This document shows, one piece after another, positions 1 to 64,000 of a DNA stretch of 64,000 nucleotides. Origin of the DNA: Octopus vulgaris (Eukaryota); NCBI GenBank assembly GCA_951406725.2, contig OX597818.1, positions 120,342,001 through 120,406,000 of the forward strand. The letters are read 5' to 3'. Under the pieces are notes generated by a model. It made no database searches. It worked only from the letters and a program-made list of their open reading frames with translations, and was not told where the DNA came from. Within the stretch, counting starts at the first letter, position 1. Each line of letters begins with the position of its first letter. Position numbers and translations under genes: made by a program.

Positions 1-11
1 ACTACTGCTGT

Positions 12-100
<89 letters not shown>
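1..100. repeat. Compound (ACT)n/(AAT)n microsatellite
   Basis: Direct reading. Confidence 0.95.
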
Positions 101-102
<2 letters not shown>

Positions 103-103
<1 letters not shown>

Positions 104-321
104 TTTGTACTCTAGGCACAAGACCCGAAATTTTTTTGTGGGGGGAAGGGGGCCAGTCTATTAGCTCGACACCAGTACGCAACTGGTACTTAATTTATCG
201 ACCCCCAAAAGGATGAAAGGCAAAGTCGACCTCGGCGGAATTTGAAATCAGGACGTAAAGACAGACGAAATAGCACTAAGCATTTCGTCCAGCGTGCTAA
301 CGTTTCTGCCAACACGCCGCC

Positions 322-322
<1 letters not shown>
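103..322 (-). mobile_element. tRNA-derived SINE family 1 (Meta-domain-like core), tail type A
   Basis: Minus strand reads aggcggcg..tggcagaaacgttagc (A-box-like), ttcaaattcc (B-box-like), core gactttgcctttcatcc..gtcgataaattaagtaccag, tail ..ttgtgcctagagta; many homologous copies in the window. Confidence 0.85.
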
Positions 323-393
<71 letters not shown>

Positions 394-416
394 TTGATGA
401 TGATGATGATGATAAT

Positions 417-472
<56 letters not shown>

Positions 473-486
473 TAATAATAATAATA
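323..486. repeat. (TAA)n/(TGA)n array, 5' flank of the R4/Dong element
   Basis: Direct reading. Confidence 0.95.
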
Positions 487-2573
487 AGATCAACTAATGA
501 TTAATAAAGCCGTAACTGAAGACAGCCACAGAAAGAAGAAAGGCCTCAGTATGGCCTGGATCGACTACAAAAAGGCGTTTTATAGCATCCCCCCACACAT
601 GGATCCTCGAAACACTAGCCATTAACAAAGTAGCACCAACAATTATAAAATTCATAGGGCTCTCTATGAATAAATGGCAAACAGTGCTACACCTCCAAAC
701 AAAAGAGGGACTCATGAAAACCAAACCATCCCCATTAGAAGAGGCATATTCCAGGGAGACACGCTCTCTCCACTCCTTTTCTGCTTGGCACTGTCACCTC
801 TATCTGATATGCTAAATAGAACTGGATGCGGATATAAATGTTACGGCAAAACGATCGGCTACCTTTTATATATGGATGACCTAAAACTATACGCTGCAAA
901 TGACAAACAGCTGGAAACACTATTAAAGACAGTTCATGGATTTACCAAAGAAATAGATATGAAATTTGGATTAGAAAAATGCGACAAAGTAACCATGAAA
1001 AGAGGAAAACTAGTTAAGAGTAGCAACATCACACTAGATAAAACCAATGAAATAAAAGAATTAGACCAAAGCCAAACTTACAAATCCTTAGGAATCCATG
1101 AACTAGATAAGACACAACACACACAAATGAATGAGAAAATAAAAAAAGAATATTATAGACGAGTTAGATCAATACTAAAAACAGAGCTCAATGCTAAAAA
1201 CAAGATAATAGGTATTAACACTTTAGCTGTCCCAGTTATAAGTTACAGCTACAATATCCTTAACTGGACACTAAATGAACTGACCAAAATAGATAGGAAA
1301 ACAAGAAAAATAATGACAGGATCTAGGAAGCATCACCCAAAATCTGACATAGAAAGACTATATATACAACGTATAGAAGGTGGTAGAGGCCTTATACAGC
1401 TGGAAAACTACTATAAAATAACCACCATAGGACTGCAAAAATATCTACTCCAGAAGGAAGGAAAACTGATACAAATAGCGGCAAAACACGAGCAAAACAA
1501 AAAACTGTTCTCAGTATTTAAGGAAGCTGACTAATACAAACAAGAAATCATACCACCTAATAAATATGAAGAAGAAGAAGAAGAAGAAGAAGAAGAAGAA
1601 GAAGAAGAAGAAGAAGAAGAAGAAGAAGAAGAAGAAGAAGAAACAACAAAAGCTATAAAACAAATGAAATCGAAACTAAAAATAGAACAGCAACGAACCA
1701 TGATAAAACGATGGCAAGAAAAGCCCCTTCATGGCAAATACTGGACTAAACTAAATTTTAAAAAAATAGACAAAGAAAAATCCCAGCAATGGTTGAGAAG
1801 CTCAGGACTCAAAGCAGAGACAGAGGGATTTTTAATTGAAGCACAAGACCAAAGCCTCCCCACCAGAAATTACCAAAAACATGTAATGAAAAGAAATATA
1901 ACAAGTAACTGCAGAATATGTGGAGATGGACAAGAAACAATAAATCATATTATCTCTAGCTGCCCAGTCCTGGCTAAGAAGGAATATATTCACAGACATG
2001 ACAGAGTTGGAACCTACATACATTGGAAGCTATGCCAACATTATGGAATAACAACAGAAAAAAGATGGTATAGGCACACACCAGAAAAGGTCACAGTAAA
2101 CGAGAAATCAACCATACTCTGGGATATGCCGATACACACAGATAGAGAAATTAAGGCCAACAGACCAGATATAGTTGTCAGAGATCATGAAGAAAAAAAT
2201 GCTTTCTAATTGATGTATCAATACCGGCAGATGGCAACGTGTCTCTAAAAGAAATGGAGAAACTCTCAAAATACAAAGACCTGGAAATAGAGGTAACCAG
2301 AATGTGGAATCTAAAAACAGAAACAATTCCTATCATAGTAGGTGCATTAGGCATGATAAAAAAAGATTCAGACAAATACATAACAAAAACACCAGGACTT
2401 ACAAACACGTATAACATACAGAAAATTGCACTACTAGGCACTGCACACATCCTACGCAGAACACTTTCCATACAATAACCATCAGAGCATCACAACAAAT
2501 CACAGCACATACCTAAGGCACACAGAGCTGCGCTCGATAGTGAAGTGAAAGCACGCTATAAAAATAAAACTAT

Positions 2574-2576
<3 letters not shown>
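487..2576 (+). mobile_element. 5'-truncated, inactive R4/Dong-like non-LTR retrotransposon (RT, CCHC knuckle, restriction-like endonuclease)
   Basis: Frameshifted ORF pieces contain WIDYKKAF, GIFQGDTLSPLLF, LLYMDDLKLY, RLYIQRIEGGRGL, CRICGDGQETINHIISSC, RPDIVV, KEMEKLSKYKDL and PIIVGALG. Stop at 1532-1534 and frameshifts near 590, 720 and 2195; flanked by (TAA)n on both sides. Confidence 0.92.
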
Positions 2577-2607
<31 letters not shown>

Positions 2608-2611
2608 TGAT

Positions 2612-2912
2612 GATTTCATTTATTTGCCGCAAGGGTGAAGTATGAGGGTGACAATACAAAGACAGGCTTAAAGTGCAGGGATTTACATATAATGAAATGA
2701 TAAAGAAAGGAAAGAAAGAAAGAAATTAAGTATGCTCGCTATATACCGAAACAAAAGGAGAAATGCATGGCATACAAAATTATCTTAAGAATGACGGAGA
2801 GGATGATAGAGATATGCCGCACCTACAACATGAAGACCTCTTGGGATAATCGCGCAAAGCCACTGTCCGGGATTTCCCTGAAGTTTCAATAATAATGGAT
2901 GGTAAATGGTAT
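2612..2912 (-). mobile_element. Probable 3' UTR/tail fragment of a Tx1-like LINE
   Basis: Minus end ..ccctcatacttcacccttgcggcaaataaatgaaatc resembles the tails at 11776, 4459 and 31530-31563. Confidence 0.5.
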
Positions 2913-2927
2913 TCAATAATAATGATA

Positions 2928-3353
<426 letters not shown>

Positions 3354-3827
3354 TCTTGGTATAAAAGATGGGCTACAGCAAATATTCTGCTCAATACCAC
3401 AGATTTGCTTGTCAGTTGTTTGACCTTAACCAGTTGAGCATGTTCCTTAGTGGCTGACGATATGTGCATCTCTGATCACGAGCAGAAGTAGTGGGAGAGC
3501 ATCATAGCCATGTGTTGAGAGGGATTCTTTGGGGTTTGAATAATTCACCTCTGGAAACATGGGTGTTTCTTTCAACATCCTTAAATAACCCTTATTCAGG
3601 GACCTTTTGAGCGGGATGGGCTACTCAACCTGAAGAAAATTCTAACTGGGCCCCACCTGCAAGGTCATGCGCTGTTTATCTTGATATGAGATCACCATGT
3701 CTCGCACATATGGTTGTGATGCATGTGCCTGGTGTACCCTTATCAGACGGGTAGTCATGATGAGTATATTGGGCTTCGTATATTTTACCCCAGTGTCACT
3801 TTGATGGCATGAACTGCTCTCTCAGTC
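3354..3827 (+). mobile_element. ~540-bp non-coding repeat in a TAA array, copy 1 (5'-truncated)
   Basis: Near-identical to 3909-4443; ends ctctctca(g/c)tc followed by (AAT)n. Confidence 0.85.
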
Positions 3828-3889
<62 letters not shown>

Positions 3890-3908
3890 TGATGATGATA
3901 ATAATAAT

Positions 3909-4443
3909 ATACCCTGATGCAGTACCAGGCAGTGGCTCTCATGGCTTCTGATCTTAACTGATTGGAAGTGTTATCATGTACATTGTTTTGTCTTGGTATA
4001 AAAGGTGGGTTACAGCAAATATTCTGCTCAATACCACAGATTTGCTTGTCAGTTGTTTGACCTTAACCAGTTGAGCTTGTCCCTTAGTGGCTGACGATAT
4101 GTGCATCTCTGACCACGAGCAGAAGTAGTGGAGGAGCATCATAGCCATGTGTTGAGAGGGATTCTTTGGGGTTTGAATAATTCACGTTCAACATCCTTAA
4201 ACAACCCTTATTCAGGGACCTTTTGAGCAGGATGGGCTACTCAACCAGAATAAAATTCTAACTGGGCCCCACCTGCAAGGTCATGTGCTGTTTATCTTGA
4301 TATGAGATCACCATATCGCGCACATATGGTTGTGATGCATGTGCCTAGTGTACTCTTATCAGACGGGTAGTCACGATGGGTATACTGGGCTTCGTATATT
4401 TTACCCCAATGTCACTTTGATGGCATGCACTGCTCTCTCACTC
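3909..4443 (+). mobile_element. ~540-bp non-coding repeat in a TAA array, copy 2
   Basis: Homologous to 3354-3827 and, inverted, to 27139-27655. Confidence 0.85.
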
Positions 4444-4615
4444 AATAATAATAATAATGGTTTCTTTATTAACCACAAGCATTTACATTACGAAAAACTT
4501 ATGGACAGCACAGGACAAAGCTATGTGTGTATGTGTGAGTGTGTTATGAGGGTTTTGCGTGTAAACAAGACTAACAAATTTTTTTTTTAAAATCAACAAT
4601 GTGTGATCCTCAAAT

Positions 4616-4652
<37 letters not shown>

Positions 4653-5386
4653 CACTCAGCTTCACTTAAAATCCGTCTTCCTTGAGAGATGTTAATATTA
4701 TTTATTTCCTATATGTAGTACTGCAACCAAGTCTAAAAATCGTACTTCAAAGCTGTAATTCATATTTAAATACTTAAATTGTAGTTTAGAAATTGTATAA
4801 ACGTGTTTTTACAAATGTTATCGGAAGTATCTAGCCAGCTAACAGCCATTTTAGCACCCACCATCTCCGTTCTTGATAGCTTTAATCTTGTCATAATGCA
4901 TCTCGCTCACTCACTCACTCACTCACTCACTCCCTCACTCACTCACTCACTCACTCACTCGTTCGCTCACATAAACACAAACACAGACACACACACACAT
5001 ACACACACACACACTCTATCTTTCTCTCTCTCACTCCTTCTTTATCTGTCTGTCTCTTTATGCATAAAGTCATCTTGCAGCCTTCTTCAATAACAGGCAA
5101 AAGCGACCTCATTATCATGGCTGATGACATAATGGGCAACATTAAGATAGCGTTTTAGTATACACAGAAACTATTATAAAGGCACACGGAAGGAAAAAGG
5201 ATCAAGGCTTTTGTAATGCAAATAGCCCAACCAGTTGCAACACTAATTTCAGAAAGTCGGCCAGCCACTCAGGCGAACATGAGCCGGATAGGATTGTTTC
5301 ACTCACACAAAATGAAATGAACTGATTGTTTTGACTAGCGGGTCTCTCTGCAGTGAATAATGTACCACTCAACATAAACATGTCTT

Positions 5387-5813
5387 GGATCTTTTCGGTT
5401 TGAACGGCAGTTTTTAACATAATTTCTAGGTAACTAAAAAATTTTAAACTTCGTATACTGGTAGAATGTGTTTATAAAACATCTTTTTCCCTTGGTTTTA
5501 TTGAGAACATTCTATAGTTTGTAAGATATTTGTTGCTTTTTTTTATTCAATTTCTGCAATTTCAACCAATCAATGATCGTCTATTGAGGTGAAAACATTC
5601 TGTGTCGTATGAATATGTCCCTCGTTTAAAAAACAAACTGGGTTTATTTACATTTCTGAAGAAAAAAAGATACCCTTCCCCCACCCCTAACCCTAACCCT
5701 AACTAACCCTAAAATAGATTGAAATGCAATAGATCGATACTAGGGTCATAATTATGGGTGACAATTTCATATGACACCGCTAGAAAAAACTGCCGTTCAA
5801 ACTGAAACGATCC
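5387..5813 (+). mobile_element. Merlin-like MITE with internal (CCCTAA)n
   Basis: TIRs GGATCTTTTCGGTTTGAACGGCAGTTTTT / AAAAAACTGCCGTTCAAACTGAAACGATCC; perfect 8-bp TSD CATGTCTT (5379-5386, 5814-5821). Confidence 0.9.
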
Positions 5814-6010
5814 CATGTCTTGCAAACAACTTGCACATGCAAGTGCTACCAGTCAAAAACTCCGCATACCGGAAGCCAGCAAGTGTATGGGGTCATCAGG
5901 AGAGAATATGCGCCGTTGCGAGGCCTACCTCTCGACGGCATCAATGCGCACCGGCCCTCCTCACTGATATGAGGCCCCGCTTACTAGATCAGCTGGTTAT
6001 CAAATAAAGC

Positions 6011-6229
6011 TCAATATTCTTCTAGCCATCGCCCATCGTCTCTTTTTAACCAAATCCAGTGGCAAGCCTTCTCCACTGTAGTTTGGATATCGGTCATAGT
6101 GGTATTGACTTTACGATGAGTTAGGCCTAAGGATAACAACAGTCGTCTCACACTGTGTCCAACGAACCCTCTACATTTATCTTCGATTGGAAAAGTTGCT
6201 ACTGAGTGAAGGCCAAACTGTCTCAGCAA
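6011..6229 (-). pseudogene. C-terminal fragment of a HERO-like REL non-LTR retrotransposon ORF
   Basis: FPIEDKCRGFVGHSVRRLLLSLG...VEKACHWIWLKR matches the recalled HERO C-terminal pattern PxEVGCRGF..AEKASxWxWxKR. Confidence 0.65.
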
Positions 6230-7106
6230 TACAAGATAATCTGAAGATGGAAAATGTAGTCGAAGGATCTTTTGGATTTCATAACTAAAACAATCCTTCG
6301 GTTAATTGGGGGTTCAAACAAATTCTAGATCAAGAAAGAAAGAACAATTAGGAACTTCTAAGCAGTACTAACATAGTACGAACCTAGGCGATAAATAAAA
6401 ATTCAAGTAAAAAGATTTGAAAACATATCACAAGTTTTAACATCACGGATTATACATATAGAATCAAGAAAAAGACTGTATAGAAGTTATATATAATCCA
6501 CGCTATCAAATAGTGAAGAATGATGAACATAGACGAAAACTCTGGCAAACTAGAATTTTTGCTCATGTCTGCATTTTTCTAGTAACTCCGTTTTTTAATT
6601 AAGGTAGACCTCTATTTTCCCAGAGTGCTTCAAAATTAGCCTTTTCTCAACAGTGCATAAAACCCTATTTTTGCTTCCGTTCTTATACGGTCTGAATTGT
6701 TCCAGTATTCTCTATTTCACACTGTGATTAAAGGACAGTACTTTCAGCGACCACATATAAAAACAGAACTTGATCGTACGGCGTCCTTTGGTATTCCTGA
6801 AGTTAGACAGATTATTAAGGTAGCGTACTTTGAATCTAACTTCAGTCATTCCTTAATATCGTTTGGTGTTGTTTTCTTGACTGGGATTTAAATACTCAAC
6901 TTCTTGGTGGATAACTACTTTGGTGTTATATGATCCGTTTAGGGTAGATAACTACTTGATAGATAACTATTTTGGTGTTATATGATCCATGCAGGGAGCA
7001 TTTAGTGATGTTTCAACATCAACAGCTTTATTCAGATGCGTTTGCGGTTCTACAAGATATACAGTTTTCTCACGTTTGAGGTGCATCTGTAACTCAACTT
7101 AAGGGT

Positions 7107-7343
7107 GTGACTGCTAAATATATTATTAGATTTCTGGTCGAGGAAGTATACCCTTCACGCATAACACCCGAGAATATATTTAAATATATAAATAGTGGAA
7201 TATCTTACCTTTTGATGAAGAAAAGAATTTTTGGCAAAGCAACCCCTTATTACAATAACGTGCTAAAGGCTAATGATTTCAAAGATAAAACAAATCATAT
7301 TCCTAACAATATAGTTAATTCTTTTTTAAAAAAGCATAAATAG
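7107..7343 (+). pseudogene. Penelope-like element RT C-terminal/linker relic
   Basis: PENIFKYINSGIS..IFGKATPYYNNVLKANDFK resembles the PLE motif HPP.I.K.I..IS..F.KA.P.Y..AL..SGF. Confidence 0.5.
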
Positions 7344-7399
7344 AAAGAGGATGCGTTATAATGGGTTAGTCCCATCTTCTGTCTCAATGTAAAGTTTAA

Positions 7400-7880
7400 A
7401 AAGTTCCTGGACTACTTGTGTTTTATAAAAAATAACTTATTTACCCAAGTTTTAACACCATTTCCTTCGAAATAGTCACCTTGCGCAGCAATACACCGGA
7501 TCCGGCGTTCCTACCATTTTTAGAATCTGACCTAGAAGTCGTTTTCCGCAAGCGTGTCGAGGACATTCTACGATTCGCTCTTGATCTCGACAACGCACTA
7601 ACGTAGAGTGTGTGCCACCCGGGGCGGCTTTTGGTTTTCCACCCCCGGACCCCACAAAAAACACATATTGCCTACAGCAGACCCAAAAGTGCCGCCCGGG
7701 GCGGACCACCCCTGCTCCAGCTACACTATTGCCACAACAGTGTTAAAATGGCGACCTTTCTGCTGCATTTTCATCTTGGGGAAGAGCTGAAAGTATGCAG
7801 TTGATAAGTCTAGCGAATAGGGTAGGTGCAAAAGCGATACCAGGATGATTTTGGCGAGAAGCTCATGCATAAGGAGAGCT
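7400..7880 (-). pseudogene. Mariner transposase 3' relic interrupted by a small MITE
   Basis: Minus translation HLPYSLDLSTAYFQLFPKMKMQQKGRHFNT [insert] VVEIKSES..KW*ERRIRCIAAQGDYFEG, a decayed YSPDLAPxD and CIxxxGDYFE. Confidence 0.8.
7596..7731. mobile_element. Small GC-rich MITE (CA...TG ends, degenerate 8-bp TSD, hAT-like)
   Basis: TIR cactaacgtag / ctacactattg; flanks cgacaacg / ccacaaca; splits the mariner frame; homolog at 56120-56272. Confidence 0.65.
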
Positions 7881-7884
7881 AACT

Positions 7885-8260
7885 GTCAGGGATGAAAAAC
7901 AAAACCCGTCAAAGGGCGGAGGAACTCTTGAGAGTCAACGGCCATCCAATAAATGTCTTAAGGCTGTATTATGCGCGGGGACATAGAAATAATCGGACTG
8001 AATACCCGGTCGCGCGGTTAAACCATTGGGAGTGAAGAACTCCTAGCCTTTGTTAGGGCATCCTTCTAGGAGAAGGTAACTGAGATAACTACGACATAAA
8101 ATCTGCGGCTCAGTGGTTACCGATGATATTGACATGTTCTTCTTTTGGGATTATGGCTGTTGTTGCTTAGTGAGTGGGATTGACTCAGTGCACAGCCTTT
8201 CCTCACTTTAAAAAAAAATCTCCTTGCACAGGCATTGTACGATAACAACATTGATTAAGC
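7885..8260 (+). mobile_element. Possible RTE-clade 5' UTR fragment
   Basis: agggcatccttctaggagaaggtaac resembles a recurrent RTE 5' UTR motif; no coding support. Confidence 0.35.
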
Positions 8261-8304
8261 TTCGTGCAATGGCCATACTCGATAACGAGCGGGCAGCCAC
8301 CATG

Positions 8305-9619
8305 TAATGTATGTATGTATGTATGTATGTATGTATGTATGTATGTATGTATGTATGTATGTATGTATGTATAAGATTACGGCCTATTGACAAGCAGTCG
8401 GTCATTTGGTTAGGGAAATAAACTAGCTAAGATAAATTTATGTAGACACGTTGCCAGCTTTCTCAGTGGAATAAGAGTTCGCCATTTTCTTTTAACTTTC
8501 GCTTCTCTCTGCGTCTACGTGTCTATATGTCGGTCAACTCTCTCTCTCTCACTCTCTCTCTCTCACCATCTCTGTCTGGCTCTCTGTCTCTTTTTCTCCA
8601 CTCTGTCTGTCTCTCTTTCTCTCTCTCTCTCTCTCCCTCCATCCACCCTCTCACTTGTACAAGTACCATTTCTGTTCACTAAGTCAGAAGACATAAAAAA
8701 GTATTTTTTTCCCAGTCTGTCCTTTTTAAAATCTTTTTATATAATATCTAACATTTTAGTGTGCATCGCTTATTCCTTTGTGGTTATTATTGCTGTTAAT
8801 GCTGTTGTAATCATTTGTGAAGGATTTAACTGCTATTTCTAGCAAGTAGACCAACGACATACAAACCCCCTCATTAACTCGTCATATTGTTAATGTTGTC
8901 TGTCAGGTTGTCTGTCTTGCCTTCTTTGTTTTCCTCTGCCTCCGCCTATTTAACTTTCCAATGTTGATGAAGATTTCACACAATCAATTTTGGTATCTTT
9001 TGTGGCAAAGCCAGATCTATCGACTGAAAATCGTTCACTCTACTTTCCAATCAATCAACATCCAGACAGAGACCACGTGGCCACAGGTGTAACTGTGTGT
9101 GTATGTGTGTGTGTGTGTGTGTGTGCGTGCGTGTGTGTGTTTGCGTGCGTTGTATGCGTGTGTCTGTGTTAGTTAAGTTTCTTAATGTGTTTGTACCCGT
9201 GCGTGTATGTCTGTGGAAATAAGAAGCGTTATACGTGGACGTACGTATTTTTCAGTCTGATAGTGAAAGTGAAAGCGAAAATAGGCCGAGAGAAGATAAA
9301 TGAATACGTGTGCTTGTTTGCAGGTGTGTGCTCATGTGTGTGTGTGTGTGTGTGTGTGTTGCGTATATGTGTGAGTGTGTGCGTATGTGCGTGTGTGTGA
9401 GAGAGAGAGAGAGTATTTCTTTATTTACTATAAGGTTGAGAAAAAGAGGGGACGATACGAGGACAGACAAAACGAACATTGGGGGTCAGGGTATCGAATG
9501 AGAGAGAGAGAGCGCATGTGTGTGTGTGTGCTTGTTTGCATGTATGTCTGTGTGCGTGTGAGCTTGTTTGCATGTGTGTGCGTGTGTGCTTGTTTGCATG
9601 TGTGCGTGTGTGTGCATGC

Positions 9620-9665
<46 letters not shown>

Positions 9666-10172
9666 TTGGAGAAAATCTGCGTGTGTATTTTCTGTATGCA
9701 AATATGCATCGACACATGCTTGCATATATATATATATATATACAGAAAGAGTGAGAGAGAGAGGGAGAGAGAAGGAGAGAGAGAAAGAAAGAGAGAGAGA
9801 GAGAAAGATGAGTGAATGCTCACATGTGGATGACGATGAATGAATGTTTCTGTGAATTTGTATATGTGTATATATATATGTATACCTGTATGTAAAGGTA
9901 GGTGTATGTATATTTGCATTATGCGTATATGTGTGCGTGCTCATGCGTGTCTATGTGTGTGTGTGTGTGCGCGCGCTACTAAGTGTGTATCCAAATGCAT
10001 ATATGTATGTATGTATGTTTGCATACAGGTGTGTATATGAATGAACAAATGGATGCATATGTGTGAGTGCATGTGTGTTGGTGTATATATGTATGCATGT
10101 AGAAACTGTTATGTCTGACTACCTTATTCGAAAGGAAGCTTTGTTATAGCAATGTTGCAGCTGCAATTGATG

Positions 10173-10211
<39 letters not shown>

Positions 10212-10281
10212 GTGGTGGTAGTAGTGGTGGTGGTGGTGGTGGTGGTGGTAGTGATGACTATGATGATGGTGTTGGTGGTGG

Positions 10282-10336
<55 letters not shown>

Positions 10337-10374
10337 GGTGGTGATGATGACGATGATGATGGTGTTGGTGGTGG

Positions 10375-10405
<31 letters not shown>

Positions 10406-10437
10406 GGTGGTGTGTGTGATGGTGATGATGATGATGG

Positions 10438-10478
<41 letters not shown>

Positions 10479-10627
10479 TTGTTGATGTCGACTATGTTAT
10501 TGGCACTGGCTAATATTGGCAGAAAAGTCGGTAATATTATTGCTGTTTCTATTGGTTGCATTGGCAGTGAATAGTGGCGGGTTTTCCTGACTGGGAAGTT
10601 AATTACATACAACATTGACGATGGACA

Positions 10628-10707
<80 letters not shown>

Positions 10708-10830
10708 AGCGGAAGAAATACCGTGCAAAGAATTCTTCTGGTGCTCTAATGATTCTGCAGGTTCTCCGCCCCGATAACAACAACAACAAAAACAACGACG
10801 ACGACGACGATGATGATGATGATGATGATT
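8305..10830. repeat. Dense microsatellite field: (ATGT)n, (CT)n, (GT)n, (GA)n, (GAT/GGT)n, (ACT)n
   Basis: Direct reading; explains the CV/HT/poly-M/poly-V ORFs. Confidence 0.9.
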
Positions 10831-11600
10831 GGAATGAACCAATTACATCAAATACAGAATAGATAACACATCAGAAAGTGATAAGTGCAGAATTTGTGGA
10901 CAAAATGGAGAAACCGTATGGCATATTAACAGTCAATGTACGCCACTAACGCAGAAAGAACATAAGAGACGTCATGACAATATAGCAAGGATTGTCCATT
11001 GGACACTTTGCGACAAGTATGGACTCGACAGACCAAAAATGTGATACGAACATAAACCCGAAGTCATCATCGAAAATGATAATGTAAAGATCCTATGGGA
11101 TTTTATGGTTCAGTGCGACAATGAGATAGAGAATAGGAAGTCACACATAGTGTTAATTGAGAAAGAAAGCAAACGATGCTGGATCATAGACATAGCATGC
11201 TCAGCTGAGTATGCGATAAGGGAGAAAGAAAAGTCGATAGATATGACAGGTTAGCTTGGGAGGTTAAGTAGTTGTGGCCGTTGAAAAATGTGGTAGTAGC
11301 ACCAATAATTGTCGGAGCCCTGGGAAGAATGAGTAAAAATCTTGAGACGTATATGGAACAAATAGGGGCTGCAATAAGGGTGGAGCACTTGCAGAAAACA
11401 GCACTGCTTGGACAAGTATTGCCCACATCTTTAGAAAGACCCTATCCATTTAGATGTCTGTGTTGCATTGCATGAAGACATTACGCTAGTTCCCCTCCCC
11501 AAGCTTTCCGTCATACCGTGACATCTCTTATCCTTCACTCGTCCCAGGACACTGGGTGTGTCTCGGCAAGTGACTGAAACAAACATGCAGATTGAAAGTA
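10830..11600 (+). mobile_element. 3' fragment of a second R4/Dong-like family between (GAT)n arrays
   Basis: CRICGQNGETVWHINSQC, RRHDNIARIVHW, KILWDF, IIDIAC, PIIVGALG, LQKTALLG; contains stops and frameshifts. Confidence 0.85.
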
Positions 11601-11677
11601 AATAATGATGATGATGAGGAGGAGGAGGAGGAAGAGGAAGAGGAGGAGGATGGTGGTGGTGGTGGTGGTGATGGTGG

Positions 11678-11755
<78 letters not shown>

Positions 11756-11775
11756 TGGTGGTGGTGATGATGATG

Positions 11776-12118
11776 GTTTCCTTTATTTGTCACCAGGGTG
11801 ACGGATGAGGGGACTGTACAACGAGAGATATAATACGTGGGGATTTACATTCAATAAAATGATGTATAAAGAAGAAAGTATAACATGGTATACAATAAAA
11901 CAGAACAAAAATATACATAGTATATATCAAGTCCCCCCACCCCCACCCAAATAAAAATGGATGAAGATAATCTGATCCTCCAGATAAAAGAGAATCTCTA
12001 GAGACAGTGGCGGAACACCATCATCCAAAGGCAAGTGTTCTCTCGAAATCTTGCTCACCGACTCAAAAGTCTATACTTCGAGCGGTATCATCCACTCTTG
12101 TTATTTTCGCTCCTCATT
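11776..12118 (-). mobile_element. Probable Tx1-like LINE 3' end
   Basis: Minus tail ..cccctcatccgtcaccctggtgacaaataaaggaaacc runs into (ATC)n; similar to 2612-2912. Confidence 0.5.
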
Positions 12119-12366
12119 AATATCTTTTATCTTTTATTTTTTGCTTGCTTCTCCCATCGGATTGCGGCCATGCTGGGACACCGCCTCAGAGTGTTTAGTC
12201 GAACAAATCGATCCCAGTAATTATTTTTTAAAGTTTGTTACAATTCTGTCGGACTTTTCCCAGAAAACTTAAGTTACATACATGTAAGCAAACACCGGTT
12301 ACCAAGCCGTGAGGGAGTCAAACACAAGCACAAAGAAGTGTTTAAAAAGACTTATTGTTTCCATTA

Positions 12367-13180
12367 GATTTTCATATGATTACAGCCGTTTCGTAACGTT
12401 TTCTATGTAATAGTATTAATTTTAACATTCCATCAATATGCATATTTAGCATTATACATTAAATAAAGATGCATCGTTTAGAAAACTAACTTATCCGATT
12501 TTATATATGTCAGGATTCAATTCTGTTACACAGACAAAATCCACCCATTTCGTACACAATGTATGGAAGGCCAAAACTGGAAGTAGACTCAGTAATGTAA
12601 TTTGTAAAGGGAACCGTTTTTAGTTTGTGAATAAACTAATAAAATGTTATTTTCTAAAACATAATCCTCTTTTAAACATGTCCTATGGCCGCATTACCAG
12701 AAAAATTCAAAAGAAATTATAGATATACCTTCCATGATATATTGTATTCTGTTCGTTTGCCTAGTAAAATATATGCAATTCCTTTTGAATGCTTCTGGTA
12801 AAGTTGCTATAGGGCGTGTTTGAAAAGGGATTATTCGAGAAAAATATAATTTACAAGTATATTCACTGTTCTTGATAAAGGTTTCGTTCAGAAATCAAAT
12901 TATTGTATCTACCTCCAATTTGCGCCTTCCATAGGTTGTGTATAAAAAAAGGAGATTCTGTTTGTGTAACAGAGCTGAACCCCGAAAGCAACCATGTTGT
13001 TCCGATATGTATGATCTGATACGTTAGCTTTTTCTATAATACATCTTAATGTAATACACAATTGTCATTTATAATGCTAAATATTCATATCGATGTAAAA
13101 TATATGTATCAATTTGGAATGTTAAAATTAATAACACTACAAGAAGAATATTACGAAACGGCTGTAATCATATGAAAATC
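12367..13180. mobile_element. 814-bp foldback element (long imperfect inverted repeats, Mutator/Foldback-like)
   Basis: Terminal 30 bp GATTTTCATATGATTACAGCCGTTTCGTAA perfectly inverted at 13151-13180; inverted similarity continues inward to ~12725/12770; no TSD visible. Confidence 0.85.
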
Positions 13181-13259
13181 ACATACATACATACACACAT
13201 ACATACATACATACATACATACATACATACATACATACATACATACATACATACATGTA

Positions 13260-13630
13260 ATTGCAAGATCCAAGGAGTTAAGGGTAGGAAGTTAGTAAAC
13301 TTCGAGCAGTCTGTTGTAGGTATAAAAAACAACTTTCAGGAACAATAATAGTGCATTGACATAGAAGAATGTAAGCTTTTCCCATATCGAAGTCCGATAA
13401 GCTAATAAAAGTTTTATAGTTCACGGTTAGCATCTGAGGTTGCTATGAATGCGAATAAAAATCCAAATTGAGTGAGCAGAGCAGGTAAAATCCTGGCTAC
13501 ATATGTTTCCTAGCTTTCAGATCCTCAGAAGTAATAATTACTCAACGAGGGGGTACCCCACTACTTACTCATCAGGCCGAATATACCTTAGTCGAATGAA
13601 GGTTACATTGTCGTTAAGGAATTCCAAGTA
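13260..13630 (-). mobile_element. Penelope-pLTR-like repeat B, copy 1 (carries a hammerhead motif)
   Basis: Homologous to 20545-20875; begins next to a (CATA)n array. Confidence 0.7.
13495..13578 (-). ncRNA. Minimal type I hammerhead ribozyme motif with extended helix II
   Basis: GGC-CUGAUGA-[~60 nt with hairpins]-GAAA-CAUAUG-UA-GCC; palindromic stem III; helix II base imperfect in this copy. Confidence 0.65.
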
Positions 13631-13729
13631 AACTTGCGGAGATATAATTTAAAATGAGTGGTAAAGCCGGAAGAACGGAGTTAAAAGACAAAATAGAAAA
13701 ACACATGTTTGTTCCTGCGACTGCACTCT

Positions 13730-14095
13730 CTGATCAGATAACCTTTTCACCGACGTTGCTGCAAGACTATATTGTGAAGTTTTGGGCGCGACCACATTAC
13801 GAATGAAGTCTTTGAAAGGGTCGTCTTGAGAACTAACAGAATGCCATTGTCATGCGACACGGAAGATGCCTAGCCATATGTTACTCAAGCCGTTGCAAAG
13901 ACCAGTTAGATCCTCTTTCGAGAGGAAACCAGAAAGGGGAGGCGAAGTAGACACATCAAGATCTGAATGGGGACAGTGAAAAAGAGTCAGGCAGATGCGG
14001 ATCTTTTATGGAAGCTTGTTCATGACAGAGCTTGTGACCTTTGCTGGGTAGAGATCTCTCGTTGCTCTAATTGCCATTGGGTGTTGGAAGAACTA
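13730..14095 (+). pseudogene. Decayed RTE-like LINE 3' fragment
   Basis: TFHRRC.. and DHITNEV remnants in shifting frames. Confidence 0.45.
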
Positions 14096-14099
14096 GCAC

Positions 14100-14279
14100 A
14101 CATATGCGCGTGCACATGCGTACGCATACATACATAACAACATAATGCATATATACGTACGTACATACATACACACACATACACACACACATACATACAT
14201 ACATACATACATACATACATACATACATACATACATACATACATACATACACCAAGCATTTATATTAAGATATACATTT

Positions 14280-14326
<47 letters not shown>

Positions 14327-14830
14327 CGTACATACATACTTACATACACACACACACACACACATACATACATACATACATACATACATACATACATACA
14401 TACACACATGCATACATACGTACATGCATGCATGCATACATACATACATACATACATACACCAGGCATTCATATTCAGATATACATTTACACATACACAC
14501 ACACATACACATATACATATACACATATATATACACACACACATTATACACCCACATATATACATTTACACATATCTCCAGACAACAAAGATGACATTGA
14601 CAACGAAGACTTAAATTCATTCATTCTCCTCACTCCTGCCATTTTCTTTCCTTTTCTTAGCTCACACATTCACTCATTCATTCACTACTCTATTCATTCA
14701 TTCACTCATTCACTCACTCAGAAACACATTCATTAACTCACTCACTCATTCATTCACTCACTCACTCACTCACTCACTCACTCACTCACTCACTCACTCA
14801 CTCACTCACTCACTCACTCACTCACTCACT
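14100..14830. repeat. (CATA)n/(CA)n/(TA)n/(CACT)n field with a local duplication (14241 and 14461 units)
   Basis: Direct reading. Confidence 0.9.
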
Positions 14831-15244
14831 CTCATCTGTTCTGTTATATATTCTGTCTCTCATTCATTTCTCTCAAATCCTCATTCAGTTGTTATAGTCG
14901 TATCATCATTTTCAGTCATTCTTAGTTATTCTTATACATTTCTTTATTCTTATTCGTTTACTCATAAACTCATTCTATCCTTCATTCGTTCGCTCACTCA
15001 TTCACTCACACACTCTCTCTCTCTCTCTCCCTCTTTCATCTCTGCGTCCCTCAGATTATTTACTCATTCAATCATTTCACTACTCAATCGTTTAACCATT
15101 ATTTATTCAACCACACATTCTTATTCTCAATGAATCTCTCAGAAATTCAATGAGCCCTTCATTCCTTTACTCACCCTCTCAACTACACACTCGTCTAGCC
15201 ACATCATGAAATCCAACTCATATTTCATATAACTAACACATACA

Positions 15245-15735
15245 ACCCACCACAAGGTCCAGCCCTTGCTGAGGTGTCGTAGCTGGTGTACCTCAATGAC
15301 CCCCGAGTGTTATGCCAGTGAAGTGCAAAATCCTTGTAAGGCCTACCATACTGAACAAGTCAAAGGATAGAAGCCAGACTAATATGAGCCGCCTCTTCCC
15401 ATGGGTAAAAATGGATTTGCAAAGGATCAACGACCCCACCTACTAAAAAACAAAGTTACAAAAGCATCTATGATAACTCATAACCAGCAAGACGGGGAAG
15501 AGAAAGGCTTTCCCACACGTACACGTCAGGCTCTGGCCTGGAACCCAGGAGGGAGGCGGGAGAGAGAGAGAGTTCTCTAAAAATAGCAGGAAGCGAGTTA
15601 ATGAGGCAGAGCTGAAAAACGGGTATCCATCTGGAGAGAAGCAAGAAAGACATCTCAGAATCAAGAACAGTAAGGAAAAGTCGCAGATAGCCTATACTCC
15701 ATAAGGAACGAAGGACTTCGGTAAAGTAGCTAGTT
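15245..15735 (+). mobile_element. Internally deleted non-autonomous RTE (5' UTR fused to ORF end)
   Basis: 5' part cctcaatgacccc..caagtcaaaggatagaagccagactaa resembles an RTE 5' UTR; 3' part encodes TRQALAWNPGGRRER..NEAELK, typical of an RTE C-terminus. Confidence 0.6.
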
Positions 15736-16230
15736 AATACATATCACAGACGGATTTTTTTTAAGAATCAGATTATAAGCCAGTCCTTAAAAGAATATTG
15801 ATTTTGATTTCCATTAAACAAACTTTGTAGTACTTCAGGTACAATAAAAATCTACCATTACCATCTATCCTGCGTGGTTTTCTAATGTCATCCTAATTCA
15901 AACTCTCGGACTCTTTAAGATCAGTTCATACTGTTGAAAATGTTGGACCAAGCGCTGGTCAAGAGAAAAATCTACTCTTCCATGCTTGTTTTGTTAACAG
16001 GAATCGTCTGCTTGCTCTTGAGGTATCAGTAGTGAGTATATCCAAGAAAGCGATCACAACTGGATAGTTAATGGCTCGAACCCCTTGAAACAATTCCGGA
16101 ATCTGAATCATTAGCTAGCGCAAACTCTCGCATTCTTCCTTAATTCGGAACTGCTGCTCTTCTACACTCGAATGTTTCAGGTCACGAGTGGCCCAACTGG
16201 GAATGCTGCTCCACTTATGACATACCAAAG

Positions 16231-16790
16231 TAGTACTTACTTACTTGTACTTGTGGCGACATTCACCCTGGGCGGGTTGAGTCGGCTTCTTCTACCACCC
16301 TCGAGGCATCTCGAACCATGGCAGCCCACGCACGACGGTCCTGCGCCAGTTCACTGGAAAAAGCGAGCCAGTCACGGTTCCATCGGCGCAGGCCGACCAC
16401 CTGCGGACCCGTGAGCACGGAGAGGTCCTCCTTGATCGTCGTAGCCCAGGTCTTCAGCTGCCCGCCCGCGCATTTCCGCCAGTTGGGAACTGGAGTTGGG
16501 AGAAGGACATCACGGCTCAGTTAACCCACCGGACGCCTACATGCATGGCCAAACCACCGCAAGCGCCCTGCAGAAGGACAGATAGAAGGGGCTGAAGAGA
16601 CAGGCGAAGTCGGAGATTGGCGGTAGAAACTCGATCCACCCGACGGCAGCGAAGAATGCACCGGAGGCAGTCATTGTCGAAGACTTCCAGCCTTCGTTGA
16701 TCGACCACCCGCATAGGCCACGTTTCACAGTCATAGAGAAGTACTGTACGAATGACGGCCTGATATATTCGCCCTTTGGTCACCGATGTG
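16231..16790 (-). mobile_element. 5'-truncated RTE-clade LINE 3' end
   Basis: KGRIYQAVIRTVLLYDCETW..LEVFDNDCLRCIL..RRLRWFGH..GGQLKTW..LAQDRRAW; short tandem-repeat tail caagta/agta at 16231-16253. Confidence 0.88.
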
Positions 16791-17084
16791 ACCAAAGTAG
16801 TGGTTACAGATAATCTCAAGATCTTGGTTTCATCTTTTTCTCTCTTTACAATAAAAGTCTAAAAAGAAACAAAACATGACTGTATACAAAATCAGTAACA
16901 ATAAAACACTGAATTCATTAATTATACCAACATAGATAGCTCCCAACTCAAAGCAAAATTCAACCATTGTATCTTTTTTTAGCCCTAGGACTAGTGTGGA
17001 CAGTCACCTGGTTTCCAAGGTGTATAAGTAACCGAGATCGCAACATTTCCCTTGAACGGAATGCTGGTCCGTTGCAGTGTTTAA

Positions 17085-17281
17085 GACGAGCAGTTTGAGG
17101 AGAGGGGACTAGTCGATTACATCACCTCCGGTACTTGACTGGTACTTTACTTTATCGACCTTGAAAGGACGAACGGCAAAGTTGACCATGGCGATATTTG
17201 AACTAAGAGCGTAAAGAATCAGAAGAAATGCTACTAAGCATTTTGTCCAAAGTGTCATCGATTCCGTCAGCTTGCCGCCTT
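17085..17281 (-). mobile_element. SINE family 1, diverged copy
   Basis: Homology to 103-322. Confidence 0.75.
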
Positions 17282-17769
17282 AACCACTACATCTGAGTAA
17301 CTGGAAATTTTTTCTGTCTTTTCCTCTTTCATACTTCAATTTCAATTCTATTTTCGACAATCCACCAATCTTAAAAACTCACTTCTCCAGCTTCTTCCGA
17401 AGTAGGCCAGTGACGCCAGTTCTGTCTTATCGCTCTTTCTGCGTCATGTGACAGTCAAATTCCGCCTCCACAACGAATACTGGAATTTAAAGTAAGGACA
17501 ACAGAACTCTAGTATCTACTCTTAGAGATCAGTTTACTCTTTACTAAGCTCAAGTAACACGCAGACACGTCGGTGGATTGCTCCCATATGTGATATGTGA
17601 GACAATGCATGCTGCTAACTGCTGCATATACAAACACTCTAAACTGCATAAACAAAGAGGCAGTCTAGCTGATTCAGTAAAAATTTATTCACCAGCACAT
17701 TATGACTGGCTTTCTTAGAAAGATTATGAGATTGATTCACTGCTTACTGCGCTATCGAACCAGCGAAGA

Positions 17770-18112
17770 AGCCACTACTTAGTCGCTGTACCTGTTAGAA
17801 ACAGCCGCCATAACTTCTTCATAGAATTAAATATTTTTTTTTTAATGAAACACTTGTTTAACTGTCTTTTTAAAGAGGTCACATTAGATAATGTATTCCT
17901 ACATACACTGTGTTGAAAAAATTGGGAAGGTCACGGCAGAGCGCCTTTGATCATAGGTTTAACCGATCAATAAACTTTTTTTAAAGGTCACATTGAAAGT
18001 ATATACTCCCGGTTACACTGTGTTCTAAAAGAATCGGGATGGCCATGTTTAAGCACCGTTGATTTAAGGTTTAATGAATCAGAGCTGGCCTAAAACTAAA
18101 CAACACCAACAA
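17770..18112 (+). repeat. Old ~220-bp interspersed repeat ending in (CAA)n (representative, partly duplicated)
   Basis: Pattern ctgctagaaatagcagccaaat..cacattggataat..tttgatcatagg..ctaaacaacaac recurs near 19100, 38150, 41700, 48200, 52900, 54840, 58790 and 63480. Confidence 0.65.
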
Positions 18113-19322
18113 TTCATTTTTTTTTTCAGATATAGCATACGTAAGACCATTCTCTCCCGTTTGTCTTCCAGTTTTATATATAAACGACAATATATAACGA
18201 TTGAATTACGATTTGACTTATATTTCTCGCAGGTCTGGTGACTACATAGAGATTTCCTCTTTGACTATTCTCTCCCAAACTTTTCTTTCTGAGTTACCAA
18301 CAGAAGTTCGAAATAAGCATCAGCCTCATCAACCCTGTCAACACAGGTCGTGGTTACGAAGATCATGAGTTTTGTCACCTCGTCCTCTGCTTGATTAATA
18401 TATATACGTAATAGTATATATATGTAATCGACTTAATACCAATGTCTGTCCTTGTTTGTCCCCTCTATGTTTAGCCCCTTGTGGGTAGTAAAGAAATATA
18501 AATATACGTAATAGTGCTAAAAACACAGAATATCTCAGCAGTAGACAAAAATCGTCCACATAGAAAACCAAAATACTAGGAACTAGCACTGTGTACTGTG
18601 GGCGATCTAGTCGACTGGCCACCTCCCCGAAAATTTCGGGCATTGTGCCTAGAGTAGAAAAGAATGTTATATTCTTTGTTGATAACATTCCTTCTTAGGC
18701 CCCTAATTTTTCCAAACAAACTATAAAGCGCACAAAATAGTTTAATTCCCAACCACAAGATCACTTTACAACGTAGCAAAACACTGAAAATATTACCTCA
18801 GCATGCGAGAGGCACTGCATATTGCTGCAGAAAGTCTAATTCTTATAGGTCTTCACACCGTATGTATAATGACCTTAACTCCTTGACACACCTATGAAAC
18901 CCTCCTTAGAGCAATATCTCTCTCGCTCATGTCCAGACAAATCTTAAACAAAAATACAAAATTACTTGCTGCGTCAATAATCTCATTAGCTTAAACCCTG
19001 TGATGAGACTCTAGTAACAAGTGCAGATAAACAGTTACTACTATGCACCGACTTAGTCTTCTAAGTCTAGTAGTTCTGGCCCTCAGCAGAAACCTAGTGA
19101 TCTTCTATATGGTTACTCGATCTGCTAAAATTAGCAGCCAGATCTCAACCGAACTACATTCACTCTACTATTTGAAAATAAAGAATGCACAGGACAGACG
19201 GAGTCGTAGATAACTATGCCTGAATAAAATACCGAATGACCACAGCTAGAATACTTTTGGTCAGAAGTATTATCAATGAGAATGATACTAATATTAAACA
19301 ACAACAGCATCAATAACAACAA

Positions 19323-19353
<31 letters not shown>

Positions 19354-19689
19354 AACAACAACAGTAACCACAACTACACTAACTAATAACGAACCATTAA
19401 AGAGGCACTTTAGAAACAATAGCGAGATTTCCTGTTAGAAACAATAGCCAAATTTCCGTCAAAATAGACCACATCGAGAAAAATATGAAATGGACATCAA
19501 AAAACGAATTTGAAAATGAAACCGAAACTGACTGCATTGCGGACCGCTGCAAAATCAGGTCATCCGTTTTATAGTTTCAGTATTAAAGTGAAAGTATCTG
19601 ACATTACAATAGAGAGATGTTATTGTTTCCCTTTTGACACGTAATACTGATATAGTGGAGAAGATATGATATTGCTGTGGGCTCGCACT

Positions 19690-19830
19690 AGGCAAGAAGT
19701 TAGAACTTTTTTGGCCTATGACACTACATGGACCCTAAGTAAGGCATGTGTAAAATTTGAATTAAATTGGTTGTGTAGTTCTCAAGTTTTAGGTATTCAT
19801 ACAGACACACATTCTCATCTTTATATATAG
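19690..19830 (-). mobile_element. Probable non-autonomous Helitron 5' end
   Basis: Minus strand starts TCTATATATAAAGATGAGAATGTGTGTCTGT, the same style as 53781-54146; no CTAG 3' end found. Confidence 0.4.
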
Positions 19831-20105
19831 ATAGATAGATATAGATGTAGATAAATATGTAAATATATACATACATATATGTACATACCTACATATATAT
19901 GTATATATACATGCATATATGGATACAGGACATTAAAAAAATGTTGAACACAATGAGAAACGAAAAGTTCAAAACAAAAACATAGAAAACGAACTTTTTT
20001 TCGAACAACGAAAAAAAACGGAGAAACGAGACATGCAACATAAAGAATATTCCCCTTCATCAGTTGTCTCTGTTTCATCTACTCTGCGTTTCGAAAGTAA
20101 TACAT

Positions 20106-20194
<89 letters not shown>

Positions 20195-20400
20195 AATTAG
20201 GGTATCTACGAGATACCACCATGCTGAAAATAGCAGCCATGATCTGACTTTAAAACCACCTTAATTGTCCATATATCAACACAGAGAGAAAACAAAGAGA
20301 CAAGATGAAACTAGCAAAAAATTACTGGATAATTCTAGATCCAGATTTCTGACTTTGCATTTATGAATGCTTTGCCTCGTCAGTAGAATACACACAGAAG
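20195..20400 (-). mobile_element. Penelope-pLTR-like repeat A, copy 1
   Basis: Inverted homolog of 21400-21610; contains a hammerhead motif. Confidence 0.75.
20332..20389 (-). ncRNA. Minimal type I hammerhead ribozyme motif
   Basis: AUUCUA-CUGACGA-GGC AAA GCAUU CAUA AAUGC AAA GUC-A-GAAA-UCUGGA-UC-UAGAAU: 6-bp stem I, intact CUGANGA/GAAA/UH core, one extra A before GAAA. Confidence 0.75.
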
Positions 20401-20454
20401 AGAAACGTAAACACTTGATAAATCGTTATTTTATTTTTAAATTAACAATCTTAT

Positions 20455-20506
<52 letters not shown>

Positions 20507-20544
20507 CACATACATAAACACACACGTGTGTGTGTGTACAAGTG

Positions 20545-20955
20545 AGATCCAAGGATCAAGGTATAGGCAGCTAGTGCGCTTCGGGCAATCCGTAGAAGAA
20601 ATAAATTTTTGGGCGGAGAATGTTGTGAGTTTTCCCCGTAACGAAGTACGATAAGCTGAAAAAGTTAATTTCATAGTTCACGGTTAGCAACAGAAGTTGT
20701 ATATGCGAATAATCATCTAAAAATTAGGGAATGGAGTAGATAAAATCCAGGCTACAAATGTTTCATAGCTAGTGGAACCTCGGAGGTAGTAAATTATCCA
20801 AACGAGGGGCAAGCTACTCATCAGACCAAAGTTACCTTGATTATAGGAAGTTTACATCGCTGCTAGGAGATCCCGTGTTAACTCGTTGGGGATTCGATCG
20901 AAATGAAACATATGTATCCTGGATTTTATCTACTCCATTCCCAAATATTTTGGTT
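20545..20955 (-). mobile_element. Penelope-pLTR-like repeat B, copy 2, with a partial inverted copy at 20905-20955
   Basis: Homologous to 13260-13630; gaaacatatgtatcctggattttatctactccattccc is the inverse of 20727-20764. Confidence 0.7.
20750..20827 (-). ncRNA. Minimal type I hammerhead ribozyme motif with extended helix II
   Basis: GGU-CUGAUGA-GUAGC..CCUCG..CGAGG..GCUAU-GAAA-CAUUUG-UA-GCC. Confidence 0.7.
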
Positions 20956-20962
20956 ATATATA

Positions 20963-20990
20963 TCTCTTATATAAAACCCGTTCTGTGTGT

Positions 20991-21034
<44 letters not shown>

Positions 21035-21200
21035 CTACTAGCATCTCGGGCATTCTCCATCCGATTGCGCTCAATTTTGGTATGTAGATACCGACGGTAT
21101 CAGGGCGTGTATAAGCCTTGAAAAAAATTACAAAAATCGATTCCAGGTGAGAATGCGATCGATAAAGCCATGAGAAATCGTTTTTCTTTGGAATAGAGAA
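20963..21200 (+). mobile_element. Probable non-autonomous Helitron 5' portion
   Basis: TCTCTTATATAAAA, then (GT)n, then ccgattgcgctcaattttggtatgtag; 3' end not found. Confidence 0.4.
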
Positions 21201-21399
21201 AAAGTTTATCGTTATTTCTTCTTTTGCTGGTGTCTCAAATTTAGGTTAAATTAGTGTTTCTCAAAGGGGAGGCCTATGGGACGGTCGGACAAGTTGTTTT
21301 GAGAAAATTTGGTTTGAATGTTTGACAACTCAGCACCATCCATTGGACGGGAGGGGGCGTTTTGCTCGTATACATACATATTTGTATTTATGTACCCAT

Positions 21400-21610
21400 C
21401 TGACATACTCAATTGACGAAGGCAGAGCTTATTTGAAGCAAAGTCAGAAATCCAGGATCTTGAATTATCCAGTAAAATGTTTTTTACTAGTTTATTTTGT
21501 CTCTCTGTCTTATCTCATGGCGCGATATGAATATTTAAGGTGGTTTTTAGGATCAGGGTTCTGACTGCTATTTCGGCATGGTGGTATCTATCAGATACCC
21601 TTATTTGTAG
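21400..21610 (+). mobile_element. Penelope-pLTR-like repeat A, copy 2, with a degenerate hammerhead at 21407-21465
   Basis: UCAA-UUGACGA-A-GGC..GCUU..AAGC..GUC-A-GAAA-UCCAGGA-UC-UUGA; C3 mutated to U. Confidence 0.7.
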
Positions 21611-21775
21611 TTATATATATATGTGTATATATATATATACAGATCTCAGAATTAAACAGCCGAAATCTGCGATGAGGAATCGGTTTCTGACTGAAGAACG
21701 AAGGCTTTGAATGACCCGTCTGTCTCTTATGTTCGCCCCTTCGTGTATTTCACGTTATTTATATATGTAAAGGTT

Positions 21776-21820
<45 letters not shown>

Positions 21821-22084
21821 GCATACACATATTTAAGTTTCAAGGTAAACTGTTACTGTTTACACACACACACACACAGATGTTATGTGTATACAAGATA
21901 TTTACTAGTGTAACCTAAGCCGAAAAAAAAAGTCAAAAAGTCAAGCTACATATGTATCACTTGCCGGACACGTATCACAGATTACACGAAGTATATCTGT
22001 TATTTTTCGTCAAAATTAATACTTGTCTAGTTTGAAATTTGTTGTGTATATATTCTGTGTGTATGTTTCAAACGCAGTATCAGC

Positions 22085-22212
22085 TACAGTACGCATGCGC
22101 CGACTTGATAATCAAATATAAAGGACCAGAGAAAGGAATGGCGGCTGTATTTCTTTTCTACACAACAATAAAATCAACGATTCCCTTGACTTCCGATAGA
22201 TTCAAGTGAGAC
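22085..22212 (+). promoter_or_regulatory. Candidate Pol II promoter/first exon
   Basis: TACGCATGCGC (NRF1-like), TATAAAG, AATGGCGGC (YY1-like, contains an ATG), then AA|GTGAG donor-like site at 22206. Confidence 0.3.
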
Positions 22213-22428
22213 GACTTTACTTTTGTTGTTACTATAACTGTTACAATTGCTATTGCTGCTACTACGGCTATCATTGTTGTTAGTGGTATTGGTTCTCAGG
22301 AATGGAAAGCAATATTGTAATAATATGTAGCGTTGTCATGGTAGTCATTCTGCTTGGTTTCTATATTGCCAGTGGATGGCATAGTCTGTGCAGAAAAGTG
22401 TAGCAATTGTTATAAGAGAATGAGAATG

Positions 22429-22848
22429 GGGTCTTTTCGGTTTGACCGGCAGTTTTTTTTAATAATTTCCTCGTAACTAAAAACTTTTAAACTTCGTATA
22501 CTGGTAGAATGTGTTTATAAAACATCTTTTTCTCTTGACTTTATTGAGGAAATTCTATAGTTTGTAAGATATTTGTTGTTTTTTTCTTCTTCAATTTCTG
22601 CAATTTCAACCAATCAATGACGTCTATTGAGGTAAAAAAGCATTCTGTGCCGTATGAATATGTCCCTCGTTTAAGAAACAGATTGGGTTTATTTACATTT
22701 CTGAAGAAAAAAAGATACCCTTCCCCCACCCCCAACCCTAACCCTAAAACAGATTGAAATGTAATAGATCGATACTAAGGTCATAATTATGGGTGACAAT
22801 TTCATATGACACCGCTAGAAAAAACTGCCGGTCAAACCGAAAAGATCC
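22429..22848 (+). mobile_element. Merlin-like MITE
   Basis: Same TIRs and body as 5387-5813; degenerate TSD TGAGAATG/TCGGAATG. Confidence 0.88.
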
Positions 22849-23104
22849 TCGGAATGAACTGAAACAAACTATTTTCTCATAAACCACAAACATAAAATAT
22901 AAAATTTTTACAATAGCTATTTTTGTACCATACTTAATGTAGATACACCACTGAAAGGCAAATAACTGCGGTATTCGTCCGGAGAAACTATCATACAAAA
23001 AAACAACAGCAGCAGACGAAATTAGTCAAGTAACGGTGGCGAAAATTCTAGATGTTCATTTCTGTTGATTCTGGCCGCTTGCCGCCTTCTCAAACCCAAA
23101 TAAT

Positions 23105-23270
23105 ACTGATTTCAAATTTTTGCACAGAGCCAGCAATTTCAGGGTTGGGAGTAAGTCCATTCCATCGACCCCTGCACTCGGTGGAATTTCAACTCAAAGC
23201 GTAAAAATGGACAAAATGCCTCTTAGCACTTTGCTCGGCGTGCTAACGATTCTGCCAGCTCGCCGCCTTC
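23105..23270 (-). mobile_element. SINE family 1, internally deleted copy
   Basis: Head aggcggcgagctggcagaatcgttagcacg on the minus strand. Confidence 0.65.
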
Positions 23271-23611
23271 TTTCACACAAATAATAAGAATAAGTCATCA
23301 GGTGCCATTTTAAAATTTGCAGCTGTTCTAGATTCTACTCAAAAGTCAATTGTTATAAAATGCAATAAATAATAAAGATGTTGACACTTAAATTGATTCA
23401 GGAAGTATAGAATATTGTATTCACACATCTTTTGCTATTAAATGAAGTTGGCTATTAAATCTACTTGTATAGTTATTACGACTTCTTCGACATAGAAGAA
23501 AGTAATTAGAGGTTTACAATGTGATATTATTCTCAAGACAAAATGTATTAGAATATCAAACTTTCAATGGTAGGCGATCTTTGAACAAGTCTGATTTAAA
23601 TTTTAGATCTT

Positions 23612-24043
23612 GGATCTTTTCGGTTTGAACGGCAGGCAGTTTTTAAAATAATTTCCACGTAACTAAAAACTTTTAAACTTCGTATACTGGTAAAATGTGT
23701 TTATAAAACATCTTTTTCTCTTGGCTTTATTGAGAAAACTCTATAGTTTGTAAGATATTTGTTGTTTTTTTTTCTTCAATTTCTGCAATTTCAACCAATC
23801 AATGACGTCTATTGAGGTGAAAACATTCTGTGCCGTATGAATATGTCCCTCGTTTAAGAAACAGATTGGGTTTATTTACATTTCTGAAGAAAAAAAAGAT
23901 ACCCTTCCCCCCACCCCTAACTCTAACTAACCCTAACGCTAAAACAGATTGAAATGCAATAGATCGATACTAGGGTCATAATTATGGGTGACAATTTCAT
24001 ATGACACCGCTAGAAAAAACTGCCGTTCAAACCGAAAAGATCC
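23612..24043 (+). mobile_element. Merlin-like MITE
   Basis: TIRs as above; TSD TAGATCTT/TAGATATT. Confidence 0.9.
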
Positions 24044-24360
24044 TAGATATTAAATACAATGGTATTTTAGATGCCGTCTCAATCTGTGGCTTAACAACTA
24101 TGTTTATAAGCTCGATTCAAATTTTTTAAGTTTTGATATTCAGAAAGGGATAAACAATGCAAAGATGCGTAGCACCCTCTGGATGGCCGTTAATACAAAC
24201 GCGGTAACTATATTATCACAATGTGATGCAGGACTAGAAATTTTAATTTGAAATCGAGGTATGTGAAAAATTTACGTGTTCACATACAATATATATATTT
24301 AGTTTAGATTCTGTTTTCGTCATCTATGGTGAAGTTCTTACAATTGCTAGTTAGTGGTAG

Positions 24361-24395
<35 letters not shown>

Positions 24396-24409
24396 AATAT
24401 ATAGATATA

Positions 24410-24600
24410 CTCTTTCACTTGTTTCAGTTATTTGACTGTGGCCATGCTGGAGCACCGCCTTTAGTCGAGCAAATCGACCCCAAGACTTATTCTTTGTAAG
24501 CCTAGTACTTATTCTATCGGTCTCATTTGCCGAACCGCTGAGTTACGGGGACGTAAACACACCAGCATCGGTTGTCAAGCGATGTTAGGAGGATAAACAC
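24410..24600 (-). mobile_element. SINE family 2 (CORE-like), 3' half
   Basis: Reverse complement of 25250-25425, followed by the internal microsatellite. Confidence 0.85.
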
Positions 24601-24651
24601 ACACGCAAACATACACACATACATACATACATACATACATACATACATACA

Positions 24652-24683
<32 letters not shown>

Positions 24684-24688
24684 CATAC

Positions 24689-24749
<61 letters not shown>

Positions 24750-24933
24750 TATATAAGCTACACTTTGCACGAACATCATAAATAACAGATGAAACAGTGT
24801 GTAACAGATCTTTTTTTGCCTTGTGCATGAAACATCAGACGCTCTGTTTTCAACTTATCTACAAGAACGTTGCTGGCGCAGAAACCCATGAAAACGACGC
24901 GTTCAAGCAGTTTTTGAATCATGTTAGACATTA

Positions 24934-25095
24934 GGAGTGGCTGTGTGGTAAGTAGCTTGCTTACAAAACCACATGGCTCCGGGTTCAGTCCCACTGCGTG
25001 GCACCTTGGGCAAGTGTCTTCTACTATAGCCTCGGGCCGACCAAAGCCTTGTGAGTGGACTTGGTAGACAAAAACTGAAAGAAGCCCGTCGTATA

Positions 25096-25173
<78 letters not shown>

Positions 25174-25425
25174 TGTATGTATGTATGTATGTATCTATGT
25201 ATGTATGTGTAGGTGTTCGTGTGTTTGTGTGTCTGTTTTGTCCCCCAACATCGCTTGACAACCGATGCTGGTGTATTTACGTCCCCGTAACTTAGCGGTT
25301 CGGCAAAAGAGACCGATAGAATAAATATTAGGCTTACAAAGAATAAGTCCTGGGGTCGATTTGCTCGACTAAAGACGATGCTCCAGCATGGCCACAGTCA
25401 AATGACTGAAACAATTAAAAGAGTA
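24934..25425 (+). mobile_element. SINE family 2 (tRNA head, CORE-like segment, internal microsatellite), full length
   Basis: ggagtggctgtgtggtaag..gggttcagtccc; gcaccttgggcaagtgtctt; (TA)n(TATG)n; tail gactgaaacaa..aaaagag. Confidence 0.88.
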
Positions 25426-25429
25426 TTAA

Positions 25430-26165
25430 AACACCACAGTTTTTGCTTTTATATTTCAGAGATGGACCATCCCACTATATACTTCTACCTCATAATATAT
25501 TTTGGGGGACAAGACGATATGGCCTCACTCAAGTCCAGATCAATCTCATGGACTTTTCTATCTGGTCCATCTTACAGAGAAATGTCTCTGCTCGCTCCTA
25601 TTCAAATATGTGTGGAGGCACATGGCCTAGTGGTTAGAGCAGCGGACTTGCGGTCGAGGGATTGCGGGTTCGAATCTCTCACCGGGCGATGTGTGTGTTT
25701 ATGAGTGAAAACACCTAAGATCCACGCAGCTCCGGCAGAATGTAATGGCGAACTTCTGCTGAATCTTTCGCCACAACTTTCTCTCACTCTTTCCTCCTGC
25801 ATCTTGCGGCTCACCTGCGACGGACCGGTGTCCTGTCCAGGTGGGCAACCTATACGCCAAGAAACCGGGAAACCGGCCCTTATGGGCCAGTCATGGCTCG
25901 AGAAGGAACAAAAAAAAAATATATATATTCAAATATGTCAGATCTGAAAACAACCCGTCTGTCTTCATGGATCAAGTTGGATGAAGAGGAGGTATGACGC
26001 TCATGCAACTCAGTGACCACTGGTTTGCAGGCTGCAAACGAGTGGTCACTGAATTGATCATTTTGAAAGGTGATCATTTTGAAATGTAATTGCTAATTAC
26101 TGCAATGAATTGACAATGTGCCAAATTTCATTATCTTACCTTAAGTTTATGTTGAATAATTAATA
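25430..26165 (+). pseudogene. Tc1/mariner-superfamily (maT/rosa-like) transposase 3' relic split by a SINE
   Basis: WPHSSPD/NLMDFSIWSIL is a decayed WPxxSPDLNPxDxxxW; continues after 25938 with LDEEEV*RSC. Confidence 0.6.
25612..25925 (+). mobile_element. SINE family 3 (tRNA head, V-domain-like 3' part) with a 13-bp TSD
   Basis: A-box tggcctagtgg, B-box ggttcgaatc; TSD TATTCAAATATGT at 25599-25611 and 25926-25938; A-rich tail. Confidence 0.88.
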
Positions 26166-26425
26166 TCAATGGGTAAATCTCTCTGGGACACCCTGCCGAT
26201 ACGTGTGTGTATGTGTGTGTGTGTGTGTGAGAAGTTTGAAAATTATTCGAGCATTGCAAATGTTGGAATATTCGAATTTCGCGGATTTTCGAGCAATACT
26301 TTTAAATTGAAATTTAAGGAGAAACAAAGAAATGATGTACAGTTACATGTCGAGAGTTCAGCAGGTTTAAAGAAAAATAGTCAAGACTCGATAAAATTAA
26401 TAATTTAAAAAAAAAAAGGAATAAA

Positions 26426-26785
26426 TTCTTTTTTTTCCTACTCTAGGCTCAAGGCCCGAAATTTTTGAAGAAGAGACCAGTCGATTATATCGATCTCAGT
26501 GCGAAACTGGTACTTAATTCATTGACCCCGAAAGGATGAAAGGCGAAGTCGACCTCGGCGGAATTTGAACTCAGAACGTAAAGACAGACGAAATACCGCT
26601 TAGCATTTCGCCCAGCGTACTAACGTTTCTTATTTCTTTACTGCCCACAAGGGGCTACACACAGAGGGGACAAACAAGGACAGACAAACGGATTAAGTCG
26701 ATTACATCGACTCAGTACGTAACTGGTACTTATTTAATCGACTCCGAAAGGATGAAAGGCAAAGTCGACCTCGGCGGAATTTGAA
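26426..26785 (-). mobile_element. SINE family 1 tandem dimer (Tx1-tailed unit joined into the head of a type-A unit)
   Basis: Minus junction ..gtgggcagtaaagaaata|agaaacgttagtacg at 26630/26631. Confidence 0.85.
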
Positions 26786-26818
26786 TAAAAATATACAAAT
26801 TTCCATATGCATGTAAAA

Positions 26819-26936
26819 ATTCTTCTTCTTCTTCTTCTTCTTCTTCTTCTTCTTCTTCTTCTTCTTCTTCTTCTTCTTCTTCTTCTTCTTCTTCTTCTTC
26901 TTCTTCTTCTTCTTCTTCTTCTTCTTCTTCTTCTTC
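26819..26936. repeat. Pure (CTT)n microsatellite
   Basis: Direct reading. Confidence 0.95.
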
Positions 26937-27138
26937 GTTAGCGCGTCGGACAAAATGCTTAGCAACATTTCTTCCGGCGCATTATGTTCTGGTCCCATGC
27001 CACCGAGATTGGCTTTGCCTTTCATCTTTCCGGAGTCGATTAAATAAGTGCCAATTGAGTACGGGGAAAAAGGGTGAGGGTGTAAACGACTAATCCCATT
27101 CCCCAAACTTTATGGCCAAGATTATTATTATTATTATT

Positions 27139-27654
27139 GATTGAGAGAGCAGCGCATACCATCAAGTTGATACTGGGTACAAATATACGAAGCTCAATAA
27201 ACCCATCGTGATGGCCCATCTGATAAGGGTACACCAGGCCCATCCATCACAACCATATGTGTGCGACATGGTGATCTCATATCAAGACAAACAAAGCATG
27301 ACCTTGCAGGTAGGGCCTAGTTGGAATTTTCTTCATGTCGAGTAGCCTATCTCGCTCAACAAGTCCCTGAATAGGGGTTGTTTAAGGACGATGAACGAAA
27401 CATTCGTTGTTTCCAAATGTGAATTATTCAAACCCCAAAGATTTCCTCTCAACACATGGCTACTCCTGCTCGTGATCAGAGATACACATATCGTCAGCAA
27501 CTCAGGGACATGCTCAGCTGGTTAAGGTCAAACAAGCAAGTTGAATATTTACTGTTGCTCATCTTTTACACTAAGACAAAACATAAACATGTTAACACCT
27601 CCAATCATTTAAGATCTGAAGCGATAAGATCCACTGTTCACACTGAATTAGTGC

Positions 27655-27655
<1 letters not shown>
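27139..27655 (-). mobile_element. ~540-bp TAA-array repeat, diverged copy 3
   Basis: Inverted homolog of 3909-4443, flanked by (ATT)n on both sides. Confidence 0.8.
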
Positions 27656-27726
<71 letters not shown>

Positions 27727-27740
27727 CATCATCATCATCA

Positions 27741-27802
<62 letters not shown>

Positions 27803-27803
27803 T

Positions 27804-28715
27804 TAACTTAGGTTTTGATGGAACTTCTGGAGTCTTCCCATTTCCTTTATATTTATCTCTATACCTTCTCTCAATATTTCCCCCAAGGCCCCAACAATAA
27901 TCGGCACTATCTTTTTATCCTCCAGAGTCTGGCTATCTCGTATTTAAGAGGATTGTATACGTCTATTTTTTTTGCCTTCCTTCTTAACTATTTGTGGGTC
28001 AAATGGGCTTACAACGCCAGTTATGTGATCTACCTTGTCCAGCATCACTAGGTCCGGCTTGCTGTGCTCAAGGACCTAGGCTGTTAGAAGTGGGAAATTC
28101 AACAGGATTTTGCAAGTTTCCGACTCAGCCACTCCTTGTTGTTTGTTTTGTACCACGTTTCGCCTCTCTCTAACCCCCGTTTTTCACACAGATTTCAATG
28201 CAGCACTTTTGCTACCTTATCGTGTTGACACAAATTATTCTGATTTTGATCAAGTCGAGGCCATCCATTTACAATATGAGCAATAGTTTCGTCAAATCCA
28301 TTGTAAATTCTGCACAATGGAGACACTTGCTCATTTCTAAGGATGAGCCTCCAATTTGTGGCAAAAGCTTGACCTTGCGCTGCAAGTATAGTGATTTCAC
28401 TCTCGTTTTTACGTGCTCCTTTCTTTAACCAGCCTTGAGTAACTTCAGCTGGGGCTACATGGAACTGATTATGTAATCTCTTGTTTTGTAGTCGTTGAGT
28501 AGTGCTTCTTCATGTCATTCTTCTGCTTCTTGTTTTGTTCTTTTCTTTTTTCCTGCTTTCAATATGTCCCCATCTCTAATTGTCACTAGCAAGATTTCTT
28601 CACTTTGGGTTAGATACCTCAGTATGTTCCTCTATTCAACAAGCACGCAGTCTTTCACACTTATCAGTCCGCTTCTTCCATTTGTACTTTTCGTGTATTG
28701 ACGATCAAATGTTTG
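27804..28715 (-). mobile_element. Old R4/Dong-like relic (third family)
   Basis: Minus translation DRQYTKSTNGRSGLISVKDCV, CRIYNGFDETIAHIVNG, HDKVAKVLH, KPDLV, VPIIVGALG; ends in a (TAA)n array. Confidence 0.78.
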
Positions 28716-31563
28716 CACGCAGATCGAGTTGTTAATACAGAAGGCATTAACAGGCACCATCATTAATAACAAATGGTGGTACGCCATAAAAAGAGCCATC
28801 GAATATGAGTCTATTAGGTTTAGCATAAGTTTTGCTAAGAAGGGATGTAGAATAGGAGATGGTTTAGTTAAGGAACTAGAAGAAGCCTGGAGAACTGGTA
28901 ATGCGGACCAAGCGAGGGTGAAAAGACTGGAGTTAAACCAGCATCTTGAAGTCCAACACATGGGAAGTATTGCCAGATCTAAGTTACGTGCATTGGGAAG
29001 TGAAGCAATCACAGCCGTGGGATGGGCCCGAGTGGTGGAAGCTCAACAAGGAAATAGTTCCACTATTTGGTCTTTGACGAATCAAAATGGTGTCTTGGTA
29101 AACGAACCCTAGAAAATGTGTGAGGCCTTTCGGGAGTACTTCGCCCAGCTGTTCGGGGGTGGCGGCGGTCCTGATGGTGGGAGAGCCCTCGAGAACTTTC
29201 TTGCCGAACTGCCGTGTCTCTCGGGGTCTTGCGAAGGGCCAATCACGCCTGTGAAGGTGATGGAGGCTTTGGCCGACTGTAAAGCGGGTAAGTCGCTGGG
29301 ACTTGATGGTCTTCTGTACGAGCTGTATAAATGTATGCCAGACTTGTTCGGACATCTACTGGCTGACGTGTACGCGAACTGGCAACAAAATGGGTCTATC
29401 CCCAGATCTGTGCGCCGACGAATAGTGACGTTGATCAGAAAGGATCCGAACAAGGGGGACGTTATAGAGCGTTTCAGGCCCATCACTCTGTTAAACGCAG
29501 AAGTGAAGATTTTGGTCAAAGTTTTAGCAAAAAGGTTAGTGCGTGTCGCGAATGGTATAGTCGGGGAGGCAAAGACATGTACCATCCAAGGCAGAACCAT
29601 TCAGGATACCCTCCACCTTATTCGCTATACCATAGAGAGGGTTGGTAATAAATTTGGCAAAGGTGGGGCATTGGTACATTTGGACCAGTCTGAAGCTTTT
29701 GATAGGGTCGACCATCGATGCCTGGCAACTGTGCTTTACCAGTTCTCCAGGATTTTTCTAGTTCCTTAACTGTGCTTGCGCGATTCGGCCTGGGCCTTGG
29801 CTTCCTCAGGTGGTTTATCGCTCTGTACTACAACATTGACTCGATACTTCGGGTGAACGGTTCCGTTCGTCAAGGATATCCACTCTCACCACTTTTGTAT
29901 GTGGTGGCTCTCGAGCTCCTACTGCGAAGGTTGAGTGACATCCCGAGAGAACCAGGTCTGGAGGAGTTTGTTACGGCTTACGTGGATGATATCACTATCA
30001 GCGTAACCTCAGTAGCACGCCTACGTAAAGTGGGTAAGACTATTGAGGTTTACGAGATGGTGGCAGGAGCAAAGATTAACCGGGAAAAATCGGTCGGCTT
30101 GCAGCTCGGCACCTGGGTTGGTAAGTCGATAACTTGAGACAGCGTTGTTGGGCGCTGGACGGAAGGACCGGTTAAGTTGGCGGGAGTTTGGTTCGGACCA
30201 GGCCTCCAGGTAGAGAAAAACTGGGTGGAGGTATTGAGCAGGGTGGCTGCAGTAGTCAAGACCTGGTCTTGGCGGTGGCTATCTCTGAAAGGGAGGGTGG
30301 AGGTGACCAATGTATTTATCGCATCGGTCATTACCTACCGCCTGACCATCGTGCCCTGTCCGGAATCGTGGGTGATCAGGGTGCAGAGACAGCTCTTTAG
30401 CTTTTTGAGGAAGGGCAGGTCGCCACTTGTGAAACGCTTTGTTTGCTGTCAAAAGCCTTTAAAGGGAGGTTTAGGGATGCTTTGGTTAATATTGCGCAGG
30501 CATGCGTTGAGGTTGGGGCACCTCTGGATTCTCCTGGATAGTGAACGGGTGTGGTCTCCGCTGGCCAGACATGTTCCCCGAGTTCAAAAGTTTTTGCAAA
30601 TAGGAAGCCTGGTGTTCTCGTAGACCGAGGTCGAGTGAATGGCATAAAGAGTGCCGTAAGGCCCTCTTACTATTCCGGCGCTCGGTCAACGCCAACGGTG
30701 GGGATTCCACACGGATTTTATATAGTGGGTTGGTAGAGTCTGAATGCGACAATGGCCTAGGAGCGACTCTAGGTCTCGTGTTTATTCAACTAGACAGCCT
30801 GTTTCACCGTACATTCGGGTTCAGAACTTTGGATAACTTCCAAAAGTCCTTGGCCTGGCAATGCTACAGAGGTGCCTTGCCCGTTTGGGATAAGCTCGCA
30901 AGACACGGTAAGCGTCAGTCGCCGACCTGTCCAAGATACGGGGGAGACAGAGAAACCGTCCCTCACGCTGTGTCCGGAGATATCTGAAATGTGGGCTTAT
31001 GCTGAACACCTGTTGTCCGGCGAAGGAAGATTTCAGCTGTCGACTGAGTCAATCATAAAAATTGACCCACCGGGAGTTTTAACAAACGAAGGTAAGAATT
31101 GTTTTCTCACGGTTGTAGCAATAGCGAAAGAGGCAGTGTGGAAGACTAGGATAAAAGGGATTAAGACTGGCAACTTTATCTCTGGCCACAATTTACGATC
31201 ATTTTTTACTTTTTATTTGAAAAGGAAGGTGTGGCTGGAGAAGAGGTGTCTGTCGGAGTGTACGTTCTAAAAGAGATGGAAGCATGCTGCACGAGTGTTG
31301 TGCGTGCAAGGAGCCGTGTGAATAGATGGAAAAAAGAGCAAAAAAAAAAAAGGTACCAGTGATAGATCGGGGCTTGTGGGGTCAGAGCGTGGCCTGATCA
31401 TCGCTTCATTTGTATTGTCTCTGTATTGTTAATTTCATTCGATTTTTTAATATTTTATTTAATTTTTAAAGTCACATTATATGTAAAACCATATCGCATT
31501 ACTGATCCCATCAATTGTTCTGTCCATTTCTATGTTTAGCCCCCGGTGGGCAATAAAGAAATT
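28716..31563 (+). mobile_element. 5'-truncated, inactive Tx1/L1-clade LINE ORF2 plus 3' UTR
   Basis: GKSLGLDGLLYELY, FRPITLLNAEVKILVKVL, LDQSEAFDRVDH, VRQGYPLSPLLY, AYVDDI, GAKINREKS, LSLKGR, GGLGM, CPRYGGDRETVPH; multiple stops and frameshifts; tail ..gtgggcaataaagaaatt. Confidence 0.9.
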
Positions 31564-31735
31564 GGTATTTCCTTTATCTTTACGTTCTGAATTCAAATTC
31601 CACCGAGGTCGACTTTGCCTTTTATCCTTTCGCGGCTGATAAATTAAGTACCAGTTGCGTACTGAGGCCGATCTAATCGACTGGCCCCCTCCCTCAAAAT
31701 TTCAGGCCTTATACCTAGAGTAGAAAAGATTATTA
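31564..31735 (+). mobile_element. SINE family 1 lacking its 5' ~50 nt, directly abutting the Tx1 tail
   Basis: ggtatttc..ttacgttctgaattcaaattcc..tagagtagaaaag. Confidence 0.85.
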
Positions 31736-32029
31736 ATTAGGTGAAAGAGGAGAATCACAAGGGGAGTGAATAAATGAAGACATTACCTTTTTCTGGGTAA
31801 AATTAGAATATAAAATTTAGTCTGGTCAACCGAGATGGGCTGGAAATAGGGGACTAAAGAATATATTCATTAGGAAATGATGAGAGGGGTCTTTGTTTCA
31901 GCGAAGTCCGCAAACATTGGGGCTAAAAAGGAAGAATTGATCGGATATTTACTGCTGTTTTTTTTCCCTTTTTTTTTGCATTTTTGTGGGTGAGTAGAGG
32001 GCGACGTTATTCATAAACACATACACGCA

Positions 32030-32347
32030 TCGTGGCACTCTGTCGGTTATGATGACGAGGGTTCCAGTTGAACCGATCAACGGAACAGCCTGCTTGTGAA
32101 ATTAACGCGCCCTTAACGTAGTTCTCGGGGAGATTCAGCGTGACACAGAGTGTGACAAAGCTGGCTCTTTGAAATACAGGTACAACAGAAACAGCAGGGT
32201 TCGCCATCACCCCTTGACGAAATCTCGTGGTGTTTTAGATGTTTTCGCTCAATAAACACTCACAACGCCCGGTCTGGGAATCGAAACCGTGATCCTATGA
32301 CAACGAATCCGCCGCCCTAACCACTGGGCCGGTGCACCTCCACGCAC
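32030..32347 (-). mobile_element. Chimeric SINE: family 3 head plus alternative tail
   Basis: Head matches 25612-25740; tail matches 43590-43770. Confidence 0.75.
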
Positions 32348-32411
32348 ACATACGTACATATATATACTTATTACGGTATATATACATATAGGTATATATA
32401 CATATAGGTGT

Positions 32412-32820
32412 AGGAGTGGCTGTGTGGGAAGTAGCTTGCTTACCAACCACATGGTTCAGTCCCACTACGTGGCACCTTGGGCAAGTGTCTTCTATTATAG
32501 CCCCGAGCCGACCAAAGCCTTGTGAGTGGATTTGGTAGATGGAAACTGAAAGAAGCCCGTCGTATATATGTATATATACGTGTGTGTGTGTGTGTGTATG
32601 TTTGTGTATCTGTGTTTGTCCCCCACCACCAACATCGCTTGACAACCGATGCTGGTGTGTTTACATCCCCGTAAGCTAGCGGTTCGGCATGAAAGAGACC
32701 GATAGAATAAGTTACTAGGCTTACAAAGAATACGTCGTGGGGTTGATTTGCTCGACTAAAGGCGGTGCTCCAGCATGGCCACAGTCACATGACTGAAACA
32801 AGTAAAAGAGTAAAAGAGAG
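32412..32820 (+). mobile_element. SINE family 2, full length
   Basis: Homology to 24934-25425. Confidence 0.88.
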
Positions 32821-32999
32821 TATATATATATACTCATTGATTAATTTACGTGTGTGTATACATACGTGTGTGTGTGTGTGTGTGTGTGTGATCGAAATAT
32901 TCTGTGATTTTTAGTTGACAGCTTTAAAGATAATTTTTCCCCCGCAGTGCAAAATGTACACACACACATTTTCTTATCAGTTCCTCCTTAATACCCATC

Positions 33000-33186
33000 T
33001 CAGAAACTATTCCCTTTTTTTTACTGTACACCTCATATACCAAGTCCTTTGTTTGCTACCAATTTATACCCCTCTCTTATAGTCGCTTCCTTCCCATTTC
33101 CTGTTTCCCCTGCACAATCATTTGCTGCCCTTTCCTCGCCTTTTCCCTTGTCAATTCTCTCTAACTTTCTTTCTCTCTCTCTCTTT

Positions 33187-33242
<56 letters not shown>

Positions 33243-33710
33243 CGTCTGCATTTATGAGTCTCCCCTTCTGACTTAGCCCCTATCTCATTCTCTTACCACA
33301 TCTCTGTTCTCTCTTCATATTTTCTTCATCTCTTCCCCTTTTCGCACTTTCTCTTTCGACTTCTCTTCTCCCTCTACAAATAAACATATTCTCCTCACAT
33401 CCTTATTTTGTCATCTACTGTTCGTTATCCGATTTTGTTTCACGTACAAACACTTATCTTTCTCCCTTAATTCTCTCCTTTATTCCCAGGCAAGCTTCCT
33501 TCCTTCCCTTTAAAAAAAATCCACCCACTTTCTCCCGCTCATCTTTTTTTTTCTTTTTCTTTTTACACTTTCTCTCTTTCTTTCTCACCCTTGTAGTTCT
33601 TTGTTTCTCTTTCTCCTCTTCCTTCGCCTCCCTTTCCTCCTCCTCCACCTCAATCACTGTTGCTGTGGTGGACCTACATGTCTCTTTCTCTCTCTCTATT
33701 CTTATAGCCT
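33000..33710 (+). promoter_or_regulatory. Pyrimidine-rich, TE-free tract upstream of tweety (promoter/5' UTR, or acceptor at 33707)
   Basis: Strong CT skew; tctctctattcttatag acceptor-like site; ~0.5 kb upstream of the ATG. Confidence 0.35.
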
Positions 33711-34178
33711 GTACGTATCATAGAGACAGTAGCAGTAATGAAAGTACGGATTGCCCACTGCATCAACCGAACTACTGTTTAGCAGTCGTGGAAAAACGAT
33801 TGGCAATTACCCCCACCCCCACCCCCATCCTGTATCACCACCATCATTATCTAAATTACACGCACTGCCTGTAGTATACATATATATAAATATACATTAT
33901 GTATGTACGTATGTACATCCGTATATATTAACTACATATTTACAAGCCCTTCCAGTTTGACGCTCCTTCTCAATATGTAAATACACATGCATACGCACGC
34001 GCACACACTCATTCACATATGTATTAAGTCCATCAAACCTTCGCCTCATTCACAACATTAAAAGAGAAGAGGTGAAGCGAGGAAATTGTACCGTGTGATC
34101 TGCTTACAATATACATCTAGACACATGTGTTGCTTTTAAGAGAAAAGCTCAGTGGTTCTTTATTACCAGCACTTAATC

Positions 34179-34310
34179 ATGTTGAATTCGGTAATAGGAC
34201 AATACGAAAAACTGTGGTTGGCAGATTTTTTCCACCGATTCCCTCATGTCAACTTTACCTGGCCATGGGCTGATTCTCATTTTAGTTCAGTCAACATTCC
34301 TTATTTCCAC
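34179..34310 (+). CDS. TTYH: Tweety homolog (TTYH family membrane protein), first coding exon, 44 aa
   Basis: MLNSVIGQYEKLWLADFFHRFPHVNFTWPWADSHFSSVNIPYFH matches the recalled Tweety N-terminal pattern Y..xW...LH..PH.N.....NSTF......Y; in-frame upstream TAA at 34137-34139; GTAAGT donor at 34311, phase 0, at the position recalled for TTYH intron 1. Confidence 0.8.
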
Positions 34311-35164
34311 GTAAGTATTTTAATTGTCTTTATTTAAAGATAGTCCACACACTCACATAATATTATGTGTGATTTCTCGGCGTTTTGTGACCTTACCGTT
34401 TGATTTAAATGACAGTGTTATATTTGGTAAACACATGTTATTAATACACACTTTGATGGAACTACACAAAAGAAAGATTTCAATTACAAATATAAACATT
34501 TTAATCACGCACACACACAAACACACACACATATGTGAAACATACACACGCACTGCGCGTGTGTATGTCACTATAATAATTAAAATCTATCGAACATTTT
34601 TCTCGTGATTTAAAAGTATTGGGTGTTGGCTCTGTGAAAGGCTTAAATTTTGACCTTTTCTTCCTCAAAAATATAACCAATAATAAATGGAAATTAGGCT
34701 CATCCCCTTCTCCGCTTCCTTGTTGAGACTAGACCCTTTGTTTCTTAGTACTCCAGTCTGAATTCCTTGTTTGTATATATATATATGTGTATATATACAC
34801 TCTCTACCGTTCTATATCCACTATGACCGTTGAAAATTGTCAGTCAGCGTACAAACGATATGTTCATTGGTTTTATCATTGAGGACTGCTACTATCACCA
34901 ACCAACCTTCTTTTATTGCTCGTGTTTGTTTTTGTTTCACTATCTTCAGATATCATTTAATAATTCTGTCATTTAGTTATTTATTTTTTACTGAAGCTTT
35001 TTTTTTCCCCCGCCACAAATGTATAAAATACAAAATAAAAAGAGATCTTTAACCGTATGCTAACAAGATAAAATAAAATGAACATTCAGCGTACATTTCA
35101 TACTAATTAACAAAAGAATTCTGATTACCACCGAACCATAACTTACGTATAGGTTTATCTAAAC

Positions 35165-35238
<74 letters not shown>

Positions 35239-36339
35239 TATATGTGTGTACCTACATGGCAATAATAACAAATTTATACTTTTATACAATTTGTTATATA
35301 TACGGTCGTATGCGTTTATATCATCCATATATCTGTCATATATTTTCAGTATATACACCTGCGAGATTCGTTATATATATATATACACATACATACACAC
35401 ACACCTTCACATAGGCATTTAAATGTCGCCCTTATGGCAGTAAACGAAATATTTATTATTGATTTATTTACAATAATATATAAAAATAATCTTCAATATT
35501 TTCATTGTGAATTCATTTACAAATCTATCCCTTTTTTCAGTTATTATTCTTATGAAGCTGATTTCTTGTTTTTCTTGTAATTTGATTTTTCAATAGTTGT
35601 ATCATTTATTATTAATATTGTTTTTAGTTAAGAGATCATTTTTATTTCCCGCCGAGATTTATCTTGTCCTCAGTCCTTCCGGAACCAATAAAATAAAACA
35701 CGAGTCAAGTACGGGGCCCCAATTTGTCTATTTAATTACCAGTCCCTTCCACAACCCCACAAATTCGAGGGCTCTGTGCCAGTGTAAGAAATAATTTTAT
35801 CAACAAACGACCAAAAAAACGTGTAAATGTTGGTCTGGCTACTACCCATGGCTTGATGGATACTTCTGTACCCCTTGGTGTTACCCAGCTATCTACCCCT
35901 TTACCATCATCTCTACTCTTTGACATTCTCTTTCCTGGAGATTGGAATACTCAGATCTTATGACTCCACAGAGCCTTCAACAAGAGACACAATCTCAAGC
36001 TGCTTTTTCTTTTTAAGATAGGAAGAAAATATAGATTCTTCAAAATTCGATAACCATTCGTATTTTCTTCGGTCGTGTGTGTGTGTGCTTACAACCAGGT
36101 TCGATCTGCTAGTAATAGTAAACAAATTTCCCTCAAATTACATCATTTTAAAAATAGGACACATTGGATAGTTTTAAGCACACTAAAAAGAAAGACGATG
36201 ATTATAGGCATACCATCCGTGACCATCCAGTTTTTAAAGTGTATATTGGTCTGCATTATCCAATGTTTTCTATTTAAGATGGTTCGGATGTAGTTTAAAG
36301 GTGATTTAGGTGCTATTTCCAGCAGATGGAATCTGGTTG

Positions 36340-36680
36340 TGGTATGTATATGTGTATGCATGTATGTGTATATATATATGTGTGTGCGTGTGTTTGCATG
36401 CATGCATGTATGTATGTGTGCATGCATGTATGTGTATATGCATGCATGTATATATGTGTATGCATGTGTGTGTGTGTGTATGTATGTGTGTATGCATGTG
36501 TGTGTGTGTGTATGTATGTGTGTATGCATGCATGTATGTGTGTGTGTATGCATGCATGTATGTATGTGTCATGTATGTATGTGTATATGCATGTGTGCGT
36601 GTATGCATGTATGCGTTTGTGTGTGTATGCATGTATGTATATGTGTATTTTTACGAGATGTGTATATGTGTATATACTCA
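36340..36680. repeat. Degenerate (GT/ATGC/ATGT)n microsatellite
   Basis: Direct reading. Confidence 0.9.
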
Positions 36681-37055
36681 CATGCCTGTTCAGTTTACAT
36701 TAGAATATTAAATTGATTTGAAATAGAAAATAAATAAAAATCAAAATTAAACCAGTGCTGGACGATCTCACCATCACACCAGCAGTTGATCTTTGGTTCA
36801 GTGTCACCAAGATGCTGTTCATAAGATATTCTACGTTTGTAGTGTGCAGAATTTCAAACAAGAAACCATATTGACCCTAATTGTTAAACTATTGTGTGTG
36901 TATGCGTGTGTATATATATATAATGCCTTTAACCTATATAGCATGAATGTACAAATATATATAATTCTAATACAACACATGCATGGAATGTTTCCTAAGA
37001 AATACATGAATTTCTTTTATTGTGTTTTTATATGTATGTGTGTATCTGTATGTAT

Positions 37056-37382
37056 GTATACATGTCTTGAGTATGTATATAACACATTCAGTTTTAAATA
37101 TACAGACACTATTTTATATACTAAGGTGTGTGAATATGTACATATACAATTTATATATATGTGTGTGTGTATATGTATACATGTCTTGTGTATGCATATT
37201 ACACATTTAGTTTTAAATATACACACCCTATTTTATATACTTAGGTGTGTGAATATGTACATATACAATTTATATATATGTGTGTATATGTATACATGTC
37301 TTGTGTACGCATATTACACATTCAGTTTTAAATATACACACAGTATTTTATATACTTAGGTGTGTGAATATGTACATATACA

Positions 37383-37420
<38 letters not shown>

Positions 37421-37520
37421 ATGTATACATGTCTTGAGTACGTATATTACACATTCAGTTTTAAATATACAGACACTATTTTATATACTTAGGTGTGTGA
37501 ATATGCACATATACAATTTT
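37056..37520. repeat. Minisatellite, about four ~115-130-bp units
   Basis: Unit gtatacatgtcttg..acacattcagttttaaatatac..ggtgtgtgaatatgtacatatacaat restarts at ~37056, 37175, 37290 and 37423. Confidence 0.9.
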
Positions 37521-38969
37521 AATATAAACATGTTATGTGCATGTATAATGAATGTGTGAATCTCTCTCTCTCTTTCTCTCTCTCTTCGTATGAAGTCTTC
37601 ATTGTGAATGTTGATGAAGATCCTTGTAATATCGATTTTATATTTGGATCTCGTGCACTGAACAGGACATTCCACGGCACCTATCACTTCCTGGATTGTC
37701 AAATGGTAGAACGGAAAAGGAATATTAATTAAAAAAAAAAATAAATAAAAAGGACCAAAAAAATATTTTCCTTTTTTTTTTTCCTCAATATATTTTATAA
37801 CTGATATATCGGGAATTCCTCGACATACTCTCATACCAAATGGTTGAGTAATTCTGTTGCACTTTTCATACTCCCCCCTCAATACACTCCTGCATAGCAG
37901 TCCCTGATTTCTTCAGAGAATCGTTCCTGCTACACTTGTTGGTAATAGTACTGTTGCAGCGGCTGATGTTGCAATAGTTTGAGCCTGCTGCAACTGGAAG
38001 GCACTGTTGTAGTTCTGCTTTCATACTGGGTGGTGGGGGAATGTTTCTTTGTTAGAAAATGTTAATGCATTGTTTAGCCATAACTCCACCTTGCCGCCGA
38101 CATCTAACTTAAATTTATTCACGAGAGCCAACTAGGAAGTGAGCCTTTGTGGTCGCTCGACCGATTAGAAACAGCAGTCAGATCTAACTAAAACCATGCA
38201 TACCGGCATACAATAGAAAAGACAGTGATTCGCACCTATTTTAATTTTGCAATACAGTCTTTACATACATAAAAATATGACATGGTCACGTCTGGAATGC
38301 ATTTGATCATAGATCTGCCCTATCAAGTATGACCCAGGGTTAAACAACACCATAAATTTATTCAGTTATCTGATGCCTAAATCGGTGGATTGTCGCATCT
38401 TTATGTCCGTTCATCCAATAGCAACAGTTTAGGATTTCATTAAATCTGGTGTTGCCAAGTCTCTGTAATATGGGTTTTCTTTCATTGCAGCCATTTGTAA
38501 ATCTTCATCTTGCGGGCTACTTCCTCTCCTTAATAAAATAAAATCTCCAATCATGATTATGAGTGCAGCCTATAACAGTGCCACATTACCGATTCTTGCT
38601 GCTGAAGGGGACTCTGTTTCTAACCCAAATTATTGTTTTGATTCTTTAAACTTAACTTAATGGGCTTTTTTGGAGGGAGATGGGTTTAATCGGATATAGT
38701 AATAAAAACATCTGTCATGTTTGTATATTTTTAGTTTACATCTATTTTATTGTTTCATCATCGACTCTGCGTAAACCACCATTTTTACAGCTTCTTATAA
38801 TGTACCCATCCTTTGTCACCCTTTTGACATATTTTTATTAGTTCTCGTCCTGCTGATGTTCAAACCTTAGCCGTTCATCTTTTCGGGATCCATAAAATAC
38901 CAGTCAAGAACCGAGGTTAATTTGATCGGATCCTCCACCTCCCAATAAAGCACTCTATGTAACTGGAAT

Positions 38970-39147
38970 CAAGCCCGTCACCACACTCTGGTGCCTAGGG
39001 ATGCTTCAGAATATTCTGGGTGGGCACTAATTTGTAATAATGTCTAAGTGGAGTTTCGACAATAAGTGCATCACTGTAAATCTGAGGGTACACCGTTGAA
39101 CAGTAAGGAGGCAGTGCCGGCGGTGCACCCCCTTAGCGACGGACATG
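38970..39147. mobile_element. Small hAT-like MITE
   Basis: TIR caagcccgtcac / gcgacggacatg; 8-bp TSD ACTGGAAT/ATTGGAAT. Confidence 0.6.
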
Positions 39148-40141
39148 ATTGGAATTATAATGGCTATACTTACTCTTGAAAATAAAAAAAAAGGAAAAAC
39201 AAACTTATTGGGACATATTTACCTGTTAAACCAAATCAACTATATAAAACCAACTAATTTCAATTAACCCTATTATTATTTCTCCGAAAACTTTAAGTAG
39301 CGAAAATCAGAACTGCTTTCTCTTCTTGTTAATCAGGAAGAAAATGCAACAGTGATTGAAAATATCTAATATCATGGGACCACCTGTGAGAACGACACCC
39401 AATATGTCCTCCATTCTATTTTAAAAACAGAAACACCTGATTTGAAATTACTGTGACTATTTCTTGACAGTCGGTCGACCGTTTAGATTTTTAAAATTAT
39501 TATTGACTCGTTACTAACTATTAAATGTAGAATGTGTTCTAATAGTGAAAACAAATGGTGGATTCAGTGAAACATTAACTATAAAAGCAAGCCAAAGATC
39601 GGGACTTAACGTGATCGTATAACCAAATTGAAAACCAAATTTCACTAACCTATTAAATATACGAAATATATGTATCTACGATCTAGAACACCATTAAATG
39701 AGAATTCTTAAAGCCTTAGAGCAACAGCTGGACCACTGCATTCTGAGTTCAAATACCGCGAGGTCAACTTTACTGTCCATATTTTCGGGTCGATAAAATA
39801 CCAGTGATGTATTATGGTTGGTTTTACATTATACCTCAGTGACATGAATAGTCATAACAAAACAAAACCGGATGACAACAGTTTCAACCTCATTTTTTAA
39901 TCAAACGGTCATTCAGGGCTGACCTGGGATTAACCAACAACAACAACAAAGAAAGAGATTTATTATTGTCTCTCTCTCCTCCCTGCCTCTTCTTCATATT
40001 CTCGCAATAGTTTCATTATTCTGAATCTATTTAAATCTTTCTTTTGTTTTTACTGTCCCCTTTTTCCCTTGCCATTTTTTCTTCTTTCTCGCATGACTAG
40101 TATATATTTTCCCATAAATATATTTTACAATTTCGGGGTTT

Positions 40142-40365
40142 AGGTGGCGAGCTGGCAGACACGTTAACGTGCCGGGCGAAATGCTTAGCAGTATTTCGTC
40201 TGTCGTTACGTTCTGAGTTCAAATTCCGCCGAGGTTGACTTCACCTTTCATTCTTTCGGGGGTCGATAAATAAAGTACCAGTTGCGCACTGGGGTCGATG
40301 TAATCGACTTTATCCATTTGTCTGTCCTTGTTTGTCCCCTCTATGTTTAGCCCCAATAAAGAAAT
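40142..40365 (+). mobile_element. SINE family 1, full length, tail type B (Tx1-like)
   Basis: Family 1 head and core, then ..gtttgtcccctctatgtttagcccc aataaagaaata. Confidence 0.88.
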
Positions 40366-42889
40366 ATATATTTTACAATTTCGGAGTTGACGGCTAATAA
40401 TCAAGTGAGCCGCAAATAGTGAGTTGTTTATAGCTATCAAATACGAGGTTCGGTATAATTGAGTGTATTTCTCAAGAACCTGTGGCTTGTTTGTTAGAAA
40501 TCATTCTCACTCTCTTTCATACACACTGTCTCTATTTCTTTCTCTCTTTCTTTCCGACACTGTCCACCCCTCTCTCTATCTCTGTGAGTTTTCACTCTCC
40601 CAGACTCTGTCCGTCTCTCTGATTCTCTCTCCTAGCCACACAAGTATCGTGAGTAACAGATGGTAGAGACCTTCGTGATATTTACTTAAATCTGTTCTGT
40701 TTTCAAATGTCTTTTCTTGCTTCCCGGCTTAGAAAAATGAGTACCAGAAGGCTTATGCAAATATTAAAATGTTATTTCTCTACAAACGCGAAATATATCT
40801 CTAGCTACTACCCTTAGCAATTGCATTGTCTGCAGTAGATAAGGACTCACATTTAGGAAGAACTCCAATATTTCTTCTCTCTTTATCGTTTCTTGTTTAG
40901 CCTCTGATCAACTCCAATGAAGTAATAATTCTCAAGCCAACGAGAAAAATCTGTACACGTTCACTCAACGTGCTAAAAATAACAAGCAAATCCTCTTTAA
41001 AAAATACATGTTGGACCTTGCAGTATTTGATCCAGAAACTAACTGAAATTACCAGACTTCGGTTTCAAAAGGGGTTCAAGTCTTGACCAGCTTATCCAGG
41101 TTCAATCATAGTATTCATTAGGATAGAAGTACATTGTCAAATGTGTTGTTTCTTTTTCATGTCAGTAAGACGTAATTTTGACGGAGATTTGGTTAATATT
41201 TCTAGCAATTCGAACATCCACATAAAGGTTTACTTGTAAGTTTGTACGCTTCTAGGGAGCAATAAACTATGACAAGCTGGCAAGAACTACTGTTATTTTT
41301 TTTTTTTTGTACACACAGTATGATTTTGATTCCAGTAGAGTTAATTATTATCATGCGTTGAAAAATTACTGGGAGCAATTAACCAAAAACGGTGGCATTT
41401 TTGACGTAATAAGCCAAGAAATTTTAATGAGAATTTTCAACCTTACTGATGAGGACAATCATTTTTTTTTTTTAATGGCAACATCTAGTGAACCAAATAA
41501 AATTAAATATAGAATGATTTAGAACATTTCGATATTATAGCTGTGAAAACAGCCTGATCTTTAACATTATGCTATTGTCGCTGTATTTGTAGAGTAGCTG
41601 TACAGTGATGTACCCTTCTCTCATAGAATTCATCCGTTAGCCATATTGTACTGTAAAGTCTTCTGTACTCTAATGAAAATTTAAACGAGGGAAGCTCTAC
41701 CTGGTAGTGCAACTTGCAAGAAATAGCTACTAAATCGCCTCGTGTCATATCCAACCGTTTCTGGAAAAAAGGGAAAAAATATATATTGGATAATATAGAC
41801 CTAAATATATTATGCCTGGAATCTTAAAAAAGAAAATGGTTTCATGTGAGCATTTTTGATCAAGTTTAATTTGGTACTAACCAAACTTGTTCGTGTCTTT
41901 GTGACTGTAGAGCTTAGCTACCTTTCACATTAAATGAAAAAAATGAACTTGGGTATGTCTGTCTATGACTATAAACATTATTTATTTTGAGATTGATAAA
42001 ATAATGATAACCCCTTATTTTTTACTACTAAGGGTAAAACACTGGGCGTTGGTGTGGGTAGATTACTAAGTCAGAAATCAAAAGTTGTTCCTCTTCCTCC
42101 GCAACTTTGAAAGGGGAAGAAAAAACCCCATTAAAACTTTACAAAATATCACTGTTAATCTATTTTCAAATATTTATATCTAGATATATCGATAGATTTG
42201 ACTTGTTGAATCATATTTTTGTGTATCTGTTCTGAGTATGTGTGTTATATATATGTATAACGCCATTTCAATTTATTTACATATATCCATGTAAGGATAT
42301 CGTCTGTGTGTTTTTAGACTTCTTTTCGTTGTATATATGTGTTGTGCTTCTACATTAATGTGTTTCTGCGTATCTCTGTATATGTCTGTGTTCTGTCATT
42401 GTTTTCATTGTGTATGCCAGTGGTTACTTCTCTCAGTGTTACATTATATGTTGAAGAGAAAACCTGTTTGTACAAGTTTGTATTCATCTATTTTCTTCCT
42501 TGTTCTATTGTGATGCTGGATAGTTTTTTCCTTTTTTTTTTTTCCTTTTAATAATATTTTGTCTATATAGCAATTTTTTTCTGAGTTGCTCAATTTTCCC
42601 TTGCAACCTGAGAAGTACTTTCAGCGGTATTTCTCTTGGTGTTAACACTGGTCGTGTCGATAACTGTTTCAACTGTGTTCATCACATGTTTTATTCAACC
42701 TAACTGGTACTACATTATTTCAAGCACTGCTCATACAAAAAGAACGCATTACACAGCCCATTAAACATGAACGCCCGCTCCTAATAATGTTCCCAGTACC
42801 TTCTTAAAGCGTGGGCATACAATACAGTTGCCCTAAGGCCTCTCTGGCAAGTAGCTCAAAGCTGATTTATATATCCTATAGCTTGCAGT

Positions 42890-43455
42890 CAGTAGGATCC
42901 AATCCATTGATTTACCTGGGGCCTATAATGCTGTCAAGACAGCACTGGTTGCACTCCACTATCACCAGCAGTCTCTCCTGGCAAAAGCACATCCTTAGCA
43001 TGGGTTCCACTGTATTCCAGAAACAGGTCCTGAAGAGAAGGACCACAGAGTATTTCAATCCCCAGCAACTGCTATCATTCTATAAGACTCAAATGAGGTC
43101 CATAATGGAATCCTACTCCCATTTCTTTAGACAGTGCTGCTACAATGCGCACAGACATCCTAGATCACATCCAGAGATGGTGGGTGGACACTTGACCAAT
43201 TGGTATTCAGTCACATACAGACATACTCTAATATCTGGCCTGCTTACTGTCTTTTCTCTCTGTATTTTCTGCTGCTACTCCAATTGGCCCACTTCCTCTG
43301 AACTGGCCGATCTCATACCCCCACCACTCCTTTCCACTTCTCGTCACTCTTAGGGTGCTCCCACCCCTAACTAGTTATGTCCAGTCTTTCCTCCTCAGAA
43401 CATCATACCTCTAGAATCTCTCCGCCCCTCACTTTCCTGCAAGTGTTGACCTATA
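42890..43455 (+). pseudogene. Jockey/CR1-like LINE RT C-terminal relic
   Basis: TITSSLSWQKHI..YFNPQQLLSFYKTQMRSIMESYSH matches the LxWxxHI..LYKxxIRPxMEYxS motif. Confidence 0.7.
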
Positions 43456-43457
43456 AT

Positions 43458-43770
43458 AGCGAAGGCACGTGGCTTAGTGGTTAAGGTATTTGGCTCCCAA
43501 TCTTAAGGTTGTGAGTTCAATTCCTGGTGATATGTTGTGTCCTTAAACGAGACACTTCATTTTATGTTGCTCAACCAGCAAAAATTAGTTGTACCTGTAA
43601 TTCAATGGTGCCAACCTTGACACATTTTGTGTTATGCTGAATCTCCCTGAGAACTATACTAAGAGTACATGTGTCTGTGGAGTGTTCAGTCACTCGCATG
43701 TTAATTTCAGGAGCCGGCTGTTCCATGGATTGAATCACCTGGAACCTTCATCATCATAACCGGAATGCCA
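43458..43770 (+). mobile_element. SINE family 4 head plus the tail shared with 32030-32347
   Basis: gaaggcacgtggcttagtggtt..gagttcaattcc; ctgaatctccctgagaacta..tggaaccttcatcatcataacc. Confidence 0.72.
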
Positions 43771-43866
43771 TTTCTTTTCCTGTTTTTGACTTGCAGTAGT
43801 TAAATGGGACATTAACAACATCAAATTCAAGAGACTTGTATCTTGGAAAGGTCTTTATGCTAATAA

Positions 43867-44148
43867 CTAGCACTATGACCTGGCAACGCCGGGTCATACA
43901 GCTGGCTGGCATTCAATTGGCGTATCAAGTTTTGGGCATTTTGATTGGGTTTTGGATAGAAAATTCACAAAAATGTCACTTCTGTTGATTTTTTAATGGC
44001 TTTGCAGGGTGGCAGGGGAATTGTAAAGATGTGCACAACCATTCATGGGTGGTTTTGAATGACCATAGAAAGTGCGAGCCCTCAAACTTAAAAATTGTGG
44101 ATTTGTATAAAGGACACACACACAGACAGACATTTTGCCATATAGAGA
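43867..44148 (-). mobile_element. Non-autonomous Helitron (internally deleted copy)
   Basis: Minus strand 5' TC, subterminal hairpin, CTAG 3', inserted between A and T; homolog of 53781-54146. Confidence 0.82.
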
Positions 44149-44479
44149 TAAATACATGCATTGGTTCTATATTATTTCTATATTAGTCAGTTGCTTAACT
44201 AATTAATTAATCAATTGTTTGATTAATCATTTGGTCAGTCAATCAGTCAACTAGATTTGTCAAAAATTTTTCACCACCATTCTGAAGCAGACCTGGATTA
44301 GAGAGGACATGTCATTGATGAGGTCGTGCATGGCAATGAAAGGACTTTGACAGACTTAGCTGATTGATTGATTGTTTGGTCAAACAATTCAGCAAATGAT
44401 CAACTGGTTAATAAAAATAAAGAAGTGAATTAAAACCAGTGTGTGTGTGTGTGTCTAGGTGTTATTGGCATATAGAAAA

Positions 44480-44785
44480 TGATGAGTTGGTAGAATTGTT
44501 AGCACACTAGATGAAATGCTTCACCATATTTCTTCTGGCTTTATGTTCCATGTTCAAATTCCACTGAGGTTGTCTCTGTCTTTCATACTTTCTGGGTTGA
44601 TAAAATAGTACCAGGTGAGTACTGGGGTTGAGCTAATCAACTAGCAACCTCTCCCATCAAATTTCAGGCCTTGTACTCTTTTACTTGTTTCAGTCATTTG
44701 ACTGTGCCCATGTTGGAGTACTGCCTTTAGTCGAGCAAATCGACCCCAAGACTTATTCTTTGTAAGCCTAGTACTTATTCTATTG
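44480..44785. mobile_element. Decayed SINE family 1 (+) fused tail-to-tail with a SINE family 2 tail (-)
   Basis: Homology to both families; junction near 44675. Confidence 0.65.
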
Positions 44786-45537
44786 GGCTGGTCCAAGCAA
44801 CAAGAGCATAACACATAGGGCTGTTGCAACAACAGCAGTGTACTCTAAATTGTCTGTTATTTCAGCTTCTCCAGTTAATGTGTCAGTTAGTTTGCACTAG
44901 GAAGATAAGCTATTATTTCTACTAACCTTTCTTTGTCTTCCATCCTTTAGCAGGGGTCATTAAAGATTTAGAAAAAAAACCCCAAAAAAACACCAGTCAA
45001 GTTACTTGGAGCAATTAATTTGACTGTAGCCTTACCTCCCAAATATGTACTATTGTAGCAAAATGAAGAATAAATATTCTGTTAATGCCAACATAGTGAG
45101 ATGTCCTACCTTGGTTTGATGTTTGTGACCAGAAATAACTCCATGAATCAAATTATAGATGAACAGCTAATTTTACATGTAGGACATATTAGACGTAAGT
45201 ATTAATTCTAAAATAGGAAATAACAGGCTCACTGACTGGTTTCTATTTCTGTCTGAAATTAGTGTCTATAATGGTTAATATCATTTACATTAAAATCTCA
45301 GCTGTTAATTTATTATTTGTTGTTAGGTTACATTGCTGCAGCAGCTAAGCAGGACAGTTAAAGTGACGGTGGTGGTAGTGTTAATTTGTAGACATACATA
45401 GTCAGCGTATAAGATAGTAATTGGATAATGAGGTATTTCAGTTTAACCTAACAGATGAGCCTTGATTGAGCAGACCTAGTGAAAAGCAGGCATTCTTTGT
45501 ATGACTTCTTGTCTTTTTAGCTATATATATATATATG

Positions 45538-45742
45538 TACTTTTTACTCTTTTACTTGTTTCAATCATTTGACTGTGGCCATGCTGGAGCACTGCCTTTA
45601 GTCGAGCAAATCGACCCCAGGACTTATTCTTTGTAAGCCTAGTACTTATTCTATCGGTCTCTTTTGCCGAACTGCTAAGTTACGGGGACGTAAACACACC
45701 GGCATTGGTTGTTAACCGATGTTGGGTGTACAAACACACAAA

Positions 45743-45786
<44 letters not shown>

Positions 45787-45922
45787 CGACGGGCTTCTTT
45801 CAGTTTCACTCAAGGCTTTGGTCGGTCCGAGGCTATAGTAGAAGATACTTGCCAAGGTACCATGCAGTGGGACTGAACCCGGAACCATGTGGTTGGTAAG
45901 CAAGCTACTTACCACACAGTGA
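45538..45922 (-). mobile_element. SINE family 2, full length
   Basis: Reverse complement of 24934-25425 with an internal (CA)n. Confidence 0.88.
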
Positions 45923-46069
45923 CTATATATATATATTTCTATATATAAAATGCCTACTAAAAGATAGTTGGCATGGCTGTGCTTAGAATCAGGCATTTGT
46001 GTGTAAAGGTGCAGGTATAACTGTGGTTGAGAAGTTTACATCCCAGTTATGTTCTTTTGAATAATGTTC

Positions 46070-46390
46070 TTCCATGCCAGTGGCACGTAAAAGGGCACCA
46101 TTCGAGCGTCATCGTTATCAACGTCGCCTTACTGGCACCTGTGCTGGTGGCATGTGTAAAAAGATTCGAGCAAGGTCGTTGCCAGTACCACCTGACTGGC
46201 CCCCGTACCGGTGGCACGTAAAAAGCACCCACTACACTCTCAGAGTAGTTGGTGTTAGGAAGGGCATCCAGCTGTAGAAACTCTGCCAAATCTAGATTGG
46301 AGCCTGGTGCAGCCATCTGGTTCACCAGCCCTCAGTTAAAATCGTCCAACCCATGCTAGCATCAAAGCGGACGTTAAACGATGATGATGG
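46070..46390 (+). mobile_element. Non-autonomous retroelement with RTE-like 3' end and (GAT)n tail
   Basis: aggaagggcatccagctgtagaa..ggacgttaaacgatgatgatg; inverted copy at 62907-63050; related tails near 46740, 49645, 57350 and 59790. Confidence 0.65.
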
Positions 46391-46959
46391 GATGATCCCA
46401 TCTGGGGTACTTTTGACAATGTCTACTTGATCATGGCACTGGGCATGTGCCTTTTGCTATAGCCATGGGCTAACCAAAGCCTTGTGAATAGATGGAAACA
46501 GAGCATCATGTGTATGGGTGTTAGTGGCTCTTTGCCTCAGCTTTGTGTGGTAGTTGTAAATGAATAGCATCATCATACAAGCTGTCATCCATTTCTTCCT
46601 TTCTGGCCTTGGATAAAATATTACCTTGTTTGGAAACAGGTGAGGTTGATGACTGGAAGCACATCCAGCCAGAGAAAATAAATTCTGTATCATCTGTGAA
46701 AGTATGGAAAATTGAACCTTAAAATGAGGATGATGATGATAGTTAGTGAGCTTCCTTACAGTTTCTGTCTACTAAATTTTGCATGCAAGGCATTTGTCAA
46801 TCAAGGCTAAGGTTGAAGACATTTGCCCAAAATGTGCTACAGTGGGATTAAACCTGATTATGAACCATGCCTGCACCCGTATTATGCAGTTTGATGCAAC
46901 CATTGTCTCAGCCATCTTTACCATGTACCATTAAAAGGCCTTTATAAAAGACCCTTTAA

Positions 46960-47160
46960 ACCTTTTGTTACCAACCCAACTGAAACTGGCCTTGGCTCTG
47001 AATACAAATGTCTTGTTTTCATAAGTTTTGAATTAAAATCTTCCACCAAACCTTAGTCACAATTTATGTTCCTAACACTAGCTGAATGATAACTAAGTTA
47101 TATTTAGAATTAATTGAAAGAAACACAGAGTATCTCAACATAAATATGGTCACAAAAGGG
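46960..47160 (+). mobile_element. piggyBac-like MITE family 1
   Basis: TTAA flanks, degenerate CCCTTTCGTTACC TIR. Confidence 0.8.
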
Positions 47161-47191
47161 TTAAAATATATAATAGAGAAATAATTCTTAA

Positions 47192-47411
47192 CCCTTTCAT
47201 TACCAACCTGGCTGAAACCAGCTCTGGCTCTGAGTGCAAATGTCTTGTTTTCAAAAGTTCTGAATTGAAATCTTCCATTTAACCTTAGTCACAATTTATG
47301 TTCCTAATACTAGCTGAATGATAACTAAGTTACTTTACTAAATTCTTTGTTATATTTAAAGTAATTAAAAGAAACACAGAGCATCTCAATATATATACAG
47401 TAACGAAAGGG
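47192..47411 (+). mobile_element. piggyBac-like MITE family 1
   Basis: TTAA|CCCTTTCATTACC..AGTAACGAAAGGG|TTAA. Confidence 0.88.
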
Positions 47412-48279
47412 TTAATGGTACATCTAAACTCATTGACATCCTCTTGTTACCAACACAGACCCTTCTTAGATTTTTCTGATTTCAGACTTTACTCTAACCA
47501 TATTAATTATCTTTGATCAGCTGATTCATTGAAAACTAACAGATTTTCATTCAGATAACATAAATTTTTTTTTTCCTTTTTTCAAATGATTTTCTGTAAT
47601 TACTTTATCATAAATGGATATTTCTAAAAGTGCTAATATTTTTACTAAATACTATTCTGCAATTAGTAGTATAAAAATTTTTTTAGAATTACTTAAAATC
47701 ACATTTTAGTAATATTTTTAAATACTACTTTGTAATATTTTTATAGCTTTTAATGTGTTTAAATATCTTACGATCTGAATGTATCCGCTTATGTACATTA
47801 ATAGAAAGAGCTAACACCACAAAATTTCTTTTTTTTTTATTGCATGAATCAAATTTTTCTTACAGGAATTAAATTTTCAATTTACTTATCAAAAAAATAT
47901 TGTTCTATCTTTATTTTGATCCAGTGGTATCTTTTCTTCTTTGAACCATTTTGCTGTAGCAATTTACGTAAGTCAATGTAAATTTGCAGAAATCTCTACC
48001 ATCTAAATATAGAAAAATCATTACAAAATTAATTACCAGGACAATCCCTATAATAACTTTTATGATAAAGATGACTGAAGTAACAAGTGTTTTCCTGACA
48101 CCAGTCTTGATAATCACTTAGAAAAATATAACCAATGAAATTACTCATTATGATCTACAGTATCCTCTTAGTTGAACCAACATGAGAGCCTTTATATGGT
48201 CATTCAACCTGCTGGAAATAACAGCCAAACCTCTCCCCCTACTGTCTAAAAATTAAATGGAAAGGACATTTTAGATAAT

Positions 48280-48679
48280 GGATCTTTTCGGTTTGAACGG
48301 CAGTTTTTAACATAATTTCTAGGTAACTAAAAAATTTTAAACTTTGTATACTGGTAAAATGTGTTTATAAAACATCTTTTTCTCTTGGCTTTATTGAGAA
48401 AATTCTATAGTTTGTAAGATATTTCTTGTTTTTTTTCTTCAATTTCTGCAATTTCAACCAATCACTGGCATCCATTGAGGTAAAAAACATTCTGTGCCGT
48501 ATGAATATGTCCCTCGTTTAAGAAACAGATTGGGTTTATTTACATTTGGAAGAAAAAAGATACCCTAACTAACCCTAACACAGATTGAAATGCAATAGAT
48601 CAATACTAGGGTCATAATTATGGGTGACAATTTCATATGACACCGCTAGAAAAAACTGCCGGTCAAACCGAAAAAATCC
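48280..48679 (+). mobile_element. Merlin-like MITE inserted in the old (CAA)-tailed repeat
   Basis: Perfect TSD TAGATAAT (48272-48279, 48680-48687). Confidence 0.9.
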
Positions 48680-48949
48680 TAGATAATGTATATTGTAAAA
48701 ACTTGACATGGTCCCAGCTAGAATGCTGTTTATTAATCATAAATCTATTTGTTGATTGAGAACTACATTAACACCATCAACAGCCAGCTTTTTTTAGTAC
48801 TAAATATATGATAGAAATGTTATTGTATGTTAATTTACTGTTATTTTGTTTGATGGAGTGAAGAGGACTGGCTGTGTAGGTTTCTAGTTATATCTCTTTC
48901 TAATCTTGCTGAAGTTCAGCTTTAGCTTTCATCCTTCTGGCATCAATTG

Positions 48950-49285
48950 AGACCCCCTTCGGTCATGAATGACCATGGGATTTCACCTAGAAAGTTACCC
49001 TCTCAGGCACAAGTCAGGGCAAGGTTGTTTATGGAAGACCAGCAGTCGCCCATGCATACCAGCCTCCCCTATCCACACCACTGATGTTATCCAAGGGAAA
49101 GGCAAAGGCCGATACAGCTTGGCACCAGTGATGTCACAACTCATTTCTCCAGCTGAGTGAAATGAAGCAACGTAAAATAAAGTGTCTTGCTCAAGAACAC
49201 AACATGCAGCCCAGTTTGGGAATTGAACTTACAACCTCATGATCGTAAGCTCAATGCTCTAACCACTGAACCATGCACCTTCACA
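48950..49285 (-). mobile_element. SINE family 4 head plus a third tail type
   Basis: Minus head gaaggtgcatggttcagtggttagagc..gttcaattcc..ttcttgagcaagacact resembles 43458; different 3' half. Confidence 0.72.
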
Positions 49286-51749
49286 TCAATTAATAGCATT
49301 CAAATTATGGAACAGTTGAAGCATAATGGTTTTGTGATAATTGTCACTGCATAGCACGTTGGGCAAATGTCTTCTATTACAGACCAAGGATAATCAGTCT
49401 TGTGAGTGAATTTCATAGATGGAAACTGAAAGAAGCTTTGTGTATATGTATGTGTCTCTGAGTGTGCATCCACATTTGTACACACACACATTTCATGTTT
49501 TGCTTACCAGAATTTTTCAACCTCTCCAAATGCTTGTGAGAATATCCATGTAAATGAAATAAAAACAGGCTAGTTTGTAATGGTTTGGAGTTATATGACA
49601 TAATAAAATCAAACCATATATCGATATTTTGAATGCATTTAATATCATCATTTAACATCCATTTTTCTATGCTTGCATGGGTCAAGTGGAATTTGTTGAG
49701 GCAAATTTTCTTTGCCATGGTGCTCTTTCTGTTGCCAACCGTTCTCTTTTCAAGCAAGGTAATATTTCCCGTGACCAGACATATTTTTCCACAGAACACT
49801 AGAAATGAACCACATCGCTTGTATGACAGTGATGCTCATCTACGACCACCGTGTGTGTGTCTCCTTGTCTTGACATCACATGTTTACTGTAAATAAATGT
49901 CACCATCTCACAATCTGCTTCAGCAAATTCCACCTGACTCAGGAAGCATGGAAAATTGAATGTTGAAACATTGGTAATGATGCAATAACATATCTCACAT
50001 ATCCAATATGCTTAAGTCCGTGCAGGTCAATGCCCGGCCTTGCCATTCACACCAAAAGCTACAAAAACTATGTAGTTAGTTGTGTTCATCAAAACTTATG
50101 TGATGTGACAGTCAACATATACAACAGCTATCTTTATCTAAAAGATTGCTAAAAGATTTGTGTTCAGTTTATTAAATATTGTACATGTCATTGAATCAAA
50201 GCAAAGAAATCTTCTTCTGCTTCTCCAGATTGGAAATGGTATTGACAAGATTTCTATAATCTAAATGACAAGAAACCTTGAATTTATCTTTTTTGAGAGA
50301 TAATGCTTCCAATGTATGGAAGTCAAATATATTGATAAATTGTTGAAAAATTTTCTTATACACTAGAGGGAGGGAAAATTAATAACAAAACGAAAAGCAT
50401 TTCTGAGAAAAATTGTGAAAATGTTGCTGATCTCAGGTGGTGTTTTGTTGTTTACGAGAGTTTAGGAGTGGAATATTTAGAAATTGTGCAATGATTAAGA
50501 TTTCTGCAATGCTAAGAGCAGTGTATGTGATACATCTAATACATATTAGATACAATATGAGATCTAATATCAGATATGAGATATTGCAATCTAATGCAAA
50601 TGTAGGATATATATCTATATATATATATATTTTTTCACTATACATGTAAAAACAGATAAAATGTTGATATGAACATTTACTCTCTTTTTTTTTTTATTAT
50701 ATAAAGCAATCTCAGTTTCTGGCTAAGTAGGACCTTATTCTATTGTGATTTTTATTTTATATTATTTTTATTTCGTATTATTAGATATCAAACATAAACT
50801 GAAAAAATAATTTCACCAGGAATCCAAAGTACTCAAAAGTGATGTTGTTCTTTATCTTTTACTTGTTTTAGTCAGTGGTTTGCAGTCATGTTGGGGTACT
50901 GCCTTGTTGGGTTTTAGCCTAACAAATCAACTCTCTATCAGGCTCTTTTGCTGAACCACTAAGTTACAAGTTTATAAACAAGCTAACATTGGTTGTCAAG
51001 CAGTGACACACACACAGTGGTCTTTCACACAGTTTCCCCTCTAGCAAATTCACTCACATGGAATTGGTCAGCCTGGGGTTATAGTAGAAGACACTTGCCC
51101 ATGGTGCCTCACAGTGGGACTGAACTTGAAACCACATGGTTTCTGTATAATCCTGTACTTTATTTTATCAACATCAGAATGATGAAAGTCAGCCATGTAA
51201 GGTGAAAATTACACACAGAATGTAAAGGGATACGACCAAATATTGCAAGGTATTTTATCTGTCGCTCTACCAATTTTGCTATCTTTCAGTCATTTGTTTG
51301 TTTAAGATCAGAATAAACATTCTAAATTTTCACTTTATAAGATCTTATCGTTGAATGTTCTAAGATATTTATTTACCAGTTTTAATTTCTTATCATTTCA
51401 AGTAGGGAGTAATGGCTTTCTATTTTGAGAAGATGAAATGCTGGAAATTAAATTAGGCTTGTATTTAAAGAAAAAAGGGGGAGCAGGAACTTAAAATTAA
51501 TATTATTTTGAATTCTGATCATGTGTGTGTATATGTACACATGCATGTGTATAGTACCTACACACACATTTTAAAACTCTTGATCAGATTACAAATTTCA
51601 TAGTATGGTTTAGATAGGCTGTGACTAGTTACAAAGAAATTTAGAAGATAACTAAATTCCTTCATAAAATCTTCAGGAGTGAAGTCTAAGAAATGAATAT
51701 AAAATTCATTAAACCCTTTTAACACCAACTTGCCTGAAGCTATTGTTTT

Positions 51750-51957
51750 AACCATATTTCTGTTGAGATGCTCTGTGTTTCTTTCAATTACTTTAAATAT
51801 AGTAAAGAATTTAGTAAAATAACTTTATCATTAAGCTAGTGTTAGGAACATAAATTGTGACGAAGGTTTGGTGGAAAATTTTAGTTCAAAACTTATGAAA
51901 ACAAGACATTTGTACTCAGAACCAGAGGTGGTTTCAGCCAGGTTAATAACGAAAGGG
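51750..51957 (-). mobile_element. piggyBac-like MITE family 1
   Basis: Body homology; one intact end AACGAAAGGG|TTAA. Confidence 0.78.
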
Positions 51958-52453
51958 TTAAAGTAATCTAAACTGAAACCATGCTTCAAAATTTCATGTT
52001 AATTTTTGCTCCAAGCACCCACTTAATAATAATGACAAAATTCTTTACTATTTTGTAAATTAATGTTAAATTCTTTATTATTTTAGAAATAATTGAAACA
52101 AAGTCAGTGTAATCCAACAGAAATATGATAAACAAATGTTGGCTAAAGCTGTTTGAGGATCTCTGTTAGCAGTCTTGTTCCCTCATTCCTCAAAGAGTTG
52201 TCAATGCTGGCTAGTTCACTTTCACCATTGGACCCTGTTCATATCCAAGTTGGCAACTTTATTAAATTGAATATTGCATCTGGTTAGAATAGATGAATGC
52301 CATTTACTTGTGAGGTGTATTTATCTTTCGCATGGCTCCACAGACATAACCTTTTTTGTCTTATATAATACTCCATCTCCAAAGTAATCCAAAATGTTGT
52401 GATCCTGTTTTGTTGATCAACAGCCTCTTCTAATTTCCCTAGCTACATTATAC

Positions 52454-52850
52454 GGATCTTTTCGCTTTGACTGGCAGATTTTTAAAATATTTTCTTTGTA
52501 ACTAAGCACTTTTAAACTTCGTATACTGGTAGAATGTGTTTATAAAGCATCTTTTTCTCTTGGCTTTCTTGAGAAAATTCTGTAGTTTGTAAGCTATTTG
52601 TTGTTTAATTTCTTGCATTTTGGCAATTTCAACCAACCAATGACGTCTATTGAGGTGAATACAATCTCCGAATTTTTGTCAACAACAATTATTTGCAGTG
52701 TCATATGAATTTGTCACTGTTATTTATGAGAAAAAAGATACCTTGTGGCCATAAACTGAGGGGGGTCACTCGTAAACAGAGCTAGATAACAAAACCGTTC
52801 CCTCTTTAGTGTCCACCCATAATTATGACCCGGTCAAAGCGAACAGATCC
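52454..52850 (+). mobile_element. Merlin-like MITE, variant subfamily without telomeric repeats
   Basis: GGATCTTTTCGCTTTGAC..GTCAAAGCGAACAGATCC; perfect TSD CATTATAC. Confidence 0.88.
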
Positions 52851-53447
52851 CATTATACTATTCTTTATAACTAGATATCTTCTCCCAGTGGGAAAGCTTC
52901 TGTGTGGTTGTATAAGTCGATGAAAGAACCATTTAAATCTCTTTCAATTCAAGCTCTACAGTTTTAAAAAATCAGAAAGATGTGTTGGATAATATTGTTC
53001 TAAATATACAAACTTTGGGATGATCCCATCTGGGATACTTTCGACAATGGGTCTACTTGGTTAGGGTTGACTTGAGATTGAACAAAAACTGTTTATAATG
53101 ATAGAAAGAAGACAGCACTTTGGTGAGAGGAAGAATATTTTATATTTAATAAAATTATTTGGCAGCAAATTTGATTGCGCTCCAATTAACTCCAATATTC
53201 CCATGTTAATGCTATTTCTTTCCCTATCTTATCAAAACCTCTATAGTTCAACATGGAATTTTTTGTAGGGAAAAATTGTTATAGTTCCACTTGAGAAGCT
53301 ATTCTGAACAAATTATGCATATATATTTGAGGTCAGTTTGCAAGCACAACATTTGAGCTTGTGCCAATAATGTCACCTCGTTTAACCCTTTTGATACTAA
53401 CCTGCCTTTAGACTGCCTTAGTTCTATGATACAAACTTCCTGCTTAA

Positions 53448-53665
53448 CCCTTTAGCATTCAGATTATTCTGTCAAATGTAATGCTTATTTATTCACAGTT
53501 TTGAATTAATTATGCATTATCTCATAGCATTGAGATTGTAATGATGTAATTGCTTATTTTTAGAATGACATTGCAGCATAGGTGTGAGAAGTCAGATCTG
53601 GCATGTTTGAACAATAAACAGATAGAATATTTGGGCCAGATATGGCCGGTTTAAATACTAAAGAG
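53448..53665 (+). mobile_element. piggyBac-like MITE family 2 nested in an older family-1-like MITE (53386-~54390)
   Basis: TTAA|CCCTTTAGCATT..AATACTAAAGAG|TTAA. Confidence 0.8.
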
Positions 53666-53711
53666 TTAAAGTGATCTGAATTAAACTTGTCAAAATTTCA
53701 TGCTAGTTTAA

Positions 53712-54285
53712 CACTCTAACATTCAGATTATTTTGTGAAATCTAATGCTTATTTATTCATTGTTTTGAATTAACCAGGTACTAGCACTGTGACCCAGCAA
53801 TGCCAGGTCATAGTGCTAGTGCATGCATATACAGCTGCATGCGTGTGCACATATATGCGAGTACTGTCCAAATCTCTGACTAATCACATACAGCTAGCTG
53901 GCATTCAATTGGCGTATCAAGTTTTGGGCATTTTGATTGGGTTTTGGATCAAAAATTCACAAAAAAGTCACTTCTATTGATTTTTTAATGGCTTTGTGGG
54001 ATGACTGGGGAAATGTAAAGATGTGCATGACCACCCTTGGACGGTTTTGAATGACCATAGAAAGTGTGAGCCCTTTAACGGAAAAATTGTGGATTTGTAT
54101 AAAGGGCATGCACACAGACATTTTGCCGTTTATATATATATAGAGATTATCTTGTTGCTTTGAGATTTTGATATGATTTATTTTTACTATGGCATTGTAG
54201 AGTCGGTGTGAGAGACTAAATCTGGCCTGTTTGAACATGAAACAAAATATTTCAGCCAGGTATGGTCGGTTTAAATGCTAAAGGG
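53712..54285 (+). mobile_element. piggyBac-like MITE family 2 interrupted by a Helitron
   Basis: TTAA flanks; the two halves rejoin to match 53448-53665. Confidence 0.8.
53781..54146 (-). mobile_element. Non-autonomous Helitron
   Basis: Minus strand 5' TCTCTATATA.., 3' palindrome ACTAGCACTATGACC..GGTCACAGTGCTAG, A^T insertion, no TSD relative to the empty site near 53516. Confidence 0.88.
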
Positions 54286-54470
54286 TTAAGTTCCATACAC
54301 CAGCTTAAGAAAGAGTTATTTTACTAAATATTTAATTTTCAAAATGCAGTGTATTTTGTTATATCTCAGAGTCAGTATGGCAATAATAAACACACGGATG
54401 GATTCTATTTCACTTTACTTAGTCAGTTGGTTAATCATTTAACCAATTAACTCATTGATTATTTCATTAA

Positions 54471-54689
54471 CCCTTTCGTTACCGTATTTATTTTGAGATG
54501 CTCTGTGTTCCTTTCAATTAATTTTAAATATAACAAAGCATTTCATAAAATAACTTAGTTATCATTAAGCTAGTATTAGGAACCTAAATTGTGACAAAAG
54601 TTTGGAAGATTTTAATTCAGAACCTATGAAAAGAAGACTTTTGTATTACAGAACCAGAGGCTGTTTCAGCTGGGTTGGTATCGGAAGGG
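54471..54689 (-). mobile_element. piggyBac-like MITE family 1
   Basis: TTAA|CCCTTTCGTTACC..GGTATCGGAAGGG|TTAA. Confidence 0.88.
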
Positions 54690-56119
54690 TTAATCACTTG
54701 GCCAATTAATCAATCAGCTGTGTTTGTCAGTCTTTTCATCATCATTTGAAACCTCATCAATGGCATGAACTCTCTACTCTAGATCTTTTTCAGGTTGATC
54801 TCTTCCACAGATATATGGTAAACAAGAGTTAGCTCAATCTGCTAGAGATAGCAGTCAAATTTTCTTCAAATTACTCATTATTGTCTTAAAAGGAAGAACA
54901 TATTCAATAAGGAATTTCTAAATACAGTGTCTGTCAGTTAAAACTTGGGATAGTCATAACTGAAGCACCTTTGATCACAGGTACACTCAGTCACAGCTAA
55001 CTTTGTGCCAAATAACCTCTACTACTTCAGGTGTGTTTTATTTCTCGTAGCTTCAAGGAAAATTTATCTACAGCTGATAATGTACACATTAGGTGACTGT
55101 CCTGTTTCCCCAGTCTTTAGTTTCACAAATATATTTTTCTATGTTTCTTTATTCTCTTTATTAAACGACGTAGGCTGTTGACGTTTATTTGACCTGTTGT
55201 TGCTACACTTGTGTTAAGGTGTGTGAATAAAGATATTTATAGATAGATAATCAACTGTCTTCAACAAGGTGGTTCACACACATTCAGGTACGCACATGTA
55301 CACCTATACATACAAACACATGTGCATGCACATGTAAGCATGTATACATAGGATACATTTTTTAAATTAAATTTATCAAAATAAAATTATAGGTGAAGGT
55401 TGTTGATTTCTCTGTTTTGCTCTAACTCAGCCATAACTAAATATTTTGATCAAAAGCATTCCAGCCATAACTACCCTACCTTCTTTTTTGAGGCACCTTA
55501 TTCATTTTGAAGTACATTATTAGATTTTTCCATCTGCTTTTTTTGTTTTTTTTTGTAGTGGTATTTTATGATTTTTAAGAGTGATTTGGCAGCTAAAAGT
55601 TCCCTCATTGGCTGATGGCTGGAGGTGTTTGTTGCTTAATGACTTTTAATGAAGAGGTCTTTCATCAGGCTTAATTATTTCAACACCAGCAAATTTAGAG
55701 ATAGGGGTTAAATTGATTACATCTACACCAGAGCTCAGCTAGTACTTAATTTACCTACCCTGAATGAATGAAAAGCAAAATAAATCTCAGCAGAATTTGA
55801 ACTCAGAGTGTAGCAATACTGCTAAGCATTTTGGTTATATACTAATGATTCTGCTTTCATCAGACAAAATACCTATGCCAATCTCATTATATTTTGGAAT
55901 ATCTTTTATCATTGGACTTGCAGCTATGCTGTGGTACTGCCTTGAAGGGTTAAGTGGGACAAATTAACCCCACCGCTTATTTTTTTTTAAGCTTGGTCCT
56001 TTTCTATCTGTCTCTTTTGCTGGATCCCTAATTTACAAGGACACAAACAAATCGGCACCAATTGTCAAGCAGTGATGGTGGGGGTACACCCACACACAAT
56101 CCCCACCCCCATGCACACA

Positions 56120-56272
56120 CACTAGCACAGCTAGTGTGTGTTGCCAGGATGCTAGTCCCGTTTGCCACCCCCGGACAGATATTGTTTACAGTAGACCCAA
56201 AGATGTTGCCCTTTTTTAAAATTGCCACCTGGGGCAGACCGCCCCTACCACCCCCACCTAGCTACGCTAGTG
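56120..56272. mobile_element. Small GC-rich MITE (same family as 7596-7731) inside a decayed SINE family 2
   Basis: TIR cactagcacagctag / ctagctacgctagtg; shared gacccaaa and ggggc(g/a)gacc. Confidence 0.65.
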
Positions 56273-59157
56273 CACACACACAAAAGGGAGTTTTTTCAGT
56301 TTCAGTTGCTAAATCTATTCACAAGGTTTTGGTTAGCCCAGAGTTATAGATGAAAGCCCTTTACTAAGGCTCCACTCCATGGTCTTAAGTTCAGTTCCTG
56401 TGCAGTACCTTGGACAAGTGTCTTTCACTATAGCTCCGGGCTGGTCAAAGACATTTGAATGGAATAACTAAATTCTTCAATAGGCCTTTGTTTTCAAAAC
56501 AGTAAGGTGTGATTGGATGGAGATCTTACTTTCTATTTTTAGCAAGTTGAGCAATCATGTAAAGGTTCAACCATTGACATGCAAAGGTGTGGGGGAGGTG
56601 TAGTAACGTCTATGAGGATAAAAGGTGTTTGAGTTTTAAAAAGGAGTTAATTAACATGTTGCACCGTTAACAATCTTATCTTGATTGTATTCTGTTGGAA
56701 CTGCCAACTTTGCTGAATTTGAATATTGTCAGCAGTAGAATATTGTTTCCATTGTGTCCCCACTCCTCTTAAATTTTGGCAGTGGTGAAGAGGGATCTTC
56801 CATTAACCCCTCCTCCCTTGCCATCTCCCCTCTAAATATCAATAATTAGTGAAAAATCTTTTGCTGTAAAAGAATTATGAAAGTAGATGATTGTTTGCCA
56901 AGTTGCCTTCTCTCTCAGTTTATAAAAGATAAGCTATCAGAGTAAATAGGTAAATGGAATGACGAATATGAACATTATTATTATCTTTATGGACATATTG
57001 TAAACCGAATTTTACAGGCATGTATAAGCTTTTATTAAACCAGCTGCTCTAATATACATGTTAGCATTCTATATTAAATTTTAATAGTACACTTTGATCT
57101 TAGCGAAAAGGCTGAGAAGCAATATTAAATATTAATAGTAATAATGTTAGTCACATTTTAAGGCACAAAAATACATGCATGCACATACTTTGAGGTAGAA
57201 ACACAATGGGCAAACAATATTTGCTGCAGAAATGCATACATACTGCAAATGATATACACAAGCATATGCTTCTGTTTGTGTGTAGTATTTTTAGACTGGG
57301 TATAAAATCACTTTATAAAAAGTGGCAATAATGGTAATTGCTTTTGTCATCATCATCATCGTTGTTTTAATGTCCGACTTTTTTCATTGTGTATGGGTTG
57401 GATGGAATTTATTGAAGAAGGTTTGTCCACAGCCGGATGCCTGTACTGTCACTAACCCTCACCTGTTTCCAAGTAAGAGGATATTTCTTCATGGCCAGAC
57501 ATATTTTCGTGGAAGATTGGAAGCAAAGGACAATGGTCACCAAATACTACTTGCATGACTGGACACTTGTGTGTGCATGCATATGCATGTGTGCGCACAC
57601 TCACACTCACTCACTCACTCTCTCTCTCTCACACACACACATACACACAATGGGTTTCTTTCAGTTTCTATCTGCCAAATCCACTTACAAGTTGGGCATG
57701 TGAGGAAAATATCTTCTGCTATAGCCCCTGGCTGACCAGTGCCTTGCAAGTGAATCTGGTGAATGGAAACTATGAAAGCCCATTGTATATACGTGTGTAT
57801 ATGTGTGTTTGTTGCCCTCCAAGGGGCCTGACAATTGGCATTGGTTTGTTTACCTCCTTTAACATTAGCAGTTTTGTATAAGAGATCAATATGTACCAGA
57901 CTAAAAAAACGTAAGTGCTGGGTTTGATTTGTTTGACTAAAACCATTCGAGATGGTGCTCCAGCATGGCTGCAGTCCAATGACTGAAACAAGTAAAAGAT
58001 AAAAGATTGGATAGTTCTGTCCTGGATATACAAAAAGATTGGCTGTGAAGGCTCACAATTTCAATACTGAAGAAAGGTAAACACACACACATGCACATTC
58101 ACCCTTGTATGCATACACATGTTTCTGGGTGTGTATACCCTGTATATGGCAGGCTTCCTACATTTTCCATATGCCAATTCCACTTACAAGGCCTTGGTCA
58201 AACCAAGGCCGTAGTTGAAGACGCTTGCCCTTGGTGCCATGCATGTCTCAAATGTCCAATTTGTCCCTATCTTCCAAGTCAGTTATTTTGAGCATGTTGA
58301 GTAACCATATTGAGACACCTTGTCTACTTCTCTCTTTTAGTACTTGTTTTATCAACAGGTAATTATTTCAACAATTCTGGATTGATAAGGTAAACTGGAT
58401 CTGGGTGAGGATTTGAACTCAAAATGTTAAAGGGTTTACTTAATACCTCAAAGTATTTTTCGCCTACTGCTCTACCAATTTTGCTATCAATCTGCCTTCT
58501 GAAGATCTCCACAAAAAAGGTAAAATAAATGAATGAATAAATAAATGGCAAGCCACTTTTAAAAACATGTTTCTCTAATTTATTATCTATTGTCACATGA
58601 TAACCTCATATTCTTCACTTTGTTCTAATTTACAACTTCTGTCATGAGATATTTATCTCATTGCTGTCAGATGCACTAATATTAAGGACAGTCAAGGTGA
58701 CCCTAAAACTTGCCCTCCTTTGATGATACCCCATGTAAAATTGCTAATTGTAATGTTTATAGAGGATTGGAATCATTGAAGGAGTAGCCTTAATATGCAA
58801 GAAATAGCAGCTACACCTCCATCAAGGCACATCTTACTGTTTTTTTTCCTCAAAATAAAAAGGATGGACTATATTGGATAAAAGTAGTTGGGTACAGATT
58901 GTCTGAAATGACAGTCATATCTGGAATGTTTTCAAATCATAGGTCTGTTGGATCATGGTTGACCTGAGGCTAAACATCTTGTGATTTTCAGTGACCTATC
59001 TCTTATCTGTTTTAATTCACCTCCAGTAATCGCAAAAACATCTGTTTGGCAAAAGAGATGATAATGTTAACCATACTTCCAAAGCAATGCACTGCCTTTC
59101 GAAAATAGTGAGGAATTTAGTAAATGCTGTTCTTGAGGAGACCTATTGAGTCTGTTT

Positions 59158-59485
59158 TAATCTGTTTTAGGGTTAGTTAGGGTTAGGGGTGGGAGAAGAG
59201 TATCTTTTTTTCTTCAGAAATGTAAATAAACCCAATCTGTTTCTTAAACGAGGGACATATTCATATGGCACAGAATGTTTTCACCTCAATGGACATCATT
59301 GATTGGTTGAAATTGAAGAAATTGAAGATAAAAAACAACAAATATCTTACAAACTATAGAATTTTCTCAATAAAGCCAAGAGAAAAAGATGTTTTATAAG
59401 CACATTCTACCAGTATAGGAAGTTTAAAAGTGTTTAGTTATGTGGAAATTATTTAAAAAAACTGCCGGTCAAACCAAGAAGATCC
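59158..59485 (-). mobile_element. Merlin-like MITE truncated just beyond its TTAGGG tract
   Basis: Reverse complement of the left ~330 bp of the family; one TIR. Confidence 0.85.
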
Positions 59486-60311
59486 CTATTCCAGTCATGT
59501 CATCTTAGATGCAGCACCTTGGGCATAAGTCTTCTACTATAGCCTCAGCCTGACTAATTCCTTGGGAGTGGATTTGGTAGATGAGCACCCTTGTCTAGTC
59601 ATCATGATAGAAATGAGATTGTTTATTTCCAGTCTATTGTGAAAAATGTTTCTAGCAATATCCCCTTGTATAGAAACAGTTGAGGTTTGGCAACAGCTAG
59701 GGCATCTGACTGTACAGAATCTGTCTCAACAAATTCCATCTGATCCTTGCAAACATGGATAAGAGGATGTTAAATGATGATGATGATTAGTTAAGAGGTA
59801 GTTGAAGTGGTCAGTCAACAACTACACTTTCTCTCACGTCATACAATTTCTACTCTACTTGCTCTACCAATCCATACTACTTACACCATCCTACTCTGGC
59901 TTCTCTCTCTCTTTCACTTTACATCCACTTATCGGCATTATTCCACTTTATCTCTCAATTTCCTCATTTTACAGTTTGGCTTCCTAAAAGACTACAAATG
60001 TTTGATTTCGTTTTTACTTCAAAATATAAAACGTATTCTGCTGCTTGAATTAAATTTTTTTTATTTCTATAAATTTATCATACAGGGCAAAAAAAGATTG
60101 GATTAATCAAATTAATGTTATGAAATTGAAAAAATGAACCCATTTCATTACATTTTATACTGATTTGGTGTGTTAGTGTATTCTTAGTGACTCATTCTCT
60201 AACAACTCAATAATCCAACTCCACAACTTTGGCGTGGACAATGTGCCACCTTAGCTGTGGGCAACTGTCACAAATGTGAGGTTAAACTAAGTTGATGAAT
60301 CAGTTTATTAA

Positions 60312-60533
60312 CCCTTTCGTTACCAACCCAGCTGGAACCGCCTCTGGCTCTGTGGTACAAATGTCTTGTTTTCTTAAGTTCTGAATTAAAATCTTCCACC
60401 AAACCTTAGTCACAATTTATGTTCCTAACACTAGCTGAATGATAACTAAGTTATTTTACTAAATTCTTGGTTATATTTAAAATTAATTGTAAGAAACACA
60501 GAGTATCTCAAAATAAATACGGTAACGAAAGGG
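60312..60533 (+). mobile_element. piggyBac-like MITE family 1 (best preserved)
   Basis: TTAA|CCCTTTCGTTACC..GGTAACGAAAGGG|TTAA, perfect 13-bp TIR. Confidence 0.92.
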
Positions 60534-61627
60534 TTAATGTCTTAACTGTGTATCTTAGCAACCACAGCAAGGTTTGAAACAAAAAGTATAGTGACAGTTA
60601 TGATTTGTTGTCTGTAGAAAATATAGGGTTATCATGTGACTTCATTGTAATGATGTTTAGCACTTTGATAGCATCAGATAACAGGATTTGCTTGAATGTG
60701 CAATAAATTTCATGTGTGATTCGTCTGTTGTTATTGACTAGGCTATATTGTAAATTACATTAACGATACTGAATTGACAGAATTGGTAGAATGGTGGATA
60801 GAATATCTTCTACTTAGTAATGTATCTTTGTTCTGAGATCAAGTCTTGGTGAGTTCAATGTTGTTGTTCATGGCTGTATGGTAAAAAGTTTGCTTTCCAA
60901 CCATATGGTTCCAGGCATCATGGGCAAGTGTCTTCTACTATAGCTGTGGTCCGACCAAAGCCTTGTGAGTGGATTTGGTAGATAGAAACTGAAAGAAGTC
61001 TGTCATATATATATATCTGTGGTATGTGTGTTATAGTGTCTGTCCCCTACCACGATTTAACAACTGGTGTTAGTTTGTTTACATTCCTTGTAACTGAGCA
61101 GTTTGGCAAAGGAGTACCAGATTTAAAAAAAAATAAGGTAAATTTAATTACCATCTCACTCCCATTCAAAAAAAAAATCATGAGGCCTTACAAGTTATTA
61201 TATAATTGGTAGAAAAGCCTTTGTTTCTCCTAGTTATTGACAGAATTAAATAGGAATATGGAGTAAAAATATTTTACATTTCCTGACAAGGCTTAGCCAA
61301 ACATAACCATAGAGATGAATACAGCTGTTCTTCAGATGTGGTAGAGAGCTTTTAATGTGTTATAACTGTAAAAGACAGAATGAAGTAGGAATTTCTTATG
61401 TTGCCCAGACATATCTTTTGCATATGTCCATTAGCCTATCCATGTCACCATACACTTGTAGCTGAGCCAATGCAGTTGTATGTAAGTCCAAGTGTCTAAT
61501 TTATACATCTGTACTCACTCTTCTACAAATATATCATATTTTAATGTGTATAAGGAACCCTTTTTTGTCAAAAATTAGGTCAAAAAAGTATGGGAGCTTC
61601 TTGTACATGAATAGTATTATAATCCCT

Positions 61628-62038
61628 TGAGTGGCTGTGTGGTAAGTAGCTTGCTTACGAACCACATGGTTCCGGGTTCAGTCCCACTGTGTGGCACCTT
61701 TGGCAAGTGTTTTCTATTATAGCCTTGGGCTGACCAAAGCCTTGTGAGTGGACTCGGAATACGGAAACTAAAAGAAGCCTGTCGTATATATGTGTATATA
61801 TATATATATATATATGTGTGTGTATATGTTTGTGTGTCTGTGTTTGACCCCCCAACATCACTTGACAACCAATGCTGGTGTGTTTACGTCCACGTAACTT
61901 AGCGGTTTGACAAAAGAGACCGATAGAATAAGTACTAGGCTTACAAAGAATAAGTTCTGGGGTCAATTTGCTCAACTAACGGTGGTGCTCCAGCATGGCC
62001 ACAGTCAAATGACTGAAACAAGTAAAAGAGTAAAAGAA
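61628..62038 (+). mobile_element. SINE family 2, full length, CpG-decayed
   Basis: Homology to 24934-25425. Confidence 0.88.
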
Positions 62039-62864
62039 TAAACCCATTCAGGTCCTATGTGTAATGTTGAGTTTATGTTACATGCTTTAATGCACTTTGT
62101 TTTCTGAATTTGTGCTACCAAAATTGGCATGCATCTAAATATTCACACGCTTCTTATGTTCCATCAAATACATTACACCCACCTTTTCTTTCTTTTGTTA
62201 ACATATAATGAAGGAGTGAGCCTTGGCTGTTGTTTTTAGCAGGTCAAGTGACCTCTTAGATATTCTTTTATTGGCTTGACATGGTATAAGTTATATATCT
62301 CACTGCATAATGATTGAGCATGCAATGCATGGTATAGTGCAAAGTGATGCATTGCATAGCTTATTGGAATATGCAATGATATATTGACAAAGATGGTGAT
62401 CCATATATTGGAAATAAGATTAAATATTCAGCAAATTCCTCAGTCATTTGTCAGCCAATAAATGTGTATTTCAGTGTATGAAGTGTATACTATGACTCAG
62501 CTAAGACCAACAAGGGAATAGAAATATCAAATGTTTCTCTTTTTACATTTCTGATACCACTTCTCCGGCTGTATTAATGCAGATTATTGCATGAGCTTTA
62601 TTGGACTATATTTACTTGAAGTGTCAATATAACAAACTGCTGACATTAAAGATAATCTATTAAATGCTAATAAATGTTACATGAAGATGTCCTTCCTTGT
62701 CCTCCTCTTCCTCCTCCTCCTCACTAATTCACCCACTTGGCACGCTCGTCGAGCTTTCATTTTGGAATGCTAACTTTGTATCCCACGCACCCATCCGTCT
62801 GATCTTTCCTCCCCAGCATGTTGACCCTAAGGAATTAACCTCCCATATGTTTATTTTAGCCATT

Positions 62865-62909
<45 letters not shown>

Positions 62910-63116
62910 TCATCGTTTAACGTCCGCTTTCCATGATAGCGTGGGTTGGATGATTTGACTGAGGACTGGCGAACCAGATGGCTGCACCAAGCTCCAATCT
63001 TGATCTGGCAGAGTTTCTACAGCTGGATGCCCTTCCTAACACCAACCACATATATTCACACGAGGATATAGCACAAGAAATGTATTGATATGACGCTCGG
63101 AGGAAGAGAGTTGTTG

Positions 63117-63149
63117 TTTTACATTTCGAGCATAGCTCTTCATCGGAAA
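63117..63149 (-). ncRNA. Degenerate minimal hammerhead motif in a pLTR-like fragment
   Basis: UUU-CCGAUGA-A-GAGC UAU GCUC-GAAA-UG-UA-AAA; U4 and stem III mutated. Confidence 0.4.
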
Positions 63150-63203
63150 TAGGAAAAAAAAGGAAGTTGGAGGGAAAATTGCTAACACTCCATGTGTGGT
63201 TAC

Positions 63204-63252
<49 letters not shown>

Positions 63253-63769
63253 CATACACACACATGATTAGCTTCGACATAGTTTCCATCGCTCAAACTC
63301 ACTCTCAAGGCACTGGTTGTCATGGGGCGGTGATAGAAGACACTTGCACATAGTGTCACACAGTGAGACTGAGCAGTAACCATTTCCAGTCCACCAGTCT
63401 TGGAAGGTCTGCAAAAATCTTGGCCCCTGCACCTTTTGCTTTATCCACTAAGACATTCAAATGAGGGGTCCTCTACATAGTTGTTGGCCTACTAGAAATA
63501 ACAGCCAAATTTGCCACCACATTACATTTTAAATGTCCAGTATGTTCTGCTTTTCTCCAGGTAGTAAATGTAAAAACATGTGTATCTTTATACTGGTGTT
63601 TTTTTATGCATGCACATTCTTGTGTGGATATCTGTATGCTTGTATTCATGCATTTTGGTGCATTTGCTGGTGTGCATGGGTGCATGATATACTGGTGCTT
63701 GATTTCTTGAACTGATTTCCTGGGTTGATAGAGTTTGTACAGAATCTTTTAGAATGAACAGTACCTATT

Positions 63770-64000
63770 TCTTATTTCTTTATTGCCCACAAGGGGTTAA
63801 ACATAGAGGGGACAAACAAGTACAGACAAACAGATTAAGTCAATTACATCGACCCCAGTGCGTCACTGGTACTTAATTTATCAACCCCGAAAGGATGAAT
63901 GGCAAAGTCAACCTCGGCGGAATTTGAACTCAGAACGCAGCGGCGGACGAAATACCACAAAGCATTTCACCCGGCATGCTAACGTCTCTGCCAGCTCGCC
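63770..64000 (-). mobile_element. SINE family 1, tail type B (Tx1-like)
   Basis: Minus tail ..tctatgtttaaccccttgtgggcaataaagaaataag. Confidence 0.88.

Follow-up and report, generated by a model that had tools for sequence, protein, structure and literature searches.

A dispersed repeat of Octopus vulgaris carries a type I hammerhead motif with a long helix II and likely derives from the 3′ end of a Penelope-like element

The window analysed here is the whole 64,000-nucleotide stretch of Octopus vulgaris DNA of which positions 13,260 to 20,955 are shown above. As originally predicted, two diverged copies (A and B) of a ~350-bp repeat lie on its minus strand and retain a hammerhead core; a short inverted partial copy is found next to copy B (Table 1). 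The segments 13370-13608 and 20624-20857 are 72% identical (BLAST) and their alignment extends to about the limits given for the two copies. The partial copy is 92% identical to copy B over 48 bp (BLAST), in inverted orientation, and contains GAAA, the palindromic helix III, GUA and 38 nt past the cut. The earlier description of it as a third half-copy (20905-20955) needs two corrections: its strand is plus, opposite to that of copy B, and the base after the predicted cut is U instead of G. The fixed 3′ end of the repeat (...CCUUGGAUCU) is followed by simple repeats, and a microsatellite adjoins the respective 3′ end of copy A, copy B and the partial copy. The tails of the full copies are unlike each other (TGTA in A, CA/TG/TA in B). 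An inverted partner adjoins the 5′ end of copy B; none was seen at that of copy A. The span first assigned to the feature (13495..20827) is merely an envelope: the DNA between copies A and B is made of other dispersed repeats, microsatellites and a LINE fragment, which we take to be RTE-like. An arrangement in which A and B would bound a single element as its terminal repeats was rejected, given the absence of a Penelope-like element (PLE) ORF between them and their 72% identity.

Table 1. Coordinates of the repeat copies and of their hammerhead motifs in the window.
Feature	Position	Strand	Remarks
Copy A of the repeat, 5′-truncated	13262..13641	-	3′ end enters (TGTA)n microsatellite 13181-13256
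Copy B of the repeat	20541..20895	-	3′ end enters CA/TG/TA microsatellite 20458-20540
Hammerhead motif A	13483..13588	-	Core halves 13575-13569 and 13509-13506; A13498 precedes the predicted cut
Hammerhead motif B	20738..20837	-	Core halves 20824-20818 and 20764-20761; A20753 precedes the predicted cut
Helix II of copy A, 59 nt	13510..13568	-	Inner CCUCG/UGAGG and GAGUAA/UUACUU stems retained
Helix II of copy B, 53 nt	20765..20817	-	6-bp basal stem, closing pair G10.1-U11.1
Inverted 5′-truncated partial copy	20903..20954	+	Head to head with copy B; then short (TA)n 20955-20963

Judged from its sequence, the repeat carries a type I hammerhead motif in its minus-strand copies. Both read CUGAUGA and GAAA as the two core halves and GUA at the predicted cut site (positions in Table 1; G10.1 of copy A is at 13568), and the invariant type I core (CUGANGA, GAAA and UH, in this order) is complete in A and in B (11/11 each). 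Stem I has 3 bp and was read at both sites in the expected GG(C/U)/GCC form (GGC/GCC in copy A, GGU/GCC in copy B); in constrained folds it is predicted to extend to 12 bp in copy A and 11 bp in copy B. Identity between the copies is 11/11 in the core compared to 69% (ungapped) in the flanks (p about 0.017). The claim that the flanks diverge more does not hold everywhere, however, because a downstream block (13437-13413; 19/20 identical) is as conserved as the core. The strict motif was observed twice in the window; after shuffling, a window contains it 0.005 times on average, and none of 200 shuffles contained it twice. Since the motif was defined post hoc and copies A and B are homologous, this result counts statistically as one event. 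The chance level was also estimated from 142 core matches drawn from prokaryotic and metagenome collections (37 from metagenome_contigs and 105 from genome_contigs, with complete flanks for 80 of the 105). None (0/142) had both a stem I of at least 3 bp and a stem II of at least 4 bp, for which copy B scores 3 and 6 bp, and none resembled copies A and B, so that these matches served solely as a chance control. One exact-motif scan of viral_contigs returned no match and another returned three, all without the upstream core half; one such scan of metagenome_contigs returned none.

Copy B was matched by 1,487, 1,712 and 1,233 contigs in three public runs of DNA or unknown kind (organism labels A, B and D), numbers that identify a high-copy repeat; the summed contig depth on copy B is not a copy number. 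A further 112 matching contigs come from run X21, whose RNA status is a guess. Variation was read from the 40 best-supported of 83 variant rows in four runs. Among these 40, no row hits an invariant core position, an absence that is weak alone (p about 0.23). They include N7 (20820), the sole free core position, and the stem-I base 1.1 (20825), where G-U becomes G-C and pairing is kept. One of the 40 falls inside 20728-20772 (p about 0.014 under random placement), and this one restores the palindrome described below. The 5′ core half (20815-20829) is thinly covered (depth 742 in run X1) and its family-wide conservation is therefore poorly sampled. The depth peak on the 3′ core half could also reflect short insertions with ends near 20722-20726 instead of selection. 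Judging by the loose ends of contigs, a common core is joined to three or more types of downstream flank. In run X17, 19 loose ends have as their consensus the terminus of the partial copy with (TA)n after it. The core, stem I, the helix III palindrome and the basal part of helix II are kept together across subfamilies with differing flanks. The material for helix covariation consists of the two full copies and of contigs, which are consensus pieces and not molecules.

Helix III, with 2 bp, reads ACAUAUGU in copy A and ACAUUUGU in copy B. Its palindrome is intact in copy A and in the partial copy, and is broken in copy B by a private loop-III change at 20757. The palindromic base makes up 93% of the depth at this position in X1, and 91-94% across four runs. 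A self-duplex of the palindromic helix III is predicted at −7.0 kcal/mol versus +2.4 kcal/mol for the monomer hairpin, which, together with the prevalence of the palindrome in X1, supports the earlier idea that it would suit dimeric cleavage.

The core halves are separated by 59 nt in copy A and 53 nt in copy B, whose helix II 5′ arm is ~6-7 nt shorter than that of copy A and of most relatives; the announced insertion of ~55-60 nt fits the former copy and slightly exceeds the latter. An internal CCUC/GAGG hairpin had also been proposed, and the CCUCG arm is indeed paired with a probability of 0.79-0.99 in both copies. At the base of stem II the R10.1-Y11.1 position is G-U in copy B and a G10.1-G11.1 mismatch in copy A, where the basal stem is broken. 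Both copies fold as a single interrupted hairpin without branches. Helix II had been called unusually long or branched: its length stands and the branching does not. A candidate 6-bp side hairpin spotted by eye in the loose-end consensus was likewise rejected, as it pairs at just 4 of 6 positions in a second subfamily. On visual comparison, the loose-end consensus behind 20792 and the 3′ arm of copy B form an inverted repeat that is perfect over 11 bp, provided that the majority base at 20773 is used (loose-end contigs: 88 in X1, 64 in X7 and 73 in X17). We infer that helix II of the family would be unbranched, with a basal stem of 11-12 bp and two more stems. Neither copy reaches the hammerhead fold at minimum energy (penalty of 3.9 kcal/mol for A and 10.3 kcal/mol for B) and the fold z-scores are unremarkable (+0.61 and −0.73). 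Copies A and B are probably inactive fossils. Most likely, the lengthened helix II serves as a handle for protein binding or is a peripheral addition that the ribozyme tolerates, and leaves the catalytic core unaltered.

The Rfam hammerhead clan, of which RF00163 (Hammerhead_1) is an example, has the core consensus and three-helix topology in common with copies A and B. No Rfam hammerhead match was obtained, either for the window (E≤1) or for the individual copies (E≤10), probably due to the long helix II, and the core search of Craig et al. used a spacer of 7-17 nt (PMC8557442): standard length-limited searches miss the motif, as had been anticipated. The term “distinct structural subtype” was overstated, because the spike-moss element PLE-X1_sMoe already has a very long helix II of ~53 nt (9-bp stem and 35-nt loop; PMC8557442 File S2). 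In that file PLE-X1_sMoe and PLE-X1_sTam are marked “deviates from canonical structure” (Craig et al. 2021). The spike-moss PLE-X1 elements are EN-deficient, rDNA-targeting and found in a plant, with deviant helix III and cleavage site, whereas the octopus motif has an otherwise canonical core and belongs to an animal repeat that is dispersed and present in many copies. Identity with Naiad_Obim, Naiad_Ovul, Naiad_Omin or Hydra-1_oBim was rejected after comparison of 3′ ends and of the motif table: the motif is unlike that of Hydra-1_oBim and the half core of Naiad_Ovul, and the octopus motifs are missing from the supplement text, where a match could hide across line breaks. No description of the repeat family was found in the open literature.

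Hammerheads are self-cutting RNAs and the ends of PLEs are a well-known home of such motifs, so the biology is familiar. The hallmarks of PLEs are 5′ truncation, an inverted 5′-truncated copy adjoining the 5′ end, targets of the (TA)n type and, for the RNA, a hammerhead near the 3′ end with a short palindromic helix III (PMC8557442). The octopus copies agree with the 3′ ends of such elements in being short and solitary, in running into microsatellites and, for copy B, in having an inverted partner on the 5′ side. The octopus motif has in common with published PLE type I hammerheads (PMC4209133; PMC8557442 File S2) the CUGANGA and GAAA core, the location near the 3′ end, the short palindromic helix III, (TA)n-type ends and the inverted 5′-truncated partner; a G-U base of helix II is shared with some members, as Penelope-13_HM and -17_HM (PMC8557442). 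It differs by a helix II of 53-59 nt versus 3-8 bp plus a 3-10-nt loop, by a stem I predicted at 11-12 bp and by a parent ORF not found nearby. Twelve of the 97 listed ORFs, located between the copies or in their surroundings, gave no hits in Pfam, and no PLE reverse transcriptase (RT) or GIY-YIG ORF was found next to either copy; whether copies flank Penelope RT/GIY-YIG ORFs had been proposed as a check. This is as expected for 5′-truncated insertions, and with no PLE ORF nearby we infer the PLE link. The PLE “tail” is 30-40 bp long and found at one end only; the two termini of the octopus repeat are about 170-200 nt apart, a far longer distance. We consider it probable that copies A and B and the inverted partial copy are decayed, 5′-truncated members of a high-copy family, likely a PLE 3′ terminal repeat, with a hammerhead helix II predicted to form a ~60-nt unbranched hairpin.

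A non-LTR retrozyme would be a ~350-bp non-coding unit transcribed from tandem arrays, whose RNA is cut into monomers by the hammerhead; these would become circles and return to the genome with the help of borrowed enzymes of PLEs or LINEs. The unit size, the absence of an ORF, a type I core in which helix III has 2 bp and a tetraloop, an extendable bulged stem I and the contigs of the presumed RNA run (112 on copy B, the RNA status being a guess) are compatible with this origin. According to PMC7229834, metazoan retrozymes are repeats of 150-450 bp (350-390 bp in mussel) that share with the octopus family the ~350-bp non-coding unit, the single type I hammerhead and the weak helix III, but form head-to-tail tandem arrays and have a canonical short helix II. 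Both octopus copies are solitary and microsatellite-ended, the sole partner is inverted instead of tandem, and a head-to-tail return joint is seen in none of the 15 listed of 103 joints, making a retrozyme decidedly unlikely. Very unlikely is a SINE-like element that, in the way of Schistosoma Sm-alpha, brings its own promoter head; RTE elements or other LINEs would move it, and the hammerhead would be carried along inside. Such an element could account for the fixed 3′ end ...CCUUGGAUCU followed by simple repeats, the LINE RT ORFs within the window and the second conserved block downstream (13437-13413); however, the TGTA and CA/TG/TA tails look like insertion into pre-existing microsatellites, the inverted 5′ partner ending in (TA)n is characteristic of PLEs, and self-BLAST gave no likeness to the LINE ends of the window. 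For an RT of the window, the protein matches were limited to unnamed and generic metazoan sequences.

Spread of the family could also have been independent of cleavage, with a ribozyme that lost its activity in the distant past through the long helix II, or with a core sequence that is coincidental. Copies A and B are decayed and misfold, hammerhead mutants leave PLE insertion in vitro unimpaired (PMC11167929), Naiad PLEs thrive without canonical hammerheads, some with just half cores 35-50 nt apart (PMC8557442), and added stem II base pairs cut the activity of a pseudoknotted hammerhead (PMC3088659). Against it stand the joint retention of core, stem I, palindrome and basal helix II across subfamilies with differing flanks, the variation at N7 and at a pair-preserving stem-I base, and the failure of all 142 chance matches to reach both stems; we regard it as highly improbable.

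In the PLE origin that we favour, transcripts of an active ancestor through tandem copies would bring two motifs together and their 8-nt palindromes would pair in a stable helix III. PLE hammerheads act as dimers with low activity (PMC4209133), and in an Anolis PLE a protein assists the hammerhead and two RT start sites are used (PMC11167929). The octopus RNA would self-cleave after GUA, probably at a low rate or, as in Anolis, aided by the protein of the element. RT and GIY-YIG nuclease would be supplied by a full-length copy elsewhere, the RNA would be copied from one of two 3′ starts (~38 nt or ~210-240 nt past the cut), and insertion into TA-rich microsatellites would leave short and inverted copies.

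What is new is a high-copy animal family with a helix II 3-4 times the usual length, missed by Rfam and by length-limited descriptors; hammerhead censuses undercount. An active hammerhead subtype, with helices I and II each longer by about one helical turn, is a tentative and on balance unlikely reading. In this reading a 5-nt bulge past the 11-12-bp basal helix II would dock on distal helix I, or binding of the helix II tip to the PLE protein would gate cleavage. If true, thousands of motifs would be unseen in the lineage because descriptors cap helix II. Should young copies cleave, they would offer a natural series for what PLE hammerheads need (dimers, protein help, long-range contacts). 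The long helix II may also explain some of the PLE families listed with only “half cores” 35-50 nt apart.

Copies A and B, two members of one repeat, carry on the minus strand the hammerhead motifs described for them from the sequence. Their alignment spans about 350–380 bp, in agreement with the ~350-bp diverged repeat that had been proposed, and is 72% identical within the BLAST core. The motif is real and hammerhead-derived; the copies are decayed, and cleavage activity is a prediction. The window contains two strict motifs, compared with 0.005 per shuffled window, and 0/200 shuffles contained two, in a control whose motif pattern was set post hoc and in which A and B are homologous. Of 142 exact matches to the core in prokaryote and metagenome collections, none combines a stem I of at least 3 bp with a stem II of at least 4 bp (one has the former, seven the latter). 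By the same criteria copy B has stems of 3 bp and 6 bp, while copy A itself fails for stem II because of a G-G mismatch at 10.1–11.1.

The core was expected to be kept while the flanks diverge. The invariant core is indeed identical at 11/11 positions versus 69% in the flanks (p ~0.017), but a downstream 20-mer is identical at 19/20, so that the core is not the sole conserved block. This block, whose A/B conservation equals that of the core, lies near a secondary depth peak (20650–20679) of the public-run contigs on copy B. It is a candidate protein-binding or RT-initiation signal.

Positions of the hammerhead-like motifs and neighbouring features in the window
Feature	Position	Strand	Detail
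Copy A core	CUGAUGA 13575-13569; GAAA 13509-13506	minus	predicted cut after A13498
Copy B core	CUGAUGA 20824-20818; GAAA 20764-20761	minus	predicted cut after A20753
Conserved downstream block	13437-13413 (A); 20665-20690 (B)		60-85 nt past cut
Second hammerhead-like family, arms	20161-20390	minus	core CUGACGA at 20383
	21406-21639	plus	C3 mutated
Stem-I-like helix	20000-20080	minus	CUGAUGA at 20063
Element with internal (TG)n	20960-21190		
~810-bp element	12367-13180		
~430-bp element	5383-5813, 22429-22849, 23600-24049, 48268-48685, 52450-52667, 59155-59491		six copies
~600-bp repeat	3227-3842/3831-4458; 27121-27735		tandem pair; inverted third
Broken non-LTR retrotransposon ORFs	674-2209; 28195-31270		RVT_1 + zf-RVT matches
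Weak U2 snRNA match	56986-57123	minus	33.8 bits (gathering score 46)

An insertion of ~55–60 nt had been proposed for helix II. The A9-to-G12 segment fits this range in A (59 nt) and falls below it in B (53 nt), in both cases far beyond the typical 4–5 bp and the "long" 6–8 bp helix II given in excerpts of PMC13725137 and PMC4209133. With the core constrained open, the branching suggested for helix II is absent: both copies fold as a single interrupted hairpin with a CCUCG/YGAGG stem (pair probability 0.79–0.99), and stem I reaches 12 bp in A and 11 bp in B via bulges. As modelled, helix II of the family is unusually long and unbranched. The distinct subtype of the original prediction overstates the case, and precedent exists: sections of PMC8557442 describe a 9-bp stem capped by a 35-nt loop in PLE-X1_sMoe and half cores 35–50 nt apart in eight Naiads, and an excerpt of PMC6155905 describes a Clec2 hammerhead tolerating 150–1,500 nt in helix I. 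Hammerheads go unmentioned in the portion of the PMC13282606 main text consulted, and our literature search found no account of the A/B repeat family. Standard length-limited searches do miss the motif, as anticipated. None of 86 Rfam matches in the whole window (E≤1) is a hammerhead, copy A or copy B alone has no hammerhead match at E≤10, and 53–59 nt lies beyond a 7–17-nt spacer search.

The hammerhead fold lies above minimum energy by 3.9 (A) and 10.3 kcal/mol (B), and the fold z-scores of the copies are not significant; a dead motif is a rival reading. The palindrome thought to suit dimeric cleavage was recovered: the 8-nt helix III of copy A and of the half copy, a third partial piece of the repeat, has a self-duplex energy of −7.0 versus +2.4 kcal/mol for the monomer hairpin (copy B, weaker, −2.9 kcal/mol).

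The repeat is probably the 3′ end of a Penelope-like element (PLE). In the sections of Craig et al. (PMC8557442) consulted, PLE insertions show 5′ truncation, an adjoining inverted 5′-truncated copy, (TA)n targets and a near-3′-end hammerhead, and motif table entries share the core layout of A and B, their helix III being short and palindromic and the base of helix II in some cases G-U. The half copy does lie beside B, but is inverted, head to head with it (92% identity over 48 bp); it starts at GAAA and runs into a short (TA)n 38 nt past the cut. In the public run X17, the consensus of 19 loose ends has this terminus with (TA)n behind it. The 3′ ends of A and B lie 210–240 nt past the cut, with CCUUGGAUCU in common and different microsatellites. 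Several results count against a PLE: the two termini lie farther apart than the usual tail is long, no Penelope RT/GIY-YIG ORF appeared among the 12 of 97 nearby ORFs scanned, and the family matched no octopus PLE sequence in the part of the PMC8557442 supplement consulted. A non-LTR retrozyme (described in excerpts of PMC7229834) and a SINE are the rival identities. According to excerpts of Cervera and de la Pena (PMC4209133), PLE hammerheads are mostly solitary remnants that work as dimers with weak cleavage. In those of Frangieh et al. (PMC11167929), cleavage took place solely when the PLE protein was present, RT started at two internal sites, and insertion in vitro did not require cleavage.

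Part of copy B was found in 20/24 public runs. Contigs of four runs, aligned to copy B at 80% likeness, number 1,487 in X1 and 112 in X21 (both organism A; the RNA status of X21 is a guess), 1,712 in X7 (organism B) and 1,233 in X17 (organism D). The family is plainly high-copy. Summed depth in X1, which does not equal copy number, peaks at ~92,000 (20740–20754) and 86,000 (20755–20769), with 400–9,700 over 20530–20724 and ~740–860 over 20815–20859; single listed contigs have depths of 29–88. Depth is low over the 5′ core half of copy B, which limits inference on the conservation of that half. Two readings of the peak are conservation across subfamilies and many short insertions, the latter because depth drops fourfold near 20722–20726.

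Among 40 of the 83 variant rows, no invariant core base varies (p ~0.23 by chance), and the sole row in 20728–20772 restores the palindrome at 91–94% of depth (p ~0.014 for such scarcity). N7 varies (18–43% in three deeper runs), as does base 1.1, from U to C with the pair kept. Loose-end consensus strings join one core to at least three downstream flank types, and give most relatives a helix II 5′ arm ~7 bases longer than that of B. By eye, and given the majority base at 20773, this arm is an 11-bp perfect complement to the B 3′ arm, beyond which come a 5-nt bulge, a CCUCG/CGAGG stem and a 4–6-bp tip. The 5′ arm differs in a second subfamily, but no single molecule showed it together with its partner arm, which leaves covariation unproven.

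Around copy B lie two inverted arms, 78% identical and each leading to (TA)n, of a second hammerhead-like family that is unrelated to the A/B repeat. This family has a stem I of 6 bp, in which one change between the arms is compensatory, a palindromic helix III and an AUC triplet. Copy B looks nested within an older PLE-like inverted insertion. The 11-bp stem-I-like helix nearby, with a short helix II and without GAAA, may represent a third hammerhead family, minimal and degenerate. Directly after the half copy lies the short (TG)n-containing element, which we presume to resemble Helitron/HINE-type elements.

The window is microsatellite-rich animal DNA (68 tandem-repeat rows; GC 31–46%) with LINE RT fragments, and its repeats probably resemble octopus ones. 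Only microsatellite separates copy A from the ~810-bp element, which forms an inverted repeat with itself (64% across the whole, higher towards the ends) and may be a MITE-like or hairpin insertion. The ~600-bp repeat is flanked by (AAT)n, its copies being 77–84% identical. Those of the ~430-bp element (85–93% identical) have terminal inverted repeats, internal CCCTAA repeats and a CUGAAGA...GAAA that did not pass the helix scan. The U2 match is probably a pseudogene or a U2-derived repeat.

Follow-up and report, generated by a model that had tools for sequence, protein, structure and literature searches.

The window, by which we mean the whole 64-kb stretch of Octopus vulgaris DNA considered here, holds two copies of a short dispersed repeat, each carrying a hammerhead ribozyme motif. 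Copy 1, delimited with the help of a BLAST match to copy 2, spans ~217 bp (20195..20411, minus strand) and lies near the centre of its family, departing from the family majority at ~5-6 substitution sites. Copy 2 (21386..21606, plus strand), placed between TA-rich short repeats, is a diverged member, either an older copy or one belonging to another subfamily. The two are 77% identical over ~205 bp (BLAST), and they lie on opposite strands, facing apart, with ~1 kb between them. A 7-bp hairpin stands near the 3' end (20201..20217, minus strand, in copy 1), with the same arms in both copies and a different loop. Beside the 3' end of copy 1 is a (TA)n tract (20120..20194), its likely target. At its 5' end copy 1 is adjoined by a 46-bp repeated piece (20412..20457, plus strand), which has its own plateau of contig depth and ends on (TA)n; a further (TA)n tract (20459..20505) lies beyond copy 1 and this piece.

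The neighbourhood is rich in other repeats. A second hammerhead repeat family is present at 20540-20880, between copy 1 and copy 2, and at 13262-13640, both on the minus strand and 72% identical to each other. Its motif has a canonical CUGAUGA/GAAA core, a long helix II, a GUA site and a helix III that is palindromic and reads ACAUAUGU in one of the copies, and both copies end in CA/TG-type microsatellites. A 48-bp inverted piece of this second family (20903-20950, plus strand), 92% identical to 20719-20766, starts just before GAAA and faces away from the minus-strand copy, which fits an inverted truncated copy of the kind left by Penelope-like elements (PLEs). It is followed by a separate stretch (20955-21370, plus strand) that opens with an AT-rich head and contains a (TG)n tract, which we take to resemble non-autonomous Helitron-type repeats. 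Elsewhere in the window a ~430-bp family recurs at 85-92% identity (5383-5813, 22424-22849, 23600-24049, 48268-48685, 52450-52667 and 59155-59491); it is MITE-like in that its ends match in reverse (22429-22452 vs 22825-22848).

With its stem I extended, the type I hammerhead of copy 1 covers 20325..20397 on the minus strand, and its core motif at 20332-20389 parses just as the initial annotation had described it: a 6-bp stem I, CUGACGA, a 3-bp stem II that carries an AAA/AAA loop with a 5-bp hairpin above it, the extra A (20350), GAAA, an 8-nt near-palindrome AUCUGGAU and an AUC site, the predicted cut falling after C17 (20338). The palindromic helix III (20339..20346, minus strand) has 8 nt in this copy, while in other copies it is a perfect 8-nt palindrome or spans 9 nt around an unpaired centre. 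In copy 2 the motif occupies 21400..21472 (plus strand), with a 9-nt helix III and C17 at 21459. Here the core reads UUGACGA, with U3 in the place of C3 (21413) and G8 unchanged, a departure from the CUGANGA box that had escaped the initial annotation, and stem I has only 4 contiguous pairs. The GAAA box, the A15.1-U16.1 pair and H17 (the AUC site) are present in both copies. Stem I is also longer than was first perceived: in both copies it continues past an internal loop and closes with CUG/CAG. On paper, stems I, II and III can all be drawn.

The feature of most use here is the extra A, located between C11.1 and G12. The initial annotation had rightly seen an atypical A before GAAA in both copies (20350 and 21446), and it is a trait of the family; its presence means that neither copy has the canonical core spacing, where 10.1-11.1 stands directly beside G12. 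An unpaired nucleotide between 9 and 10.1 is found in copy 2, where an unpaired A flanks stem II on both sides (21420 and 21446), and not in copy 1, where the unpaired base sits on the opposite side of stem II from the usual 9/10.1 place. Among the contig variants listed at a frequency of at least 8%, none has an insertion between 9 and 10.1.

Differences between the two copies had been taken as compensatory stem changes, and this survives only in part. When the 15 pairs of stems I and III are counted (stem II was excluded because the alignment of the copies mis-registers it), one is changed on both sides, two on one side, two are broken in copy 2 and ten are invariant, with the two-sided change and both one-sided changes falling in the extended stem I. 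This count does not exceed its shuffle control (264/500), and a comparison of two sequences cannot. The shift from GCAUU/AAUGC to GCUU/AAGC, once read as compensation, is a symmetric loss of one pair.

Is the motif beyond chance? A type I hammerhead descriptor that tolerates at most one extra nucleotide on each side of stem II, run over the 64-kb window in both orientations, matched only the two sites described above; the match for copy 2 is 21409-21463, and the tolerance for the extra A was chosen after the sequence had been seen. Among 150 local dinucleotide shuffles, there was no match of copy-1 grade and no instance of two matches of copy-2 grade; two matches at the loosest descriptor appeared 4 times. 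In viral contigs used as a control, the core letters matched 117 loci (80 distinct), and in none of the 80 were they accompanied by a stem I of at least 4 and a stem II of at least 3 pairs. The descriptor result, the shuffles and the viral control together establish that the hammerhead motif is real. A search with Rfam, the check proposed at the outset, gave no hammerhead at gathering score, nor among the 29 matches to E=10; canonical descriptors and Rfam miss a motif with an A between C11.1 and G12.

The same controls bear on another view of the repeat, namely a non-autonomous DNA element of the MITE or Helitron-like type, with hairpins that mimic a hammerhead by chance. Such an element would be in keeping with the fixed length, the TA-rich targets and the conserved 7-bp hairpin that lies within a few bases of the 3' end. 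However, copy 1 has no terminal inverted repeats and copy 2 only a 6-mer, the 3' hairpin is not followed by the CTRR end that comes after it in Helitrons, and the full core with three helices is found neither in the 150 shuffles nor in the 80 distinct viral matches, which makes this explanation very improbable.

The extent and abundance of the family were assessed with contigs of four public runs from two organisms, aligned to 20192-20457 at 80% likeness, a procedure that favours copy-1-like sequences. This gave 1365 contigs for X1 (organism A), 746 for X3 (organism B), 131 for X9 and 15 for X15. Summed contig depth was not treated as copy number, and X9 and X15, assembled contigs that are RNA by guess only, are uninformative on transcription or cleavage with their 131 and 15 contigs. 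At least two organisms harbour this dispersed repeat in abundance, and the repeat family of ~200 bp suggested initially is borne out as a unit of ~215 bp. Among the loose ends listed, the 5' end of the family falls at 20399-20411 and runs into TA/CA repeats, with entry into microsatellite in at least 14 contigs of X1, 7 of X3, 4 of X9 and 1 of X15. Copy 2 starts with ATTTATGT, the same as the loose end of X3 and X15 at 20399. The 3' end lies at ~20195 and is followed by (TA)n. The unit does not begin at the cut site; its start lies 10-22 nt before the core stem I. Depth peaks in X1 drop from the 3' end toward the motif (about 380k, 197k and 43k), a weak hint of 5' truncation. As a separate observation, a 1651-nt contig of X15 has a diverged repeat end (20192-20342, with 26 differences) at one of its ends and runs on past this piece; the contig may represent a longer parent element. 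Relatives of the family were found neither in viral contig collections, where the 117 loci with a looser core include no relative and were all treated as chance, nor in collections of prokaryote genomes (0 matches). Metagenome collections gave a single match, on a coding-like contig of 55% GC with no BLAST similarity to the window, again ascribed to chance.

Variation within the family was examined next to the fold. Positions that vary at 8% or more in X1 or X3 number 5 of 58 within the motif vs 8 of 137 outside. Three of the five lie in helices, and each keeps its pair: U-A becomes U.G in stem I (47-58%); U.G becomes C-G in helix III, at 20343, which makes the palindrome perfect (79-93% of ungapped depth, that is, 82% in X1, 79% in X3 and 93% in X9); and G.U becomes G-C in stem II (9-14% of depth, and also in the X1 loose-end consensus). 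The remaining two are located in the hairpin loop. In another common form a C is inserted in the middle of the palindrome (loose ends 20342 and 20344), which resembles copy 2. In the contigs of the four runs no variant at 8% or above is listed in the 13 core bases or at the extra A, and this A is kept in the loose-end consensuses of X1 (34 contigs), X3 (15) and X15 (2). Neither the invariant core, set against the outside rate (P about 0.43), nor the three pair-keeping transitions out of three (P about 0.17) is significant, and the variation is weakly consistent with a conserved ribozyme fold.

Whether that fold is still functional is a distinct question. The extra A may have inactivated a canonical ribozyme in the source copy, by displacing G12 and completing a rival CUGAC/GUCAG helix, the family having then spread without cleavage as a hammerhead relic; this concerns activity and is compatible with a PLE origin. 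Energies speak in its favour, the hammerhead fold of copy 1 being at -5.8 kcal/mol vs -14.3 kcal/mol for the minimum-energy fold, which is the rival one. Core conservation, moreover, is not above background, and in a study of anole PLE hammerhead mutants insertion in vitro was unaffected, with no reads ending at the cut site (PMC11167929). In the ensemble of the whole element the probability of stem I is 0.0. Yet that of the rival helix is only 0.002, copy 2 retains the A and the pairing at 77% identity, and the same A is found in an unrelated published PLE motif. Moreover, the G.U to G-C variant strengthens stem II of the hammerhead while breaking the CUGAC/GUCAG helix, which favours the hammerhead reading. 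We regard a relic as conceivable, though rather unlikely. When two copy-1 motifs are cofolded, a rival intermolecular helix (-35.0 kcal/mol) is preferred to the double hammerhead (-20.2 kcal/mol), a preference not taken as decisive because nearest-neighbour energies ignore core and tertiary contacts.

Arrangement provides a further line of evidence. Ten joints are listed between pieces of the repeat, each in one contig: six join opposite strands at differing breakpoints, four are skips and none is head-to-tail, joint polarity being not given directly in the contig listing. One X3 contig links the 3' end of the family (20200) to 20420 on the opposite strand, and 12 X3 contigs have different sequence upstream of 20420. 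This gives a hint, no stronger, that the piece at 20412-20457 is the inverted tail of the copy 1 insertion, being otherwise the end of another repeat; the locus may then be a single insertion, made of an inverted tail and a terminal repeat, in a TA tract. Two combinations of the copies were discarded. A dimer in cis of copy 1 and copy 2 is excluded by their location on opposite strands. The idea that they are halves of one insertion conflicts with their identity of 77%, given that copy 1 is near the family majority, and with the presence of another repeat family between them.

The retrozyme reading of the initial annotation has in its favour a type I motif and a unit of ~215 bp, but lacks the tandem arrangement that defines retrozymes, which is absent from the window and from the listed joints. 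In its wider form, the proposal is that of a free-standing non-autonomous element of fixed length (a solo retrozyme, or a SINE-like element), which would descend from a PLE terminal repeat (pLTR) and depend on a PLE protein acting in trans for its movement; its source copies may be tandem elsewhere and yield small circular RNAs. The listed 5' ends, which cluster at 20399-20411 and pass straight into microsatellite, would fit this, as would the near full length of both copies in the window, and retrozymes are described as coming from pLTRs and leaving dispersed monomers (bioRxiv 10.64898/2026.07.22.740005). By contrast, BLAST found no tandem copy of the repeat in the 64-kb window and none of the ten listed joints is head-to-tail (a weak argument, as contigs break at microsatellites), while the copies begin upstream of the motif rather than at the cut site. 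A SINE-like nature is further opposed by the lack of tRNA genes (0 with ARAGORN) and of A/B boxes in either copy (0 matches by simple patterns). Overall we regard this alternative, the main one to a PLE stump, as unlikely.

No coding partner of the repeat was seen in the window. Among the 38 ORFs of at least 100 aa that were tested for a Penelope-type frame, out of 71 listed (those omitted being mostly microsatellite frames), none has a GIY-YIG match. Matches to reverse transcriptase are limited to RVT_1/zf-RVT pieces at 674-2209 and 29113-30984, 8-19 kb from the repeat. These are broken LINE-like reverse transcriptase frames (Pfam RVT_1 and zf-RVT, plus strand), and the former has an in-frame tract of GAA triplets near 1570-1640. 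A coding role for the repeat itself was rejected, since the two copies share no start codon or intact frame, though some pLTRs hold the start of an ORF.

On balance, we infer that the copies are independent short pLTR insertions of an endonuclease-positive PLE, an explanation that is probably, if by no means certainly, correct. Such stumps are suggested by the length of the unit, the palindromic helix III, the TA targets, the inverted junctions and the possible inverted tail, and the repeat is likely to belong to the PLE pLTR class. A PLE protein combining reverse transcriptase and GIY-YIG domains would nick (TA)n DNA, where RNA would be copied from its 3' end at the nick. Synthesis would often halt once ~215 nt had been copied, a short way upstream of the hammerhead, and at times an inverted piece would be left. 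In the parent element, cleavage after AUC would occur only via two same-sense motifs paired by the palindromic helix III, or with the help of a protein, and the extra A would be looped out during the process. Neither motif is likely to be active at this locus, since copy 1 has no partner on its strand and the core of copy 2 carries the C3U change. Among the points against PLE stumps is that the listed 5' loose ends enter microsatellite without shared upstream sequence, which fits an element of fixed length equally well.

What, then, does the extra A mean? The element as such is of an ordinary kind, hammerheads being a known and very frequent feature of Penelope-type repeats. For the A, the alternatives are that the core tolerates an insertion beside the general base, or that these elements spread with a dead ribozyme; the fate of the extra-A core thus bears on what PLE hammerheads are for. 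A bolder proposal, which we consider quite unlikely, is that of a fixed-length, promoter-less element mobilised by a PLE, with its hammerhead an active variant of the core. The unpaired base would have moved from the 5' to the 3' side of stem II, beside the general base G12, and would have been kept there across subfamilies 23% apart and across species. Were this true, the accepted hammerhead core would be widened, and a large class of ribozymes in animals would be escaping standard descriptors. Although it characterises the present family as a whole, the extra A is already in print (PMC4209133, Fig. S3): AGAAA occurs in 1 of the 56 core boxes of that figure, the 29th in its column, which the order of the figure's text assigns to the row of a Cotesia bracovirus PLE. 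The available part of that article neither comments on nor tests AGAAA. In a survey of natural hammerheads, core insertions were recorded as A6a, U13a and 2a/2b, together with changes at C3/G8, and some of these variants cleave; the core variants in the part of the article at hand do not include an insertion between 11.1 and 12 (Perreault et al., 2011, PMC3088659). Literature searches returned nothing relevant on an 11.1/12 insertion and no report of hammerheads in octopus or cephalopods, and the supplement of an octopus repeat paper has 0 mentions of hammerhead or ribozyme.

The repeat has much in common with the PLE hammerheads of Cervera and De la Pena (2014, PMC4209133), being of type I, with CUGANGA/GAAA/UH, a G10.1-C11.1 pair, a palindromic helix III, a U-rich upstream flank and dispersed single motifs. 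The palindromic helix III and G10.1-C11.1 are indeed listed there as hallmarks of metazoan PLE hammerheads. These motifs are abundant and mostly single, some lying 100-700 bp apart on opposite strands (PMC4209133), and dimer cleavage, slow or protein-assisted, has been reported for them (PMC4209133, PMC11167929). In the table of the former article, as far as available, a U3 core with G8, as in copy 2, also belongs to Saccoglossus 1, and the unpaired nucleotide between 9 and 10.1 is missing in 2 rows. Unlike the motifs published there, as far as they are available, the present family has the extra A as the trait of an abundant family, a copy (copy 1) without the unpaired 9/10.1 base, a two-tiered helix II with an internal loop, a helix III of 8-9 nt, a stem I that extends through an internal loop, and no linked PLE ORF. 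Animal non-LTR retrozymes are likewise non-coding, GC-poor and equipped with a type I hammerhead, in units of 200-400 bp (PMC7229834; bioRxiv 10.64898/2026.07.22.740005). Retrozymes, however, form tandem units, usually have canonical motifs and give circular RNAs, as these sources describe, whereas the copies here are solo, inverted and start upstream of the motif.

A comparison with Penelope elements themselves shows a unit of ~215 bp here vs pLTRs of 193-218 bp, together with an inverted pLTR and a 31-bp tail, in PMC3846280. Some pLTRs contain the start of an ORF (PMC11167929, PMC3846280); unlike them, the present repeat has no ORF start or coding neighbour in the window, and the link to a tail is that of one contig. 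The text of the supplement of PMC8557442, in its available part, has 0 occurrences of four short motifs taken from both hammerhead repeat families. The same article describes a bias of insertion into (TA)n in Naiad PLEs and a microsatellite bias in Neptune. It is with endonuclease-positive Penelope elements that the repeat would share its inverted shortened junctions, its possible inverted tail of 38-46 bp and its AT-rich or (TA)n targets.
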